Under the pieces are notes generated by a model. The model was not told the DNA's origin and made no database searches. It saw nothing but the letters and a program-made list of their open reading frames with translations. A program made the position numbers and the translations under genes. This document shows positions 1 to 64,000 of a stretch of DNA of 64,000 nt, one piece after another. The DNA is from Anaerolineae bacterium. GTDB lineage: Bacteria; Chloroflexota; Anaerolineae; B4-G1; SLSP01. The stretch spans positions 12,472 through 76,471 of the forward strand of contig JBNGCW010000001.1 of assembly GCA_049975525.1 (NCBI GenBank). The letters run 5' to 3'. Every line of letters begins with the position of its first letter. Position 1 is the first letter of the stretch.

Positions 1-65
1 ACGGCTGCTTGCCACAGTAAGCATAGGGTGTCTTCGATAGGTTCAACTCCGATTCCTCTTCAGCC

Positions 66-1568
66 ATGAATGCTTTAGAAAAGCGTATGCTCGGCAAATA
101 CCAAATCCTGGAGCCACTGGGTCGAGGAGGTATGGCGCGCGTCTATCGTGCTTATCATCCCCATCTGGAACGTTACGTCGCCATCAAGGTGTTGCGCACC
201 GCTCTGGCGGACGACGTTACCTTTCTGGCCCGCTTCCAGCGAGAAGCCCGGGCGGTGGCTGCGTTGCGACATCCCAACATTGTGCAGGTCTTCGATTTCG
301 ACGTCGAGGGTGAGCTGACGTATATGGTGATGGAGATGCTCGAAGGTGACACCCTCAAGACGCGCCTTAACGACTATCGCCTTCGCGGCGAGTACATGCA
401 AGAAGGTGAGATCGCCCGCATTCTGTTGGACGTGCTTAACGGCCTGGCTTACGCTCACAGCCGGGGAATGATCCATCGGGATATCAAGCCGGCGAACATT
501 CTGCTGACACGTCAAGGCGACGCCGTGCTCGCCGATTTCGGTATTGCGCAGATCATGGACGGCACTCGCTACACTGTCGAGGGCGCGTTAATGGGCACCC
601 CTGAGTACATGGCACCCGAACAGGGCCTTGAAAACCACAGTGACGCGCGGAGCGATCTCTACTCGCTGGGCGTCATCGTCTACGAGATGCTTACCGGCCG
701 AACACCCTTCACCGCCGAGACACCGCTGGCGGTGTTGATGCAGCACCTCAATACGCCACCACCGTCGCCCCGCAGCGTCGCGCCTCACATCCCCGAGCCT
801 TTCGAACGTCTGGTGCTCAAGGCGCTGGCGAAGGACCCCGACGACCGTTATCAAAGCGCCGGAGAGATGAGGAGCGCCGTGCAGCTGGTGGTGCAGGCGC
901 TCCAGATCACGCTGCCGAAGATGCTCTCACCACCGCTCTCCTTCGCGACCGAGGAGCTACCCTCAGATTCCGTCGCCATCTTTTCCGGTGAGGTGCGTGA
1001 GCGGCTGACCGAGGTGGATTTCGCTGCTCAAGAAACCGACGCTTCGTTAGGTCAACGTCTGGAGAAGGGGGAGCGGCGATCTCCGACTGCCAGTGCGCGC
1101 GGGGAGCGCGTGGGTCAGGCTCTCATGGCGGCCCTGCTCCTGATCCTTTTCGGCAATCTGATGATGTTGGCGATGGGCGGACTTTCGGGTAACTGGGGGG
1201 CTTTCGAGCGCGGCTGGCCCATGGAGCTGTGGCTCCTCGGCTCGGCCCTCGCGCTGATCATGGCGCAGGTGGAAAGCATCTGGCTCCTGCTTCCCACCAC
1301 GCTGGTGATGGGCAATGCGCTGCTGATGAGTTACTGCACCTTGACGGGAAAGTGGAACCAGTGGATCTTCCTCTGGGTCCTGGAGGTTCTGATCGTCGCT
1401 ACAGCGATCTTTGTGCCCCTTCGGCTTGCCAAACAGAGCGAGAACGCCCAAAAGGTGAGCCATTCCCTGGGCACCCTGCTGGCGGTGGTGGGCGCGGGCT
1501 TTACCTTCCTTATGGCTCTGTTGGGGATGGTGGTACACTTGTGGCATCAGTGGTTCGGAGGCGGCTAG
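66..1568 (+). CDS. Hanks-type Ser/Thr protein kinase with C-terminal polytopic membrane domain
   Basis: N-terminal kinase motifs GRGGMARVY, AIK, HRDIKPANILL, DFGIA, APE; Pro-rich linker; four C-terminal hydrophobic segments. Start ATG at 66. Confidence 0.85.
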   Translation: MNALEKRMLGKYQILEPLGRGGMARVYRAYHPHLERYVAIKVLRTALADDVTFLARFQREARAVAALRHPNIVQVFDFDVEGELTYMVMEMLEGDTLKTRLNDYRLRGEYMQEGEIARILLDVLNGLAYAHSRGMIHRDIKPANILLTRQGDAVLADFGIAQIMDGTRYTVEGALMGTPEYMAPEQGLENHSDARSDLYSLGVIVYEMLTGRTPFTAETPLAVLMQHLNTPPPSPRSVAPHIPEPFERLVLKALAKDPDDRYQSAGEMRSAVQLVVQALQITLPKMLSPPLSFATEELPSDSVAIFSGEVRERLTEVDFAAQETDASLGQRLEKGERRSPTASARGERVGQALMAALLLILFGNLMMLAMGGLSGNWGAFERGWPMELWLLGSALALIMAQVESIWLLLPTTLVMGNALLMSYCTLTGKWNQWIFLWVLEVLIVATAIFVPLRLAKQSENAQKVSHSLGTLLAVVGAGFTFLMALLGMVVHLWHQWFGGG

Positions 1569-1573
1569 GCCCT

Positions 1574-2989
1574 TCACGCCGAGGAGGCGTGGGGCAAGGT
1601 GAAGGTGAACGTTGCGCCTTTGCCTGGCTCGCTGGCGACCCTCACCTGTCCGCCGTGCAGCTCGACGATCTGTTTGACGATAGCCAGCCCCAGGCCGCTA
1701 CTCCCGTACTCTGTTCGCACGCGCGCTCGATCCCCGCGCCAAAAACGCTCGAAGATGTAGGGTAGTTCCTCCCGTGGTATGCCGACGCCGGTGTCCCGCA
1801 CCGAGATCGCTACCTCTTCCCCCTGGGGACGCGCCGAGAGGGTCACCTGCCCCCCCGAGGGCGTGTGCTGGAAGGCGTTGACGATGAGATTTCCCAGTAC
1901 CTGAGAGATGCGCCGCCAGTCTGCGTCTACCGGTGGTAAAGCCTCCGGTAGATCCAGAATCAACGTGAGGTTCTGATCCCCGGCCTGGGGGGTGAAGTTG
2001 ACGTAGGCGTCGCGCAACAAGTCGCCCACGTCGGTGGGCCGGCGGGCCAAGTGCAGCTGCCCTGCTTCTGCCTGTGCCAGGAGCCGCAGATCCTCGACCA
2101 GCTGGGTGAGCACGGCGGTCTCTTCCAGAATCGGCGCCAAGTGCTCCTCGTTGGCAGGGTACACGCCGTCGATAATGCCTTCCAACTTCCCCCGGATCAC
2201 GCTCAAGGGCGTCCGCAGCTCGTGAGCAATGTCGGCGGTCAGGTTGCGGCGCAACTCGTCCGCGCGCTGCAGCTCGGTGGCCATGCTGTTGAAGGCCTCG
2301 GCCAGCTCGCCGAATTCCCCCGCGTGCCCGGTGGAGACGCGTACCTCGAGATCACCCTGAGCTACCGCCCGCGTGGCCTCGGTCAGCTCCATCAAAGGGT
2401 GGCTGATGGAGTGTGAAAGTAACAGGCTGAGCAGCAGCGCTAAGCCCAAGAGGTAGGCACTGCTCACCAGCAGCTGCTGTCGGACGTCCAGGCGGGGCAA
2501 AAGGGGCAGCCGCCGCTCGACGTATATCCGCTCGGGAAAGGAGACGATGAGCGTGCCCACGACCTTGTTGTCGTGGACAATGCTGATACCCTGGGAGGTC
2601 TCGGCGGGCGGCACCACGCTCCCGAGGCGACTGGGATGATCCGCCGCCACGACGACGCCCTCGGCGTTGACCAGCACGAAAGACTGTCGTCGCTCTCTGA
2701 GATTCTGTATCATGGGATGAAAGGGGGCCGAGACCACCACCTCTTGAACACCTTCCCAACTTCCATGAAGTGCGTAATACTCGCCCAGGCGGGCGGCCCA
2801 AACGCGTGCCATCATCAGAGAGGGATTCTCACGGAAAAACTCCCGCGTGTTATCCACAGCACGTTGTCCGGCCAGGAAAACCCCCACGCCGGTCATCAAC
2901 GCTACCAACATGAAGGCCAGGAACAGTTGCCAGAAGAAGCCCGGATTCAGGCTGCGACGGAGGTATCGGAGACGTTCTCTCAGGTTCAC
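1574..2989 (-). CDS. two-component sensor histidine kinase (TM-HAMP-HisKA-HATPase)
   Basis: N-terminal TM, H-box HELRTPLSVIRG, G-boxes GVGIPREELPYIFERF and GSSGLGLAIV. Overlaps the upstream response regulator by 4 nt. Confidence 0.85.
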   Translation of the reverse strand: MNLRERLRYLRRSLNPGFFWQLFLAFMLVALMTGVGVFLAGQRAVDNTREFFRENPSLMMARVWAARLGEYYALHGSWEGVQEVVVSAPFHPMIQNLRERRQSFVLVNAEGVVVAADHPSRLGSVVPPAETSQGISIVHDNKVVGTLIVSFPERIYVERRLPLLPRLDVRQQLLVSSAYLLGLALLLSLLLSHSISHPLMELTEATRAVAQGDLEVRVSTGHAGEFGELAEAFNSMATELQRADELRRNLTADIAHELRTPLSVIRGKLEGIIDGVYPANEEHLAPILEETAVLTQLVEDLRLLAQAEAGQLHLARRPTDVGDLLRDAYVNFTPQAGDQNLTLILDLPEALPPVDADWRRISQVLGNLIVNAFQHTPSGGQVTLSARPQGEEVAISVRDTGVGIPREELPYIFERFWRGDRARVRTEYGSSGLGLAIVKQIVELHGGQVRVASEPGKGATFTFTLPHASSA

Positions 2990-3687
2990 GAGGGGGCCTC
3001 CAATTTATAACCGACGCCGTAGACAGTGATGATGTACTTAGGGCCGTCTTCTTCTGGCTCGATCTTGTGCCGCAGATTGGCGATGTGTGAGTCGATGGCA
3101 CGGTCGTAGCCGGTGTAGGCGGCCTCGTACACTCGCTCGATGAGCTGCGCGCGGGTGAAGGGACGGCCGGGTTGTTGGGCCAGGGTGGCCAAGATGTCGA
3201 ACTCCGTAGGTGTCAGCGAGACGGACTCGCCGTTCAAAGTCACCGCGCGTTTGGGTACGTCGATGACCAGCCCACCGACGCGGATAACGCCGGAGCGGCC
3301 CACATCTTGCTTTACGCGGCGCAGCACCGCCTTGACGCGCGCTACCACCTCGCGAGGGCTGAAGGGCTTGGTGACATAATCGTCTGCCCCCAGCTCCAGG
3401 CCGATCAAGCGGTCCGCCTCTTCGACGCGGGCCGTGAGCATGATGATGGGAAGATCATCCAACACCGTGTCGCGGCGGATCCTCCGGCAGACGTCGAGAC
3501 CGTCGAGGTCGCCCGGCAGCATGATGTCGAGTACCATCAGATCGGGGTGCTTGCTGCGGGCGATGCTCAGCGCCGTCCGACCGTCGCGTGCTGTCAAGAC
3601 CCTATATCCGGCCCGCTGGAGATAGTCGCGCACCACACCCAGAATCTGCACTTCGTCATCCACGACCAAAATCGTCTCGCCGCTCAT
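2986..3687 (-). CDS. OmpR-family response regulator (receiver plus winged helix)
   Basis: ILVVDDE receiver motif with conserved Asp/Lys; C-terminal winged-helix region LTPTEFDIL...YIITVYGVGYKL. Translationally coupled to the kinase. Confidence 0.9.
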   Translation of the reverse strand: MSGETILVVDDEVQILGVVRDYLQRAGYRVLTARDGRTALSIARSKHPDLMVLDIMLPGDLDGLDVCRRIRRDTVLDDLPIIMLTARVEEADRLIGLELGADDYVTKPFSPREVVARVKAVLRRVKQDVGRSGVIRVGGLVIDVPKRAVTLNGESVSLTPTEFDILATLAQQPGRPFTRAQLIERVYEAAYTGYDRAIDSHIANLRHKIEPEEDGPKYIITVYGVGYKLEAPS

Positions 3688-3739
3688 GGATCACCGCTTT
3701 CCTTTTCCTTTTCTTTTTGCGTAAGCATGATTGACTCCG

Positions 3740-3866
3740 CTGAAAAAAGGTCCTAAAAATCGGATTTTTAGCAAAACGCCCCCCTATATCTAGTGGTTTT
3801 GACCGCGAATTTTCCCGCATGTAGTGGCGAGTTCCGGAAAAATCCGATTTTTCCCACCTTTTTCAG
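3740..3866. repeat. MITE-like ~127-bp element, copy A, with ~30-nt terminal inverted repeats
   Basis: Left end ctgaaaaaaggtcctaaaaatcggatttttagc; right end ggaaaaatccgatttttcccacctttttcag is its near reverse complement. Each arm carries a 14-nt palindrome AAAAATCSGATTTTT. A near-identical arm recurs at 33045. Confidence 0.45.
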
Positions 3867-4368
3867 GTGAGTCAAGTATACTCTAGAGGAAACCGGGGGC
3901 AAAATGAAAGGGCCGACTGCACTCAGGGAACCTGCTTCCGCCTGGCCTTTGGTCCGCTTTTTCATCCGCCGCAGGCCAGGCCCGCGACCATCACCTCTGT
4001 ACCGGCCACCGCCACTTTTTCATATGTTCCCCTTAACGCCATGTTCCCTCCAAATGATACCCTAACATAGAATTGTAGAGAAAATATGGAGATCCGATGG
4101 AGAGTCTGTTTTTCTTGGGAAACCGGAGAAAGCTCTGGGCTGCTGGGCTGCCTGGGCATGACTCGGCAATGAATCCCCCACAGGAGTCTCTTGCCAAAAT
4201 GCGTAGTTTTGGTATAGTAGGGATTGACATCGTGCTTTCCTTTAACGCCCCTCGGTGCCGCTCCATTGAGGGACGTTAACCCAAGGGTAACGAAAAAGCA
4301 ATGTCGTGGGGAGCGTTGTCCTTTATAATTAGGATAAAATATTCTTTGAACCTATAAGGAGGTTTAGT

Positions 4369-4719
4369 GTGAGAAGAGAACGGGGTTTTACGCTGATTGA
4401 ATTGTTGGTGGTGATCGCCATTTTAGCAGTGCTCTTCGGGCTGACTGCGCTGGCGTTGAATGGCGTGGGCAGCGATGCTAAGAACAGGGCAGCCCAGGCT
4501 GAAGCGGATATGGTGCAGACGGCGATTGATGTCTATTCGGCCGTCAACGACGGCGCGACGGTGGCAAATTCAGCAAACTGCGAGAAGGTTGGCCCGGGTA
4601 GTGAGTTCGGTGCTTACCTGCGCCGGACATCACGCTATTACATTGGTTGGTCCAGCAACACCGTCCTGACCGCGTCTGAGAGTGCCGATTGTTCTTCGCC
4701 GCTCTGGACCCGCGATTAG
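4369..4719 (+). CDS. type IV pilin-like protein (prepilin N-terminal cleavage/methylation domain)
   Basis: Leader MRRERG followed by FTLIELLVVIAILAVL with Gly-1, Phe+1, Glu+5. GTG start at 4369 with AAGGAGG RBS 6 nt upstream. 116 aa. Confidence 0.75.
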   Translation: MRRERGFTLIELLVVIAILAVLFGLTALALNGVGSDAKNRAAQAEADMVQTAIDVYSAVNDGATVANSANCEKVGPGSEFGAYLRRTSRYYIGWSSNTVLTASESADCSSPLWTRD

Positions 4720-4803
4720 TCATTTGATTGTTTTGGCAGACCTGCAAAACACCCCAAAGGTCCCCAGGGCTTTTGGGGTGTTTTCCTGTCCCCCGTTTGG
4801 CCT

Positions 4804-6933
4804 GTGACGGCGAGCCGACGGATTCTTCCTGTAAGCCCCATTGCCTGCGCCGCACGACATCTCCGCGAAGGGTTGATCTTGCTCGCGGTGGGACTCGTGC
4901 CGCTGGTCTTGAACCCTCGCGGGCTCAACTACGTGCTTCCCAGGACGGCACTGCTGCGCGGCCTGATCCTGCTGCTGGGAGCGGCGCACGTGGTCGCGCT
5001 GTCCTGGGGTGACGGCGCGCTTCATCCCAGACTGTGGTTGCAACGTCCGCTGGTGCGACCCATCCTGGCCGTCGGCGCGGTTACGTTGCTCACTGCCTTC
5101 ACCTCCCTCGTTCCGCTCACCAGCCTGTGGGGCAGCTACCACCGTCAGCAAGGCGCTTATCTCACGTTGCTGCTCGTCGCGTGGAGTCTGCTGGTCGCCG
5201 GCAGCTTGCGCACGGCAAGGCAACGCAGGCGTGTCAGCACCGTCGTGGCCATCACCGGCACCTTGCTGGCGATCACGCCCTTCGTGGAATCTTTTTACTG
5301 GCATGAGAATCCCTTCACCTGGCGACCGGGTGGTACCCTGGGCAATCCCATTTTCCTGGGTGCGACGTTGGTCATGACCCTGCCCTTCACGCTGGCAACG
5401 ATGATAGCGTCCGTACGCCAACCCTCCGAGGTCTCCGAGAACTCGAAGGCTTCCAGGCTACACCTCGTCTGGGGTACTGCGCTGCTCCTACAACTCGTGG
5501 CCCTGCTTATCACGCAGAGCCGGGGACCGTGGCTGGGCGCGCTCGCCGGATTGTCGCTCTTCGTTGCGCTGTTCCTTGGACGCTCGCACCGTCGCTGGAT
5601 CGTGGGCGGGCTGATCGTGGCTGTTCTCGTGGGGGGCGGGCTGTTGGCCGGGCTCAACATAGGCGTCGTCCCGGCGGAGCGTCTCTCCCGGCTGCCCTAC
5701 GTAGGACGTGCCGTCAAAGCGACCGATCTCAGCCGGGGGACGACGCGCGTCCGCCTTGTGCTCTGGCAAGCGGCTCTGCAGCTGGTGACCACCTGGCCTG
5801 AAATCGGCCTGGAGCCGGACGCGCTGTACCCCTTGCGGCCTCTCATCGGCTACGGTCCCGATACGAGTGCCGTCGCTTACACCGCCGTCTACCCGCCGGA
5901 GCTGGCGCACATCGAAGACCCGGACGCCATTTGGGACCGGGCGCACAATGAGCTGCTGGACGTCGTGGTCATGCGCGGGCTGCTGGGACTTGCGGCTCTT
6001 GGCTGGCTGGCGGTGGCGCTGGGGCAACGTGGGTATCGACTCTGGCGACACGCGGCTTCCTCGACGGACCGGCTTTGGGTCGCGGCACCGTTGGCGGCGT
6101 TGGTCGCTCACGCCGTCGAAGTGCAGTTCGCGTTTTCCATCACCACGACGCAGATGCTGGGCTGGCTCGCGGTCGCGTGGATTGCTGCCCTGCCCAGGGA
6201 GGCAGATGCCGCGTCCGTTACGCAGGACGCGCAGGCGTCTCTACCCGCGATACGCTGGCGGATCTACGCTGCGGTTGGTACGCTGTTGCTTGTAGCCGTC
6301 GCCTTGCGCGTCGAAGGCGGCGCGATCTGGGCCGACACGCTGGCCGGACGCGCTCGACGCCTGGATCGACCGGCGCAGTGGCAGGAGAGCCTGGCGCTCT
6401 ACGACCGTGCCATCTCGTTCGTGCCCTGGTATGCGCCCTATTATCAGTTCCGGGCCGAAGCGCTTTTCAATCTGAGCCGGGGATTGCCGGAGACCAAAGC
6501 GCCGCTCAAAGCGCAGCTTTTCGCCGCCGCCGACCGGACATTGGCCCGCGCCCGAGACCTGCATCCGCTGGATCTGGAGCACTATGCCAACGCCGGGATC
6601 CTGCACGCCGCCTGGGCCGAAATCGATCCGGGACATCTGGAAGAGGCGGTGGCGTACTACGAGCAGGCCTTCCGGCTTGCTCCGACGCGCGTCTCTTTGC
6701 GCGTCGAATTGGGCCGTATCTACCATCACCACGCGCGCTACCGCGACGCGCTGACGCAGTATGACGCTGCGCTCGCCATCGATCCCCGCAGCGTCGAAGC
6801 CTGCTACAGTGCGGGCCTCGCCTGGGAAGCGCTGGGCGAGAGCGGACGGGCCCGCGCCGCCTTCGAGCGAGCTCTGGAACTCGATCCCGCCTGTGAGGCC
6901 TGCAAAGTGGCCCTGGCCTCGCTTTTGGAGTAG
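4804..6933 (+). CDS. O-antigen ligase (Wzy_C) family polytopic membrane protein with C-terminal TPR repeats
   Basis: About 12 TM helices with a large periplasmic loop typical of the Wzy_C / O-oligosaccharyltransferase family; C-terminal ~200 aa are TPR-like (AYYEQAFRLAP...ALAIDPRSVEACYSAGLAWEALGE...). Sits immediately downstream of the pilin gene. Start uncertain (GTG 4804). Confidence 0.65.
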   Translation: MTASRRILPVSPIACAARHLREGLILLAVGLVPLVLNPRGLNYVLPRTALLRGLILLLGAAHVVALSWGDGALHPRLWLQRPLVRPILAVGAVTLLTAFTSLVPLTSLWGSYHRQQGAYLTLLLVAWSLLVAGSLRTARQRRRVSTVVAITGTLLAITPFVESFYWHENPFTWRPGGTLGNPIFLGATLVMTLPFTLATMIASVRQPSEVSENSKASRLHLVWGTALLLQLVALLITQSRGPWLGALAGLSLFVALFLGRSHRRWIVGGLIVAVLVGGGLLAGLNIGVVPAERLSRLPYVGRAVKATDLSRGTTRVRLVLWQAALQLVTTWPEIGLEPDALYPLRPLIGYGPDTSAVAYTAVYPPELAHIEDPDAIWDRAHNELLDVVVMRGLLGLAALGWLAVALGQRGYRLWRHAASSTDRLWVAAPLAALVAHAVEVQFAFSITTTQMLGWLAVAWIAALPREADAASVTQDAQASLPAIRWRIYAAVGTLLLVAVALRVEGGAIWADTLAGRARRLDRPAQWQESLALYDRAISFVPWYAPYYQFRAEALFNLSRGLPETKAPLKAQLFAAADRTLARARDLHPLDLEHYANAGILHAAWAEIDPGHLEEAVAYYEQAFRLAPTRVSLRVELGRIYHHHARYRDALTQYDAALAIDPRSVEACYSAGLAWEALGESGRARAAFERALELDPACEACKVALASLLE

Positions 6934-7206
6934 CCGCACTCTTCCGTGAGCACGCTTTCGTTTCACCTGCGTACCCTCAGGTATATCCGTTCGTCGTCAG
7001 GCACAGAACGCAGGGGGAATGCTGTTCTGTGCTCTCTGACGCCCCACCACCTACAAGCGGGCCTACAGGCATTTTGGGACTCCGCTGACGTTGCGTTGCT
7101 TACTGCGAGCGGAAGGCTCGTCGTCAAGCACACAGACGTCGGCCAGCTTGAAACGATATTGAAAAGCCTGCTATAATTCAGGTGTCGCAAAATCGGGTGT
7201 TTACGC

Positions 7207-8712
7207 TTGAAACAAGGAGGGGCCATGGAGGAGGACATCACCATCATCGGTGCCGGATTTGCAGGGCTTGCCGCCGGTATCTACGCCCAGATGAACGGCT
7301 ACCGGACTCAGATCTTCGAAATGTACGATCTGCCGGGCGGGTTGTGTACGGCCTGGAAACGCACACTATCGACGGTTGCGTTCACTGGCTGGTCGGTTCC
7401 TCTCCCGAAAGCAGTATGCATCACTATTGGGAGGAGGTCGGCGTTGCCCAGGCGCACGAGTTCGTCAACTTGAAGGAGTATCTGCGCTTTGAGAGCGCCG
7501 ACGGCCGTACCCTCGTTTTCTACACCGATGTGGACAGACTGGAGGCGCACTTGCTGGGGTTTTCGCCGCAGGACGCCCGGCCCATCAAGGAGTTCATTGA
7601 CGGCATTCGTCTGGGTCTTGACTTCGAGCTGCCCTCGGATGCGGGATGGTTGACTCGCTTGCACAAGGGGCTCAAGCTGGTGTTCAAAGGGCGGGCGATG
7701 CAGAAGTGGATGCAGCTTTCGGCCGAGGCGTTCGCCGCGCGTTTTCAAGATCCTGTGTTGCGTCGGGCTTTGCTGGAGATGTGGTTCCCGGAGTTCTCCA
7801 TGCTCTTTATGCTCTTTACCTTAGCCTGGCTGCACAACGAGAACGCGGGATATCCCATCGGTGGCTCCCTGCCCCTGTCCCGAACGTTGGAGGCGCGCTA
7901 CACGGAGCTGGGCGGCGTGATCCACTACAATAGTTGGGTGGAGAAGATCTTGGTCGAAGACGACCGCGCGGTGGGCGTTCGTTTGGTGGACGGAAGCGAG
8001 CACCGCGCCGGACGCGTGATCTCCGCGGCCGACGGCCACGCTACCATCTTCGAGATGTTGGAAGGACGGTACGGTGACGAGACGACCCGCGAGCCCTACG
8101 AGACGTGGCCTACGTTCCCCGCGCTCCTCTTCATAGGTCTTGGGGGTGGACCGCGCCTTTGACGAGGCTCCTGAGACGGTTGCCGGCGTCAGCTTTCCCC
8201 TGGAGCGGCCGACGAGGATCGGGGCGGCGGTGCGAGAGCGCCTGGCGGTGCGTCTCCTCAACTACGATCTTACGCTGGCGCCGCCGGGTAAGACCACCTT
8301 GGTGGTGACGTTGGCCGAGAGTTACACCTATTGGAAAGAGCTGGCGCAGGATCGGGCAGCCTACAAAGCCGAAAGAGAGAAGGTGGGACGTACGGTGGTC
8401 GCGCTGTTGGATCGACGTTTCCCCGGCCTGGTGCAGCAGGTGGAGGTAGTGGACGTGGCCACCCCGGTGACCTTCGAACGTTACACAGGCAACTGGAAGG
8501 GCAGTTTCGAGGGTTGGTTGCTCACGCCGCAGAATGCTTTCACCATGATCCGTCCCATGAGTCAGACGCTGCCTGGCCTGGCGCGCTTCTACATGTGTGG
8601 GCAATGGGTCGAACCGGGTGGGGGCCTTCCCACCAGCGTCATGTCCGGGCGGCGGCTGGTGCAGAGGTTGTGTGAGGAAGACGGGAAGCGCTTTGAGACC
8701 GAGAAGGCGTGA
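7207..8712 (+). pseudogene. FAD-dependent oxidoreductase (phytoene desaturase / CrtI-like family), disrupted by two frameshifts
   Basis: Rossmann motif IIGAGFAGLAAG in frame 1 (7207-~7355), homology continues in frame 3 (~7356-8145), then returns to frame 1 (8146-8712). The second shift is inside a GGGGG run at 8143-8147: removing one G restores ...FIGLGVDRAFDE. Confidence 0.55.
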
Positions 8713-8732
8713 CCTGAGGGGAGAGAGCGGCC

Positions 8733-8761
8733 TTGACAAATGAAATGGGATAATGTATACT
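8733..8761 (+). promoter_or_regulatory. sigma70-like promoter TTGACA-17-TATACT upstream of the Fur-family gene
   Basis: TTGACA at 8733-8738, 17-nt spacer, TATACT at 8756-8761. The -10 overlaps a GTATAC palindrome that recurs upstream of the peroxiredoxin gene. Confidence 0.5.
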
Positions 8762-8798
8762 ATTTGAGAGTCATTCCTGATAGAAAAAGGTTATCGTT

Positions 8799-9248
8799 AT
8801 GATGACAAAAGAGGACAGTCGTTTTGAAGCCATGCTCGTCGCACTTCGCGAGCACGATTACCGTCTCACGCCGCAACGTCTGGCTGTGGTCCGCCTGTTG
8901 GCGGAAAGCGAGGCGCACCTGAGCGCGGCGCAGATCCACGAGCGGTTGTGTGAGCAATTTCCCACCATGAGTCTGGCCACCGTCTACCGCACGCTTAACG
9001 TGCTCAAAGAGGTGGAGGAAGTGCTGGAGTTGAGGGTTAACGACGACGAGCACCGCTACGACGGCCGCGATCCCCGCCCGCATCCGCACGTGATCTGCGT
9101 TCGTTGCCGGAAGATCATCGACTTTGAGATCCCCGGACTTTCCGACCTGGCGCAGAAGGTGGTCGCTGCGACGGGTTTTCAGGTCACCGGTCACCGGCTG
9201 GATTTCTTTGGCGTCTGTCCTGACTGTCAGCGTGACGAGAGCCTTTAA
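8799..9248 (+). CDS. Fur-family transcriptional regulator (PerR-like by context)
   Basis: Fur fold with DNA-binding helix LATVYRTLNVL and metal sites HxH...CxxC...CPDC. Directly upstream of a peroxiredoxin gene. Confidence 0.8.
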   Translation: MMTKEDSRFEAMLVALREHDYRLTPQRLAVVRLLAESEAHLSAAQIHERLCEQFPTMSLATVYRTLNVLKEVEEVLELRVNDDEHRYDGRDPRPHPHVICVRCRKIIDFEIPGLSDLAQKVVAATGFQVTGHRLDFFGVCPDCQRDESL

Positions 9249-9341
9249 TCTGCAGCAGGTCTCCCAAAAGGTCAAAGGGGGCCTACGTTTGTGGGGATGC
9301 TCAGTATACATTCACCCTTCACATGCAAAGGAGGTTTAACT

Positions 9342-9986
9342 ATGGAACAAAAGGCCATGCCGCTCATTGGTGATAAATTTCCGCAGATGACGGTTCAAAC
9401 TACTCATGGTACGATGACGTTACCGGATGCCTTCGAGGGGAAATGGTTCATCCTGTTCAGCCACCCGGCCGACTTCACGCCCGTCTGCACGACGGAGTTC
9501 TACGCTTTCCAGAAGCGCTATCCGGAGTTCCGCGAGCTCAACACCGAGCTGATCGGTCTGAGCATCGACCAGGTCTTCTCCCACATCAAGTGGACGGAGT
9601 GGATTGAGGAGAACCTGGATGCTGAGATCGAGTTTCCCATCATCGCCGATCACGGTGAAGTGGCGAACACGCTGGGGCTCATCCACCCCGGCGCCGGTTC
9701 TAGCACCGTGCGCGCCGTCTTCTTCGTCGATCCCGAAAGCACCATTCGGGCGATCCTTTACTATCCGGCCGAGCTGGGGCGCAACTTCGACGAGTTCCTG
9801 CGCATGATCAAGGCCTTCCAGGTCGCCGACGCGGAGAACGTCGCTATGCCGGCGAACTGGCCCGAGAACGAGCTGATCGGCGACCGCGTTATCGTCCCGC
9901 CTGCCAGCACCGTGGAGGAGGCCAAAGAGCGCCTGGAAACCTACGAATGCTACGATTGGTGGCTCTGCCACAAGCCCGTGGAGTGA
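9342..9986 (+). CDS. peroxiredoxin (AhpC/TSA family, 1-Cys / Prx6-like)
   Basis: FTPVCTTE peroxidatic-Cys motif; Prx6-type C-terminal extension. Start at ATG 9342 ([10 protein letters not shown]) with AAGGAGG RBS; the longer ORF from 9291 lacks an RBS. Confidence 0.85.
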
Positions 9987-10041
9987 CGTTTAGGCGCTGG
10001 AACGCTCCTTCTCCAAGTGAAGCGCTGAGTTGATAAAAGAG

Positions 10042-10090
10042 CGGGTCCCAGGTTGCAATGTCTCTTTCGACCTGGGACCCGTTTGTGGTG
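10042..10090 (+). terminator. rho-independent terminator-like hairpin downstream of the peroxiredoxin gene
   Basis: 11-bp perfect stem cgggtcccagg / cctgggacccg with 18-nt loop, followed by tttgtggtg. Confidence 0.5.
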
Positions 10091-10164
10091 GGATAGTCGG
10101 GAGCATGGGCTCATCTTCTGTGGGGTACGGTGAGGATGCCGACCCGGCCTGCTAATCTGGGCCG

Positions 10165-10971
10165 TTACATCTGCATGCGTGCGATAAGTTCGACCAGATC
10201 CTGCACCACATAGTCCGGTTGATGAGGCGCATCCGCCAAATCCGTGCGTTGCGTCTCCCCCGTCAGCACCAAAACCGTGGTCACGCCCGCTTGCCCCAGG
10301 GCGATGTCCGTGTAGAGTCGGTCGCCCACCATGCACATCTCCTCGATGGGCACACCGGTCTTCTCCTCTACGGCCTCGATCAGCGGTGGATTGGGCTTGC
10401 CGACGATGACGTCAGGGGACCGACCGGTGGAGGCTTCCACCAACGCCATGATAGCGCCGATGTCGGGCATGAACCCGTCCTCGGTGGGGCAGTTCACGTC
10501 GGGATGGGTGGCGATGTAGGGCCGTCCCGCGCGCACGAAGTCGCAGAGCCGCCGGATCTTCGCGTAGGTCAGCGTGGTGTCGAATCCCAGCACGACGAAC
10601 TCAGGATCTTCTTGTACCAGCGCAAAGCCATGGGCGGCGAACTCCTCTTCCAGTGCCGGCGTGCCCACCAGGTAGATGCGGGCGCCGGGGTGCTGCTTTT
10701 TGAGGTAGCGCGCCGTGGCTTCGCCGGAGGTGAAGATCTCTTTCTCGTCCACGTCCAGACCCAGGCGGCGGAGCTTGGCCGCGTAGCGTCCCCGGTGGCT
10801 GGAAGAGTTATTGGTCAGGAAGAGATAGCGGGTGCCGCGTCGGCGCAATAGCTGGAGAAAACGGCGCGCGCCGGGCAGCAGCTGCTCCCCCAGGAAGACG
10901 GTGCCGTCCATGTCCAACAGGAAGCAGCGAGCGCTCCTGAGCCGGTCGAGGGGCGCGTTGACATCGCTCAT
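10165..10971 (-). CDS. HAD-IIA family sugar-phosphate phosphatase (NagD-like)
   Basis: DMDGTVF motif I, LTNNSS motif II, GDRLYTDI motif IV. Start ATG overlaps the stop of the upstream isomerase (ATGA). Confidence 0.8.
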   Translation of the reverse strand: MSDVNAPLDRLRSARCFLLDMDGTVFLGEQLLPGARRFLQLLRRRGTRYLFLTNNSSSHRGRYAAKLRRLGLDVDEKEIFTSGEATARYLKKQHPGARIYLVGTPALEEEFAAHGFALVQEDPEFVVLGFDTTLTYAKIRRLCDFVRAGRPYIATHPDVNCPTEDGFMPDIGAIMALVEASTGRSPDVIVGKPNPPLIEAVEEKTGVPIEEMCMVGDRLYTDIALGQAGVTTVLVLTGETQRTDLADAPHQPDYVVQDLVELIARMQM

Positions 10972-12392
10972 CGCTGGAGATAGGGGGTGTAGCGCCGCGC
11001 GGCGATAGGTGCAACGTCCAGCCAGGCAGCCAGCTCCAGGCTTGCGGCGGTGAAGTCACCGTAGACCAGAGGGTAGTGGTGCTGGAAGTGCGCGTGCATC
11101 AGTGTTTCAACAAGCTCTGGCACCGTGACCGCCTTCCCGTTGAGGCGCAGGTCGGTCAGCCAGCCGCGACTGCCGACGTAGGGCGGCGCTTCGTCCGCAA
11201 TGCGTCCGTCGAGCACCAGCATGCGGGCGAAATCCGGCGTGAAACCCATGACGGTGACGGGTCCCGGACGTAGCACCAGGTCGTTGCGCAACCCCATGGG
11301 CGGCCCCTCGTAGCCGTCGAAGAGCCAGAGTGAGCCCATACGGGATCCGTTCTCGTCGGCCAGAACCGGCGCCGTCGGTCCACAGTGCCAGAAGAGGATG
11401 CGCTCCTTCTCCGGATCGACGCCGGAGAGGTCCATCAATGTGACGACGTCGTCGCTCATGTAGTGTAGCGCCAACATGTTCACCGCTGAAGGGACGTCGC
11501 CTTCACAGGCTGTGACCTGCGCGTCGGCGTTGAGCTGGCCCACCACGCTGCAAACGGCGAGGTGGTAATCCTCCTGGAAGCGTGGCCAACAGCTGACCGC
11601 CAGCGCGTCCAGGTTCAGCTCTTCGGCAAGGGCTTGATAAGCAAGGTAGACGCGCGCCGAGCGCTCCAGCGCCGTCTCCTGGCCGGCTTCAAACTCGGCG
11701 GCGCCCGCCCGCAACGTGCTCTGGGCCGCGGCGACGCGGTCGCGTCCCTGTTCCTGCGCGCGCTGCAGCACCGCATCGAACTCTACCGGCACGACCTTGA
11801 CACCCAGTTGCGCCCGCAGGTCGCGCGGATCCACGATCAGGTTGTCGAAGCCGGGCGCGACGCCGCCGATGAGCCCTACGCGCGCGTCGCATAGGTTGAC
11901 CAGGGCCGTCAAGGCGCGCACCGTTGCCTGGAGCCGCGCGTCGAAGAGCGGCTGGCCCGGTCGCCCGTAGAACCACTTGACCGGGCGGTCGTAGTTCAGG
12001 AGATACGAGCCGACGATGCTGTTGTACATGTTGGCGGCGACGAAGCTGTTGAGCGGCAATCCGCCTTCCTCGGTCGGGGGGCCCTCGGGCACGGCCCAAA
12101 GGCCCAGGCGGGCGTCCAGCGCCGTGAACTCGTAGATGAAAGCCCCCGGTCCAAAGGAGCTGCTCTGCAACAGCACGAAGTCGGCGTCCCAGGCGGCCAG
12201 CTCCGCTGCCGCAGCCTCTGCCTGGGTTTGAGTGTACATGCCTTGTTTGACGACGTGCAGCTCGAAGTCCAGTTGGGCCGCCAGGGCGTTTAACGCCTCG
12301 GCGCTGGCCGCGTATTGGGTTTCTTTGTCGCCGCGAAAGGGAGTACACATCAAACCGGCTACTCCCACTCTAAGTTTACGTTTCGTTCCCAT
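10968..12392 (-). CDS. L-arabinose / L-fucose isomerase superfamily protein (AraA/FucI-like)
   Basis: About 475 aa. N-terminal segments (FVLLQSSSFGP) and C-terminal segments (ILFWHCGPTAPVL, HAHFQHH) align with AraA landmarks from memory. Start chosen at ATG 12392 (MGTKRK...) with GAGGGGAGA RBS rather than the ORF-track start 12476. Confidence 0.5.
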   Translation of the reverse strand: MGTKRKLRVGVAGLMCTPFRGDKETQYAASAEALNALAAQLDFELHVVKQGMYTQTQAEAAAAELAAWDADFVLLQSSSFGPGAFIYEFTALDARLGLWAVPEGPPTEEGGLPLNSFVAANMYNSIVGSYLLNYDRPVKWFYGRPGQPLFDARLQATVRALTALVNLCDARVGLIGGVAPGFDNLIVDPRDLRAQLGVKVVPVEFDAVLQRAQEQGRDRVAAAQSTLRAGAAEFEAGQETALERSARVYLAYQALAEELNLDALAVSCWPRFQEDYHLAVCSVVGQLNADAQVTACEGDVPSAVNMLALHYMSDDVVTLMDLSGVDPEKERILFWHCGPTAPVLADENGSRMGSLWLFDGYEGPPMGLRNDLVLRPGPVTVMGFTPDFARMLVLDGRIADEAPPYVGSRGWLTDLRLNGKAVTVPELVETLMHAHFQHHYPLVYGDFTAASLELAAWLDVAPIAARRYTPYLQR

Positions 12393-12497
12393 GCTATGTC
12401 TCCCCTCGTTCCTTATCAACACGAGGCTGATGAGGTCGCCTCGCATGTTGGTCGTGGCTGCCGCGGGTGACGACACGCCCCGAAGTTGTCTGCCCTA

Positions 12498-14186
12498 CTA
12501 CGAACGCTCATGCTTGCAAAAGTACGCGCTGTGCGCCGGTGCATCCCACCAGACCGCCGTCTCGTCGTCCAGGGCGCAGAGGGAAAGTGAGAAGCCGCCT
12601 GTCTCCTGCGTGGTGAAGTACGAGTTGACGATTCCATCGGCGACGTGCAGCCCTCGGCGTTGCAGCGCATGGACCACACCCCGGTAGACGATGTGCAGCT
12701 CCATCATGGAGGTGCCGCCCGCGCCGTTGACGAAAGCCCAAAGCTTCTTGCCCTCGATCAGCGTGTCCAGATCCTCCACCAGGGGGGCGACAATCCGCTC
12801 GGCAATCTTGTCGGCGGGGAGGTGGGGGCCGCTGTAGACGCCGCTCTCGCCGTGCACGCCGGTGCCGATCTCGATATTGCCCGGCGAAAGGTTCATGAGC
12901 GGCTCGCCGGTGGCGGGGTGGGTGCCCGAGCGAACGGCGACGGAGAGGGTGGCGGTGCGTTCGTTGACGTGCTCGATGAGGGCGGCGACCTCGTCGAGCG
13001 AGGCGCCGGCCTCGGCGGCGGCGCCGCCGACCTTGAGGGCGAAGAGCAGGCCGCCCAGCCCACGTCGTTTGTGGTACGAGGCGCGCGGCGCCGTCGCCAC
13101 GTCGTCGGTCAGCAGTGTCATGCGTGTCTCGATGCCCAGCTGCTGCGCGCGATGCAGGGCCAGCCGCGCGTTGAGCACGTCGCCAGTGTGATTGGAGACC
13201 AGCAGCACCACACCCGCGCCGCGATTTGCTGCGGCGATGGCGTGGGCGATGCGCACGCCGGAAGCGCAGGTGAAGAGCGAGCCGTAAGCGTCGGCGTCGA
13301 GCAGACCTGCGCCGATGAAGCCGGCCATGGAGGGTGTGTGACCGCCGCCGTGTCCCATGGCCAGCCCGACTTTGCCTCTCGCTTTGGGCTGTGCCCGCGC
13401 CAGCACACCGGGGTGCTCGGTCAGGCGGAGGTGGTGCGGGTGTGCCCGCGCCAGGCCTTCCAGCTCCTCGCGGATCATCTCCGTTGGATCGTTGAGCAGC
13501 TTGCCCGGCGGCGGTGTGGTCGGATGTGCCACCTTCGCCGCCTCGTCCGGGGGGGCGGCCCGCACGCCGACGATCAGGTCGTGGCAGGCTTCCAGCAGGA
13601 GAGAGATGGAATGGGCGCCGGGGTCCTCGTGTCCGCGGCTGCGTTCTCCCAGAAAGCGGGCGCGACCGTGGGCCGCCCTCAGCGCCGCCGTACCCGCCGC
13701 GCCACGGCGGGCCGCTGCGAGTGCGGCCTCGAAAGCTGCGCGAGGCCCTCTTTCGACCTGCGCCCGGAGCGTCTGCACGGCGGGCGCCAGCGCGTCCAGC
13801 AACGTCTTCTCGCCCACCTCGGCCTGCCCTACGGCCTGTACCGCATCCTGACCCTGTTCGAAGGCACGGGTAACCGCCTGTAGATCGACGTGGGTTGCGT
13901 CTGCGAAAGTCGTGCCTGCCTGTGCAAGCAGCGCGGAGAAGAGCGGGCCGATGGCGCCGCCGGCTGTCTCGGCGAATGTGGCCGCTGCCGCGTCGAAAAG
14001 CGCCCCCAGATCCGTGAACTCTTCCGCCTGCACGCGCGCTTCGGCGGCCTGGAATGCCCGCGCCATGGTCGTTCCGTGGTCGCCGTCCCCGATGGCGCGA
14101 TCCAGGGCGTTCAGGCGCGCTGCGGCTTCCGCAAAGCGCTCCCGCCAGAGTGAGAAGAGCGCGCGGGCCTCGTGCAGCTCAAGCAT
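12498..14186 (-). CDS. dihydroxyacetone-kinase-family protein, single-chain DhaL (Dak2)-DhaK (Dak1) fusion in reversed domain order
   Basis: N-terminal ~200 aa is a DhaL/Dak2 ADP-binding domain (DGDHGTTM, GERSRGHEDPGA). C-terminal ~330 aa is a DhaK/Dak1 domain (KLLNDPTEMIREELEGL, GHGGGHTPSMAGFIGAGLLDA, LLVSNHTGDVLN). No stop between the domains. Start ATG 14186 with GGGAGG RBS overlaps the upstream gene's stop by 8 nt. Confidence 0.75.
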   Translation of the reverse strand: MLELHEARALFSLWRERFAEAAARLNALDRAIGDGDHGTTMARAFQAAEARVQAEEFTDLGALFDAAAATFAETAGGAIGPLFSALLAQAGTTFADATHVDLQAVTRAFEQGQDAVQAVGQAEVGEKTLLDALAPAVQTLRAQVERGPRAAFEAALAAARRGAAGTAALRAAHGRARFLGERSRGHEDPGAHSISLLLEACHDLIVGVRAAPPDEAAKVAHPTTPPPGKLLNDPTEMIREELEGLARAHPHHLRLTEHPGVLARAQPKARGKVGLAMGHGGGHTPSMAGFIGAGLLDADAYGSLFTCASGVRIAHAIAAANRGAGVVLLVSNHTGDVLNARLALHRAQQLGIETRMTLLTDDVATAPRASYHKRRGLGGLLFALKVGGAAAEAGASLDEVAALIEHVNERTATLSVAVRSGTHPATGEPLMNLSPGNIEIGTGVHGESGVYSGPHLPADKIAERIVAPLVEDLDTLIEGKKLWAFVNGAGGTSMMELHIVYRGVVHALQRRGLHVADGIVNSYFTTQETGGFSLSLCALDDETAVWWDAPAHSAYFCKHERS

Positions 14187-15024
14187 CGGCGACCTCCCGG
14201 CGGAGGAAAGCCGCGGCTGCCCGCGCGTCGGCATCCAGCGTGTCCGAGAGGGGCCGCCAGACGAAGACGTCACGTCCGACCTGGCCCTCGGGCCGCACGT
14301 AGGCCTCGACGACGAGCCAGCCCTCATAATCGATGGCATCCAACGCTCGACGTACCTCGTCCCAGGGGATGTGTCCGCGGCCGGGACAGCCGCGATGGTT
14401 GGCGGAGCAGTGGAGGTGTCCCAGCCGGGGGCCGGCCGCCGCGATGGCAGCGCCGATGTCCGGCTCCTCGATGTTCAGGTGGAAGGTGTCCAGGTGCAAT
14501 TTGACCGCCGGGCTGTCAATCTCTGCCAGCATCTGCAGGCCCTGGGTGACGGTGTTGAGCAGATAGCCCTCGAAGCGGTTCAATATCTCCAGGCAGAGCG
14601 TCACGCCCACGTCTTCGGCGATCCTGGCGACGTCTCGCAGTGCCGTGACGCAGCGATGACGGCGTGCGGTGTGGTCGTCCTCCGGGAAGGCGCCCCAGGG
14701 CGCGTAGGTGACGCCGCCGAGCACCGGGCTGCCCAGCGTGGCCGCACCCTCCAGGCAGGCGCGGAGGTGGGCGACGCCGGCGGCCCGCACCGTGGGGTCA
14801 GGATGGGTGATGTCGGTTTGGGGGCCTAACCCCGTGCCACAGGTGGCGCGGAGGCCCTGTGCGTCGAGGGTGGCCTTGAGCGCGGTGAAGTCCAGCGCCT
14901 CCGGCCGAAGCAGCGGCAACTCCGCGCCGTCGTAACCGGCGGCTGCGGCCCGTTTGAGGAGCGGCGTCAGCTCGTCGTCCCAGGCCGTCTGCCAATACGA
15001 AAGATGTATGCCTAGAGCTCGCAT
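14179..15024 (-). CDS. xylose-isomerase-like TIM-barrel enzyme resembling ketose 3-epimerases (D-tagatose / D-psicose 3-epimerase family)
   Basis: GIHLSYWQTAW N-terminus; candidate metal ligands in EILNRFE, LDTFH, GHLH, VEAYV match the DTEase/DPEase pattern from memory. Start ATG 15024 with GAGGA RBS; the TTG at 15048 is less likely. Confidence 0.6.
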   Translation of the reverse strand: MRALGIHLSYWQTAWDDELTPLLKRAAAAGYDGAELPLLRPEALDFTALKATLDAQGLRATCGTGLGPQTDITHPDPTVRAAGVAHLRACLEGAATLGSPVLGGVTYAPWGAFPEDDHTARRHRCVTALRDVARIAEDVGVTLCLEILNRFEGYLLNTVTQGLQMLAEIDSPAVKLHLDTFHLNIEEPDIGAAIAAAGPRLGHLHCSANHRGCPGRGHIPWDEVRRALDAIDYEGWLVVEAYVRPEGQVGRDVFVWRPLSDTLDADARAAAAFLRREVADA

Positions 15025-15114
15025 GGTATCCTCAATTTCAGACAACAACGCACCCCCGGGCGGTGATGCGCCTCTTGCCCGAGTGGGTGCGTTGTGTGTC
15101 GCTTGGCGAAAGCG

Positions 15115-16392
15115 TTAGAATCCCAGCAGCCGCGCCAGCCCGCCCACCACGATGGCGATGACGGAGAAGTCGTTGCCGCCGAAAGCGTTGATGAAGCCGG
15201 CCGCGGTGTTCTGGACGAAGAAGAGGGAGAGCGCCTGGAAGACGATGAGCAGGACGCCGCCGACGATGGAAGCCACGACTGTGCCGCGAATGCCGCCGGT
15301 CTTGTTGGCCAGGATCGCCGCCGGGCCTACGTCGAAGAAGGCGGCGACCACCAGGGGCAGGAGCACGTATTGGAAGCCCGCCAGGCCGAAGATGACCAGC
15401 GTGACCAGGGAAGCCGCCACGGCGATGGGGAAGCCGATGGCCAGGGCGTTGGGCGCATAGGGGAAGAGCATGGGGCAGTCCAAGGCCGGAATGGCGTCCG
15501 GGACGATTTTGTTGGCGATGCCGTGGAAGGCGGGCACGATCTCGCTCAACGTCATGCGCACGCCGGTGAGCAAGATGACCAGCCCCGCGCCGAAGCTGAT
15601 GGCCTGGTAGATCATCCACAGGATCCAGACGGCGGTGGAGCCGCCGGCGAACTGTCCCGCCGCCCAGAGCGGCCCGGCGAGGAGCCCCATGACGATGTAG
15701 ACCAGCAGCATGATGAGCGAGGTGGAAATCACCATCTCCTTGATGAACCCCCAGCGTTTGGGGATCTCCAGATCCTCGGTGGAGGTGGAGGGATCGCCGA
15801 CGAGCTTGCCGACTTCGGCGCCGATGATGGCCAGCACCGTGGTGGTGTGACCGATGGAGAACTCCCGTCCGCCGGTCACCTTTTCCACGTAGGGCATGAT
15901 GAGGGCCGGCAGCACCGTGGAGATGATGCCCAGGATGATGCTCCCCAGGATGATCAGGGGAACCCCGGTGATTTTGCCGCCGTCGGCCAGCGCGGCGGTG
16001 ACCATGAAGGCGTTCCAGAAGAGGATGTGCCCGGTGAGGAAGACGTACTTCAGCGGGGTGATGCGGGCCAGAAGCACGTTAACTAAAAAGCCGAAGACCA
16101 GCACCAGCACGATTTGCACCCCGTACTCACCAAGGAAGGTGGTGAAATCCACCGTAGCCTGGCCTTCGAGGGCGTAAACTTGGTTGAACATGGTGGAGAT
16201 GGGGGAGATGGCGCCGCTCAGTAGATCGACGGCGGTGAAGAGGATGATGACGCCGGCCATGGTCTTGATGGTGCCCTCGATGACCTCGTCGAATTCTTTG
16301 CGTTGGATCAGCAGACCGATGAGCGCCACGATCCCCAGCATAAAGGTGGGGAGGAGACGCGGAACTATCGCAAAAATAAGATTAATGTCCAT
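15115..16392 (-). CDS. PTS EIIC component, L-ascorbate (UlaA/SgaT) family
   Basis: 425-aa polytopic membrane protein with a UlaA-like N-terminus (MDINLIFAIVPRLLP...). Strong AGGAGG RBS. Confidence 0.75.
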   Translation of the reverse strand: MDINLIFAIVPRLLPTFMLGIVALIGLLIQRKEFDEVIEGTIKTMAGVIILFTAVDLLSGAISPISTMFNQVYALEGQATVDFTTFLGEYGVQIVLVLVFGFLVNVLLARITPLKYVFLTGHILFWNAFMVTAALADGGKITGVPLIILGSIILGIISTVLPALIMPYVEKVTGGREFSIGHTTTVLAIIGAEVGKLVGDPSTSTEDLEIPKRWGFIKEMVISTSLIMLLVYIVMGLLAGPLWAAGQFAGGSTAVWILWMIYQAISFGAGLVILLTGVRMTLSEIVPAFHGIANKIVPDAIPALDCPMLFPYAPNALAIGFPIAVAASLVTLVIFGLAGFQYVLLPLVVAAFFDVGPAAILANKTGGIRGTVVASIVGGVLLIVFQALSLFFVQNTAAGFINAFGGNDFSVIAIVVGGLARLLGF

Positions 16393-16456
16393 GGAAAACC
16401 TCCTGCTGTCTGTTGATATTTAAAGGATGGATGACCGTTTCGTTCTATAACATCGC

Positions 16457-18616
16457 TTACGTGTACCAGACGATCTCAAATACACCTCCTTTTTGCTTGA
16501 AGATGAGTTCAAGGTGCAGCTTGGTCTCTTCTACGGCGCCAGCGAGGGACGCTTGCGTGGGCCAGAGCTGCCGGATCTCTGCGCGTTCACCCCGCGCGGT
16601 CATCTCCAGCGTCGCTGTGATGCGCCCCGGCAGATAGTTGGCCACGAAGATCATGTCGCGCCGTCCGCGTCGCAGCAGATGGGGGTCGAGGGCGCGCCGT
16701 TCACCAGCGTAGAGGAGGCGCAGCTCCGGCCCTATCTCCAGACGACGCAAGACGCTTTCCAGCACGGGACGCAGAAGTGGACGTTCCGTCTCCACGTAGC
16801 CCGCGTCGGCCTGCGTGGCGAAGTAGAGGCCGTGTCCGGCCCCGTGATGCGCCAACGTCACCGCCGGCCGACCGTCCGGGAAAGTACCCAGCACCTCAGT
16901 CTCCGCCGCAGGTTGTACCACATCCCGCTTCAGGTGACCGGCATACGTCTGTCCTGCGAAGGTCACGGGCTCGTCGGCGCGGTCGTCGGCCGTCACCGCC
17001 CTCAGGCCGAAGGTGTCTTGGAGTGGGGGGATGGGGAGGGGATGATGATACCAACCGCGTTGGTCCAGGGTGGCACAGCGGGCGAAGCCGACCAGCAGAC
17101 CGCCGTCGGCGACGTACTCGCGCAGCGCGCCGGCCGTTTCCATGTCGAGCAGGCCCACCAGCGGCAGGGCGAGGGCTTTGTAACCGGCGGTCGCGCCCGC
17201 CAGCACCTGCATCGGCGTGACAAAGTCCACACGGTAGCCCAACTCCCAGAAGGCGCGGTAAGCGCCCCGTTGCGCCTGAAAGAGAACGCGCTCCTGATGG
17301 AGGCCCCGCAGGAAGATGGCGTTGGGTTTGGTCTCCAGAATCGCCACCTCGCCCTGGGGCACGTGAGCCTCCAGCAGGAAGTCGGCGTGGGTTTGGAGGA
17401 AACGCCCGAACTCGGCGGCGGCTGTATAGCGGGGCGTCGGTTCGCCGTCCAGCTCGACGAGCGCGCCCCAGCGGATGGGCTGGTAGGGCCACTCGCGCCA
17501 GGGCATGAAGAGGCCCAGTTTAACGTCGTGGCCCAGCGCTTCCAGGCCGTTGCGCAGGATCTCCTCCGGTCTGGTGTTGTGATCGGGGCCGAGCAACCAG
17601 CCGTTGATGGGACCGCTTTCCATCTCGTGCAGCCAGAAATCCGTGCCGGCGGCACGACTGACGCTGCGACCATGATCCAGGAAGATGGAGTTGTGCTCCG
17701 GTCGGGTTTTGAGCTTATCGCCGCTGCCGGGGTAGAGATCGTAGCCCACGTGATCCACGCGCTGCGCAATTTTCCATTGATCGAGGCCCATGAAGGTGCC
17801 GAAGCGGTCGTGGCCTTTGAAGTTGAAGGTGTTGACCGAGGTGGGGTGGGCGGGGTCGTAGCGCTTGAGCAGCGCGTGCTGCCAGCCGGCGAAGTCGGCG
17901 AAGGCCTCCTGCCAGAAGAGGCGCCAGTCGATCCAGCGGGTGACGCCGGACCAGGCATAGGGCAGTGCCTCAGGCGGTTCGACTTCCTCCCAGGCGTTGT
18001 AGTGGAAGGCGGTCGTGCTCCACGTCCAGGCGTGGGTCAGCGCCTCCAACGTCTCATATTTGGCCTGCACCCATTGCCGGAAACGTGCCTTGCAGTGCTT
18101 ACAATAGCAGTAGAGGTCCAGTTCGTCCTGACCGCGCGCGGGCATAAAGGGGAAACCCATCTCGTTGGAGATCTGCCAGCCGAAGTGGTTGGGTTGGGTA
18201 GCGGCGAATTTGGCCAGTGCCGTGGTGTACCGGCGTGCCTCGTCTAGGAAGCCCGGGTGGTGGATGCAAGCCCAGTGGTAGGAGGCCGCCAGCGGATAGC
18301 GTTCACCGCGACTGGAGAGCAGCCGTACGTCCGGATATTTCCGTGCCAGCCAGAGCGGCGGGCAGGCGGTGCCGTTGCTCAGCAGCACGCGGATGCCGTG
18401 ATCGGCGGCAGCGCGATAGAAACGCTCCAACAGATCCAGGCGGAGCTCGCCCTCCTGCGGCTCGATGCGGTCCCAGGAGCCGTGTACGTCCCCGATGCGG
18501 ACCAGGTTCATGCCTGCCGCCTGCATCCTGCAGAGGTCTTGGGCCCAGGTCGCCTCAGGATAGATCAGCGGTGAATAGGAGGCCCCGTAGGGATAGGTGT
18601 GCCCCGTTTCGGACAT
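16457..18616 (-). CDS. glycoside hydrolase family 42 beta-galactosidase (alpha-L-arabinopyranosidase activity possible)
   Basis: GH42 TIM-barrel motifs NEMG (acid/base Glu) and the Cys cluster YCYCKHCKARF; trimerisation and C-terminal domains follow. Start taken at ATG 18616 (MSETGHTY...); the ORF-track extension to 19417 overlaps EIIB and EIIA in another frame. Confidence 0.85.
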   Translation of the reverse strand: MSETGHTYPYGASYSPLIYPEATWAQDLCRMQAAGMNLVRIGDVHGSWDRIEPQEGELRLDLLERFYRAAADHGIRVLLSNGTACPPLWLARKYPDVRLLSSRGERYPLAASYHWACIHHPGFLDEARRYTTALAKFAATQPNHFGWQISNEMGFPFMPARGQDELDLYCYCKHCKARFRQWVQAKYETLEALTHAWTWSTTAFHYNAWEEVEPPEALPYAWSGVTRWIDWRLFWQEAFADFAGWQHALLKRYDPAHPTSVNTFNFKGHDRFGTFMGLDQWKIAQRVDHVGYDLYPGSGDKLKTRPEHNSIFLDHGRSVSRAAGTDFWLHEMESGPINGWLLGPDHNTRPEEILRNGLEALGHDVKLGLFMPWREWPYQPIRWGALVELDGEPTPRYTAAAEFGRFLQTHADFLLEAHVPQGEVAILETKPNAIFLRGLHQERVLFQAQRGAYRAFWELGYRVDFVTPMQVLAGATAGYKALALPLVGLLDMETAGALREYVADGGLLVGFARCATLDQRGWYHHPLPIPPLQDTFGLRAVTADDRADEPVTFAGQTYAGHLKRDVVQPAAETEVLGTFPDGRPAVTLAHHGAGHGLYFATQADAGYVETERPLLRPVLESVLRRLEIGPELRLLYAGERRALDPHLLRRGRRDMIFVANYLPGRITATLEMTARGERAEIRQLWPTQASLAGAVEETKLHLELIFKQKGGVFEIVWYT

Positions 18617-18630
18617 GAGATGTCTCAGCC

Positions 18631-18921
18631 TTATTCCTCTATCAGCGATTGGATAACGGGAAGGCCCTTTTCTTCGATCTCGCTTTCGTTCATGAAGTTG
18701 TCGATGAGGACGATGGGTTGCTCGATGCCTTCGAAGGTGTTGAGCAGCTCCTTGGAGGTGAAGACGACGTCGAAATCCTGGCCTCTGGCTGTGGTCGCAT
18801 CGGCGCAGAAAGTCTTGGCCGAAAGGCCGTGTTTCCTCAGCAGGCCGTCCAATTTCAGGCGCAGGACCATGCTGGAGCCCAATCCAAATCCACAGACGAT
18901 CATGATCTTCGGTTTTGCCAC
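18631..18921 (-). CDS. PTS EIIB component (UlaB/SgaB type)
   Basis: 96 aa with phospho-Cys motif IMIVCGFGLGSS near the N-terminus. Confidence 0.8.
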   Translation of the reverse strand: MAKPKIMIVCGFGLGSSMVLRLKLDGLLRKHGLSAKTFCADATTARGQDFDVVFTSKELLNTFEGIEQPIVLIDNFMNESEIEEKGLPVIQSLIEE

Positions 18922-18990
18922 GTAATCCTCCTACTGGGGGGCGGTTTTCGCCGCCGCCCTTTGGGTGAGTCATAAGGGTCGGTTGTGTGC

Positions 18991-19434
18991 TTAGAGTTCG
19001 TCCATCAATGCCATCACCTCGTCTACGGAGGTGGCCGTCATCAGTTGTTGACGATGGGTAGGGTGATCCAGGAAAAGTGCGAGTTCCTGGAGCATGTTCA
19101 GGTGTTTCTCTTTGTCCACGGCGCCAAAGGCGATGACCAGGGAGACAGGATCGTTGCGCTCGGATCCGAAGGAGACCGGGGGGTCGAGCGTCACCAGGCT
19201 CAGGGCGATGTGCTTGACGCCATCCTCGGGGCGGGCGTGGAGGAGGGCCAGGCCCGGTGCCAACACCATGTAGGGTCCGAGCTCGCGAACGGCGTTGATC
19301 ATGGCCTCGGTGTAGCGTGGCTCGCAGGCTTCGATCTCTTCCAGCAAGCCGCCGGCCAGACGTACGGCTTCTTCCCAGTTCTTCACTGCGACGTGCAAAC
19401 GGATACATCGGGAACATAAATGATCAGATAGCAT
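18991..19434 (-). CDS. PTS EIIA component (EIIA-2 / mannitol-fructose-ascorbate type)
   Basis: 147 aa; phosphorylatable His in LALLHARPE; fold-typical length. Confidence 0.7.
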   Translation of the reverse strand: MLSDHLCSRCIRLHVAVKNWEEAVRLAGGLLEEIEACEPRYTEAMINAVRELGPYMVLAPGLALLHARPEDGVKHIALSLVTLDPPVSFGSERNDPVSLVIAFGAVDKEKHLNMLQELALFLDHPTHRQQLMTATSVDEVMALMDEL

Positions 19435-19438
19435 AGGA

Positions 19439-20389
19439 TTATTTCTCGTGTAAAATCTGTTGTGCTGTCCAGGCGTCGGTGATCAGGACGTTAAAGAGCC
19501 GTCCTCGTAAGGCGGCGAGCAGCACCGGAACCTTTTCGGGGCCGCCGGCCATCACCAGGCTGAGCGGAATGCGGGCGATATCTTCCAGGCTCAGCCCGAT
19601 GATGCGCTCGCTGATAGGGTTGAGGACCGGCTTTCCTTGGGCGTCGAAGTAGTGGCCCAGCATGTCGCCCACAGCCCCGCGCTCCTGCAGGAAGCGGAGA
19701 TCCTCGTCGCTCAGGTGACCGTGGAGGTAGAGGAGTGCCGTTTCGTCCACCGGCCCGACGCTTTGAATGAGGATGTCGCTGTGACGGGCGCGCTCCAGGG
19801 CCTGGGCCACCGCCGGTTCCTGAACGATGGAATCGTGACTGGCCGGGTTGGAAGCAAGCATCGGGGCGTAGATGTACTCGGCGCGGCCGCCGGCCAGCTC
19901 GGCCATCTTCGAGGTCACGTTGTACGCCATCATCTCCCCGGAATGCGCGGCAGCTCCGCCGACCACCTCGGCGAAGGCGCAGTCGATGGGGGTGGGGGGC
20001 GCGAAGTAGTCTGGCAGGCGGGAGATCGTGCGTCCTGTCCCCAGCCCTACGCGCATGCCTTCCTTGAGGTGCGCCGTCAACCAGTCGGCCGTGGTGCGGG
20101 CCAGCGCGGCGTAACGCGCCTCCGTGGCCTCGGGTTCCACCGCCAGGGTAACCAGGGCGTCGTGCAGTTCGAAGCGTTGACGCAGCGCGCTCTCCAGCTC
20201 CAGGTTTTCCACCCCGGAGGTGTCGATGTGAAATTGGACGACGCCGCGCTTTCGCGCCCGCTGGAGCAAACGGTTGATGGTCACTCGAGAGAGGTTCAGC
20301 CGATCACCGATCTCCTGCTGTGTCAAGCCTTCCTTGTAGTACATCCAGGCCGCCCGGGCCATGACCTGTTGTTCATCACTGTAATTCAT
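19439..20389 (-). CDS. SorC-family sugar-binding transcriptional regulator
   Basis: N-terminal HTH (LTQQEIGDRLNLSRVTINRLLQRARKRGVV) and C-terminal sugar-phosphate-binding domain. Start chosen at ATG 20389 (MNYSDEQ...) with GGGAAG RBS; the ORF track extends to 20428. Confidence 0.75.
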   Translation of the reverse strand: MNYSDEQQVMARAAWMYYKEGLTQQEIGDRLNLSRVTINRLLQRARKRGVVQFHIDTSGVENLELESALRQRFELHDALVTLAVEPEATEARYAALARTTADWLTAHLKEGMRVGLGTGRTISRLPDYFAPPTPIDCAFAEVVGGAAAHSGEMMAYNVTSKMAELAGGRAEYIYAPMLASNPASHDSIVQEPAVAQALERARHSDILIQSVGPVDETALLYLHGHLSDEDLRFLQERGAVGDMLGHYFDAQGKPVLNPISERIIGLSLEDIARIPLSLVMAGGPEKVPVLLAALRGRLFNVLITDAWTAQQILHEK

Positions 20390-20409
20390 GGACTTCCCGT
20401 TGGGAGATG

Positions 20410-20421
20410 TTACATATGTAA
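20410..20421. promoter_or_regulatory. perfect 12-nt palindrome TTACATATGTAA upstream of the SorC gene
   Basis: Lies 21-32 nt upstream of the preferred SorC start codon; candidate autoregulatory operator. Confidence 0.35.
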
Positions 20422-20683
20422 TGCACATTTAACTAATGTTCATTATGCGGACAAAAGCCGACGGAGGATAATGTCAAACCTCACCTGTATCCTATGACGT
20501 TTGACGTATTATACTGAAGTGACGGCATCAGGGTTCAGGCAGGTGTACTACATCTTCGGATACCTTGAAAATAGCCCGTCTGCACACTCTCGGATGCAAT
20601 CCGGCATAACAGATAAGCGCAGGTGCGTCGCCCCTTATTCCGTAACTTTAGCGGAAGCCGCGTCCGAGAAGCATGCCGGAGAG

Positions 20684-22465
20684 CTAGCGGCCGACTGGAG
20701 CGTTCTTGTTGAAGGTGACCTCTTCTGCTGCGGGCAGGGAAAACCAGAAGCAGCTGCCCTTTCTCTCTTCGCTCTCGACGCCCACCTGTCCTCCCAACTT
20801 TTCCATGATCCGCTGGACAATGGAAAGTCCCAGACCGTGGCCCTCGGCTCGTGTCTGGTTTAGTCGCTCGAACTGGGTGAAAAGTTTCTCCCGCTCTTCG
20901 GGTGTGAGTCCTTCCCCGTTATCTCGAACCCAAAAGTGGACCCATTTTTGGCCCTCGCGGGTGAGGGGTGTAACTCCGACCTCTATCTGCGGGGGGGTTC
21001 CACCGTATTTGATGGCGTTGCTGAGGTAATTGACCCACACTTCTTCTATCCAGGGGCCGTAACCGATGCAGAGAGGCCACTGCTTCTGAACGCTGATGTG
21101 CGCGTGGTGATCGTGGATCATATCTTCCAGGCGGCGAAGAGCGTTGTCGACGACCGGTCCCATCTTCAGCGTGCGGGTCTTCACGTCGTCGACCTTGCGC
21201 ACGCTGGCAAGCAACAAAAGCTCCTCGATGATGTTGGCCATCTTGCGGGCGTTGCGCCCGATGATCTGCAGGTTGCTGACCAGCGTCTCCTCGGGCAGCT
21301 TAGCGTGCCGGCTTTCCAGCAGTTGGGCGTAACCCACCAGCGCCGACAAAGGGTTCTTGAGGTCGTGGGCGACGGTGTGAGCAAAGGCGTCCAATTCCGC
21401 GTTGCTTACCTCCAACTCGGTGGCGTAGCGCTGCAGGGCAGCTTCGGCGATGATACGCTGGGTGATGTCGTGGAGGATCAGCAGTCGGGCGTTGACCTGT
21501 CCCAGGTGGTTCTTCAGGGTGGAGATTTGCAGGTCGTAATAGCGTTCTTCCTCGGGCAGTTGGATCCGCAGTTCCGTCTTTTGATCCCCGGTCGCTTCTA
21601 TCTGGTGCAACAGCTGCGGTTGGTCCTGGATCAATTTGTCCACGGGTTGACCGAGGGCCTTGTGTGGGGGGAGACCTAAAATTTTCTGCATGGTAGGATT
21701 GAAGTCCAGGATGCGTCCTTGCGCGTCCAGGAGGAGCATCCCGTCATCCATGTTGTCGATGATCTTCTCCCGCGCGACGGGTACCAGGTCCAGCAGCTGG
21801 TAGCGGAAAAGCGCCCAGCCGTAGATGAGGCCGGTGATGGTGAAGCCCACGTGGGTGAGGGGCATCTCCACCCACTGGAAGGTGACCAGGATGTTGGGGA
21901 TCAGGGGGGCGATGGAGCCGACGAGGAGCGCCAGTGCCTGCAGGCGGTAGATTTGAAAAGTGCGTATCGCCTGGCGCAGGAGCAGATACATGCCCACCAC
22001 GATGAGTACGTAGTTGTAGAAAGCGTGGATGTAGAACCAAGGACCGTTGATCCGGTGGGGGATCAGCAGTACCCCTTCTCGCCGGAACGTCAGGGACTTG
22101 AAAAAAAGGTGATGGAAGGGATTGGTCCAGTTGAGGGCCAGGCTGACGGACGGCACCAACAGCAGAAGCAGGAGCGTCCGGCGGGAGATCCAGGCGCGGT
22201 TATCTGTGTAGGAGCAGGCGAAGACGAACCACGCGATAGGCAGGAGGATGATGGCGCTGAAGTAGACTTTGTCGATGAACTGTGCGATGTTCAAGTTGGG
22301 GCTGACGACCTGAAGGGCGTAGCCTCCGGACCAGAGCGTAGCAAAGGTCATCAGCCAGGCGAAGCTTGCGGCGCTGTGCGTCCTCCGATGTCGCCAGGCG
22401 TAGAGCGCAGCAACGGCGGTGATCAAGGTGGAAAGCAGAGGACTGACGAAGTACAAAAAGTACAT
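20684..22465 (-). CDS. membrane sensor histidine kinase (7TM N-terminal domain, PAS, HisKA, HATPase)
   Basis: Seven N-terminal TM helices, PAS segment, H-box HDLKNPLSAL, N/G boxes NAIKYG, DNGEGL, GHGLGLSIV. No cognate response regulator adjacent. Confidence 0.8.
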   Translation of the reverse strand: MYFLYFVSPLLSTLITAVAALYAWRHRRTHSAASFAWLMTFATLWSGGYALQVVSPNLNIAQFIDKVYFSAIILLPIAWFVFACSYTDNRAWISRRTLLLLLLVPSVSLALNWTNPFHHLFFKSLTFRREGVLLIPHRINGPWFYIHAFYNYVLIVVGMYLLLRQAIRTFQIYRLQALALLVGSIAPLIPNILVTFQWVEMPLTHVGFTITGLIYGWALFRYQLLDLVPVAREKIIDNMDDGMLLLDAQGRILDFNPTMQKILGLPPHKALGQPVDKLIQDQPQLLHQIEATGDQKTELRIQLPEEERYYDLQISTLKNHLGQVNARLLILHDITQRIIAEAALQRYATELEVSNAELDAFAHTVAHDLKNPLSALVGYAQLLESRHAKLPEETLVSNLQIIGRNARKMANIIEELLLLASVRKVDDVKTRTLKMGPVVDNALRRLEDMIHDHHAHISVQKQWPLCIGYGPWIEEVWVNYLSNAIKYGGTPPQIEVGVTPLTREGQKWVHFWVRDNGEGLTPEEREKLFTQFERLNQTRAEGHGLGLSIVQRIMEKLGGQVGVESEERKGSCFWFSLPAAEEVTFNKNAPVGR

Positions 22466-22789
22466 ATGTGACCTTTCTTCGGGCCCGGAGCCCCATAAAA
22501 GCTCAAGCGCTCCTTACTTCGGCGAGCTGTTATGCTACGCGCCTGACTTTTCTTTATTTTAACGCAGATTCGGGGATATGCCAGTAGTCTCTGGTCTTCT
22601 GCTTCCAGAGGGAAAACTGCGTCGGCCTGGAGCTCAGTTGAAGGAGCGTGGAGATGGGCGGCGAGCACGTCCATGGGTGCCTTCGCACAGTCGAAAGCGG
22701 CGATGATCACCTGCGCCCGGGGGTGGATGCTGCAGATGCGGCAACGCCACCTGGGCAATCTCTCGGGGGGATGTGGCGTCCAGGATGGC

Positions 22790-23124
22790 GCGATCCAGCT
22801 GGAGGTATCCGTTCACGTCTCTGTGGAGTGAGCGCTCCTCGCGTTGAAGAGGTCGCCGAGTCCCTCAGGGTGTCTCAAATTGACGAGCCCTGCTCGGCGC
22901 TGGATCCTATCGACACGCTGCGCATTGAGGATCTGATGCGCGAGTTGCGCGAGACCTATGCGTTGGTTATTGTCGTCCACAACATGCAACAGGCGGCCCG
23001 CGTCTCCGACAGCACTGCTTTCTTCTGGCTCGGTGAGATGGTCGAGTATGGGAGGACCGGCGAAATCTTCATCCGACCACGCGAGCAGAAGACTGAGGAT
23101 TACATCAGCGGGCGCATGGGGTGA
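22790..23124 (+). pseudogene. pstB: 3' remnant of phosphate ABC transporter ATPase pstB
   Basis: Frame of ORF 22648-23124 ends ...[80 protein letters not shown], matching the PstB D-loop / H-loop / C-terminus. Walker A and the signature motif are absent; upstream sequence is degenerate. Confidence 0.6.
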
Positions 23125-23145
23125 TCGAGGTGTTCGCGGCGGGCG

Positions 23146-24561
23146 TCAAAGGTCTCGTTCCCAATCTGTGTGAAACGTCCCTGGCTTATCCACGCGTTGA
23201 TAGGTGTGCGCGCCGAAGTAGTCGCGCTGTGCCTGGATGAGGTTGGCGGGCAGGCGCGCGGTCCGGTAGCCGTCGAAGTAGGCCAAGGCCGAGCCGAGCG
23301 CGGGCGCCGGCACACCGTGCTCCACCGCAAGCTGCACCACAGAGCGCAGGGAGCGCTGTCGGGCTGCCACGCGCTGACCGATCTCCGCGTCCACCAGTAG
23401 ATTGGGAATCTCGGGATCGCGGGCGAAGGCAGCACGGATCAGCTCCAGCGCCGCCGCCCGGATGATGCAGCCGCCGCGCCAGATTTTGGCGATGTCCCCG
23501 TAATTGAGGTGGTAGCCGTATTCGGCGCTGGCGACGCACAGCAGGGCGAAGCCCTGGGCATAGGCGCAGAGGGTAGCGGCGTAGAGGGCGTCACGCGCGG
23601 CTTCGCAGATGACCTCACGGTCGCCGGTGAATGGGGCATCGGGCCCGCGCAACACCTTCGAGGCTGCCTGGCGCTGCTCTTTGTAGGACGAAAGCACACG
23701 TGCTTCCACCGCTGCGCTGATGGTGGGGACCGGGGTGCCCACGTCCATGGCGCTCTGCGAGGTCCATTTGCCCGTGCCCTTTTGCTTGGCGGCGTCGAGG
23801 ATCATGTCCAGCAGCGGCTTGCCTGTCTCCTCGTCGATCCGGTTGAAGATATCCGCCGTAATCTCCACCAGGTACGAGGCCAACTCGCTTTCGTTCCACG
23901 CGGCGAAGCGTTCGTGAAGTTCGCTCCTCGTCAGCCCCACGACACGGTGCAAAAGGTCGTAGGTCTCGGCGATGAGCTGCATCACGGCGTACTCGATGCC
24001 GTTGTGTACCATTTTGACGTAGTGCCCTGCGCCTCCTGGCCCGATATAGGTCACGCAGGGCTCGCCGTCCACCCGGGCGGCGATGGCTTCCAACAGCGAC
24101 TGCATCAACGTCCAACCCTCACGCGGCCCCCCGGGCATCAACGAAGGTCCCCAGAGCGCGCCCTGCTCGCCGCCGCTGACGCCCATGCCCAGGTAAAGGA
24201 TGCCCCGCGTTTCCAGCGCCCTGGCGCGTCGTTCCGTCTCTTTGAAAAAGGAGTTCCCGCCGTCGATGAGCAGATCCCCCGCCTCCAGCTGCACTTTGAA
24301 AGCCTCGATGACGGCGTCCACAGGACGGCCTGAGGGGACCATCATCAGGATCCGCCGAGGACGCGCCAGCGCTTCCAGGAACGCTTCCGACGTCCTGCAG
24401 CCGATGAGGCGTCCGTGTGGGCGTTGCGCTTCAAAAGCCGCGATTTTCTCTGCGTCGAGGTCGTAACCGGCGACCGTGTAGTCGTTGCGCTCCATGTTCA
24501 GCGCCAGCATCCGGCCCATGATGCCCAATCCGACAATGCCGATGTCCGCTTGCTTGGTCAT
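23146..24561 (-). CDS. gnd: 6-phosphogluconate dehydrogenase, decarboxylating (NADP-dependent)
   Basis: N-terminal Rossmann motif IGIVGLGIMG and full-length 471-aa Gnd architecture. Confidence 0.9.
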   Translation of the reverse strand: MTKQADIGIVGLGIMGRMLALNMERNDYTVAGYDLDAEKIAAFEAQRPHGRLIGCRTSEAFLEALARPRRILMMVPSGRPVDAVIEAFKVQLEAGDLLIDGGNSFFKETERRARALETRGILYLGMGVSGGEQGALWGPSLMPGGPREGWTLMQSLLEAIAARVDGEPCVTYIGPGGAGHYVKMVHNGIEYAVMQLIAETYDLLHRVVGLTRSELHERFAAWNESELASYLVEITADIFNRIDEETGKPLLDMILDAAKQKGTGKWTSQSAMDVGTPVPTISAAVEARVLSSYKEQRQAASKVLRGPDAPFTGDREVICEAARDALYAATLCAYAQGFALLCVASAEYGYHLNYGDIAKIWRGGCIIRAAALELIRAAFARDPEIPNLLVDAEIGQRVAARQRSLRSVVQLAVEHGVPAPALGSALAYFDGYRTARLPANLIQAQRDYFGAHTYQRVDKPGTFHTDWERDL

Positions 24562-24783
24562 AAGGCTCCCTTTTTGTCTAAACTACTCGCTGGGTTACAA
24601 ATCAAGTATATGTCGCCTTGGCCATTTGTCTATGCATCCGATCTCGCGCCTCGAGGAGCCGTGCCAAGTCAAATGATAAGGTTGCCGAAGCAGTTGCGGT
24701 TCTATCAGTGGAGGTTGGACTTCCGACCCGCCTTGCTGTATACTGGCGGGGTCAGTTGTTTGTTATTGAACACCGGAAAGAAG

Positions 24784-26013
24784 ATGAGCGCCCTGATCAA
24801 ATTACTGTTGGTCTTCGTCGGTATAGTGATGCTGTTGAGCCGCCACTGGAACTTGGCGGTGGTGTTGGTGATTGCTTCGGCGGCCATCGGGCTGCTCTTT
24901 GGATATCCTCTGTCCGAGGTGGCACGAGACGCGCTCCGGGCTTCCATCGACGTGTTGACGCTGCGCCTGACGATGATTGTCGTGCTCATCATGGTGCTCA
25001 GCGAGTTGTTGCGTCGGACGGGGGGGCTGCAGGGGATGGTGGAGGCGCTTCAGGCGTTGATCCCCGGTCCCGTCGCCATCGCCGCGCTGCCCGCCTTAGT
25101 AGGGTTGCTACCCATGGTCGGCGGGGCTATGTTCTCGGCGCCCATGGTCGAGGAGATAGGGGCGCGACTGGATGCCGATGCGGAGCGCAAGACCTTCATC
25201 AACTACTGGTTCCGCCACGTCTGGGAGTACGTCTTCCCGCTCTATCCCTCCATGATGTTGGCGGCGGCGCTGCTGGAGATGACCACGTTGCAGCTGGCCT
25301 ACGCCACCTGGCCCCTGGCGATAACGGCTGTTGTCGGCGGCGCGGTGTTTGGCCTCTGGGGGATAGGATCAGACGCCGGAGAGAAAATAGAGGGACCGAC
25401 GGTGCAACATCCGGTCCGTAGCTTGGTGGACAGCATCTGGCCCATCGTTCTGGTCCTCGGTCTTTCTCTGGTGTTGCCCCTGGACGAGCGCTTGCGTCTT
25501 ATCGTCAGTTTGTTGGTGACCATCGCGTTGCTCATGGTGGTGAAGCGGGTGCCCGCCTCTGAACTGGGGACGATTTTGCGGGAACGGATTCCCTGGAAGA
25601 CCGTCGCCGTTATCTTCGGCGCGCTGATCTTCCGCCGCGTCCTCGACGAGAGCAGCGCCGTCGTCGCCGTCTCCCGCGATTTGACCGCGCTGAAGGTCCC
25701 GCCGGCGCTGATCGCCTTCAGCGTGCCGTTCATTGCCGGGTTGTTGACAGGCCTGGCCTCCGCGGCTTTCAGCATCGGCTTTCCCGTGGTCGCGCCGCTG
25801 CTGATCGACGGAGCCGGTAGCATGACGTCTGCCTGGGCAGCATGGCTGATGGCAGGCGGGTTTCTGGGCGTGATGCTCTCTCCGCTTCATCTCTGCCTGT
25901 CCCTCACGCGCGTCTATTTTCGTGCCGAGTGGGGGCCTATCTACCGCCGCATGGCGCCCGCTGTCTTGAGTGTTGCCCTTGTGGCCGGGTTACTTTTGTT
26001 GGTCCGGGTGTAG
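24784..26013 (+). CDS. polytopic membrane protein of unknown function (DUF401-like putative permease)
   Basis: About 410 aa with 10-12 TM helices. Start ATG 24784 (MSALIKLLL...); a candidate promoter TTGGAC-18-TATACT lies ~70 nt upstream. Confidence 0.45.
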   Translation: MSALIKLLLVFVGIVMLLSRHWNLAVVLVIASAAIGLLFGYPLSEVARDALRASIDVLTLRLTMIVVLIMVLSELLRRTGGLQGMVEALQALIPGPVAIAALPALVGLLPMVGGAMFSAPMVEEIGARLDADAERKTFINYWFRHVWEYVFPLYPSMMLAAALLEMTTLQLAYATWPLAITAVVGGAVFGLWGIGSDAGEKIEGPTVQHPVRSLVDSIWPIVLVLGLSLVLPLDERLRLIVSLLVTIALLMVVKRVPASELGTILRERIPWKTVAVIFGALIFRRVLDESSAVVAVSRDLTALKVPPALIAFSVPFIAGLLTGLASAAFSIGFPVVAPLLIDGAGSMTSAWAAWLMAGGFLGVMLSPLHLCLSLTRVYFRAEWGPIYRRMAPAVLSVALVAGLLLLVRV

Positions 26014-26056
26014 CCGAACCTGCGAGGACTCTTTTTTGAGGAAAAGGGGGTGGATC

Positions 26057-28150
26057 ATGAGATGCCGGATGTTGGGCTCCGCCTTGCTGAGTGTGTTGCT
26101 GTTGGTCCCGGCGCCGACGCGCTGCGAGTTGGATGTGTTTTACCAGGACGCGCTCCCCCCGGAGACCGCGCCCTGGTCCCCGGACTTTCCTCGCCTGGGG
26201 ATGTGGTGGCCGGATCCCTGGGAGCAGTCACTCTCCAAGATCGCCCGCTACGATTGGGTCATCCTGGGGCCCTGGGCGGTGGAGTTCATCCCCAATCTAC
26301 GGACCCTCAACCCCGATATCCTGCTCCTCACCTCGACCAACGCCTGCGAGTTGAGTTACAACGCCGCACCCGACGCCGAGCCGTGGGAGAACGAGGCCGT
26401 GTTGAAGATTCCCCCGGAGTGGTTCCTCACCCAGGTCGGCTCTACGCTGACCGAGCCGGTGGATGCCACGACGACCATGTTTCACGTTGCTGCCGTCACC
26501 GCGACCGACGGTGTGGAGGTCTACGAGCTCTTCGTGCCCGGCGATACCGCGCTCATCGCGGGTGAGAGTGTGCTGATTGAGGCCGTGGACGCCGATGCCC
26601 GGACGCTGACGGTGCGGCGCGGGTATGTACGACCGGCGGCGTCTCATGCGGCGGGCGAGCGCATCGCGGCTCACGTCACCTTCTGGCCTAACTCCTGGAT
26701 GCTCAACGTCAGCACACTCTGTCCCACAGCGACGGTCAGCACAACGGTGGGCGCGGAGATCTGGGCCGATTACAATGCCCGCGTCGCCGCCGATTTGGTG
26801 CAGGCCGCGGACTGGGATGGCATCCTGCTGGATCGCAGCGACGCCGACGAGAGCTGGATTATCGGCAACTCCACCGCCCGCACGCTCGATCCCGATCAGT
26901 CCAACACGCTGCTGACAGACTACGCAGCATTTGACGCCGCTTGGAACGCCGGGATCCGCCGTTACGAGCAGGCGCTGCGCGAGGCCGTCGACCCGGAGAC
27001 GATTATCTTTGTCAACTGGGGCATGGCCAACTACGATCTGCTCAACGGCAATAACTTCGAGGCCTTTCCGCTGGATGATGGACGCTCCTATGGAGCCTCG
27101 TGGCTGCAGACCGTCTTCGGTCCCGCGCCGCAGGGCAGCTATATGGAGTGGTTGGCCCAGGCGCGGGACCCCAACCTGACCATGATCGAGACCTACGAGG
27201 ACGATGGCAGTCCCGATCCCGACGATGACGGCGAGTACGACAACCCCGTCGACGATCCCGACTTCGTGCCGAACTATCGAAAGATGCGTTTTGGTCTGAC
27301 CACGGCGCTCTTGGGCGATGGTTTTTTCAGCTACGAGATCAACACCAACGGGCATGGCTCTCTGGGCCTGCTCTGGTTCGACGAGTACGACAACGCCGGG
27401 GTAGGACGCGGTTATCTGCGTCGGCCACGCGGCGACGCTTACCGCCTGCTGCCTACGTTGACGACGCCGAATCTGCTCGGGGACGGGACCTTTGAGGAAG
27501 GAGTGGAGGGGTGGGATCTCTGGGCCGACGACGGCTACGCGGCCACGGCAGCGCAAGACACGACCACGGCGGCGGAAGGCAACGCTTCGGCCCGCGTGGA
27601 GGTGACGAAGAGCCAGGGCGTCGACTGGCGGGTGGAGTTCTCGAAAGCGCCGGTCGAGATCCTCTCCGGCACCGAATACACGCTCTCCTTTTGGGCCAGG
27701 GCCGACGCGCCGCGCACCATCGGTGCCTGGGTCCAGAAAACGTCGGAGCCGTGGACCGGTTATCTTGAGCTGGAGGAGATCGAGCTGACCCCGAGGTGGA
27801 CTGAATACCACGTGAGCGACGTGGCCTTGGGGGGTGACGTTGAGGCCGGCCTGTATTTGGGGCTAGGTGCGACGACCGGGACCGTCTGGCTCGATGATGT
27901 GCGGTTGCAGGAAGGCTCCCGTGAGGTCTGGCGGCGCGACTACGACGGCGGCGTGGTGCTGGTCAACGCGACCTCGACGACGCAAACCCTTGAGCTGGGG
28001 GGACGTTACCGCAAAATCCAGGGCACACAGGTGTCGGAGATCAACGATGGCAGCGTCGTCACCCAGATCACCCTGCCGCCATTGGATGGCCTCATCGTCC
28101 TGCGAATCTGGGAATCCCTATATCTCCCGATCGTGTTGCGAAAGGGCTGA
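26057..28150 (+). CDS. secreted glycoside-hydrolase-like TIM-barrel protein with C-terminal CBM4/9-like beta-sandwich
   Basis: Signal peptide MRCRMLGSALLSVLLLVPAP. Central region resembles putative GHL families; Asp-rich linker; C-terminal CBM_4_9-like segment (LLGDGTFEEGVEGW...). Start ATG 26057 with AAAAGGGGG RBS. Confidence 0.4.
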   Translation: MRCRMLGSALLSVLLLVPAPTRCELDVFYQDALPPETAPWSPDFPRLGMWWPDPWEQSLSKIARYDWVILGPWAVEFIPNLRTLNPDILLLTSTNACELSYNAAPDAEPWENEAVLKIPPEWFLTQVGSTLTEPVDATTTMFHVAAVTATDGVEVYELFVPGDTALIAGESVLIEAVDADARTLTVRRGYVRPAASHAAGERIAAHVTFWPNSWMLNVSTLCPTATVSTTVGAEIWADYNARVAADLVQAADWDGILLDRSDADESWIIGNSTARTLDPDQSNTLLTDYAAFDAAWNAGIRRYEQALREAVDPETIIFVNWGMANYDLLNGNNFEAFPLDDGRSYGASWLQTVFGPAPQGSYMEWLAQARDPNLTMIETYEDDGSPDPDDDGEYDNPVDDPDFVPNYRKMRFGLTTALLGDGFFSYEINTNGHGSLGLLWFDEYDNAGVGRGYLRRPRGDAYRLLPTLTTPNLLGDGTFEEGVEGWDLWADDGYAATAAQDTTTAAEGNASARVEVTKSQGVDWRVEFSKAPVEILSGTEYTLSFWARADAPRTIGAWVQKTSEPWTGYLELEEIELTPRWTEYHVSDVALGGDVEAGLYLGLGATTGTVWLDDVRLQEGSREVWRRDYDGGVVLVNATSTTQTLELGGRYRKIQGTQVSEINDGSVVTQITLPPLDGLIVLRIWESLYLPIVLRKG

Positions 28151-28168
28151 GCGATAATCTCAAAGGCC

Positions 28169-28993
28169 ATGAGCTTTTCACAGAAGGGCAATGAGCTCCC
28201 TCAGTTTGTCGTCTGCCCGCCCGGCGATGCGTATGTCGGCGCGCACGACCTGGCGGCGCACAACCTCACGGCGTCGGCGGATCTGAAGCGGGCGCGGGCG
28301 CAGCACACGGCCCTCCGTCAGACCCTGGCAGCTTGCGGGGTGGAGGTGCTGCGGATCCAGGAGCTGGTCGGTCATCCCAACAGCGTCTTTGTCCAGGACG
28401 TGGCGCTGGCGACGCCTAGGGGCTTTATCCGCCTGCGCATGGGCTTGCCGAGTCGCCGGGGGGAGCCGGCCTGGATGGCGCAGTATCTGGCGGCGCGGGG
28501 TGTGCCGGAGGTGGGGCGTATCGTCGCGCCGGGCACCGTCGAGGGCGGCGACGTGATTCTGGCGGACGACGTTGCCTTTGTGGGGCGCTCGTCGCGCACC
28601 AACGACGCGGGCATTGCCCAGCTCGCCGCGCTGTTGGAGCCCCAGGGCTTCACGCTCCGCGTGGCAGACGTGCCGCCGCCGTCGTTGCACATCGGCGGCA
28701 TGCTGAGCCTCGTCGGCCCGCGACAGGTGCTGGCCTGCGCCGAGGTCTTCCCGATGGGCTACTTCGAGGGCTTCGAGATCATCCGAGTGTCCAGGACCGA
28801 TTTCATCAGCGGCAACGTCATCGGCTTGGGCGCGGGCCAGATCATCGCCGAGGCAGGGAACGTGGGCGCCATGGCGGCGTTGGAGCAAGTGGGGTTTACC
28901 GTGCATTCCCTGGACCTCTCGGAGTTCGTGAAGGGAACCGGTGGTCCAAGTTGTCTGATCCTTCCGTTGAGGTGGGGGAAAAGGCTCAGGTAA
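28169..28993 (+). CDS. amidinotransferase-superfamily hydrolase (dimethylarginine dimethylaminohydrolase-like)
   Basis: 274 aa with C-terminal catalytic Cys motif GTGGPSCLILPL, characteristic of the DDAH / arginine deiminase fold. Confidence 0.65.
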   Translation: MSFSQKGNELPQFVVCPPGDAYVGAHDLAAHNLTASADLKRARAQHTALRQTLAACGVEVLRIQELVGHPNSVFVQDVALATPRGFIRLRMGLPSRRGEPAWMAQYLAARGVPEVGRIVAPGTVEGGDVILADDVAFVGRSSRTNDAGIAQLAALLEPQGFTLRVADVPPPSLHIGGMLSLVGPRQVLACAEVFPMGYFEGFEIIRVSRTDFISGNVIGLGAGQIIAEAGNVGAMAALEQVGFTVHSLDLSEFVKGTGGPSCLILPLRWGKRLR

Positions 28994-29068
28994 ACTCTTG
29001 CCCGGACGGTGGATTTCCACTATAATGATAGATGGAGATCATTCCCGTATCACGAGAAACGAAAGGCT

Positions 29069-30094
29069 ATGTCCAAGATCACCAATCCCCACGATCGGTT
29101 TTTCCGGGAGACGCTGGCGCGACCGGGTGCAGCGCGGGCGTTTCTGGAGCACTACCTGCCGGACAAAGTGCGGGCGGAGCTGGACGTGAGCGATCCCCAG
29201 TTAGAGCAGGATTCTTTTGTAGACACGGAGTTGCAAGCACACCGAGCGGATTTGCTGTATCGAGTAGGGCTGCGCCAGGGAGGAGGAGCGTACGTCTACG
29301 TGTTGTTCGAGCACAAGAGTGTGCCGGATCGCTGGGTGGCGTTCCAGCTGTTGAGGTACCTGGTGCGGATCTGGGAGCGAAACCTGCGGGAACGGGGAGA
29401 ATTGTGGCCGATCGTGCCGCTGGTCGTGTATCACGGGCAGGACGCCTGGTGGGTGGAGTTGAAATTTGGGGCGTTGTTGGAGATGCCGGGGGCGCTGCGG
29501 AGGTATACTCCGGACTACGAATATCTGTTGTGTGATCTGACGGAATATACGGACGATGCGCTGAAAGGCGAAGTGCTGTTACAGGTAGCGTTGCTGACGT
29601 TGAAGTATGTATTTCGACCGGAGTTGAATGAGCGCCTGCCGATATTGATGGCGTTACTGAGGGAGCTGGAGGCGCAACAGACGGGATTGGAGTACATAGA
29701 GACGGTGTTGCGGTATCTGACGCAGAGTGCGACCTACGTGGAGGTTGAGACGTTGAGAGAAGCGGTGGAGACCGCGTTTTCTGAGGAAGGGGAGGCACTG
29801 ATGTCTACCATAGCCCAGAAGTGGATAGAAGAGGGTTTGGAGCAGGGTCTAAAACAAGGATGGAAACAAGGACTGGAACAAGGACTGGAACAAGGACTGG
29901 AGCGGGGGAAGCGCGAGGGATTGCTGGCGGGGATCAGGTTAGGATTGAAATTGCGCTTCGGAAGCGAGGGGGTGCGGTTACTGCCGGAGATCGCCAAGAT
30001 TGAGGATGTGGACGTGCTGCAGGCCGTTCACGAGGCCTTGGAGACGGTGAACTCGCCGGAAGAACTGCGGACGCTATACTATCTCAATGCGTGA
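29069..30094 (+). CDS. Rpn-family recombination-promoting nuclease / putative transposase (PD-(D/E)XK, YhgA-like) with DUF4351-type C-terminus
   Basis: N-terminus MSKITNPHDRFFRE...YVLFEHKS...VVYHG is typical of Rpn/YhgA-like proteins. C-terminus has tandem GLEQGL(K/E)QG repeats encoded by a 12-nt repeat at ~29870-29905. Confidence 0.8.
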   Translation: MSKITNPHDRFFRETLARPGAARAFLEHYLPDKVRAELDVSDPQLEQDSFVDTELQAHRADLLYRVGLRQGGGAYVYVLFEHKSVPDRWVAFQLLRYLVRIWERNLRERGELWPIVPLVVYHGQDAWWVELKFGALLEMPGALRRYTPDYEYLLCDLTEYTDDALKGEVLLQVALLTLKYVFRPELNERLPILMALLRELEAQQTGLEYIETVLRYLTQSATYVEVETLREAVETAFSEEGEALMSTIAQKWIEEGLEQGLKQGWKQGLEQGLEQGLERGKREGLLAGIRLGLKLRFGSEGVRLLPEIAKIEDVDVLQAVHEALETVNSPEELRTLYYLNA

Positions 30095-30518
30095 TCGCGG
30101 TGCCCAGTTCCGTCCCGCAATAGGGACAGTTGTGCCAGTTGGACGCGACTGGTTGCCCGCATTGGGGGCAGGTGGCGGCAGGGGACGCTGATGCGGTCGT
30201 CTCTGACTGGCGAAGACCACGTGCCAGCCAGACACCCCCCGTGATCAGCAGCGCCAGAAGTCCCAGGGGGATTAACCAGCCCACCAGCATAAAGAGGGGC
30301 GTGAAGAGCCAGCCTAGCCAGCCCATCCCTCGTCCACTACCGAAGCGCGCTATTCCCCCGCACCAGCCACCCCAGCTGCCTGGTCTCTGCCCCATCATGC
30401 CCGGCCCCATGCCCTGGTATCTGCCGAAAGCCAGCGTCAGCAGGCCGAGGCCACCTGCCAGGACAAGCAAGGCGATTAATCCCAGGATCAGTATCGGCAT
30501 CCAGTTGGTATTTTTCAT
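30084..30518 (-). CDS. small membrane protein with C-terminal zinc-ribbon
   Basis: Two TM segments flanking a Gly/Trp/Met-rich loop; C-terminal CPQCG...CPYCG zinc ribbon. Located 6 nt downstream of the cysteine desulfurase gene. Confidence 0.45.
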   Translation of the reverse strand: MKNTNWMPILILGLIALLVLAGGLGLLTLAFGRYQGMGPGMMGQRPGSWGGWCGGIARFGSGRGMGWLGWLFTPLFMLVGWLIPLGLLALLITGGVWLARGLRQSETTASASPAATCPQCGQPVASNWHNCPYCGTELGTAITH

Positions 30519-30524
30519 CGTTTC

Positions 30525-31697
30525 CTACTCCTTTCTTGAGGTGACTTCCGGACTTCGATCCCGATGTTGACGTACCGCCCGCGCTACAATCTCCACTACC
30601 TGATTGATCTCTTCGGCGGTGGTGTCGCGGCCCACTGAGAAACGCACTGTCCCTTTGGCCCACGTGAGGGGGACTCGCATCGCTTTCAGCACCGTCGAAA
30701 TGGTCGTCGCCTCGGCGTGACAAGCCGCCCCGGCGGACGCTGCCACCTCTGCGCCGATCTCCGACAGCAGGGTGCTGGCTTCCACGTCCCGAAAGCCGAG
30801 GCTCAGGGTGTTTGGCAACCGTTGCTGCGGGTGACCGTTTAACCTGACCAGTTCCTCGCCCAGTTCCCGTACCAGTCCTTGGTGGAGGTGGTGGCGCAGG
30901 GTTTGAAAGTGGCTCATGTTTCTCTCCAGGTCGCGGGCGGCGATCTGACAAGCTTTACCCAGCCCTACGATTTCTAACACATTTTCGGTGCCGGGCCGAC
31001 GTCCGCCCTCCTGTCCTGCGCCGTGCAATAAGTTGGCCGGTCGAACGCCGTTGCGCAGGTACAGCGCGCCGATGCCCTTGGGCGCGTACAGCTTATGCCC
31101 CGCGACGGAAAGCAGATCCACGCCCAGAGCATTTACCTCAATCGGCACTTTGCCGAGCGATTGGGCCGCGTCGGTGTGCATCAGTGCGCCATGGGCGTGG
31201 GCGATCTCGGCCAGCGCGGTGATAGGCTGGAGGGTACCCACTTCGTTGTTGGCGTGCATGACGGACACCAGCAGCGTCTCGGCGGTGATGGCTCGCTTCA
31301 GGTCGGTGGGGTCCACCAACCCGTGCTCATCCACTGGCAGCGTCGTGATCTGGAAACCCTGGCTCTCCAGCCAGCGACAGACCTCGGTGACAGAGGGATG
31401 CTCTATTGCCGAGGTGATGAGGTGGCGCTTTTGCTCTGCGTTTGCCAGAGCGACGCCTTTGATGGCGTAGTTATTGCTTTCGGTGCCGCCGCTGGTGAAG
31501 ATCACCTCGGCAGGGCGACAGCCCAGTAGCGCCGCTACCTGAGCGCGGGCTTTCTCCACAGCACGTCGCGCTGTGGTCCCATAAGAGTGGTTGCTGGAAG
31601 GATTGCCAAAGTGCTCATACAGATAGGGCTTCATCGCTTGGGCTACTTCGGGTGCAATGGGTGTCGTCGCGTTGTAATCAAGATAGATCGGTTTCAT
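30525..31697 (-). CDS. cysteine desulfurase (NifS/IscS class, PLP-dependent)
   Basis: IYLDYNATTP N-terminus; 390-aa class-V aminotransferase fold. Confidence 0.9.
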   Translation of the reverse strand: MKPIYLDYNATTPIAPEVAQAMKPYLYEHFGNPSSNHSYGTTARRAVEKARAQVAALLGCRPAEVIFTSGGTESNNYAIKGVALANAEQKRHLITSAIEHPSVTEVCRWLESQGFQITTLPVDEHGLVDPTDLKRAITAETLLVSVMHANNEVGTLQPITALAEIAHAHGALMHTDAAQSLGKVPIEVNALGVDLLSVAGHKLYAPKGIGALYLRNGVRPANLLHGAGQEGGRRPGTENVLEIVGLGKACQIAARDLERNMSHFQTLRHHLHQGLVRELGEELVRLNGHPQQRLPNTLSLGFRDVEASTLLSEIGAEVAASAGAACHAEATTISTVLKAMRVPLTWAKGTVRFSVGRDTTAEEINQVVEIVARAVRQHRDRSPEVTSRKE

Positions 31698-31874
31698 CTT
31701 TCGGATCTCCTCTTGTGAGAGGCGCGACTTTTCTGCGCAACTTCCGCTCCAGACACGGTAAGCCTCACTCAGCTCGTGGCCAGAGTATAAGTCGAGAGAG
31801 GAGAAAATAGGAGGGGAAGGTGGCCTGGGGCCAACCCCGCTGTTTGGCGGAGATGCGGGCGAATGTGAAGTCGG

Positions 31875-32966
31875 TCAACCGGCGAAGTGCAGTGCGTCGA
31901 CGGGGCAGCGCGTCAGGCAGAGGCCACAGTGCGCACAGTTCTCCGGCCGCAGGCGGATCCTCTTCTCCTCAAGATAGAGCGCGTCGTAGACGCAGCTGAT
32001 GACGCAGCGGTTGCAACCGATGCACTGTTCTGGGAGGAGCTCCGGCGGGCGCGTCATCGCCGGGGCGCTCCGTTTCAGCGTCAATCCCTGGATGTCGCCA
32101 ACCGCAGCGTAGCCGTGCTTGTCCAACCACCGAGCGAGCTGCCTGGCCAGCTTGCCGAAGATGTCGGGCCCTTTGATGATGGCGGCTGTGCAGACTTGAA
32201 CCGCCGTCGCACCTGCCATGAGGAACTCGACGACGTCGCTGCCGGTGGTGATGCCTCCCACACCGATGACGGGCACGTCCACCACGCGGGTTACTTCGTG
32301 GACGATGCGCAGGGCCAGCGGTTTGAGCGCCGGGCCGGAGAGCCAGCCGTAGCCGGTCTCACTTCCCATCCACGGGCGGCCTCCGTGTTCGATGTCGATT
32401 CCCAGCGTGGGGCCGAAGGAGTTGACGGCGACGATGGCGTCGGCACCGGCCTCCTGCGCAGCGACGGCGGCACGGGGCGCGTCGCGGAAAGGGCTGAGTT
32501 TGACCAGCACCGGCACCTCCAGGGCGGCCTTGGCGGCCCGGATGGTCTCCTGCATGGGGTGCGGGTCGTCGCCGATGTAGTGGGTGCTCAATTCTACAGC
32601 GTCGGCGAAAGGGGCGATTTGGGGCGCCAGCGTGGCGATGTCTTCGGTCGAATAGCCCAGTCCCACGATGAGGGGCAGGCCGGTCTCATTCGCTGTCGTG
32701 CGGGCTCGGGGATACTCCTCTGCGATCCACTGTTCCGGCGGTAGCTCCGACCAGAGTTCGGTGTTGAGAAAGTAGGTCTTGAAGTCGGCCATATTGGGGT
32801 GGGGGACTTGTGCGGCGCGGGTGGAGATGGTCTTGGCGACCAACGCCGACGCCCCACCTTCGGCGCAGGCTCGAAGGGCGTCCGCGTTGCGCACCGGCGG
32901 TCCGGCGGCGGGCATGATGGGATGCTTCAACGTGAAAGCTAACAACTGCGTCGTCAACGTGCTCAT
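31875..32966 (-). CDS. dihydroorotate-dehydrogenase-family flavoprotein with C-terminal 2x[4Fe-4S] ferredoxin domain (PreA-like)
   Basis: DHODH-like TIM barrel (VKLSP..., GVGGITTG) followed by CIGCNRCVISC...CAHCGLCLTRCP. Confidence 0.7.
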   Translation of the reverse strand: MSTLTTQLLAFTLKHPIMPAAGPPVRNADALRACAEGGASALVAKTISTRAAQVPHPNMADFKTYFLNTELWSELPPEQWIAEEYPRARTTANETGLPLIVGLGYSTEDIATLAPQIAPFADAVELSTHYIGDDPHPMQETIRAAKAALEVPVLVKLSPFRDAPRAAVAAQEAGADAIVAVNSFGPTLGIDIEHGGRPWMGSETGYGWLSGPALKPLALRIVHEVTRVVDVPVIGVGGITTGSDVVEFLMAGATAVQVCTAAIIKGPDIFGKLARQLARWLDKHGYAAVGDIQGLTLKRSAPAMTRPPELLPEQCIGCNRCVISCVYDALYLEEKRIRLRPENCAHCGLCLTRCPVDALHFAG

Positions 32967-33043
32967 GGGGTGCTCCTTTTGGGGTGTAAGGGTTTATCAT
33001 TCTCCAGGTGCTACGTGCTTTCGAACCGGCAAATGAGGACTCT

Positions 33044-33169
33044 ATGAAAAAAGGTCTAAGAAATCGGATTTTTAGCTGACCATACTCTACCTTTGCTGAC
33101 TTTGGTCATGAGAAACCCACCTGTAGTATCAAGTCGTAAAAAACCCGATTTCTGCCGGTTATTTTTGTA
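33044..33169. repeat. MITE-like element, copy B
   Basis: Left arm tgaaaaaaggtctaagaaatcggatttttagc matches copy A at 3740 in 28 of 31 positions. Right arm gtaaaaaacccgatttctgcc...tttttgtag is the inverted counterpart. Total length ~126 bp, equal to copy A. Confidence 0.4.
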
Positions 33170-33343
33170 GAACCAATGAGAAACGTCAAAACCGTACTGT
33201 TTTCATAGGTGCGTTGCGCCTCTGGATCGAAAGCGACAATGTGCTGCCACAACGGTGTTGCGCCTTAGCGAAGGTCGTGTATGATGAGAACAATTCTATG
33301 TACATTTAGGGCCTTGTCAACGGGCAGGCCAAGGAGGTTTGGG

Positions 33344-34096
33344 ATGGCTGATCATGTTCCCATTGCGCTGCAACTGTACACGGTGCGAGAGCAGATGGCT
33401 GAGGATTTTGAAGAAACGGTACGTCACGTCGCGGAGATCGGTTACGAGGGCGTGGAGGTGGCGGCGTTGCCGGACAGTGTCACGCCTGCTGCGGCTAAGT
33501 CTTTATTCGATGCGTTGGATTTGACCGTCGTGGGAGTTCACAGCCCGTTGCCGTTGGATGAAGATCAGGAAACGGTGCTGAAGACATGGGCAGCGCTGGA
33601 CTGCCCTTATCTCGTCTGCCCCTGGCTTGACCCGGACACCTACTTCCGCTCGCGCGCCGGTGTTTGGAAGGCCTGCGCGCTGTTGAATGAGGCTAACGTG
33701 GTGGTGCGGCAGAAAGCAGGGGGGACGTTACTTTATCATAATCATTGGTTTGAATTCACCGCCGTGGAAGGAGAAACGGCTTTCGAGATCCTGAACGGCT
33801 GCCTGGATCCGACTATAGGCTTCGAGGTGGATACTTACTGGGTGCGCACGGCAGGATTGGATCCGGTGGCGTTGTTGCGCGATCTGGGCAATCGATCGCC
33901 TCTGCTCCACATTAAAGATGGCCCGGCGACAATGGAGGCAGCGATGACGGCTGTCGGCGCCGGGGTCATGGACGTGCCGAGAATTCTAGAAGCAGCTTCG
34001 CCGGAGTGGCTCATCGTCGAGCTGGATCGTTGTGACACGGATATGTTGACGGCGGTCGAGGAGAGCTATGCGTACTTGAGCAAGATAGGCCGGTAA
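33344..34096 (+). CDS. sugar phosphate isomerase/epimerase (xylose-isomerase-like TIM barrel)
   Basis: ALQLYTVRE N-terminus. Start ATG 33344 with AAGGAGG RBS. Confidence 0.75.
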   Translation: MADHVPIALQLYTVREQMAEDFEETVRHVAEIGYEGVEVAALPDSVTPAAAKSLFDALDLTVVGVHSPLPLDEDQETVLKTWAALDCPYLVCPWLDPDTYFRSRAGVWKACALLNEANVVVRQKAGGTLLYHNHWFEFTAVEGETAFEILNGCLDPTIGFEVDTYWVRTAGLDPVALLRDLGNRSPLLHIKDGPATMEAAMTAVGAGVMDVPRILEAASPEWLIVELDRCDTDMLTAVEESYAYLSKIGR

Positions 34097-34119
34097 GTAT
34101 CTGACCGGGGACAGAAGAT

Positions 34120-34158
34120 GGGAGACCGGCTTACGAACCCGGTCTCCCATTTTGTGTT
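34120..34158 (+). terminator. rho-independent terminator
   Basis: 10-bp perfect stem gggagaccgg / ccggtctccc, 9-nt loop, followed by attttgtgtt. Confidence 0.7.
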
Positions 34159-34220
34159 CCTGGAGTTGGCGGGGGGCACCGGCCTGCGCTGCTGGAGGTC
34201 GGTGTGCTGTTTGGGCGTTT

Positions 34221-35228
<1,008 letters not shown>

Positions 35229-35263
35229 AGGTATCTCCTTTTATTTGAAATGAAAACGTTCCC

Positions 35264-35291
35264 ACGTTCCAACGTTCTAACGTTGGAACGT
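35264..35291. promoter_or_regulatory. perfect 13-bp inverted repeat (ACGTTCCAACGTT ct AACGTTGGAACGT) inside an AACGTT-rich 63-nt spacer
   Basis: Five AACGTT/CACGTT hexamers between the cofE stop (35292) and the LLM oxidoreductase start (35228). Confidence 0.45.
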
Positions 35292-36062
35292 TCATCTAAA
35301 CAGGTCCTTTTCTACGGGTCGCTGCATCTCCGTCGCCCTGCCTTCACCGCGCGGGTAGTCCGCCCCACGGATGAGAACGACGGGCAATCCTTCGGCGGCC
35401 TGTCCGGTGACCAGGCCGGCGGCGGCCGCCAGTTCGTCGGCGCGGGCCACGGTGGTGACGCGCAGCATGTAGCCGTGCCGGTCGAGGCGCCCACGCAAGT
35501 CGTCGATGGGCTGCATGCCGGCGACGCCCAGGGCCAGATTGACGGTGCCCTCGCGCCAGGGCCGTCCGTGGGTATCACTGACGATGACGGCGACGTCGGC
35601 GCCGGTGGCTTTCTGCAAGCCCGACCGCAGGCGTCGCGCCGAGGCGTCGGGGTCTTCCGGCAGCAGCAACGCCACCGCCTCGCCCGGGACGTTGGACCGG
35701 TCGACGCCGGCGTTGGCGCAGATCCAGCCGTGATGTGTCTCCATGATGAGCACCGGCCCGCGCTGACGGACGACGCCTTTGGATTCGCGCAGGATCACCT
35801 CGACGAGACGGGGATCCTTGCCGCTCTTCTCCGCCAGGGTCTGCGCTGCGGGCGAAGGTTCGACGGTAGTCAGATCCACGGCGCGCCCTTCGGCTTTGGA
35901 GACGATCTTCTGCGTGACGACGAGCACGTCGCCATCGCGCAGCGAGAGCGCGGCGCGGTTAAGCGCGTCCAGGATCAGGGTGACCAAATCGTCACCGGCT
36001 TGAATCTCCGGAAGGCCGGGGAGTCCGTAGAGTTCGACGTCAGCTTTCATAGCGTGAGGCAT
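35292..36062 (-). CDS. cofE: coenzyme F420-0:L-glutamate ligase
   Basis: 256 aa; CofE/FbiB N-terminal-domain family (ADVAVIVSDTHGRPWREG..., LPVVLIRG). Confidence 0.8.
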   Translation of the reverse strand: MPHAMKADVELYGLPGLPEIQAGDDLVTLILDALNRAALSLRDGDVLVVTQKIVSKAEGRAVDLTTVEPSPAAQTLAEKSGKDPRLVEVILRESKGVVRQRGPVLIMETHHGWICANAGVDRSNVPGEAVALLLPEDPDASARRLRSGLQKATGADVAVIVSDTHGRPWREGTVNLALGVAGMQPIDDLRGRLDRHGYMLRVTTVARADELAAAAGLVTGQAAEGLPVVLIRGADYPRGEGRATEMQRPVEKDLFR

Positions 36063-36127
36063 CTATTGTATCCTGCTTTGGGAGATGAGCAACTGAGCTT
36101 TGAGATGAGACGTGTGTCTCTTTCCCA

Positions 36128-36153
36128 AAGGTGAGGGGGAAGCCCGTCGGGCT
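36128..36153 (-). terminator. GC-rich hairpin terminator downstream of the giant GH13 gene
   Basis: gggggaagccc-tcgg-gggcttccccc, located 32 nt past the stop at 36185. Confidence 0.5.
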
Positions 36154-36184
36154 TCCCCCTTTGCATGTCTGAGGTTGACCGGCG

Positions 36185-39100
36185 CTAAGGGGTGCCGTTT
36201 TTGAAGATGAGGGGCATGTAGATGGTGTGGAGAGGTTCGATGGTGAAGGAGGCCATGGCACTATCTTGACCGTTGTTGAGGGACGTAACGTGGGCGGTGT
36301 TGGTGATGGTCACGCCGTGGAGCTCCCAGGCGCTGCCCACGGTGGCGGTGTAGACGATAGCGATGGGCTGCACGCCGGAGGGAAGGGCGCCGCTCCAGGT
36401 GATGGTGCCGGAGGCGTAGACGGGGGAGACGTTGGTGGCTGCTGTGAAGCCGCCGAAGGTGATCTCGGAAGGCAGGGTGTCGGTGAGGTGGACACCCATG
36501 GCTTCGGCTTCTCCGTTATTGACGAGGGTGAGGGTGTAGGTGACGACGTCACCCAGGGCGACGTTTGTTTCAGGCGTGACGGATTTGGTCAGATCGAGGG
36601 CCGGCGCGCCGACGACGGTGAAGGCGGTCTGCGCCTGTCCGCTGCCGGAGGTGTGACTGTAGGCGGCGGTGTTGGTGATGGTCGCGCCCCAGGTGTCCGC
36701 GTCGATGGTGGCAGGTAAGGTGAAGGAGTACAGACCATTGGCGGTGACGGTGATGACCTCGTCCAGGTCCATGCCGGTGACGCCGCTGGGCAGGGTGTCG
36801 GTGACGTGCACGTTGAGCGCGGGTGCGTAGCCCGTGTTACTAATCTGGATGGTGTAGGTAAGCGCGTCGCCGGGCTCCGGCGGATCTTGCTCGAGCGCAA
36901 CCTGCTTGTCGATGGCCAAATTGTGTTCGGCCCCGAAGGACCAGATATAATCCGAGCGCATCTCGGTGTCGTCGTAGTAGCCGGCCTTGAGCAGTGCGAT
37001 GGTGTAGCCGTGCGCTGGGTCGAGGGTGAGGGTGGGCGTGTAGAGGATCAGGGTGCCGGTGACGTTGACGGTGCCGTAGACGGGGTCGCTGTGCGTCTCC
37101 ACCGTCTGTGCAAAGCCGAACTCGCCATCAATGTGTGCGTGCCCGCCACCTTCCAGTTTGAAGGTGCTCGTGTTCACCCGGCTCGTGTCCAGTGGGCGGT
37201 TGAAGGTGACGGAGATGGGGCGGCTCACGGTCCAGGTGGCAGCATCGACGGCGGGATAGTGATCTATGACGATGGGGTCGCGCCAGTTGTGGACGGTGTC
37301 GGTGACGGTCATGACGCCGGTAGCGCCGTACTGCGCCGTCAGCTTGCGGTTGGTCAGCCCGACCAGGGTGCCCCAGTTCTCCACGGTCTCCCAGGAGCCG
37401 CGCGTGTACTTGTATTCCAGGTCGGTCCCGTCTGCGACGGTGGTCGTGTACACGTACTCGGTGGCGCTCAGCGGCGTGAGCGCTTGCCCACTGGCGTTCC
37501 AGGCGCTACCGAAGGCGTCGGCGTCGTTGCCCGCGATGTAGATGGTGTCGCCGAGGGGTGTGTAGTCCGGCACGGTGACGTGGAAGCGCAGCTCCACCAG
37601 ACGCGCTTCGGCGGTGGCCGAGGCTTCGTTGGAGGGGGTGGAGGCATTGAAGTTGCGGTCCAGCGCTCTGACGGTGTAGGTGTAGGTCTGACCCGTGGTC
37701 ACCGTGGTGTCGGTGTAGGCCGTCGTCGATGAGAGGACGCGACCCACTTTGACCGCCTCACCCGAGGTTTCGCCCTCCCCGTAGCGGAAGAGGTCGTAGG
37801 CGTAGAGGTCAGTGTCTGTCACGGCGTCCCAGGCCAGGCTGATGCTGCCCACGCTCCAATTGGTGACGCGGAGGTTCTGGGGTGTGGCCGGCGGTGTGGT
37901 GTCCGCAGCCGGTTGGACGTGGAGCAGGCCGGGGCTGATGACGTTGTCGGCGGAGATCACCCCGCTTTGGTCCGCGTAGGTCCAACTCCGCCCGTTGGTG
38001 GTGGTGTAGCGGTAGACGTAGTAGAACTCGCCGGTCTCTTCGGGCACTAGTTGCCCCTTGAATTCGTCGTTGTTACCAGCATCGGTGTTGAATTCTGCGT
38101 CAACCCACATGGTCCAGGAGATGGGCTGCGTGGTCGTCGGACCGAAGCCCACCTGCGCCGTCAACCCCGGCGTCGCCCCGCTATCGGAGGTTACGCCGTC
38201 GATCCAGACCTGACCGTAGATGTTTTCTGTAGGGGTGATGCCGATGGTGTGGGTGATTTCCGGGGGCCACTGCAGGTTGGCCCAGCCGATGGTGTCGTGA
38301 GGCATGCCGCTGGCCTCGTTGGAGGTGCCGCTTTTCAGCAATGTGGTGTCGTCTCGGCTGACGACGACGTAGTAGTAGGTGGTGGCGTTGGTCAGGCCGG
38401 TATCGGTGTAGACGGTGCTCGTGGTGGTGACCACAGGGGTGTAGCCGCCGCCGCTGACCTGGCTGCGGTAGAGGATGTAGCTGTCGGCGCCGGTGGCCGC
38501 GCTCCAGCCCAGCGTCAGCTCACCGCTGCCTTCGTTCGTCACGCTGAGGTCGGTAACGGCGTCCGGCGGCGTGTCCATGGTGCCGTTCAGCACCAGCACC
38601 GCGCCGCTCATGGCGGGCACGTCAGGGACGGTGATCTCGCCCGAGGTGGTGACGGTGTAGACCGCGCCACCGTCCAGCACGTCGATGAAGACGGTGCCCG
38701 CGCCCAGGTAGCCGGCGACGTCCACGGTGACGGTCTGTGATGTGCTACCGCTGTTGGCGATGATCACAGCCGCATCCGAATGATCGGCCTTCTTGCGCCC
38801 GTAAGCGTAGACCGCGTTGTCGTCGTCGACCAGCAGCGTCTCGAAGTCGCCGGTGCGCAGGGCCGGGTGATCGTTGCGGGCGTCGGTCAGCAGCTTGTAG
38901 TAATCCCGCAGGTCATCCTGAGTGGCCTGTGACTGCAGGTGGGTGTAGAAGGGGGTGCCGCTCTCGTCGAGCCAGGGGTAGGGGAGACGGTTGTAGGGAT
39001 CGTCCTCCCACTTGCCGCCGGCGTAGGTGGTTGGCCCGACCAGGCCGACCTCGTCGCCGTAGTAGGTGGTCGGCGCGCCGGGCAGCGTCATCTGCAGCAG

Positions 39101-42100
39101 CCAGACGCCCTTGAGGCGGGTGATGGCGTCGCTCCAGTCGTAGTTGGGATCGTCGAGCAGGGTGTCGTCGGTGCCGGTGGCGGCGTTGTGATCGAGCATG
39201 AAGAGGGCGCGGTTGGTGTCGTGGCTGCCCAGCAGGTTCATCATGGCGTAGAAGGCCTCCGGCGGATAGCGCTCCTCAAGGTAGTGCAGGCGCTCGTCGA
39301 GTTCGGAAGGCGTCAGCGGTTCGATGACGCCGGCGGAGCTGCTGGCGTTGTGGTCGTTGTCGGTGAAGGTGGAATCACGCCAAAAGCCCATAATGGCCGT
39401 GCCGAACTGGTAGTTCATGGAGGCGTCCCACTCCGGCGCGATAAGCCAGGGCGTGGAGTTGCCCCACTCCTCGCCGACGATGTAGGTGTCGCTGTAAACG
39501 TCGCGCACCGCGGCGCGGAAGCCCTCCCAGTAATCGTTGGTGGGATCGTTGGTGACGCCGGGGTCGACGTCGCCCGCCACGTCCAGGCGCCAGCCGTCGC
39601 CGCCCTGGGAGATCCAGTAGGGGGCGATGGAGGTCGTGCCGCTGGTCCAGACCATGGCGCGGACTTCGGCGTTGTCGGCCTTGAGCTTGGGCAGGCTATC
39701 GTAGCCGAACCAGCTCTCGTAGGTGGCGGCGTTGGGGGTGCCGTCGGAGCCGACGCACTCGCCGCTGCCCGGCGTCACGTCGGTGAAGTAGTACCAGTCG
39801 CGGTAGGGAGAGTCGGGACTCTCACAGGCGCCGCTCCCGTCGTTGATACCGGGACCGTCGGGGCTGGTCAAGTTGCCGTCGGCGTCGAAGCGCGAATAGC
39901 GGTCGAAGTAGATGCTGTCCGACGAGGTGTGGTTGAAGACACCATCGAGGATGACGTGCATGCCCCGGTTCGCCGCCTCGGTGGTCAGCGTGATGTAGGT
40001 GCTCAGGTCGCCGAAGTTGTCGTCGATGACGCCGAAGTCCGTCGTGTCGTACTTGTGGTTGGAGGGGGATTCGAAGATGGGATTGAGATAGAGCGCCGTC
40101 ACGCCGAGATCGTCCAGGTAGTCCAGCTTATCGATGATGCCCTGCAGATCGCCGCCGTAGAAGTTCTCCCCGTACTTGTTGGGGCAGTCGCCGTCGGTGT
40201 CGCGGGGGTCGCAGATGGGCGTATTCCAGTCGCTTCCCGTGGAGCGCACGATGGAGCCGTCGGGCAGATTGTAGTGGAAGGAGCCGGCGGGTGTGTTGTT
40301 GGTGGGATCGCCATCGCGGAAGCGATCGGTGAAGATCTGGTAGATGACGGCGTTCTTGACCCAATCGGGCGATTGGAAGGCGGGATTGTAGACGGTGATC
40401 TGCCAGCTGTTGTCCTGGCTTTCGTCGAAGGTCTGGCCAACGCCCATGGTGCGCTCGGCGTCGTCCTCATAGTAGTCGGTGTCCGTGCCGTCGATGGCGA
40501 TAAAGCGGTACCAGTGGAGGGTGGGATCGTCGCCGACCGGCACGTCCACCTCCCACCAATCGTAGGTGCCGTCACTGGAGACTACGCTCATGTCCAGGAG
40601 TTGCTGCGTGTCTTGGCGGTCGTCCCAGATGCGGACCTTGGCAGCGGTGAGGTCGTTGGCGAAGGCGCGCAGTCGCAGCGTGACGGTGGTGCCGGTGACG
40701 ACCGCGCCGACGGGCGAGCGGTAGAGGGGGTCGCGGGAGTCGTGGTAGAGGCCGTCCCACCAGACGTCATCATCTTGGGAAGCTGCTCCGGAGGGGATGT
40801 CAGGGATCGTGTAGGAGGCGTAGACCTTCTGCGTCGTTGCGTCATCCCAGCCGGTGGACTGATCGTCGCCGGGTACAGTGTCATAGGCGCCTTTTCCCCC
40901 GCCTCCTTGTGTGCCGAAGAATTCGAGGTCTACCGTGTCGCCGGCGCTCACCCCGATGTCGGCGAAGGGGATGGTCAGGCGCAGGCCCTCACCGTCGCTC
41001 CAGGCGACTTTGGAGTTGGGCTGCGAGGGGGAGCCGGTGTTACCGATGCCGCCCCAATCGATGCCACCGCCTGTGTCCCAGTTGCTGCCGTTCCAGGTGC
41101 GCAACTCCGTCCAGCCGTTGTCACTGCTGCTGTAGATATTACCCCGGATGTAGTAATCGGGTAGAAGCGTGTTGGTGGTCACGACGGGCGTGTAACCGAG
41201 GTTCTGCCAGGTAGTGGTATACGCCGCGGTGATGGCGTTGCCCCAAGGGTCGCCGGCCCCGCCGCCGCTCTTGGTGTTGATGGTCATACCGATCTGTCCA
41301 GTGGAGTTTGAGGTATCGTAATTCGGCATGGGAATGAACAAATGCAGGTTGGCATGGTCGGCCCAGACGTGCAGGCGGTGCACATCGGTCCAGGTGGTGC
41401 CGCTCCAGTCGGCTGGTCCCGGACTGGCGAGATCGCCCTCTGGATCGGTCGCCAAAGGCACGGAGACGAGTTGATACTGGGTGGTCGGGTCATCCCAGCC
41501 GGTGGATTGGCTGTCGCTGGGCACCGTGTCGTAGGTCCCTTTGCCGGTGCCACCCTGCGTGGCGAAGAATTGCAGGTGCACGTCGGACGGCGCGGGGTGG
41601 CCGAGGTCGGCTAAGGGGATGGAGAACTCGACGCCCTGCGTGTCGCTGTAGGCGACGTGGGTGCCGATTTGACCGCCACCGCTAATACCACCCCAGTTGG
41701 TGCCGCCGCCGGTCCACGTGCTACCGTCCCAGGCGCGCAGCTCTGTCCATCCCCCATCCTTAGGTACATTCCCGCGGATGACGTAGTCCGGTAGCATGGT
41801 CGCCGTGGTCTCTGTGCCGTCTACGTGATCGTAGCTGAAGGTGATGGCGTTGTCCCAGGGATCTGCACTATCCCCGCTGTTGGGCGCGGCGTCTATGTCC
41901 ATCACCAGCCCGATCTGCCCGGAAGAGACGGTGCTGGTGTACGAGGGCAGACTGGCGTAGACGTAGAGGGTGGTGGCGTCGGCTGCTACGTAGAGATCGG
42001 TTAAATCTGTCCAATGGGTGCCCTCCCACCCGGCGGGAGCCCCGAGGTCACCGGCCGGATCACTGGCGATTTTGACGTAATCGGTATCGAGGAGGCCATC

Positions 42101-42226
42101 TAGGGTGATGTTGGCCTCGTCGGCGAGCACGGGGTCTGGCGCCAGATCAGGGAAAAATTGTGGGTGGAGAAGGAGTCCAGAAAGAAGGGCTGTTAAAACA
42201 ACGAGCGTCAAGGTTTTCCTTCGCAT
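36185..42226 (-). CDS. giant secreted multidomain alpha-amylase/pullulanase-family (GH13) surface protein with DUF11/CARDB-type C-terminal repeats
   Basis: 2013 aa with signal peptide. Two duplicated ~300-aa N-terminal modules (DPxGDL...W.GT.WTD...), then a GH13 catalytic core (NAVIYQIFTDRF, GGDLQGIIDKLDYLDDLGVTALYLNPIF, HVILDGVFNH), then FN3/CBM-like domains and DUF11 repeats (DLTKSV...TYTLTLVNNG). Confidence 0.8.
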   Translation of the reverse strand: MRRKTLTLVVLTALLSGLLLHPQFFPDLAPDPVLADEANITLDGLLDTDYVKIASDPAGDLGAPAGWEGTHWTDLTDLYVAADATTLYVYASLPSYTSTVSSGQIGLVMDIDAAPNSGDSADPWDNAITFSYDHVDGTETTATMLPDYVIRGNVPKDGGWTELRAWDGSTWTGGGTNWGGISGGGQIGTHVAYSDTQGVEFSIPLADLGHPAPSDVHLQFFATQGGTGKGTYDTVPSDSQSTGWDDPTTQYQLVSVPLATDPEGDLASPGPADWSGTTWTDVHRLHVWADHANLHLFIPMPNYDTSNSTGQIGMTINTKSGGGAGDPWGNAITAAYTTTWQNLGYTPVVTTNTLLPDYYIRGNIYSSSDNGWTELRTWNGSNWDTGGGIDWGGIGNTGSPSQPNSKVAWSDGEGLRLTIPFADIGVSAGDTVDLEFFGTQGGGGKGAYDTVPGDDQSTGWDDATTQKVYASYTIPDIPSGAASQDDDVWWDGLYHDSRDPLYRSPVGAVVTGTTVTLRLRAFANDLTAAKVRIWDDRQDTQQLLDMSVVSSDGTYDWWEVDVPVGDDPTLHWYRFIAIDGTDTDYYEDDAERTMGVGQTFDESQDNSWQITVYNPAFQSPDWVKNAVIYQIFTDRFRDGDPTNNTPAGSFHYNLPDGSIVRSTGSDWNTPICDPRDTDGDCPNKYGENFYGGDLQGIIDKLDYLDDLGVTALYLNPIFESPSNHKYDTTDFGVIDDNFGDLSTYITLTTEAANRGMHVILDGVFNHTSSDSIYFDRYSRFDADGNLTSPDGPGINDGSGACESPDSPYRDWYYFTDVTPGSGECVGSDGTPNAATYESWFGYDSLPKLKADNAEVRAMVWTSGTTSIAPYWISQGGDGWRLDVAGDVDPGVTNDPTNDYWEGFRAAVRDVYSDTYIVGEEWGNSTPWLIAPEWDASMNYQFGTAIMGFWRDSTFTDNDHNASSSAGVIEPLTPSELDERLHYLEERYPPEAFYAMMNLLGSHDTNRALFMLDHNAATGTDDTLLDDPNYDWSDAITRLKGVWLLQMTLPGAPTTYYGDEVGLVGPTTYAGGKWEDDPYNRLPYPWLDESGTPFYTHLQSQATQDDLRDYYKLLTDARNDHPALRTGDFETLLVDDDNAVYAYGRKKADHSDAAVIIANSGSTSQTVTVDVAGYLGAGTVFIDVLDGGAVYTVTTSGEITVPDVPAMSGAVLVLNGTMDTPPDAVTDLSVTNEGSGELTLGWSAATGADSYILYRSQVSGGGYTPVVTTTSTVYTDTGLTNATTYYYVVVSRDDTTLLKSGTSNEASGMPHDTIGWANLQWPPEITHTIGITPTENIYGQVWIDGVTSDSGATPGLTAQVGFGPTTTQPISWTMWVDAEFNTDAGNNDEFKGQLVPEETGEFYYVYRYTTTNGRSWTYADQSGVISADNVISPGLLHVQPAADTTPPATPQNLRVTNWSVGSISLAWDAVTDTDLYAYDLFRYGEGETSGEAVKVGRVLSSTTAYTDTTVTTGQTYTYTVRALDRNFNASTPSNEASATAEARLVELRFHVTVPDYTPLGDTIYIAGNDADAFGSAWNASGQALTPLSATEYVYTTTVADGTDLEYKYTRGSWETVENWGTLVGLTNRKLTAQYGATGVMTVTDTVHNWRDPIVIDHYPAVDAATWTVSRPISVTFNRPLDTSRVNTSTFKLEGGGHAHIDGEFGFAQTVETHSDPVYGTVNVTGTLILYTPTLTLDPAHGYTIALLKAGYYDDTEMRSDYIWSFGAEHNLAIDKQVALEQDPPEPGDALTYTIQISNTGYAPALNVHVTDTLPSGVTGMDLDEVITVTANGLYSFTLPATIDADTWGATITNTAAYSHTSGSGQAQTAFTVVGAPALDLTKSVTPETNVALGDVVTYTLTLVNNGEAEAMGVHLTDTLPSEITFGGFTAATNVSPVYASGTITWSGALPSGVQPIAIVYTATVGSAWELHGVTITNTAHVTSLNNGQDSAMASFTIEPLHTIYMPLIFKNGTP

Positions 42227-42496
42227 AGCTCTACTCCTTGGTTAAATTTAAGTGGACTTGACTCAAGCGGATTTGACTCGTTTTGAGTACCGGTTAGAAC
42301 ATCTTTTCTTGATCACCTCCCTTTACAACTATAACCTTGGCGGGGCTACGCACATTTGTGGGGACATGAAGTTTATACGTTCCCAAACGCGACTCCGCCA
42401 GCGCTGCGTCGCTTACTACAAACGGAAGGTTTGTCGTCAGCCGGCGTGCTGTCAAACCGGCAGCTCGGTTTTTTCTTCCCTCTATTCTGCGTAGAC

Positions 42497-42552
42497 TTCG
42501 GATAACAAAAGCCTCTGTGTCGGTGAGCCCTACGCCAGGGCTCCCTCCACAC
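42497..42552 (-). terminator. long bidirectional terminator-like hairpin downstream of npdG
   Basis: 14-bp outer stem aaaagcctctgtgt / acacagaggctttt with a 7-bp inner stem gagccct / agggctc; A-run before and T-run after. Confidence 0.55.
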
Positions 42553-42651
42553 AGAGGCTTTTGGTTCACTCTGATTGAGTGAGGTAAACATCTGATTCGG
42601 CGTACGATACGAAGTCATGGGCTTATGAGAATACTTTTGCCCTGACGCTAT

Positions 42652-43326
42652 CTATTTTTCTTTAGACAACCCCGTAATCCGTATCCCTGATCCGGGCACT
42701 TTATATCGCTTGTTGATCCCGATGAGCACCGAGGTCAGGCCCTCGACGACTTTGGCGTTGGCCAGCGGGCCGGCGTCGATGCCGCGCGTGCCGATCTCCT
42801 CGGCCAGTTGGATGGCGATGGCTTTGGCCTCTGCGTCGTCCCCGCAGACGAGCACGTCGCAGTCCACAGGATGATCCGGCGGCTCCAGGTTGTGCGCGCC
42901 GACGTTCTGGAAGGCGGCCACGACGGCGACTTCGTCGCCTAAAATCTCCTGCGCCTGTTCACAGGCGGAGCCTTCTGGCGGGATGTAGGCTTGGGTCACT
43001 TTGGGCGGCTTCATCGCCACGGTGACGTTGATGAGGATTTTGCCCCGGAGCTCGTCCTTGAGCGCCTCCAGCAGGGCGTTCTGGGCGAAGTAGGGGACGG
43101 TGAGCACGGCCAATTCACAGGCGCGCGCGGCGTCGACGTTTTCCAGGCCGCTGATGAGGTCGTCGCCCAGTTTCTCGTTGAGCTCACCTGCGATGCGCTG
43201 GGCTTTGGACGCCTTGCGTGATCCGATGATGATGTTGTGGCCCGCCTTGGCCCAGCGCAGGGCCAGACCGGGGCCTTCGTTGCCGGTGCCGCCTAAGACG
43301 GCGATCGTGTAGGTGGTTTTCTGCAT
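42652..43326 (-). CDS. npdG: NADPH-dependent F420 reductase (F420H2:NADP+ oxidoreductase)
   Basis: IAVLGGTGNEGPGLALRWAKAGH Rossmann N-terminus and ~224-aa length typical of Fno/NpdG. Confidence 0.8.
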   Translation of the reverse strand: MQKTTYTIAVLGGTGNEGPGLALRWAKAGHNIIIGSRKASKAQRIAGELNEKLGDDLISGLENVDAARACELAVLTVPYFAQNALLEALKDELRGKILINVTVAMKPPKVTQAYIPPEGSACEQAQEILGDEVAVVAAFQNVGAHNLEPPDHPVDCDVLVCGDDAEAKAIAIQLAEEIGTRGIDAGPLANAKVVEGLTSVLIGINKRYKVPGSGIRITGLSKEK

Positions 43327-43391
43327 GGGTCTCTCCTTAACGTGGTGGTTGGATCGGTTACGCGGTCCGCATGGGGAACCGCAAAGAGATA

Positions 43392-44321
43392 TCAGGTCGC
43401 GTTTACGTCGACGACCTTGCCTTCTTGCGCCATGTGCGTCTTTGGGAAAACGGCCTGCGCTTTCTTCTCCATCTCGTCCAGGTACGCGTCGTCGTGGAGG
43501 GGACTATGGTGGGTGAGGATCAGACGTCCGACCTGCGCCGCTTGTGCCACGTCCGTCGCCATGCGCCAGGTGCTATGTCCCCAGCCCTGCTTGACCACCG
43601 TCCCATCGGCATATTCGTGTTCGTCGTATTCGGCGTCATGGATGAGTAGGTCGGCGTGGCGTGCGAAGCGGATGAGGCGCCGGTCGCCGCCGATGTAGCC
43701 CTCCACGTCGGTGGCAAAGACGAAACTGCGGCCCTGATAAGCGACCCGGAAAACCAAAACGCCGTGTTGGGGGTGGGCGTAGCTGTGGTGTGTGTCGATC
43801 ACCACATTTTCCGGCGCAATCTCAGCCTTTTTATCTGAGGCTTCGACGTGGCGGGGCGGTTTCTCCGCGTCGCTGAGGATGACCCTGGCCCCATGGGTGA
43901 TGTGGGTGAAGGTCCGCTTGCTCAGGATGTCTTGCTGGCTGATCGGGGAGAGGGGAGGGCGCATGATGCGCTGTAACGTCTCCTCCAGATTCTCCCCGCT
44001 GATGGGCTCAGGTCCGAAAACGTACAGTCGACAGTGAGGACACAGCGCCGGTTGGAAGAGGGGGAGGCCCTGGATGTGGTCGTTGTGGACGTGGGTGAGC
44101 AGCAGCGGCAGATTGATAGGTTGTCCCGTAGCGTGCTGGGCTGCCATGATCTCTTGTCCCAGGCCGATGAGGCCGGTACCCCCGTCGATGATAAAGAAGT
44201 GTGGGCCGGCGTGCACCTCCAGGCAAGTTGTGTTGCCGCCATATTTGACGGTGGTAGGACCGGGGGTGGCGTAACCACCGCGTACGCCTCGAAATTTGAT
44301 CCAGAACTCGTCCCCTTGCAT
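43392..44321 (-). CDS. MBL-fold metallo-hydrolase
   Basis: HxHxDH motif THVHNDHIQG and downstream His/Asp ligands. Start ATG 44321 with AAGGAG RBS. Confidence 0.75.
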   Translation of the reverse strand: MQGDEFWIKFRGVRGGYATPGPTTVKYGGNTTCLEVHAGPHFFIIDGGTGLIGLGQEIMAAQHATGQPINLPLLLTHVHNDHIQGLPLFQPALCPHCRLYVFGPEPISGENLEETLQRIMRPPLSPISQQDILSKRTFTHITHGARVILSDAEKPPRHVEASDKKAEIAPENVVIDTHHSYAHPQHGVLVFRVAYQGRSFVFATDVEGYIGGDRRLIRFARHADLLIHDAEYDEHEYADGTVVKQGWGHSTWRMATDVAQAAQVGRLILTHHSPLHDDAYLDEMEKKAQAVFPKTHMAQEGKVVDVNAT

Positions 44322-44470
44322 GGCGCTCCTTTGTTGTGTGCCGCCCGCTGCTATGGCATTTTCACACCATCTTATGCTTACCCTCTCGTTTGTCAAATGG
44401 ACGATATCTTTTCGCCGGCCCTGCGGAGGCCCCGAGGGTTTTGGCCTCACGGTCGGTGCGCACGACCCTA

Positions 44471-44501
44471 CCTACCGGGGAGGGGCCCCCTCCCCGGTAG
44501 G
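44471..44501 (-). terminator. 31-nt GC-rich perfect palindrome downstream of the cyclase-peptidase operon
   Basis: cctaccggggagggg c cccctccccggtagg, 7 nt past the stop at 44508. Confidence 0.45.
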
Positions 44502-44507
44502 AGGAGA

Positions 44508-47500
44508 TTACTGTCGGAATACCAGCGGCAAGTACAGCGTCGGCAACTCGATGTTCAGATACTCGCCTTTGGCTGTGGCCAGTGTCACGTTCCCGGCGGC
44601 GTCCACCGCCTGGATGAAATAGCCGATGTTGAACCACGATGAGCTGCTGGTCTCGCCGATCCAGCGCTCGCCGGTGACGTCGTTGGGATCACGCTCCAAG
44701 GGGAGGCTCCAGATGCGCGTGGGGGAAAGGAAGGTGGCGTAGACGGCTGCCACTTCACCCTCGCCGTCCAGGGCCTCGGCGGCGATGTGCAGCTGCTGAC
44801 CATCTACCGTGGCGACGGCGTTGCTTACAGAAGGTGGACCGTAGTCGGTCTCGTCAGCGGTGAGGAGGACGCCCACTTTCATCTTGTCGATGAGCCGCAG
44901 CTCCGCAGTGGGCGCGTTGAAGAGGGCGAAGGTAGCAACCAGCTGCGGTGTCTCTCCTGCCCGGTTGACGACGAGAGGATGGGTGGGTATCCAGCCCAGG
45001 TCGGGATTCAACGCGGGCTCGGGCTGGGCCGTGTCGGTGACGGGACGGGTGATGACGGGATCGAAGTCGGGATAGGCGGTGAGCGTCGCGGTGAGCAGCA
45101 GAGAGCCGTGAGGGATCGCGTTCCCGCTCTCGATTGCGAAGGAAGCCGTCGGCAGGAGCGGGCGACCGGTGGCGCCGTGCGCCCCGCCGTTCGCGGTGTA
45201 ATACACGCCATGGGCGCCGTCATGTCGTTCCAGCGTCGGCTCCAGCACATGCATCGTTATCTGTTGTGGGCTGACCCGCGGTTCGGTGAGGGGGCGCAGA
45301 GGCGTTTCTGGGGCTGTCTGAACGGTCACCGGCGTGTCGATTTCGTACATGGGCAGGCCGTAGAGCGTGGCCTCCATGATGGACTTGGCGTCGTAGGGGG
45401 TCAGGCCGCCGGCCGGAAGACTGTGCAGGTAGCGTACCTTGGCCCGGCGCAGCGCCTCGCCGACGGCCATGCGGTCCGCTTCGCCCAGCGCCTGGGTGAA
45501 GAGCGTCATCAGCTGCTCGGAGCCGGCGATACCGTCGTCGGTTCCGTAGCCGTAGCCCGTGTTGGCGATCCAGACGGCCCCCTGTTGTGCCAGCGCTTGC
45601 GGGAAGTCCGGCTTGGTTTGACTTAGGCTGGCGTCGCCGTCGGGCACGCTGTACCCGGCGTGACAGCCCATGGACCACGCAACGGTGCCGCTGAGCGCAG
45701 CGGTGGCGTTGACGATGTGCGTGTTGTAGAACGTTGTGCTGGTGTCCGCCGGTTGGAGCCGCCAGTGTTCGAAGTGCGCGTTGATGGATGCCAGATCCGG
45801 TGCCTCGGTCGCGCGGTTGGGCCAGGCGTTGATCAGCTGATCGGCGGTCCAACTCTCACTGATGAGGCTGTCGTCGACCTGGGCGGCGCCGTGGGTAGCG
45901 CCCAGATCCTCTGCGATCTGTCGTGCTGCGTCACTGAGGAAGTCGTAGCCGGTGACCAGGGCGTCCTGCGATGTTAACGTGGGCTGTGACAAGAACTGCT
46001 CGATCATGTCCGCGATCTCCGCCGGCGCCTCCACCAGCCGCCCCGTGGCGAGCAGCGGTCGCCAGAAATAGTGCCCGCGCCAGCCCAGTTCCTGACCCGG
46101 CGGCGTGCCGTAGGCGTCGTCGGTGAGGTAGAAGCCGCCTTGGGTGGCGGAGCGCAACGCGCCGGGCAGCGTCGCCGAGCCGTGAGTGTACTCGCGTTCG
46201 TTGGCGATGATCGCGTGATCCGGTTGTCGATACATGGGAATCTGAGCGTCGTCGCCGACCACGACAACGTATTGGATAGTATTGAACTGGGACAGTGTGG
46301 GAGAAATGATCTGGGTGCGAATGGCTTGGACGACGTTGTTAGCCATCTGAGGATCGCAGTAGTTTTCGTTCCAGATTTGATAGGTGGCCGCCACTTCCGA
46401 GTTAAACTCGACGGGATAGAGCAGACCTTGTGTCGCCTCGGCCAGCTCTTCGAGGCGGGAGGAGAGAGCGCCTATCTCGGTGTAAGTTCCGATCATGCGG
46501 GCGGGGTTGTAGAGGATCAGGGTCTGGGGGGTTGCACTACCCCAGTAGGGGGTGTGCGAAGTGGAGGTATAAGGTAGGTGTGTACACACCTCACCGGGGA
46601 TGGGTGTGGCTCGCGTGGAGAGCGTATACGGTGAGGGGGAGTAAGTCTCATCTTCCGTACCTACCACGAGAATGTAGTAAATACCGGCCTTATCGGCGGT
46701 CAGCTGCACCTGTTCCCCTTCGGTGTCCGCGTTGGCAGAGGTGGCCCACCAGCCTCGGGTCGCCCACCAGCCGCGCGTGGCCCACCAGCCTCGGGTCGCC
46801 CACCAGCCGCGTGTGGCCCACCAGCCGCGCGTAGCCCACCAGCCCCGGATGCTCTCCACGCTGGCATCCTCGGCTGTTTCGGCGCCGTCGTCCAGAGCTC
46901 CGAGATCCCGGCCGGGCGCGAGGGCGGGTAGGAGAGAAGGATCCGGCAGCACCAGCAAGTCGTAGTCGGCAGGTAAGTCTTCCAACGTCACGGTGAGCAC
47001 GGAAGGGGAGATGACCTCGACGGCGTACCAGTCGATGTCGCCCGGCTGCCCGATGGTGGCCGTCAGCTCGACATTGAGGTCAATGGGTGCGGCGGTATCG
47101 GGAGAGTCGTTGGGTTCGTAGTCATCCGTTATGGGCTCGCTTGAAGGCGCGAACCCTCGCTCGTGGCCCACCACCAGAATCTCACCCTCGGCGCTGATCT
47201 CACCCGTGCCATCGAAGGTTCCAAGCTCCGACATTTGTTTCTGATCCCACTCCAGACTGGCGTGAGGGGCGATATGACGTTGGGTATAGAAGACGGGAAC
47301 CCCGCCCGCATCGAAAAGCGTCAATGTGACCGTGACGGTCTCCGAGTTGGGATTGTGAACCCAGTAGCTCGTGGCATGCGTGCTGTGTCGATGAACGGCG
47401 GGTAAGTAGACAGGGCTCCCCGAGGCATAAGAGGGAGATAAGAGATAGCCGTCCACGTCGCCGCCTGCGGTGGCGTCGGTTGGCCTGTCGAGCACCAGAC

Positions 47501-48581
47501 CTCCATTGAGCCAATCTTCTGGGCTGATTTTAGCGCTTGCCCAACCGATTTCGGAGGGAGGAGGGGCCTTTTCGGGCTTGTTCCGGAAGAGCGTGAAGGA
47601 AAGATTGTCAATAGTGCTTCCATCGCCACTGTGATAGTAGTTGAGGGAGACGGATGTCTGTGTGACGACTTTCTGAGTCAACCAGATTTCACTTTGATAA
47701 TCCGCCGTGTTGACAACGCGCGGCACTTGCAGGTTGGAAAAACTCTCCGAAGCCATCTGGGCGGGCCAGGCTTCAGCCTGCGCACCGTTCTCGTCCACCA
47801 GTGCCATGTACCCCATCAGGGAGGCTGTGCCGTTGCGGGTCTGGATCATCCCCTTTTGTCCGGTGACGAGTCCGTCTACTTCGGGATTGTAGACAACGAC
47901 TCCGTAGGGCGGCACGGTGATAGAGCGGGTCACGGGACCGTCGCCTTCGATGTAGAGCTCCAGATCAAAAGTGGCTGAGATCGAGTCAGGGCTGTGGAAA
48001 TAGATTTCCGGGTGCAGGTTCGGAGTTCCTCCCACCCAGGGGAAGAACAGGTTGTAAGTGTAGAACTCCGAGGAGGGAGGCGTGTAGGCCATCAGATAGT
48101 CGGGGGAACCGTCACCGGGTGTACTCTTGACCAGACAGACGAGGGTGCCCATATTATAACTTTCCAGATAAGCCGTGCCTGTCACCATGTCGACGGGTAG
48201 ATGGGGGGCGAGCATTTCTGGCCCCAGGATAAGACTTCCCCGCGGGGGAAGAGTGTAGGTGAAAACGGTGGCGTCTGACCACTGGCCTCCGTTGGGGCCC
48301 CAGAAGTGAAAGCGGATCTCGTTGTCGAAACTTGCCGTGTTCATCACGTGAAGGGTGGTGGGGACTTTGTCTGTTTCGATAGAGAAGTAAGGAATATGGC
48401 AGTCTGTGTACCCGTAGTAGCTACTGGGAGGCACAAATGAGGTGATACCGTCGTTGGGAGGGATGGTGGTTTCGGTAGGAGATTTGGCAAGGGCAGACAC
48501 GGCGCCCCGGTAGAACAAGAAGAGCAACGCGACGCTTATCACAACGATAACAAGGGTTTTGAAAGCCGTTTTTTGCGTCAT
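44508..48581 (-). CDS. giant secreted protein with PPC (pre-peptidase C-terminal) domain, (RGWWAT)6 repeat and clan-CD cysteine-peptidase (gingipain/C25-like) domain
   Basis: N-terminal signal/TM MTQKTAFKTLVIVVISVALLF. PPC motif EPNDSPDTAAPIDL...GDIDWYAVEV...LPADYDLLVL. Candidate His...Cys dyad (NAHFEHW ...~40 aa... SMGCHAGY). Start ATG 48581 with AAGGAGAG RBS, 19 nt after the upstream gene. Confidence 0.55.
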   Translation of the reverse strand: MTQKTAFKTLVIVVISVALLFLFYRGAVSALAKSPTETTIPPNDGITSFVPPSSYYGYTDCHIPYFSIETDKVPTTLHVMNTASFDNEIRFHFWGPNGGQWSDATVFTYTLPPRGSLILGPEMLAPHLPVDMVTGTAYLESYNMGTLVCLVKSTPGDGSPDYLMAYTPPSSEFYTYNLFFPWVGGTPNLHPEIYFHSPDSISATFDLELYIEGDGPVTRSITVPPYGVVVYNPEVDGLVTGQKGMIQTRNGTASLMGYMALVDENGAQAEAWPAQMASESFSNLQVPRVVNTADYQSEIWLTQKVVTQTSVSLNYYHSGDGSTIDNLSFTLFRNKPEKAPPPSEIGWASAKISPEDWLNGGLVLDRPTDATAGGDVDGYLLSPSYASGSPVYLPAVHRHSTHATSYWVHNPNSETVTVTLTLFDAGGVPVFYTQRHIAPHASLEWDQKQMSELGTFDGTGEISAEGEILVVGHERGFAPSSEPITDDYEPNDSPDTAAPIDLNVELTATIGQPGDIDWYAVEVISPSVLTVTLEDLPADYDLLVLPDPSLLPALAPGRDLGALDDGAETAEDASVESIRGWWATRGWWATRGWWATRGWWATRGWWATRGWWATSANADTEGEQVQLTADKAGIYYILVVGTEDETYSPSPYTLSTRATPIPGEVCTHLPYTSTSHTPYWGSATPQTLILYNPARMIGTYTEIGALSSRLEELAEATQGLLYPVEFNSEVAATYQIWNENYCDPQMANNVVQAIRTQIISPTLSQFNTIQYVVVVGDDAQIPMYRQPDHAIIANEREYTHGSATLPGALRSATQGGFYLTDDAYGTPPGQELGWRGHYFWRPLLATGRLVEAPAEIADMIEQFLSQPTLTSQDALVTGYDFLSDAARQIAEDLGATHGAAQVDDSLISESWTADQLINAWPNRATEAPDLASINAHFEHWRLQPADTSTTFYNTHIVNATAALSGTVAWSMGCHAGYSVPDGDASLSQTKPDFPQALAQQGAVWIANTGYGYGTDDGIAGSEQLMTLFTQALGEADRMAVGEALRRAKVRYLHSLPAGGLTPYDAKSIMEATLYGLPMYEIDTPVTVQTAPETPLRPLTEPRVSPQQITMHVLEPTLERHDGAHGVYYTANGGAHGATGRPLLPTASFAIESGNAIPHGSLLLTATLTAYPDFDPVITRPVTDTAQPEPALNPDLGWIPTHPLVVNRAGETPQLVATFALFNAPTAELRLIDKMKVGVLLTADETDYGPPSVSNAVATVDGQQLHIAAEALDGEGEVAAVYATFLSPTRIWSLPLERDPNDVTGERWIGETSSSSWFNIGYFIQAVDAAGNVTLATAKGEYLNIELPTLYLPLVFRQ
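46744..46851 (-). repeat. six tandem 18-nt units encoding (RGWWAT)x6 inside the peptidase gene
   Basis: Plus-strand units gcccaccagccNcgNgtN repeated six times. Wobble positions vary while the amino acids are conserved. Confidence 0.8.
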
Positions 48582-48600
48582 GGGATCTCTCCTTATCGAG

Positions 48601-51600
48601 TTATGTTTTTTGACTGTGAGAACTTCCTGTCCACTGCCGATATAGTCGGTTGACCGTATCCAGATCACCGGACGCCCCCAGTCGCTCGAAGGCAGCGCGC
48701 GCCTCTGCAAGACGTTGAAGCCCCCGCGAAGGGCTGTCACACTGGTGGAGATAGCGCGCTTCTATCAACCGCAGGTGGGCTCTCTCATAAGGATCCTGAG
48801 CGCTATCGGTGACGCTCCTGGCCTGATGGAGTGCGGTCTCTGCAGCGGGGCAGTTGTCAAGCGCAAGGTGAATCTCCACCCTGAGTCGTTGAAGGGGGCC
48901 GTTTTCCTGCGTGGCGCCCTGATCCGCTACGATCTGGAGGGCTTGTTCACATTGTTTCAATGCTTGAGTTGTGTTTCCTGTTTTGTGGGCCAACGCGGCG
49001 TGAAGATAATAGATATCGGGCAGAAGCGTTCCCGAGCCTAAAGCGTGGGAAAGGGACTCGGCCTGCGTCAGATGTTCTCTGGCCTCCTCCCAGTTTTTTT
49101 CTTGGAGGGCAATAGCGGCCAAGTTGATTTCCATGACGGCCTCCCCGAAGGTGATCCCCCGATCCCGGGCGATTTTCAAGGCGCGTTGATAGGCCTGACG
49201 GGCGGCGTCAAATTTCCCTTGATAGCGGTAGACCTCGCCCAGGTTGGCTGCGACCCGCGCTTCGCCTTCCACGTAGTGGATGCGCCGGGCAAGCATCAGC
49301 GCTTGCTCGCCGTGCTCAACCGCCTGATCCCACCGTCCCAAATTCAAGTGCACCAGCAGCAGATTTGTGCGGGCGTTGACTTCACCCATCAGATCGTGAA
49401 GCTCGCGGTAGATAGCCAGACTCTCCTCACTGAGCGAGCGAGCCACCTCCAGGTGTCCCTGTTGGTATTCCAGGGGGGCCAGAGCGTAAAGGGCTTGCGC
49501 CTGCACGCGGCGCGCCTCGATTCCGCCGATCCCTCTGGCGACCTCAATCGCGCGGTTGTTCCAGAGCTTGCCTTGCTCATAATGACCCTGCTTATAAAAG
49601 AGCGAGCTGCCACGAAGGTACAGACGGGCACCCTCTAAGGTCTCTTTGACGTGGGGCAGGGCCAACCCCCGTTCCACAGCTTGAAAAGCTTCCTTGATCT
49701 CCCCCTGTGTCTCCAAAGTCGAAGCGATGTGGTATTCAAGGTGGGCCAGTTCTTCGATCTCTGCGGTGGTGACGGAAGGGGAGAGCAAGTGGTGCGCCTG
49801 TTGAAGGTGCTGGAGAGCTTCAGGATACTGTCCCTGGATGGTCAGGGTCTCGCCCAGGAGGTGATGAGCTTCTGTTCGGAGACGCATGTCTTCGATCTGA
49901 CCGGCTTTCAACGCTTGGAGGACCCGCCGGAAAGCCTGGGCGGCCTGTTCCATCAAGTAGTTTTCCAAAGCCCGGTGTCCCAGATCCAGGTTGGCTCGAA
50001 CGGCAATTGGCCATTGCTGTCCTTCAAAAGCGTGATGGGCCAGCAGCGCCAGCCAATTCGACGTGGCGTGCTCTCGTTGCTCGTCGAGGTACGCGGAGAG
50101 ACGGCGGTGGATCTGTCGGCGGATGCGGTAGGGCAGGCCGCGCCGGGCCACCTCGCGGACCAGCGGCTGCTGGAAGATCAGCGTTTCGTGTCCGGGATCG
50201 CCGTAGACCAACCCCATGGGGCTCAGGCTTGCCAGACGCTGCTCCACGATGGAACGAGGCTCTTCCCCGTATCCCTCCACCAGCATGGACATCGTCATCT
50301 GCTCACCGACGATGGTGGCGGCGCGCAACAGGTGGCGGCTGGGGGGCTCCAGCTGGTCGATGCGGCTTTGGATCAGACCGTAGGTGGTCTCAGGCAGCGG
50401 TGCCTCTTCCAAAGGACGCGTGAGGGCCCAGCCTTGTTCCTCGCGTTTCAGCAGGCCGGCCGCGCGCAGGGCGCGCACGGCCTCGATGGCGAAGAGTGGC
50501 TGTCCTTCTCCCCGGCGGAGGATCCAGCGCTTGACCTCCAGGGGCAGGGTGTGGGTACCGGCTGCGTACTGTGCCAGAGCGCTCATGGCCTGATCCGAGA
50601 GGGGAGGGAGGTGCAGGTCCACTGCTTTGGCCGGTGGCTGCCACCTCGCAAGAAACGCGTCCTCGTCCCTATAGGTGACGATGAGCAGGAAACGCCCCGT
50701 CGGAGGTTCGTGTAGCAGGCTTTCCACGAGGCGCAGAGAAGGGGCCGGCATCCAGTGGGCGTTTTCCAACACCAACATCAGCGGCTGGTGTGCGGCATGG
50801 GCCGTAAGCAGGTCGCGCAGCACGGCCTGACGTTGGGCTTCGCGTAGCTCCGGCGAGAGTGCCTCCACCTCCGGTGAAGGTTCGATGTCAAGACCTACCA
50901 GCGGGGCCAACAACGCCGCCCACATCTCTTGCTCCTGTTGGGCCAAGACCTCGCGTAGGATGGTGGGGTGCGCCTTGGACGGAAAGTCGTCCAGTCGGAG
51001 CAGATCGCGGAGAGGGCGTTCCCAGGCGGCGTAGGGTAAGTGTCCGCCGTAGGAGGGCGCCGTGCCCGCATAGGTGACAAACCCATCGGCGCGGGCCTCC
51101 TCGTTAAAGCTGCGCACGAGTCGGCTCTTGCCGCTGCCGGCTGCGCCATGCAACAACACCACGCCCGCCTCCCCCACCAGGGTCCTCTGCAGCGCTTCCC
51201 TAAACCTTTTCAGCGTGGCGAGGCGACCGACTAAAGGTAACGACTCCAACTCCTCGCCGGCGAAGAGCCTGCGCACGCCTTGAGCGAGGTAAGGGGTGAT
51301 GAGCTCCCGTTTGCCTTTGAGGTGTTGAGCGGGGGCCGGTTGGACCTCCACCCGCCGACTGACGCTGCTGTGCTGGGCGGTGTGCGGTCCCAACCAGACC
51401 TCCCCGGGTTCGCAGCGGTTCATCAGACGATAGGCCAGGTTGACGGCGTCGCCCATCACCGTGTACTCCCGGCGTGCATCGGTGCCCACATCGCCGGCAA
51501 AGACAAAGCCCGTGTTGATGCCCACTTGGAGCGGTACGTCGATGCGCTCTTGCAGTTCCAGCGCGGCCATCACGGCGCGCAGTGGATCGTCCTCATGCGC

Positions 51601-52728
51601 CTGGGGTGCGCCGAAAAGCGCCATCAGATAGGCGTCCTCGGGGCCGATGCCGATCTTGTTGACCGTCCCGTCGTAGGTACGGATGATGTCGCGGATCTGG
51701 ACGAAGAGGGCGTTGGATTGTGCCACCGTCCCCTCCAGCTGTTGGGGCGACTCACGGTGCACGGTGAAGTCCGGCAGGGCGGCGAGGGCGATCATCAAAA
51801 TGGTGACGTGGCGGTGCTCGCTCCACAGCCGAAAACGATCCAGCGCCGTAAGCGCGGTGAGGCGCTTCAGGAGCTCGGGGGCCAGATAGGGGGAGAGTGC
51901 GTCCAGCCGCGTCAGCAGCCACTGCGTCTGCTCCGGGGCGGAGAGCCCTTCGGGAAGCTGGGGCAGGGGAGCGGTTTGGGGTTCCACGTCCAGTGGCTGA
52001 TGCGGGGAGACCAGGAACAGCTCAGGCTCTTCCAGGGGGGTGCAATGAGCGATTTCGGTAGCGCATTGATGGGTGGAGGCGTGCAGTACGACGCCGCCGG
52101 GCGGCGCGGCCTGCTGCGCTCGCCCCATCTGCTGCAGTGGTGTCCCGGTCAGCAACCAGTTGCGGTGATCGGGCGTGCCCAACCCCACGCCGATCAGCTC
52201 GCCGCTGGAGACGCCGATGGCGATGCGGAAGGGGAAAGGACCCAGCGACGTCTCGACCTCGTCCATGGCCTGCATGGCGCGCTGCGTCTCCAGCGCAGCG
52301 GCGATGGCGCGTTGAGCGTGCTGGGTTCCCGTGAAGAGCAGCAGGCCGGCGTCGCCGCCGAACTTATGGAGATCTCCGCCGTAAGGCAGAGCCGCTTCAA
52401 TCAACAGGTGCAAAAAGCGGTTGACCAGCTCCGTCACCTCTTCGGCGCCGCTCTGTGATTCGTCCTGAGAAAAACGTTCGGTCAGCGCCGTGAACCCGTC
52501 GATGTCGGCAAAGACGACTGTCCCCTCCAGCGGGAGGATAATGGGGGTCGTTACCGGACGCTTCAGTAAATGCTGGGTCAGACCCTGGGGGAGATACGTG
52601 GTGACGGTATCCAGCAGATGTTTAAGCCGTTGAGGCAGCTGGGGAGTATAGCGCAGAATCCTCTTCAGCCACGCCGGGTGAGTGGAGGTCGGCTCGCTCT
52701 CCGTGGTCGGCTCTTTGAAGGTTGACAT
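48601..52728 (-). CDS. signal-transduction protein: two tandem class-III nucleotidyl-cyclase domains, STAND/AAA+ P-loop NTPase, C-terminal TPR array
   Basis: Cyclase domain 1 (VVFADIDGFTAL...KFGGDAGLL) and domain 2 (GIGPEDAYLMALFG...MGDAVNLAYRLMN). Walker A GAAGSGKSRL; about 450 aa of TPR repeats. Start ATG 52728 with GGGAGA RBS. Confidence 0.8.
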   Translation of the reverse strand: MSTFKEPTTESEPTSTHPAWLKRILRYTPQLPQRLKHLLDTVTTYLPQGLTQHLLKRPVTTPIILPLEGTVVFADIDGFTALTERFSQDESQSGAEEVTELVNRFLHLLIEAALPYGGDLHKFGGDAGLLLFTGTQHAQRAIAAALETQRAMQAMDEVETSLGPFPFRIAIGVSSGELIGVGLGTPDHRNWLLTGTPLQQMGRAQQAAPPGGVVLHASTHQCATEIAHCTPLEEPELFLVSPHQPLDVEPQTAPLPQLPEGLSAPEQTQWLLTRLDALSPYLAPELLKRLTALTALDRFRLWSEHRHVTILMIALAALPDFTVHRESPQQLEGTVAQSNALFVQIRDIIRTYDGTVNKIGIGPEDAYLMALFGAPQAHEDDPLRAVMAALELQERIDVPLQVGINTGFVFAGDVGTDARREYTVMGDAVNLAYRLMNRCEPGEVWLGPHTAQHSSVSRRVEVQPAPAQHLKGKRELITPYLAQGVRRLFAGEELESLPLVGRLATLKRFREALQRTLVGEAGVVLLHGAAGSGKSRLVRSFNEEARADGFVTYAGTAPSYGGHLPYAAWERPLRDLLRLDDFPSKAHPTILREVLAQQEQEMWAALLAPLVGLDIEPSPEVEALSPELREAQRQAVLRDLLTAHAAHQPLMLVLENAHWMPAPSLRLVESLLHEPPTGRFLLIVTYRDEDAFLARWQPPAKAVDLHLPPLSDQAMSALAQYAAGTHTLPLEVKRWILRRGEGQPLFAIEAVRALRAAGLLKREEQGWALTRPLEEAPLPETTYGLIQSRIDQLEPPSRHLLRAATIVGEQMTMSMLVEGYGEEPRSIVEQRLASLSPMGLVYGDPGHETLIFQQPLVREVARRGLPYRIRRQIHRRLSAYLDEQREHATSNWLALLAHHAFEGQQWPIAVRANLDLGHRALENYLMEQAAQAFRRVLQALKAGQIEDMRLRTEAHHLLGETLTIQGQYPEALQHLQQAHHLLSPSVTTAEIEELAHLEYHIASTLETQGEIKEAFQAVERGLALPHVKETLEGARLYLRGSSLFYKQGHYEQGKLWNNRAIEVARGIGGIEARRVQAQALYALAPLEYQQGHLEVARSLSEESLAIYRELHDLMGEVNARTNLLLVHLNLGRWDQAVEHGEQALMLARRIHYVEGEARVAANLGEVYRYQGKFDAARQAYQRALKIARDRGITFGEAVMEINLAAIALQEKNWEEAREHLTQAESLSHALGSGTLLPDIYYLHAALAHKTGNTTQALKQCEQALQIVADQGATQENGPLQRLRVEIHLALDNCPAAETALHQARSVTDSAQDPYERAHLRLIEARYLHQCDSPSRGLQRLAEARAAFERLGASGDLDTVNRLYRQWTGSSHSQKT

Positions 52729-53040
52729 TTTTCTCCCATTGTGCTTTTATGCCGGCTTCTCGGAGGTGAATGACTGTGTGAGATCATCCCCATGATCAGC
52801 GTAAGGGTGAGAAGGGCACGGTGAGAAGTGTGGGGCCCCTTTCCTTACGTCCTATTGTAACGGATGCCGCCGGAAAAGCCAATTCGTGCGGCATTCAGGA
52901 TTTCGAAACGAATCCGCACCGTAGAAACTGCGTAAACGAAAGCAAGGTAAACGAAGATGGGGTTGATGCGGGAAGGCAACATGATGGGGGAAGCCGCCCA
53001 GGGCGGTTGAGCCACCCTGGAACTGCTTCGTTTGCCCCCT

Positions 53041-53997
53041 TCAGGATGTTGCCGGTGGGGGGAGTGTGGCGTAGATGCGCGCCCGGGCGATCTTGCCCCG
53101 CGGTGGGCCGACGCGGGTGAGCTTGCGGCGCACCACCTCCCGCGCGAAGAGGGCGCAGCGCATCGGAGGATTGCCGTCCAGCAGCGCCACCAGAAAACCG
53201 GCCCAGAAAGCATCGCCCGCGCCTGTTGCATCCACCACCTTCACCGCCGCGGCGGGGATGTGGGTGATGTTCTCCGCTTGGGAGAGCAGGATGCCGTCTC
53301 GTCCCATGGTGAAGACGACCAGCTCCGGCCCCATGGCGTGGTAGCGGGCGATGTAGGCCTCCGGCGTCTCCCCCGGGCCGAAGAGGCGCTCCGCATCGTC
53401 CAGTGAGGGCTTGGTCAGGCGGACGTAGCGGAAAAGTCCTCTGAGCACGGCCAGCGCTTCCTCACGGTCGGGCCAGACGGGGGGATTGTAGTTGGGGTCC
53501 AACGAAATCAGTTTGCCCTGGGCGTGCGCCAGGCGAAAGGCCTTGGCGATGGCCGAGCGCGCCGGTTCCCGCGAGAGCGCGAAGGTCGAGGCGTGGACGA
53601 TGCGCGCCCGGCCGATGATCGCCGCGTCGATCTCGTCCGGCGAGAGGCGGTAATCGGCCTGACGCAGCGCCAGAGAGTCGGCGGTGCCCGGCGTGCGCGT
53701 GATGAAGATGGTCGTGGTGTACACCGCCGGGTCCATGATCAGCGCCTCGGTGCTGACGCCGGCTTCCGCCAGTTCCGCCTTGAGAAAGTGGCCGAAGTCG
53801 TCGGCGCCGGTCTTGGAGACGAGCGCCGCCCGCTTGCCCAGCGCCGCGACGTAGCGGGCCAGGTTGGCGGGCGAGCCGCCCTGGTAGCGTGCAAAGTGCC
53901 GCGCGTCGCGTATCCGCTCCACTTCCTCGGTGGAGATCATGTCGACGACGGTCTCGCCGATGGCCAGCAGGTCCAGGTCGCCCTCGGGGATCTCCAT
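53041..53997 (-). CDS. PfkB-family carbohydrate kinase (fructokinase / ketohexokinase-like)
   Basis: N-terminal GG motif (YQGGSPANLA) and C-terminal DATGAGDAF anion-hole motif. Confidence 0.8.
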   Translation of the reverse strand: MEIPEGDLDLLAIGETVVDMISTEEVERIRDARHFARYQGGSPANLARYVAALGKRAALVSKTGADDFGHFLKAELAEAGVSTEALIMDPAVYTTTIFITRTPGTADSLALRQADYRLSPDEIDAAIIGRARIVHASTFALSREPARSAIAKAFRLAHAQGKLISLDPNYNPPVWPDREEALAVLRGLFRYVRLTKPSLDDAERLFGPGETPEAYIARYHAMGPELVVFTMGRDGILLSQAENITHIPAAAVKVVDATGAGDAFWAGFLVALLDGNPPMRCALFAREVVRRKLTRVGPPRGKIARARIYATLPPPATS

Positions 53998-54003
53998 GGG
54001 CGC

Positions 54004-55140
54004 CTACCCTGCTGATGGCTTGTTGAGGAGGTCGCGCAGGCGGCGGGCCACCTCCTCAGGCGTGCCCTGACAGATGTAAAGCCCCAGGTGCTCCAGGCCG
54101 CCGATCTCCTGGGTGTAGGGCAGGAACTCGAAGTAGAGCCCCGCGCCTGGCCCATTGTGGGTCACGATATTGTAGGCGATCTCCCGCCCGATGGACGGCA
54201 TGACGGCGCGGATAGCGCGGATGGCGTCGTGCCAGCCCTCTGCCACCGCTGTGATCTCGTCAGCGTCGAGTTCGTGCAGATACCGCTTGCGCACGTCCTT
54301 CAGCACCAGCAGCATATCGTAGGGCCGCCGCATGAAGTAGGGGACCAGGAGCGTCGCGGGGCCGTAGTCGTCTACCCGCAGGGAAGCGGGGTTTTCGCGC
54401 AGCATGTAGGCCGCGAAGGTCTCCCCGTGGGCCTGAGCGAAGCGCCAGTTATCCAGCAGGCGCCGGGGGATCAGGTTGCTCAGCGCGATCTGCTGGTGCC
54501 CGTGGATCAGGGAGCCGCCGACCAGGTGCCCGTAGTTCTTGATGATGGAGACGAAGACCGGCGCGGCAGTGGGATTGTGCGGCGAGGGGGGCAGCCCCTC
54601 CGCCCCTTGCTCCAGCAGCGTTTTCTCCAGCGCCGCCAGCCGCTGCATGACGACGACGCGGTCGGCCTGGGGCATGTTGTGCCAATCTCTGTCGTGGTGC
54701 GACGAGGTCCACTGGAGCAGGTGCAGACCGGCGGCCGGCCCCGGCGCGGTGGCAGCCGGCGACGGCGGCGTCTCCTGCAGATCGGGGTAGAGCACGGGGT
54801 AGAGGTTCTTGTTGATGAAGGTCACGCCCTCGCTCAGCGGCGCGACGTCGAGGATGCCCGTGGTCTTCCCCTGGCAGACCACGCACGCGCGCTCCGGCGG
54901 CTCGGGCGGTGCCTTCTCGTCGGGCCGATTGTCGTGGGGGCGCCGCGCACGGGCCGCGTTGAAGACGATGCGCTCGCCGTTGCGCGGATCGATCTGAAAG
55001 ACGCCGTCGGGCCGGAAATCGGCCAGTCCCGGCTCCTCCCGCACGGACTGCGCGAGTTGCTCGAAGGAGAGCGCGGTGACGTCACCTGCTTCGATGAGAG
55101 CGGTAAGCTGTTCAGATTCAAGCCGTTGATCAGATGACAC
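54004..55140 (-). CDS. GalT-like HIT-superfamily nucleotidyltransferase (galactose-1-phosphate uridylyltransferase-like)
   Basis: CVVCQG zinc-knuckle-like motif and HGHQQ (HxHxQ) HIT-like motif. GTG start 55140 with GGGAGGA RBS. Confidence 0.45.
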   Translation of the reverse strand: MSSDQRLESEQLTALIEAGDVTALSFEQLAQSVREEPGLADFRPDGVFQIDPRNGERIVFNAARARRPHDNRPDEKAPPEPPERACVVCQGKTTGILDVAPLSEGVTFINKNLYPVLYPDLQETPPSPAATAPGPAAGLHLLQWTSSHHDRDWHNMPQADRVVVMQRLAALEKTLLEQGAEGLPPSPHNPTAAPVFVSIIKNYGHLVGGSLIHGHQQIALSNLIPRRLLDNWRFAQAHGETFAAYMLRENPASLRVDDYGPATLLVPYFMRRPYDMLLVLKDVRKRYLHELDADEITAVAEGWHDAIRAIRAVMPSIGREIAYNIVTHNGPGAGLYFEFLPYTQEIGGLEHLGLYICQGTPEEVARRLRDLLNKPSAG

Positions 55141-55197
55141 GTTTTATCCTCCCGTGACAGCGAATTGACGGGATTCAATGGATGCCGCCATCAGATG

Positions 55198-55376
55198 CAA
55201 AAAATCCGTTACATCCGTTCAGTATTCTGAGAGGTGCGACGCACTTAAGAATGCAAATCCTACTGCATTCTCATGAGCGTCGTAAGAAGCCTGTGGCTCT
55301 CGTGGATTTGAGCTCGAAAGTGCGTTGCACCTGTCGTCTGCTCACAGGACTAAACGATTACAAAATCCGTTACATC
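55198..55376. repeat. structured intergenic element: 17-nt direct repeats AAAATCCGTTACATC flanking a 15-bp long-range inverted repeat and an inner perfect hairpin
   Basis: Direct repeats at ~55198-55216 and 55360-55376. aggtgcgacgcactt (55232-46) pairs with aagtgcgttgcacct (55318-32). Inner hairpin gaatgca-aatcctac-tgcattc (55249-70). Confidence 0.45.
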
Positions 55377-56722
55377 TTCATGGCTTCCAGAAACGCCGGC
55401 ACCTGCTTCGACCACGTGAAGTAGGGCACGGTGATCTCCAAAGCCCGACGGCCCATCCTACGTGATAAAGCCTGATCCGTCAAGAGGCGCGTGAGGGCGG
55501 CCGCGAAACCGGCGACGTCGTCGGCCTGCACCACGATGGCACCTTCGCCCCGGCGCAAGGGGTGATCGCTGTCGGGCACCTCCACGCTCTCGACCTCCTC
55601 TCCCAGCAGGTACTCCGTGGCGAAGGGCACCCGGTGGCTGGCGATGACGGGCACGCCCGTCGCCGCCGCCTCCTGGGCCGACATGCCGAAGCCCTCCATC
55701 ACCGAGGGCGTGCAGTAGATGTCGGTGACGGCGTAGACCTTAGGCAGCCGCTGGGGGATGGAGCCCACGACGGCGACGTCGTGCTCCAGGCCGCGCGCGC
55801 GGATCAGCGCCCGCAGCTCCTCGGCCAGAGGCTGCCGTGGGTCGATGGCGACGACGAGCAGGCTCTCCGGCACCTCCGCGTGGGCGCGCGCGAAGGCCTC
55901 GATGAGCACGTCCTTGCGCTTGGTCGTATCGGTGCGGCTGATCTCGGTGACGATCTTGCGGCGACGCACTTCCTCCGCTGGGAGGCCCGCCCGCTCGCCC
56001 AGGAAGGCCCAGATGGGGTCGCCAGCGTCGATCTCGCGGGGATGGTAGCGGTCGGTGTCGACGCAGGGCGGTAAGAAGAGATCGGGGCCGTCGTAGCCGT
56101 AATCTTCGCACAGCGATTGGCGGATGGTGGAGGAGGTGGCGACGACGCCGTCCACCGCCGCGACCAGCTCGCGCTCCATGGCGATGCGCGCGTCGATGCG
56201 CAGCTCGCTCCATCGTTCGGGCGCCACGTTGCGCTTTTTGACGGCGCCCAGCGAGTGCGGGATCCAGGCGTGGAGCGCAGGCGTCGACCGGCGCCGATTG
56301 TAACGCACGCCCAGCGCCGCGCCGTCCCAGTAGTGGGAAAGGATCAGATCCACCGGCGTTTTTTCTAACCCCAGCGTCTCGTCCAGTTCGGTCGTCAGGT
56401 GTGGCAGCCGCTCCGCCATCTCCTCCTTGCGGACGAAGGCGGCGAGGCCGTCCTGGAGATAGAGGAGGCGTTGGAAGTCGTCGCGGTAATGAAACCCGCG
56501 CCGCAGCTCGTGGGTGAGGGGATGCGCGTAGCCTCCGCGATTCACAATCGTGATCTTGAAGCCCTGCTGCGCCAGTTCCGCCGTGAGCCGGTTGACGAAG
56601 ACGTTCTGTCCGCCGGTGTCGGGCAGTCCAGGCTTGACCTCCCACTGGTGGATCCCGTGGTTGGTGATCATCAGCACGTGCGGGCGGGAGGACAGCCGGA
56701 AACGCGTCGCACTTTTCGCCAT
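55370..56722 (-). CDS. family-4 glycosyltransferase, sucrose-phosphate-synthase-like
   Basis: MITNHGIHQWEVKPGLPDTGGQNVFVNRLTAELAQQG matches the SPS / sucrose-synthase GT-B N-terminal motif; C-terminal half is GT4-like. Confidence 0.65.
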   Translation of the reverse strand: MAKSATRFRLSSRPHVLMITNHGIHQWEVKPGLPDTGGQNVFVNRLTAELAQQGFKITIVNRGGYAHPLTHELRRGFHYRDDFQRLLYLQDGLAAFVRKEEMAERLPHLTTELDETLGLEKTPVDLILSHYWDGAALGVRYNRRRSTPALHAWIPHSLGAVKKRNVAPERWSELRIDARIAMERELVAAVDGVVATSSTIRQSLCEDYGYDGPDLFLPPCVDTDRYHPREIDAGDPIWAFLGERAGLPAEEVRRRKIVTEISRTDTTKRKDVLIEAFARAHAEVPESLLVVAIDPRQPLAEELRALIRARGLEHDVAVVGSIPQRLPKVYAVTDIYCTPSVMEGFGMSAQEAAATGVPVIASHRVPFATEYLLGEEVESVEVPDSDHPLRRGEGAIVVQADDVAGFAAALTRLLTDQALSRRMGRRALEITVPYFTWSKQVPAFLEAMKM

Positions 56723-56737
56723 GCGTGCTGCTCCTCC

Positions 56738-57646
56738 CTAGGCGCCCTTGATGCCGCTGGTCGCCACGCTCTGCACGAACCACTTCTGGAATATCAAGAA
56801 GACGATGAGCACCGGCACGGTGATCATCGAGGCGAAGGCCATGATGTCGCCCCAGAGCCGGGGATCCTGTCCGAAGAAGGCCTGCATGCCGATGGTGAGC
56901 GGGCGCACGTCACTGCCGCGGGTGACCATGAGGGGCCAGAGGAAATCGCCCCAGTGCGTCAGGAACTGCAGGATGGCGACGGTGGCGAAGACGGGTTTGG
57001 AGAGGGGCAGCACGATGCTCCAGAAGATGCGCAGCCGGCTGGCCCCGTCGACCAGCGCGGCCTCCTCCAGCTCTTTGGGGATTCCGAGGAAGAACTGGTG
57101 GAAGAGGTAAATGGAGAAGGCGTCGGCGATAAAGGGGATGATCTGCACGTGGTAGGTATCGAGCCAGGTTGTGGAGCCGTCGAACCAGGGCAGGTTGTTG
57201 ACCAGAAGCAGCAGTGGTACGGCGACCGACTGGAAAGGGATGATGATCAGCGCGACGATGATCGATAGAATGGTCTCCCGGCCTTTGTACTCCAGCCGCG
57301 CCAGCGCGTAGGCGATGAGACTGTTGACGATCAAGCCCAGCGTCACCATGGTGCCGACGATGAAGACTGAGTTGAACATCAGCTGTCCGAAGTTCGTCTG
57401 CTGGAAAACGTCCCGGTAGTTTTGGAAGCCCAGGTCGCCCCGGGGGATGAAGGCGTAGAGCGTGCTCATGTCGGTGGTGACTTGCATCTCGCTGTTCTTG
57501 ATGGAGGAGACCAGCATGAAGATGATGGGAAAGAGGAAGAAGAACCCTATCACGCTCATCAGCAGATAATTCAGGGCCAGTCGGATGAACTTGCGGAGCC
57601 GGTATTCAAAACTATACGGAGATTCCTTCCGTTTTGTCATCTCCAT
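56738..57646 (-). CDS. carbohydrate ABC transporter permease (MalG-like)
   Basis: Six TM helices; EAA loop region ...EAALVDGASRLRIFWSIVLPL. Confidence 0.85.
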   Translation of the reverse strand: MEMTKRKESPYSFEYRLRKFIRLALNYLLMSVIGFFFLFPIIFMLVSSIKNSEMQVTTDMSTLYAFIPRGDLGFQNYRDVFQQTNFGQLMFNSVFIVGTMVTLGLIVNSLIAYALARLEYKGRETILSIIVALIIIPFQSVAVPLLLLVNNLPWFDGSTTWLDTYHVQIIPFIADAFSIYLFHQFFLGIPKELEEAALVDGASRLRIFWSIVLPLSKPVFATVAILQFLTHWGDFLWPLMVTRGSDVRPLTIGMQAFFGQDPRLWGDIMAFASMITVPVLIVFLIFQKWFVQSVATSGIKGA

Positions 57647-57648
57647 AC

Positions 57649-58566
57649 CTACCTTTCCGTGGGCAAGAAACGGCGCTGGATGATGGAAACGCCCAGCACG
57701 ATGAGGAAAAAGACAATGCTGATGGCAGCGGCATATCCAACCCGCAAGTTACCCCATCCCTGGTGAACCAGGTGGACGATGGTCGTCATCGAGGCGTTCT
57801 GCGGGCCGCCCTGCGTCATCACCTCCACCTGAGTGAAGAGCTTGAAGGCCAGAATGGTGGTTGAAACCACGACGAAGATCGTGGTGTTGCGCAGTTGGGG
57901 CAGCGTGATGAAGAAGAACTGTTGGATCTTGTTCGCGCCGTCGACCTCGGCAGCTTCGTAGAGATAGTCAGGGATGTCTTGTAACCCCGCCAGAAAGATC
58001 ACCATCTGGAATCCCGCGCCCTGCCAGATGGAGAGCACCATGATGGCCGGGAAGACCAGTTTGGTGTTCTGCAACCAGTTAAAAGGGCCCACGGCGCCAA
58101 AGGTCACCGTCTGGATCACGGCGTTGATCAACCCGTCTGGGTTATAGAGAAAGGTCCAGATGATGGCCACGACGACCATGGTGGTGACCACCGGGCTGAA
58201 GTAGATGGTCCGAAAAACGGTCGTACCCTTGAGCTTCTGGTTGACCAGCAAGGCCAGGAAGAGCGCCAGGCCGGTCTGCAACGGCACGACGACGGCTGCG
58301 AAGTAGAAGTTGTTCAGCAATCCTCGCAGAAACGCTTCATCCTCCAGCAGGCGCAGGTAGTTGCGGAGACCGATGAAGCGGGTCGGTAGATTGGGGTTGG
58401 GGATCAGGCGTTGGTCGGTAAAGGAAAGCCCGATGGCCATGAAAAAGGGCACGGCGAGGAAGATGATCAACAGCAGGAGCGCCGGGGTGGAGAAGAGCCA
58501 GGCGATGATCGCTTCGGTGCGTTTGCGTTTTGAGAGACTCGAACTCTCTGATGTGTTGACAGTCAT
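57649..58566 (-). CDS. carbohydrate ABC transporter permease (MalF-like)
   Basis: Six TM helices; EAAEVDGANKIQQFFFITLP EAA motif. Confidence 0.85.
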   Translation of the reverse strand: MTVNTSESSSLSKRKRTEAIIAWLFSTPALLLLIIFLAVPFFMAIGLSFTDQRLIPNPNLPTRFIGLRNYLRLLEDEAFLRGLLNNFYFAAVVVPLQTGLALFLALLVNQKLKGTTVFRTIYFSPVVTTMVVVAIIWTFLYNPDGLINAVIQTVTFGAVGPFNWLQNTKLVFPAIMVLSIWQGAGFQMVIFLAGLQDIPDYLYEAAEVDGANKIQQFFFITLPQLRNTTIFVVVSTTILAFKLFTQVEVMTQGGPQNASMTTIVHLVHQGWGNLRVGYAAAISIVFFLIVLGVSIIQRRFLPTER

Positions 58567-58642
58567 GTTCGCCTCCCTGATGACTCATTGGGAGCAGGTT
58601 GGCCTGCTCCCAATGAGCGATTTGGTAGGTCGCAGCCCAGGG

Positions 58643-59986
58643 TTAGTTCTCCGGGGCCGGGTATCCCTGATTGTCCTGGATATCCTGATCGATCTTGTCC
58701 ACTGCTTTATCCAACTCCTCCTGCACGTCGGCGCCGGCCACGATGTTGTTCACAGCCTCGGCGAAGGAAGAGGTGATGACGGGATAGGCCGGGGTCGCCG
58801 GGCGGGGAATCGCCACGCCGCCCTGCAGTTGCTGCACGAAGATGTTCAAGGGTCCGCCTTCTGCGTAGAGCTCCGACTGCTTGATGGCGCTCACGCGGGC
58901 GGGCACCGCGCCGTTGGCGTTGGTCATGCGTAGAATCTGTTCAGGCTCGATGAGGTACTCCAGGAACGCCCAGGCGCCGTCGGGGTTCGGGCAGTTGGTG
59001 GTGATGCCCCAGTTCCAGGAGCCCATACCGGTGGCCGGTCGCTCGGGCCAAATGGGCATGGGGATCAGGACCAGGTCGTCGCCCAGCCCCTCACTGTGCG
59101 GCCCCCACATCCAGTGGCCGACGTAGGAGAGGGCGGCGACTTTCTTGCCGTAGAAGTCGTCGTCGCCGCCGGGTTCGGCGATGGCATAGCCGTCTTCGAA
59201 GAGACTCTGGAACCACTCCATTGCCTTGACGGCCTCGGGGCCGTTGAGCACGCCGTCGGCGCTCTGGTAGTCGCTGCGATTGATGAGGTCACCGCCGAAG
59301 CCCTGCACGATGGGCGAGAAGCCGTAGGTGAACCATTCGCCGGCGCCGTAGTTCATCTTCAGGTCCAGCGCGTACTCCACCTCGTCTAGCGCCTGGAGTT
59401 TCTTGAGCGCCTCCTTGAACTCCTCGAAGGTCCAGGCGTCGTCGACACTCTTCGGGATGCGCACCCCGGCCGCTTCCAGGTAGGCTTTGTTGCCCCAGAT
59501 GGCCAGACCGGAGTCGAAGGTGCCCAGGCTGTAGAGGTTGCCCGCATAGGTGCCCTGTTCGATGATAGAGGGCAAGAAGTCGTTGCGCAGTTCATCGGAG
59601 ACATACTCGTCGATGGGCCGCAGATAACCGGACCAGGCGTAGTTGTAGAGGAAGGGGCCGTCGAAGTCCAATAGGCAGGGCAAGTCGCCGGCCAGCGCCG
59701 CCGAGTTCACCTGATCGTTGTAGGAGCCCTCCGGCAGCTTCACCGCGTTGATCTGGTATTTGTCCTGCATGGCGTTGAAGTCCTCTACCTGGGCGTTGAG
59801 CACGTCGCGCTCTTCGCCCTTGCCGGAGTGGAACCAGACCTCGATGGGGATCGGCTCGGCGCTTTCCTCTTCCGTGGGTTTCTCTTCCGGGGGCGCCTTG
59901 GTGGCCCCACCACCACAGGCGGTGAGGAAGAGCGAGGTGACGACCAGAAGACTCCACAACATCCAAATAGCGTTTCGCTTACGCAT
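58643..59986 (-). CDS. ABC transporter extracellular solute-binding lipoprotein (family 1, sugar-binding)
   Basis: Lipobox LFLTAC; 447 aa. Coordinates follow the ORF track; the line numbering disagreed by 1 nt here. Confidence 0.85.
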   Translation of the reverse strand: MRKRNAIWMLWSLLVVTSLFLTACGGGATKAPPEEKPTEEESAEPIPIEVWFHSGKGEERDVLNAQVEDFNAMQDKYQINAVKLPEGSYNDQVNSAALAGDLPCLLDFDGPFLYNYAWSGYLRPIDEYVSDELRNDFLPSIIEQGTYAGNLYSLGTFDSGLAIWGNKAYLEAAGVRIPKSVDDAWTFEEFKEALKKLQALDEVEYALDLKMNYGAGEWFTYGFSPIVQGFGGDLINRSDYQSADGVLNGPEAVKAMEWFQSLFEDGYAIAEPGGDDDFYGKKVAALSYVGHWMWGPHSEGLGDDLVLIPMPIWPERPATGMGSWNWGITTNCPNPDGAWAFLEYLIEPEQILRMTNANGAVPARVSAIKQSELYAEGGPLNIFVQQLQGGVAIPRPATPAYPVITSSFAEAVNNIVAGADVQEELDKAVDKIDQDIQDNQGYPAPEN

Positions 59987-60166
59987 TGCGTTCCTCCTTC
60001 TTGGTAAGATTTGGGTTTAAACAACGTTGGATGCAATTCACAAATATATTTGTCTTTCGAGGGCCTGTTGCACCTCCTTTCTTGTCTTGCGGCTCTGCCG
60101 ATCCTCTGACAGGCTCTCCGTTGGTCTTTTTCAGGCCGACTATCCCAGGGTAGCCGGGTGGTGGGA

Positions 60167-61183
60167 TCACGCCGACGAAGGTGGTGCGGTGGAGTTGCGA
60201 ATGACCAATTCGACGTCAAGGTATTCGTGAACCGGCTTGATGTCGGGTTGCTTCAGCGTGTGGAGCAGGAGTTCTACGCCGCGTCGTCCAGACTCGAAGA
60301 GCATCTGGCGGACGGTGGTCAGTTGCATGATGTCGGCCAGTTCGATGTCGTCGTAACCGATCACCGAAAGGTCCTCTGGCACGGCAAGGCCCAGGTCGCG
60401 CGCGGCCTCCAGCACACCCACGGCCTGGGTGTCGCTGGCGGCGAAGATCGCCGTGGGGCGCTCCGGTTGGGCGAGCATCTCCCGCGCCAACTCTCGGGCC
60501 TGATGCCGTCCGTGTTCGCCCTCGGCGTAATACGCTACTTGGAAGGGAAGGCCGGCAGCCTCCAGGACGTTGCGGTAACCCCGGTAGCGGTCGCGGCTGG
60601 AGCGAAAGTTGAAGGGGTTATCGATGATATCCCCGATGAAGCCGATGCGTCGGTGTCCCAACTCGACCAAGTGTCGGGTGGCCAGCTCGCCCCCGGCGAC
60701 ATCGTCGACGTTGACCTGGTGGAACATCTCCAGGGCAGGGTGCTCGGAGTCGATGAGTACGATGGGGAACTCGACTTCGGTCAACCGTTGAGCTTCTTCG
60801 TCGAAGGGGGGAAGTGAGAGGAGCAGCGCGCCATCCACCAGCTCGCGCGGGGGCAGATTCTCAAAGCAGCGTCGTCGCAGTTCCGGCGTATCGACGTTGT
60901 AGATCAGCAGATCGTAGGGGCTTTGGGAGAGAAGACTGACCACGCCGTTGAGCCGTTCGCTGAAAGCCGGGCGGGTGAAGAAGGGGACAATGACGGCGAC
61001 GGTAAGCGTTTTTCCCAGGGAGAGCCGCCGGGCTACAGGGTTGGGCTTGTAATCAAGCTTCTCAATGATCTCAAGGACATGTTGGCGGGTGGTTTCGCTG
61101 ACCAGTGGGCTGTCGTTCAACACGCGCGAGACCGTTCCCAGGCCGACGCCTGCTTCTCGGGCTACGTCACGGATGGTGGGCAC
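60167..61183 (-). CDS. LacI-family transcriptional regulator
   Basis: N-terminal HTH PTIRDVAREAGVGLGTVSRVLN and a periplasmic-binding-protein-like C-terminal domain. Confidence 0.85.
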   Translation of the reverse strand: MPTIRDVAREAGVGLGTVSRVLNDSPLVSETTRQHVLEIIEKLDYKPNPVARRLSLGKTLTVAVIVPFFTRPAFSERLNGVVSLLSQSPYDLLIYNVDTPELRRRCFENLPPRELVDGALLLSLPPFDEEAQRLTEVEFPIVLIDSEHPALEMFHQVNVDDVAGGELATRHLVELGHRRIGFIGDIIDNPFNFRSSRDRYRGYRNVLEAAGLPFQVAYYAEGEHGRHQARELAREMLAQPERPTAIFAASDTQAVGVLEAARDLGLAVPEDLSVIGYDDIELADIMQLTTVRQMLFESGRRGVELLLHTLKQPDIKPVHEYLDVELVIRNSTAPPSSA

Positions 61184-61208
61184 CTGCTTGCACCCCCTCT
61201 CAAGGCTA

Positions 61209-61222
61209 TGGAACCGGTTCCA
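61209..61222. promoter_or_regulatory. LacI-family operator-like perfect palindrome TGGAACCGGTTCCA
   Basis: Fits the TGnAAnCGnTTnCA consensus; lies 26 nt upstream of the LacI-family gene start. Confidence 0.5.
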
Positions 61223-61453
61223 ACCCTATCATAGCATAAAAAGAGGGTCTTTGTCAAGGGGGAATTGGTTGCACTGAAATAACTCAGACAAAGCGAAGTC
61301 GGGGTACTTCTCCCCTCAAGCTGTGACCGGTGTCCCCACCGCGCCACCGCAGAGGGAGGGGTGAGCGGTTTTCGGCCTTCAGGCAGCGCGGTGTGGGCAG
61401 CGCAGAACGGCACTTCACTGCGTTCCGTACCCGACTGCAAACCGGCGTCGCCT

Positions 61454-61480
61454 TGTCTATTTCCGTGGGTATGTTATAAT
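61454..61480 (+). promoter_or_regulatory. sigma70-like promoter for tRNA-Gly (TTGTCT-16-TATAAT)
   Basis: -35 TTGTCT at 61454-59 and -10 TATAAT at 61475-80, 10 nt upstream of the tRNA 5' end. Confidence 0.6.
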
Positions 61481-61490
61481 AAGGGTCGTC

Positions 61491-61562
61491 GCGGGCGTAG
61501 TTCAGTGGTAGAACGTCAGCTTCCCAAGCTGAATGTCGCGGGTTCGAGTCCCGCCGCCCGCT
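61491..61562 (+). tRNA. tRNA-Gly (anticodon CCC)
   Basis: Cloverleaf: acceptor gcgggcg/cgcccgc, D arm gttc-agtggta-gaac, anticodon stem tcagc/gctga with loop ttCCCaa, T arm gcggg-ttcgagt-cccgc, discriminator T. CCA is not encoded. Confidence 0.9.
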
Positions 61563-61578
61563 CTGAGGTATCAAAAAA

Positions 61579-61605
61579 GGCCGGAGCGCAAAGCTCCGGC
61601 CTTTT
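61579..61605. terminator. bidirectional rho-independent terminator
   Basis: aaaaaa-ggccggagc-gcaaa-gctccggcc-tttt. Terminates the tRNA on the plus strand and the MalK-type ATPase gene on the minus strand. Confidence 0.75.
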
Positions 61606-61627
61606 CCATATCTCTGTATCCCCGTGA

Positions 61628-62728
61628 CTAGCGGATGGCTTCTTCGGTATCTCTGTTGAAGAGGTGCATGCGGCTCATGTCGAAGGCGGCACGCTTGGTC
61701 ATCCCCACGCGGACCTTGGTGCGCGGGTCCAGGCGTCCGAGGAAGTTGGTGTTCTCGGTGGCGAAGTAGGCGATGACCTCGTTCCCCATCAGCTCCGTCA
61801 CGTCCACTTTGGCCTCGACGTACGCGGGCTTGATGCCCGGCGGCGCGTACTCGGGGTCGTGGATGTGCTCCGGGCGCACGCCCATGATCAATTCCTCGCC
61901 CAGATACGGCTTGTAGGTCTCATGGCGGTCCTCGGGGATCTTCACGCGGAAGTCCTTGCAGTCCGCGTACATCTCGCCGTCTTCCTGGATCAACGTGACG
62001 TTGAAGAAGTTCATGGAGGGGCTGCCGATGAAGCCGCCGACGAAGACGTTGGCGGGCTCGTCGTAAAGCTTCTGGGGCGTGTCAACCTGCTGCAGGATTC
62101 CGTCCTTGAGCACGGCGATGCGGGTACCCATGGTCATGGCCTCCACCTGGTCGTGGGTCACGTAGATGAAGGTGGTGCCCAGGCGCTGGTGCAGCTTGGA
62201 GATCTCCGCGCGGGCCTGTACGCGCAGTTTGGCGTCCAGGTTGGAAAGCGGCTCGTCCATCAGGAAGACGTTGGGCTCGCGCACGATAGCGCGACCGACG
62301 GCCACGCGCTGGCGCTGCCCGCCGGAGAGCTGTTTGGGCTTGCGATCCAGCAGCTGCTCGATGCCCAGGATCTGCGCGGCCTCTTTTACCCGGCGGTCGA
62401 TCTCCGTCTTGGGGATTTTGCGCAGCTTCAGGCCGAAGGCCATGTTGTCGTAGACGCTCATGTGAGGGTAGAGGGCGTAGGATTGGAAGACCATGGCGAT
62501 GTCGCGGTCCTTGGGCGGCACGTCGTTGACCAGGCGGTCGCCGATGTAGATTTCGCCCTCGGTGATCTCCTCCAGGCCGGCCAACATGCGCAGGCTGGTG
62601 CTCTTGCCGCAGCCCGACGGGCCGACGAAGACCAGGAATTCCTTGTCCTCGATTTCGATGTTCAGATCTTTGACGGCGACGACGTCGCCAAAGCGTTTTG
62701 TGACGTTTTTATAGGTTACGCTTGCCAT
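61628..62728 (-). CDS. sugar ABC transporter ATP-binding protein (MalK/UgpC/MsmX family)
   Basis: Walker [10 protein letters not shown], signature [10 protein letters not shown], Walker [13 protein letters not shown]-terminal TOBE domain. Start ATG 62728 (MASVTY...) with AAGGAGA RBS. Confidence 0.85.
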
Positions 62729-62778
62729 GTGCGTTCTCCTTTTGCGCTCTGCTGAGTTCACGGATAAGATGCTACTTT

Positions 62779-63507
62779 CTACGTCAGGACGATCTGCACG
62801 CCGGCTTCACTGAGATCCCAGAGAGGGGCGTTGGAGGCCTCTCGGCCGGTGATCAAGACATCTACCTCGCCGGCCGGCGCGATCAAGAGGGCGCCGGCTC
62901 GTCCCACCTGTTGCGGGGACAGCAATACCATGATCTGGCTGCCGAGTTCGAAAAGGGCGCGTGCCATGCCCGCGTAGCGGATGTGATCGTGGGTCAGGCC
63001 GCTTTCCGCGTCCAGTCCTCCCGCCTCCAGCACCACCCAATCGACCAGGAGGTTGGACTGCGTGGTCAGGTTCCCGAAGATGGCGTAGTGTTCTTCGACT
63101 TGTCCGCCGATGAGATGAAGGGGATGCTGGCCGGTCTGGGCGACGCGCCACGCCACGTCCAGGGCGTTGGTGATGATGGTCAACGGTCCCTTATCCTCCA
63201 AGAAGGGGACGATCTCCGCTGTAAAGTCGCCTGGGGCGAGGAAAACAACGCTCTTTTCCGGTATGAGGCGGGCGGCCGCTTCGCCGATGCGCCGTGCCAG
63301 CTCGCTGGGCGGGGAGCGCGAGGCGTGCTCCCGGGGGACCGCCCCCCCGTACACCCGCCGCAGCTGCCCCGCCTCTTCCAGCCGGTTTAGATCCCGGCGG
63401 ATGGTCACCGGATTGACACCCAGCTCCTCCGCCAGGGCGGTGACTCGTACGCTGCCACGCTCTCTCAGGGTTTCTAAAATTAAGGTCCGTCGTTCAGTGC
63501 CTAACAT
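62779..63507 (-). CDS. DeoR-family transcriptional regulator
   Basis: N-terminal [42 protein letters not shown] and a DeoR C-terminal sensor domain. Confidence 0.85.
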
Positions 63508-63532
63508 AAGTCTCAGGTTGCACTATAGCACG

Positions 63533-63606
63533 GTCTGCACGCTTTGTCAATGTTTTTCGGTGTAGACGTGCAGAATCGTGCAGAACCGTGCAATATCGTG
63601 CTCTCG
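63533..63606. promoter_or_regulatory. CGTGCAGA repeat array (one inverted plus three to four 10-nt direct repeats) upstream of the DeoR-family gene
   Basis: tctgcacg at ~63533, then cgtgcagaat / cgtgcagaac / cgtgcaatat / cgtgctctcg at 63567-63606. Confidence 0.45.
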
Positions 63607-63626
63607 AAGCGCAGTCGTGGGAGCGC

Positions 63627-64000
63627 TTAGGGCGCAGCGGTGGGGGTGGGCTCTGAAGAGGGGCCAGGCTCCTCCGGCAGCGGTGTGAGGGGCAGGCCAT
63701 AGTAGGCTTCGACGATCTGGCGGAACAGAGGCGCGGCGATCGCAGATCCCTCGCCTGCGTTTTCCACCAGCACCACCAGCGCGATCTCAGGGGCGTCGGC
63801 GGGGAAGTAGCCGGCGAACCAGGCGTGGGGCAGCGCCTCTTCGCCGGGCGCCTGTGCTGTGCCCGTCTTGCCTGCCACGGGAATGGACAGCCCCTGGAAG
63901 CGATGGCTGGCCGTGCCCAACGGTTGGGTGGTCACCCCCAGCATGGCCTCTTGGATCGTCGCCAGATGGTCGGCCGAGAGGGGCAGTTGCCCCACGGCCA
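63627..64000 (-). CDS. penicillin-binding protein transpeptidase domain, C-terminal fragment (gene continues beyond the window)
   Basis: KTGTAQ motif and a Pro-rich C-terminal tail; 5' end truncated by the window edge. Confidence 0.6.
   Translation of the reverse strand, partial: AVGQLPLSADHLATIQEAMLGVTTQPLGTASHRFQGLSIPVAGKTGTAQAPGEEALPHAWFAGYFPADAPEIALVVLVENAGEGSAIAAPLFRQIVEAYYGLPLTPLPEEPGPSSEPTPTAAP

Follow-up and report, generated by a model that had tools for sequence, protein, structure and literature searches.

A class III nucleotide cyclase needs metal-binding, base-recognising and transition-state residues in one active site, and at this locus those residues are divided between two cyclase domains that follow one another in a single predicted protein of 1375 residues. 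The window, by which we mean the whole 64,000-nucleotide stretch that was analysed, therefore raises the question of whether the two half-sets form one site within the chain, and which cyclic nucleotide such a site would make. An earlier note on window positions 51289-52560 (residues 57-480 of the ORF) had proposed just such an intramolecular, C1/C2-like pseudo-heterodimer. The seven peptides that it quoted are all present in the translated ORF: FADIDGFT (73-80), KFGGDAG (122-128) and TGTPLQQMGRAQ (194-205) in domain 1, and MIALAALPDFT (312-322), VNKIGIG (356-362), REYTVMGD (420-427) and MGDAVNLAYRLM (425-436) in domain 2.

Pfam resolves the protein into a pair of class III cyclase domains followed by an AAA_16/STAND ATPase and a run of TPR repeats, and assigns it no other domain type (Guanylate_cyc scores 57 bits over two stretches of the whole protein). 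Searched alone, each cyclase domain lies above the curated PF00211 cut-off of 21.9, domain 1 with 23.8 bits (E 3.8e-5) and domain 2 with 44.5 bits (E 1.7e-11), which places both in class III. The best solved match of domain 1 among all PDB sequences is C1 of human soluble adenylyl cyclase (sAC, ADCY10; residues 37-195, E 4e-17). Domain 2 matches Cya2 (2w01, E 3e-15) and sAC C2 (residues 316-426, E 2e-13), and the TPR array matches LGN/Pins TPR proteins and the TPR sensor PH0952. AlphaFold places helices at 18-27, 31-43 and 48-56 in the N-terminal segment, where aligned relatives keep Y45 as Tyr in 108 sequences and P47 as Pro in 133. It places two more in the inter-domain linker (264-281 and 284-292; pLDDT is low at 296-299), which contains a conserved helical LxPYLP segment. 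An identical copy of the protein is present on a Logan contig, and Chloroflexota MAGs hold full-length homologues with 50-58% identity. The features are collected in Table 1.

Table 1. Features of the tandem cyclase gene and its product, in window coordinates
Feature	Residues	Window position	Strand	Basis
Whole cyclase gene	1375 aa	48601..52728	-	ORF list, Pfam, homologues
N-terminal helical segment with conserved Y-L-P motif (YLPQ 45-48)	18-56	52561..52677	-	AlphaFold, aligned relatives
Cyclase domain 1 (C1-like), donor of metal ligands	~62-232	52033..52545	-	Pfam, sAC C1 match
First metal-binding Asp (sAC D47)	D75	52504..52506	-	HMMER alignment to 4clf
K-F-G-G-D: degenerate-site Lys (sAC K95) and second metal-binding Asp (sAC D99)	K122-D126	52351..52365	-	sAC alignment
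Degenerate transition-state region	L192 through TGTPLQQMGRAQ (194-205)	52114..52155	-	sAC alignment, BLASTP of domain 1 against domain 2
Inter-domain linker	~241-302	51823..52008	-	AlphaFold, alignment
Cyclase domain 2 (C2-like), donor of base-recognising and transition-state residues	~303-485	51274..51822	-	Pfam, PDB matches
Column of first metal Asp (Asp lost)	A314	51787..51789	-	Alignment to Cya2 metal Asp
Base-recognition Lys (sAC K334) and extended beta2/3 loop I-G-I-G362-P-E-D365	K358-D365	51634..51657	-	Alignments to sAC, Cya2
Class IIIb purine position (sAC T405), Asn (sAC N412) and Arg (sAC R416)	T423, N430, R434	51427..51462	-	sAC alignment
K-G-K motif near the end of domain 2	K471-K473	51310..51318	-	Aligned relatives
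AAA_16 (STAND-type P-loop NTPase) domain	498-683	50680..51237	-	Pfam, E 7e-23
Walker A, GAAGSGKS	528-535	51124..51147	-	Motif position within AAA_16 domain
TPR array (TPR_12, TPR_MalT)	~950-1330	48739..49881	-	Pfam

Residues of both domains were mapped by aligning them to human sAC and Cya2 with HMMER and to each other with BLASTP. One interface site comes out with all six catalytic residues, D75 and D126 from domain 1 and K358, T423, N430 and R434 from domain 2. Together with K122, these are identical to their sAC counterparts (D47/D75, K95/K122, D99/D126, K334/K358, T405/T423, N412/N430 and R416/R434). In human sAC, D47 and D99 bind metal and K95 binds bicarbonate; the roles of the functional residues are given in PMC12867704 (Table 1) and PMC12250328.

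The mapping bears out the earlier note on both metal-binding Asp in domain 1 and on the Lys, Asn and Arg retained in domain 2, and it refines several details. Domain 1 had been described as lacking the transition-state Asn and Arg. The Asn is indeed replaced (Q199), but an Arg, R203, does occupy the canonical Arg column; L192 stands at the purine position. Domain 1 also keeps a Lys, K122, which had not been listed. The Ala reported at the first metal position of domain 2 is there, although the exact column is A314 and not A317, which is Ala as well. The beta2/3 loop of domain 2 has a Lys-to-Phe spacing of 14, the same as in sAC C2 and three residues longer than in Cya2. It reads GPED, against a family consensus of Y-D-K-G (columns 362-365) and FDKG in sAC (338-341; loop as defined in PMC12867704 Table 1). 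D365 pairs with the second metal Asp only across the three-residue insertion, and 145 of the 151 sequences have Gly in its column.

The split is a property of the family. In an alignment of the query with 150 representatives, D75 and D126 are each conserved in 149 of 151 sequences, N430 in 147 and R434 in 146; position 358 is Lys or Arg in 131, and position 423 has Thr in 135 sequences and Ser in 11 more (146 together). The mirror-image positions drift. Column 314 is Asn in 88 sequences, His in 14, Ser in 9, Gln in 8, Ala in 7 and Asp in 4; column 199 is Asn in 43, Glu in 22 and Ser in 17, with other residues besides; and column 203 is Arg in 26, Ala in 23, Glu in 23 and Gln in 20. The Arg at 203 is thus poorly conserved, and the five closest homologues have R, R, L, K and Q there. 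K122 is Lys in 117. With six residues of one site nearly invariant and the mirror positions variable, the half-site pattern is beyond chance. At E<=1e-30 no fewer than 1370 clusters belong to the family, and most of the proteins are 1300-1450 residues long. All tandem relatives found in the genome collection belong to Chloroflexota. The query itself is from an uncultured lineage near Anaerolineae/Thermoflexia, and its cyclase core is at most 66% identical to any sequence of that collection.

The predicted structure agrees with this division. The AlphaFold monomer model has a pLDDT of 88.3 and a pTM of 0.87, and its 24 top PDB matches in Foldseek are all human sAC (E ~1e-29, TM 0.70-0.77, ~490 columns). 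The two-domain core superposes as one unit on monomeric sAC over 408 residues. The earlier proposal of one composite site within the chain is upheld by the residues and by their family-wide conservation. Its mammalian analogy holds for the division of labour, but the closest analogue is ADCY10, of class IIIb, rather than the transmembrane adenylyl cyclases.

Thr at the purine position, seen by the earlier note at what is residue 423, had been taken to leave specificity open. Class IIIb is partly characterised by a Thr that takes the place of the substrate-binding Asp (PMC2613629), and T405 of human sAC, with which T423 aligns, contacts adenine (PMC12250328). Because T423 is this defining class IIIb substitution, cAMP is the expected product. 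Two papers (PMC2613629; PMC11006738) describe cAMP production and a response to inorganic carbon for the prokaryotic class IIIb cyclases tested, that of Chloroflexus aurantiacus among them. Other assignments were considered and rejected. Membership of the class IIIa transmembrane cyclases is contradicted by Thr423 in place of Asp and by a Pfam content of cyclase, AAA_16 and TPR only. The TOMM system kinase/cyclase fusion model (TIGR03903) scores 174 bits against a cut-off of 705.75, in a match confined to domain 2 and the AAA and TPR regions. Pycsar PycC was set aside on a best score of 49 bits, the tandem domains, the length of 1375 residues and the absence of an adjacent cNMP-binding gene.

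A cyclase fold need not be a cyclase, and the tandem pair could be a nucleotide sensor that binds ATP at the interface and relays its occupancy to the STAND/TPR region without making a cyclic nucleotide. Pseudomonas aeruginosa provides a precedent in a tandem class III cyclase-like ATP-binding protein (PDB 6yii), and the query shares the suspicion in lacking an equivalent of sAC K144 (A170) and in its divergent beta2/3 loop. We regard this as very improbable, since all six canonical residues of one site are present and strongly conserved across the family, which is not expected of a pure binding domain. Moreover, 6yii, which its PDB title calls an ATP-binding protein and not a cyclase, is detected by neither domain in a sequence search of the PDB at E<=1, and it is 14% identical to the query, against 24% for sAC. 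The product could be something other than cAMP, either cGMP or, as from the Pycsar anti-phage cyclases, cCMP or cUMP. Dictyostelium sGC is a guanylyl cyclase despite its soluble-AC topology (PMC8684759), and PADLOC PycC models match both domains (best E 1e-13). The chance of this seems to us very slight indeed: K358 and T423 are the class IIIb adenine-recognising pair, in whose columns Cya2, a guanylyl cyclase, carries Glu and Gly, the query cyclase has no adjoining cNMP-binding effector gene, and its long STAND/TPR architecture is unlike the two-gene Pycsar module.

The composite site might instead form between chains, in a swapped homodimer or a STAND-driven oligomer in which oligomerisation switches the cyclase on. 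STAND proteins are generally known to oligomerise on activation (cited in PMC12802110), the 60-residue linker (241-302) is long enough for swapping, and the AlphaFold model comes from a monomer run only. Even so, that model shows the sAC domain arrangement with high confidence and superposes on a monomeric enzyme, and the intramolecular arrangement is the one used by human sAC and the transmembrane cyclases; we consider an inter-chain site highly unlikely. The logic of complementary half-sites is identical in either arrangement.

Taken as a whole, the N-terminal 490 residues are very probably an sAC-type class IIIb catalytic core. From the residue pattern, its conservation, the homology with sAC and the predicted two-domain arrangement, we infer catalysis, product and regulatory roles as follows. 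The cyclase domains of one chain would pack head-to-tail, creating one competent interface site and one degenerate, pseudo-symmetric pocket. Domain 1 would give the active site its two metal ligands, D75 and D126, and domain 2 four residues, K358 and T423 for adenine recognition and N430 and R434 for the transition state. K473 of domain 2 probably contributes as well; among aligned relatives G472 is Gly in 131 and K473 is Lys in 111, and the motif's putative role in triphosphate binding is suggested by its likeness to other class III cyclases. The predicted reaction converts ATP to cAMP and pyrophosphate.

Some features of the sequence weigh against this reading. A170 stands where human sAC has the pyrophosphate-contacting K144, in a column that is Lys in 71 family members, Ser in 32, Arg in 23 and Ala in 9; the loop reads GPED in place of YDKG or FDKG; and the counterpart of sAC R176 is out of register, as described below.

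The mirror pocket, predicted to be incapable of catalysis, would take A314 and the extended beta2/3 loop from domain 2 and K122, L192, Q199 and R203 from domain 1. It is likely an allosteric site, by analogy with sAC, where the ligand is bicarbonate, and with the transmembrane cyclases, where it is forskolin. Bicarbonate control of this cyclase is not predicted with confidence. K122 matches K95 of the sAC bicarbonate pair K95/R176, but in the HMMER alignment R176 falls on G202, with the Arg shifted by one residue to R203 and not conserved among the closest homologues. Most non-mammalian sACs lack the bicarbonate residues (PMC12867704), so these mark a bicarbonate-regulated subset rather than the sAC family. 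The STAND ATPase and TPR array are most likely a switch of cyclase output, controlled by a ligand or partner, as has been proposed for full-length sAC.

The genes that adjoin the cyclase concern sugar metabolism and a secreted protein, and no cNMP-binding effector gene lies among them; the neighbourhood of one homologue, however, holds two cNMP-binding genes, which favours the sAC-type reading. A large secreted RGWWAT-repeat protein recurs beside homologous cyclases. One can imagine that the MalT-like STAND/TPR region and the degenerate pocket of this Chloroflexota clade sense a signal other than bicarbonate, plausibly a carbohydrate-related metabolite or a partner protein, though we think it improbable. 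K122, an R203 displaced by one residue from sAC R176, and the GPED loop with its unusual Asp365 are the pocket features behind that idea. If true, it would link the making of cAMP to the sugar-uptake and glycan genes nearby, and the secreted RGWWAT-repeat protein may be part of that link.

Several known systems divide a cyclase site in the same manner. In the transmembrane adenylyl cyclases (AC1-9, class IIIa), the metals likewise come from C1 and the base-recognising and transition-state residues from C2, giving one active site and one degenerate (forskolin) pocket. In contrast to them, the query has no membrane domains by Pfam, carries Thr where they have the purine-specifying Asp, has an extended C2 loop, which in sAC converts the forskolin pocket to a bicarbonate site (PMC11006738), and is less similar in sequence (IIC2, E 0.005; AC9, 18% identity). 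Plasmodium falciparum ACbeta is described as having two sAC-like domains with split motifs, an implied intramolecular heterodimer and the Thr (PMC3383692), but it is eukaryotic and has low-complexity inserts. Dictyostelium sGC likewise spreads its catalytic motifs over two sAC-like domains, which implies an intramolecular heterodimer. It is described as having a soluble-AC topology and a C-terminal AAA-ATPase domain (PMC8684759); it differs in being eukaryotic and in making cGMP.

Closer in phylogeny, a bicarbonate-responsive Chloroflexus cyclase (Kobayashi, Buck and Levin 2004, Dev Genes Evol 214:503) reportedly conserves the sAC domain structure. Judged by the title of that paper and by citing papers (PMC11006738, PMC2613629), this C. 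aurantiacus enzyme shares phylum and class IIIb with the query. Human sAC itself (4clf, 4usu, 4oya) has the same tandem C1-C2 at the N-terminus of one chain, with both metal Asp and the pseudo-site Lys on C1 and Lys, Thr, Asn and Arg on C2. Its C2 beta2/3 loop is longer by the same three residues, and its long C-terminal region has a STAND-type P-loop, predicted on the sAC side (PMC12802110). It differs in loop sequence, at K144 and in the register of R176 as set out above, identity is only ~22-24%, and a TPR array is clear in the query, which shows no sign of a haem domain. Because sequence, the domain 2 loop insertion and the C-terminal STAND and TPR architecture agree, sAC is the closest solved relative and the best analogue. 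Since the split catalytic site is a known soluble adenylyl cyclase design, the tandem cyclase is an ordinary member of a large known family.

The tandem cyclase carries the residues of one composite catalytic site, split between its two cyclase domains. The Pfam class III cyclase domain PF00211 matches the protein in two stretches, and each half scanned alone clears the curated threshold (21.9 bits), domain 1 with 23.8 bits and domain 2 with 44.5 bits. Catalytic residues were mapped residue by residue from HMMER alignments to solved structures, together with a BLASTP alignment of domain 1 to domain 2 (25% identity), using the roles assigned in human soluble adenylyl cyclase (sAC; PMC12867704 Table 1 and PMC12250328). 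The metal-binding Asp residues lie in domain 1, and the Lys, Thr, Asn and Arg lie in domain 2.

Features of the tandem cyclase and its surroundings; residue numbers refer to the 1375-aa protein unless stated
Feature	Position	Strand	Counterpart	Remark
Carbohydrate gene run	window 53041..63507	-		upstream of cyclase, same strand
Tandem cyclase gene	window 48601..52728	-		single intact ORF, 1375 aa
D75	domain 1		sAC D47	metal 1
K122	domain 1		sAC K95	pseudo-site Lys
D126	domain 1		sAC D99	metal 2
A170	domain 1		sAC K144	pyrophosphate contact in sAC
L192	domain 1		purine position	neither Thr nor Asp
Q199	domain 1		Asn column	Asn lost
G202	domain 1		sAC R176	bicarbonate switch in sAC
R203	domain 1		canonical Arg column	pairs with domain-2 R434 (BLASTP)
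A314	domain 2		first metal Asp column (aligned to Cya2 Asp)	metal ligand lost
K358	domain 2		sAC K334	base recognition
G362-P-E-D365	domain 2		sAC FDKG 338-341	lengthened beta2/3 loop
T423	domain 2		sAC T405	purine position
N430	domain 2		sAC N412	transition state
R434	domain 2		sAC R416	transition state
AAA_16 STAND-type ATPase	residues 498-683	-		Pfam
Walker A GAAGSGKS	residues 528-535			intact; C-terminal region
TPR array	residues ~950-1330	-		Pfam
1357-aa ORF	window 44508..48581	-		starts 20 nt past cyclase stop, same strand
RGWWAT x6	window 46740..46848; residues 579-614 of 1357-aa ORF	-		perfect tandem hexapeptide
2013-aa protein	window 36185..42226	-		alpha-amylase catalytic domain (E 7e-60), fn3 and DUF11-type surface repeats

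An earlier note on window 51289-52560 (residues 57-480) had proposed such complementary half-sets, and both kinds of alignment bear the split out. The seven peptides it quoted are all present where it placed them, and Ala does occupy the first metal column of domain 2 in the alignment to the guanylyl cyclase Cya2. Some details differ: domain 1 also keeps a Lys (K122), and domain 2 has an Asp (D365), which matches the second metal Asp column only across a 3-residue insertion. The statement that domain 1 lacks the transition-state Asn and Arg is correct for Asn, where Q199 is found, but not for Arg, as R203 sits in the Arg column. A reading with two separate active sites was rejected, as domain 2 is without the first metal Asp and domain 1 is without the Asn and without a Thr or Asp at the purine position.

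The composite site is kept throughout a large family. Scanning 1.84 billion representatives with residues 1-492 (HMMER) gave at least 1370 clusters at E<=1e-30; of the best 150, almost all match residues ~33-487 without a break, and lengths of 1300-1450 aa predominate. These best 150 representatives were aligned back to the query (n=151 with the query), and since they were picked by likeness to it, the contrast among columns is the informative part of the counts. Both metal columns, D75 and D126, are Asp in 149 of 151, N430 is Asn in 147 and R434 is Arg in 146. Column T423 holds Thr in 135 and Ser in 11, and column K358 holds Lys in 93 and Arg in 38. Conversely, the mirror columns drift: 314 is N88, H14, S9, Q8, A7, D4; 199 is N43, E22, S17, A16 and others; 203 is R26, A23, E23, Q20 and others, and reads R, R, L, K, Q in the five closest homologues. 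A near-invariant composite site beside variable mirror positions is the mark of selection acting on just one site at the interface.

Relatives with both domains in the species-representative genome collection are all Chloroflexota (Anaerolineae, Thermoflexia, Chloroflexia, Oscillochloris), the best being 66% identical. Two side observations concern the wider family. In 126 of ~150 relatives, an Asp lies two residues past the domain-2 Lys (K-x-D), on the degenerate side of the dimer; this position is Gly in the query clade (G360, window 51649..51651) and Phe in human sAC. The top matches also include a eukaryotic protein, P0149 (an EukProt transcript, 5195 aa), with four matched cyclase stretches, which may represent a pair of sAC-like tandem cores within a single very large chain.

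Among all PDB sequences, the closest to domain 1 is the C1 domain of human sAC (ADCY10; 4clf residues 37-195; E 4e-17), and the second-best match stands at 1e-11. Domain 2 matches Cya2 at E 3e-15 and the sAC C2 domain (residues 316-426) at E 2e-13. In sAC C2 and domain 2 the K-to-F spacing is an identical 14, three residues more than in Cya2. This small C2 insertion is described as what creates the bicarbonate site of sAC (PMC11006738); the beta2/3 loop reads Y-D-K-G in the family consensus, F-D-K-G in human sAC and G-P-E-D in the query.

Residues 1-492 were modelled with AlphaFold2 from a 20-sequence alignment (mean pLDDT 88.3, pTM 0.87). The top 24 Foldseek matches in the PDB are human sAC cores (E about 1e-29, TM 0.70-0.77 over about 490 columns), followed by AC9 C1a/C2a; single-domain cyclases reach only ~0.32 query-normalised TM. 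As these matches to two-domain sAC cores indicate, the modelled chain takes an intramolecular head-to-tail pseudo-heterodimer, and the predicted structure and the residue split both support the earlier proposal of this arrangement. Fold alone does not discriminate sAC from transmembrane adenylyl cyclases; that distinction comes from sequence, from the loop insertion and from the Thr.

Pairing of domain 1 of one chain with domain 2 of another would leave the half-site logic unchanged, and we consider it very improbable. The protein is also unlikely to be a non-catalytic ATP sensor like the Pseudomonas aeruginosa class III cyclase-like ATP-binding protein (6yii), as the query has every catalytic residue, all of them conserved, and sequence searches with it do not detect 6yii. 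PADLOC returns weak generic matches to PycC, the anti-phage pyrimidine cyclase, at up to 49 bits, but the architecture is wrong for a Pycsar system and there is no effector gene, so this identity was rejected. The TOMM kinase/cyclase fusion equivalog was rejected as well, at 174 bits against a cut-off of 705 bits.

The expected product is cAMP. The specificity columns of the query hold Lys and Thr, in contrast to Glu and Gly in the guanylyl cyclase Cya2. Class IIIb, which includes sAC, is partly characterised by Thr in place of the substrate-binding Asp (PMC2613629), and Thr405 contacts adenine in human sAC (PMC12250328). The same logic was applied to Plasmodium ACbeta, which has the Thr and motifs divided over two sAC-like domains (PMC3383692). 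The earlier view that the Thr leaves product specificity open is not borne out. Some doubt about cAMP persists because Dictyostelium sGC has soluble-AC topology yet makes cGMP (PMC8684759).

Bicarbonate control is not predicted with confidence. In human sAC, a pseudo-symmetric pocket holds bicarbonate via K95 and R176, and R176 switches D99 (PMC12250328). The query keeps the Lys (K122) but has Gly in the R176 column, and the Arg one residue on is not kept even among close relatives. Most non-mammalian sACs lack the bicarbonate residues and are controlled by pH instead (PMC12867704). For full-length sAC, a P-loop-bearing STAND domain has been predicted (PMC12802110). The TPRs in the MalT-like STAND/TPR region of the query resemble LGN/Pins and the PH0952 TPR sensor in PDB sequence matches.

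A 6.3-kb Logan contig encodes the identical protein. Long plus-strand ORFs over the cyclase gene (e.g. 51280..52458) are unsupported antisense ORFs of the kind expected at 65% G+C. The upstream run, which includes a sugar ABC transporter, encodes a PfkB kinase, a GalT-like 378-aa ORF (weak NCBIfam match only), a GT4 glycosyltransferase, two ABC permeases, a solute-binding protein, a LacI regulator, a MalK-type ATPase and a DeoR regulator. Downstream lie a 1357-aa secreted protein, a metallo-beta-lactamase-fold protein, an F420-type oxidoreductase and the 2013-aa alpha-amylase-domain surface protein, which is probably a large glycoside hydrolase, either secreted or on the cell surface. No cNMP-binding gene was found near the cyclase within the window. 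At another locus (L083 5351..7998, the context of the homologue P0008, CP070764.1), the 5 kb upstream of the tandem-cyclase homologue contains two cNMP_binding-domain genes, accompanied by a MalT-like LuxR regulator; these genes fit cNMP signalling by the cyclase family.

A hydrophobic anchor sits at the N-terminus of the 1357-aa protein. Pfam yields nothing over the curated cut-off (one sub-threshold PPC match, 17.2 bits vs 25.9); NCBIfam and PADLOC give no match, and PDB sequences give none that is significant. The 18-nt DNA repeat under its RGWWAT array matches at only 84%, and the copies vary only at synonymous sites, which suggests that the peptide repeat itself is maintained. Sequence homologous to its N-terminus lies directly downstream of the cyclase homologue in three loci (L002, L005, L006), and a homologue of its C-terminal half (residues about 875-1341) lies upstream of the cyclase in L012-L015. 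It is missing from the syntenic locus L082. The association with the cyclase is recurrent, not universal.

Public records give the relatives generic names ('AAA family ATPase', 'tetratricopeptide repeat protein', 'class 3 adenylate cyclase/TPR repeat protein'). Of modest practical value, the residue map makes it possible to re-annotate them as sAC-type class IIIb adenylyl cyclases. Full-length bacterial members might also serve as tractable models of the C-terminal STAND/TPR region of sAC (PMC12802110). Dividing one catalytic site over a tandem pair of cyclase domains is well established for soluble and transmembrane adenylyl cyclases, and it has long been known as the feature that defines the sAC type. 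For this reason, because bacterial sAC-like enzymes have reportedly been in the literature since Kobayashi 2004, and because the query family is very large, the result has little weight as a discovery.

Follow-up and report, generated by a model that had tools for sequence, protein, structure and literature searches.

A repeat-flanked, structured segment behind a GT4 glycosyltransferase gene of an Anaerolineae bacterium is very probably one copy of a non-autonomous MITE family with 8-bp target duplications

In the window (the whole 64-kb stretch of DNA that was analysed), a block of genes on the minus strand encodes an ABC sugar transporter, a GT4 glycosyltransferase, a GalT-like protein and a PfkB kinase, and the gap between the GT4 and GalT-like genes is 229 nt long. 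The initial annotation had drawn attention to a repeat-flanked, highly structured segment in this gap (55198-55376), lying among tightly packed genes of one direction, and both the segment and its co-directional setting were confirmed. The question raised by this locus is therefore what such a segment is doing there: whether it is a member of a small mobile-element family, an attenuator or riboswitch-like leader for the genes that follow, or a small RNA. The features of the locus from which the question starts are the following, in window coordinates.

55370-56722, minus strand: GT4 glycosyltransferase gene, with the element directly 3' of it
54004-55140, minus strand: GalT-like gene, 70 nt downstream of the element
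53041-53997: PfkB kinase gene, after the GalT-like gene
55141-55200, minus strand: putative original spacer and ribosome-binding region of the GalT-like gene, alignable to the 69-nt spacer of the related locus L004
55201-55215 and 55362-55376: direct repeat AAAATCCGTTACATC, with exactly two matches in the 64-kb window
55362-55376, minus strand: upstream copy of the direct repeat in gene sense, GATGTAACGGATTTT, which includes the GT4 stop codon TAA (55370-55372)
55232-55246 with 55318-55332: long-range inverted repeat, AGGTGCGACGCACTT with AAGTGCGTTGCACCT, 14 of 15 positions paired
55248-55271, minus strand: central hairpin of 8 perfect base pairs with an 8-nt loop, AGAATGCA (55248-55255) with TGCATTCT (55264-55271)

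For the GalT-like protein (54004-55140), no Pfam match was obtained at E <= 0.001. Some of its homologues in JGI are named galactose-1-phosphate uridylyltransferase, and one of them carries PF01087. The protein is common in Chloroflexota, where its gene adjoins GT4 and PfkB genes. By its sequence, the source belongs to an Anaerolineae (Chloroflexota) population with records from metagenomes only.

The repeats and the fold were largely as first described, with some differences in detail. The flanking direct repeat is present, but it is exact over 15 nt, and the 17 nt previously given for it are reached only with one mismatch tolerated. The two copies of AAAATCCGTTACATC are separated by 146 nt, and none of 100 dinucleotide-preserving shuffles of the window contained this sequence twice or more. 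The inverted repeat had been given as 15 bp with one G-U pair; 14 of the 15 positions do pair, but the odd position is a G-U in the plus-strand transcript only and an A.C mismatch on the mRNA-sense (minus) strand. The central hairpin is perfect, as had been stated, with eight pairs and not seven. The high degree of structure was borne out by folding of the spacer RNA (245 nt), which gave -84.2 kcal/mol with a z-score of -4.2, and none of 200 shuffles folded equally well. A strong fold is, in any case, expected of any inverted-repeat element.

To place the segment in its genomic context, the locus can be compared with those of three relatives (L004, L005 and L006), whose GalT-like proteins are 83-88% identical to that of the window. 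In all three, the gene order is the same and the insert is missing, with GT4/GalT-like spacers of 69 nt, 109 nt and 113 nt, respectively, compared with 229 nt in the window. The L004 spacer is alignable to the window on either side of the insert. L004 comes from the MAG Anaerolineae bacterium F17_49 (DAOTUH01, GCA_034437255.1), which has the empty site here and copies of the element elsewhere. On these alignments, the segment is an insertion relative to the orthologous loci. The insertion is fixed in the population of the window, the locus including the insert being 100% identical in three independent Logan assemblies. The 3' end of the GT4 gene is also different, as the protein ends in ..LEAMKM* in the window versus ..LEAIEKSTD*, ..MKAIKSVD* and ..LEDIESAD* in relatives, and the last GT4 codons (window 55370-55390) have been remodelled in the insertion-carrying lineage.

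The GT4/GalT-like spacers of L005 (L005:295-403) and L006 (L006:1243-1355) have structured content of their own, which is unrelated in sequence. In both, an outer stem, GAGGGTCA...TGACCCTC, lies directly beside the ribosome-binding site, accompanied by long inner stems. Insertions of structured sequence seem to hit this spacer with particular frequency.

Relatives of the insert were then found by blastn, which gave 17 full-length copies with 82-90% identity when the insert was used as the query and 33 full-length copies in 30 loci when representatives of six subfamilies were used. Of these 33 copies, 29, on 26 contigs, are in MAG F17_49 (GCA_034437255.1), a minimum for this MAG. When the copies were aligned, there were sharp identity boundaries at GTAATCGTTTAG... 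(GTAA...) and ...CTAAACGGATAC (...GGATAC), and the flanks were unrelated among copies. With these boundaries, the window copy can be divided as follows.

55211-55361, minus strand: probable MITE copy of 151 nt, GTAATCGTTTAG...ACTGAACGGATGT, with bounds taken from an alignment of 17 copies of the family
55341-55361, minus strand: left terminal inverted repeat (TIR) GTAATCGTTTAGTCCTGTGAG, upstream in gene sense, conserved at the ends of all copies
55211-55233, minus strand: right TIR CTCTCAGAATACTGAACGGATGT, for which the family consensus is CTCTCAAAATACTAAACGGATAC
55316-55333, minus strand: left subterminal arm CAGGTGCAACGCACTTTC, invariant in 17/17 subfamily-A copies
55229-55246, minus strand: right subterminal arm AAGTGCGTCGCACCTCTC, base-paired to the left arm apart from a single A.C mismatch in mRNA sense
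55362-55371, minus strand: putative in-register target duplication of 10 nt, AACGGATTTT, adjoining the element
55201-55215, minus strand: downstream direct repeat, of which 55201-55210 would be target duplication outside the element and 55211-55215 overlap its right tip

Compared by blastn, the window copy and the consensus of subfamily A are 88.6% identical, and subfamily-A copies in MAG F17_49 are 94-97% identical to their own consensus. The TIRs of the family, GTAAKCGTTTAG... and ...CTAAACGGATAC, are imperfect and ~20 nt long, GTAATCGTTTAGT.. being matched in the element by the reverse complement GTATCCGTTTAGT.., and the ends are conserved in 33 copies. Subfamilies A-F have ~50 nt in common at each end, made up of the TIR, a short linker and the arm CAGGTGCAACGCACTTTC or its partner, while the middles of ~70 nt are unrelated and interchangeable. 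Subfamilies B, C and D start with GTAAGCGTTTAG (some D copies with GTAAGTG), E and F start with GTAACC, and subfamily A, to which the window copy belongs, starts with GTAATCGTTTAG, where GTAATCG has one mismatch to GTAAGCG. The central hairpin is particular to the window copy and L116, and family-wide it is paired in only 71% of cells. The left-arm 18-mer was matched in GTDB species-representative genomes (at least 117 stretches) and the right-arm 18-mer in metagenomes (63 stretches); among the matches listed, nearly all of those with a name were Anaerolineae or Chloroflexota MAGs.

The flanks of the copies carry the mark of insertion. Comparing the 8 nt on the two sides of each copy, 14 of ~21 unique copies were identical at all eight positions and 3 more at seven of the eight, compared with a mean identity of 2.1/8 in a control with the right flank shifted by 3 nt. 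The longest exact flanking repeat was 8-9 nt in most copies. All copies examined for their location (28/28) were intergenic, and those between co-directional genes were in the sense orientation in ~10 cases and antisense in 7. In the window, the sole ORF overlapping the element (55182-55424, plus strand, 80 aa) had no Pfam match, and the element is predicted to be without coding capacity.

The alignments thus delineate a multi-copy family with TIRs, conserved ~50-nt ends and 8-bp target duplications, and the segment is very probably one copy of this ~150-nt non-autonomous MITE, inserted just after the GT4 stop codon. The small mobile-element family that the initial annotation had considered as one of its possibilities is therefore the one that agrees with the data, the segment being absent from orthologous loci and having at least 33 full-length relatives elsewhere with TIRs and 8-bp duplications. 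MITEs are a well-known kind of element, and no description of this particular family was found; in the sole search made for one, on Anaerolineae combined with MITEs, no paper was found.

Other copies of the repeat had been expected to be a useful check. None that is clear exists elsewhere in the 64-kb window, and many exist in related genomes. In the window, blastn-short and a pattern search found no further copies, and sensitive blastn with the six subfamily representatives gave a single weak match near 33,005, perhaps to a degenerate relative. The stretch concerned (window 32985-33230) could be an old degenerate relative, GTAAGGGTTTA..CAGGTGCTACGTGCTTTCGAA ... AGGTGCGTTGCGCCTCT, detected by weak blastn matches (E ~0.1-0.3), with the other MITE type of the window, described next, nested within it.

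A different MITE-like family is present in the window at 3735-3880 and 33040-33170, with the ends CTGAAAAAAGGT..AAAAATCGGATTTTT and their inverse, and CTGAAAAAAGGT-like ends also occur in the flanks of L052 and L092. The segment had been thought to share the core AAAATCCG with the arms of these elements (~3735-3880 and ~33040-33170). This kinship fails because AAAATCCG sits in the duplicated target DNA, outside the element, and the ends of the other elements are different. A relation to the 'AAAATCGGATTTT' elements elsewhere in the window was likewise rejected on account of their different ends. In MAG F17_49, an element of ~200 nt is nested in one of the MITE copies (L061:2183-2386), with inverted ends CAGGGAGTCCG... 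/ ...CGGACTCCCTG and an apparent 5-nt duplication, CAGGT, and may represent a third family of small mobile elements in this MAG.

As the MITE is non-autonomous, the next question is which transposase could have moved it. No IS family other than IS66 is known to us to combine end sequences of this kind with an 8-bp duplication. IS66 elements have TIRs of 20-30 bp starting with GTAAGCG and characteristic 8-bp direct repeats (PMC11946415), and an 8-bp direct repeat is also described for ISDge4 of the same family (PMC12898284). Like IS66, IS679 and ISDge4, the family of the window has TIRs of ~20 nt, which start with GTAAGCG (subfamilies B-D) or GTAATCG (the window's), and an 8-bp target duplication across the family, with 10-15 nt in the window copy itself. 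Unlike them, the window element is only ~150 nt long without a transposase gene, and its host is a member of the Anaerolineae (Chloroflexota), whereas IS66 members are mostly found in Proteobacteria, with some in Bacteroidetes/Chlorobi and Firmicutes (PMC11946415).

Neither the ~1.2 Mb of loci nor the window yielded an autonomous element or an IS66-type transposase having these ends, and a scan of the loci for TIR-like 12-mers spaced 1-3 kb apart gave no full-length IS. When ORFs of at least 120 aa within 2.5 kb of 365 motif sites were clustered, ABC ATPases, histidine kinases, response regulators, Ser/Thr kinases, SDRs and the like recurred; transposases were not among the recurrent ORFs, although a single-copy gene would be easily missed in this way. 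An IS66-family enzyme is the most likely parent transposase, an assignment based on the end sequence and the duplication length.

From the IS66-type ends together with the 8-bp duplication, we infer that the element is mobilised in trans by an IS66-family DDE transposase. Such a transposase would bind the inverted repeats and join the ends of the element to a target cut with an 8-bp stagger, and repair of the gaps at the staggered cut would result in the target duplication. The direct repeat flanking the window element would then represent the target duplication, 10 nt in register; it would extend to 15 nt here since the 5 nt at the end of the element are identical to the DNA on the left side of the target. 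Under a simple duplication, the pre-insertion site would read ...GAAGATGTAACGGATTTTTTGCAT..., and the exact empty site would be expected as ...GAAGATGTAACGGATTTT joined straight to TTGCATCTG.

The window copy is nevertheless unusual at its right end. Its tip reads GGATGT where the consensus has GGATAC, so that the last 5 nt are off-consensus (GATGT vs GATAC), and these 5 nt are part of the 15-nt direct repeat. Outside the tip, 10 nt (AACGGATTTT) are duplicated in register, compared with 8 in the family. A similar situation is seen in the closest relative, L116, which is 90% identical, has the tip GAATTT instead of GGATAC and is flanked by a 14-nt repeat (L116:6060-6240). In both copies, each substitution in the tip gives a match to the left flank and the repeats run 5-7 nt into the right tip, compared with repeats of 7-10 nt in all other copies. 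A long target duplication as the normal state of the family, of which the 15-nt repeat would be an example, was considered and rejected, as the family value is 8 bp. Conversely, a plain 8-bp staggered insertion does not explain the repeat of the window copy or that of L116.

The target itself could be relevant here. It is an array of AACGGAT/ATCCGTT units, which resemble the tip AAACGGATAC; degenerate short repeats of this type are present in window 55141-55200, and the entire 69 nt of the L004 spacer (L004:2915-3000) consist of small AACGGAT(T)/ATCCGTT palindromes in five units. Arrays of the AACGGAT type flank 5 of 28 MITE copies, with examples at L016:3961-4050, L061:2100-2149 and 2509-2560, L069:7500-7593 and L099:519-560. 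The duplication in L099 is the same 8-mer, AACGGATT, as the window target, in what are two independent insertions, and the density of CGGAT/ATCCG is 5.8 per kb in the flanks of copies versus 2.3 per kb in the background. Right tip and target together, TGAACGGATGTAACGG, resemble the ancestral 3' end of GT4 in L004, TCAACGGATTAAACGG, and the exact history of the junction is therefore ambiguous. The long repeats of the window copy and L116 may reflect a preference for tip-like targets, subsequent conversion of one repeat copy by the other, or a variant mode of insertion.

The last of these leads to a rival explanation, in which the window copy arrived by a route other than standard 8-bp transposition, either through a transposase that duplicates ~15 bp or through homologous or illegitimate recombination between AACGGAT-type repeats and a similar element tip. 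This could account for exact repeats of 15 nt (window) and 14 nt (L116) that reach into the right tip, and it would suit a target within a tip-like array (AAACGGATAC), the recurrence of the identical 8-mer AACGGATT in L099 and the remodelled C-terminus of GT4. However, there are two such cases only, and both the window copy (10 nt) and L116 (7/8 nt) still fit an in-register duplication with chance or converted matches in the tip. As the remaining family has clean 8-bp duplications, we regard another route as distinctly unlikely.

The inner arms raise a different issue, because dozens of Anaerolineae/Chloroflexota MAGs also have the arm motif AGGTGCAACGCACTTTC (16-18 nt) on its own, with no outer repeats around it. 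In 180 loci, 128 convergent arm pairs were counted, of which 66 are perfect hairpins with loops of <=8 nt (e.g. CAGGTGCAACGCACTTTCGAAAGTGCGTTGCACCTG) and 45 are doublets with lineage-specific spacers of 41-75 nt. Examples are the bare hairpins of L017, L021, L025, L028, L063 and L010 and the doublets of L019, L036, L038 and L060, and in L067 and L179 the arms form tandem arrays of alternating orientation. The free-standing forms have no target duplication, and many of them are located directly after stop codons. The motif was also present in a few contigs binned as Bathyarchaeota, Sideroxyarcus and Uhrbacteria, probably due to mis-binning. Viral contigs gave one match for the arm 17-mer and zero for the TIR pattern.

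In their form as short perfect palindromes, inverted doublets with variable spacers and alternating arrays in intergenic DNA, and in having no target duplication, the free-standing arms are like REP, REPIN and BIME sequences (PMC3337134, PMC3733652). The segment could thus be seen as an element of the REPIN/REP type, for whose movement a HUH tyrosine (RAYT-like) transposase, encoded by a single-copy gene, would read the inner arms (AGGTGCAACGCACTTTC / GAAAGTGCGTTGCACCT), the outer repeats being incidental. Unlike REP and REPIN elements, however, the window element and its family carry outer inverted repeats and 8-bp target duplications, and we know of no duplications of such a kind from HUH single-strand transposition. 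A REP is recognised by a GTAG or CGTC tetranucleotide at one end of the palindrome (PMC3733652), and the arm units, (C)AGGTGCAACGCACTTTC, are without such a terminal tag. No Y1/HUH transposase was recurrent within 2.5 kb of the 365 motif sites, a sample in which a single-copy gene may well escape notice, and no associated RAYT was found in the sampled loci. REP families are usually restricted to one species or genus, whereas the arm motif spans many Anaerolineae lineages. Movement as a REPIN is, on balance, very unlikely.

Within the preferred reading as a MITE, the arms could be subterminal transposase-binding sites of a widespread IS, or a separate repeat system that was captured by the MITE. 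That they are a stand-alone repeat system, almost letter-perfect across many Anaerolineae lineages, is rather unlikely. If it were true, the window element would be a chimera, with a DDE transposon shell around a palindrome that is read by another protein, and the 14-15-nt repeats of the window copy and L116 might reflect a second mode of insertion at tip-like AACGGAT arrays.

The functions at the RNA level that had been suggested for the segment fared less well. A cis-regulatory RNA, i.e. an attenuator or riboswitch-like leader controlling the GalT-like and PfkB genes, would be well placed in this co-directional block, where the GalT-like start follows after 70 nt, with a fold of z = -4.2, and the spacers of relatives are structured at the same position, though unrelated in sequence. 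However, none of the orthologous loci examined has the element, and in its other copies the same sequence adjoins unrelated genes in both orientations. An Rfam search with the element gave no relevant match at gathering thresholds or at E <= 10, and no promoter-like or terminator-like sites were found in the element on either strand. Covariance across related copies, which could have supported a conserved structure, did not exceed that of shuffles: with RNAalifold on 17 copies, a compensatory change was seen in 0/40 predicted pairs, and explicit pair counting on the structure of the initial annotation gave a covariation score of 0.050 versus 0.048 in shuffles, with 12 of the 14 arm pairs showing no variation at all. 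A leader function is therefore highly improbable. Just as improbable is a trans-acting small-RNA gene, possibly carried by the mobile element, for which one could cite the compact stable fold, the high copy number per genome and the invariance of the arms, but which would lack a promoter-like or terminator-like signal on either strand, covariation and an Rfam match, would have its ~70-nt middle swapped wholesale among subfamilies next to unrelated neighbours in both orientations, and is not needed for the copy number, as TIRs and target duplications account for it without any RNA function.

If the segment is a MITE copy, it is probably a passenger at this locus. Should the genes be co-transcribed, the mRNA would contain the element as a long hairpin, with possible effects on mRNA stability or on how GT4 and GalT-like expression are coupled; nothing points to selection of the element for an effect on the mRNA. 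A hairpin of ~150 nt in an apparently polycistronic sugar-gene transcript can still be of use as a natural test of the polarity effects of MITEs.

For annotation, a tempting false riboswitch or small-RNA candidate is removed. The repeat family is now defined by its ends, arms, 8-bp duplication and six subfamilies, and can be masked or tracked in Anaerolineae MAGs, the assemblies of which are broken by such repeats, and its presence or absence among close relatives can serve as a mark of recent transposition. A wider payoff, if any, would come from the class-wide inner palindrome, for which a transposase-binding site, a REP-like system or something else are the candidate causes.

To compare the family with known bacterial MITEs, it matches the general description of these elements (PMC3733652) and, in its behaviour, MITEPsy1 (PMC3189936). 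Like NEMIS/Correia, ERIC, RUP, Nezha and MITEPsy1, which are non-coding elements of 70-300 nt with TIRs of 15-30 nt, it is intergenic, often adjoins coding sequences and would form a robust hairpin when transcribed, and some genomes have many copies of it while close relatives have none. Its sequence, however, is unrelated to that of any of these five, and unlike in other bacterial MITEs, its ~50-nt ends hold a second, subterminal palindrome, which is also found free-standing in many genomes.
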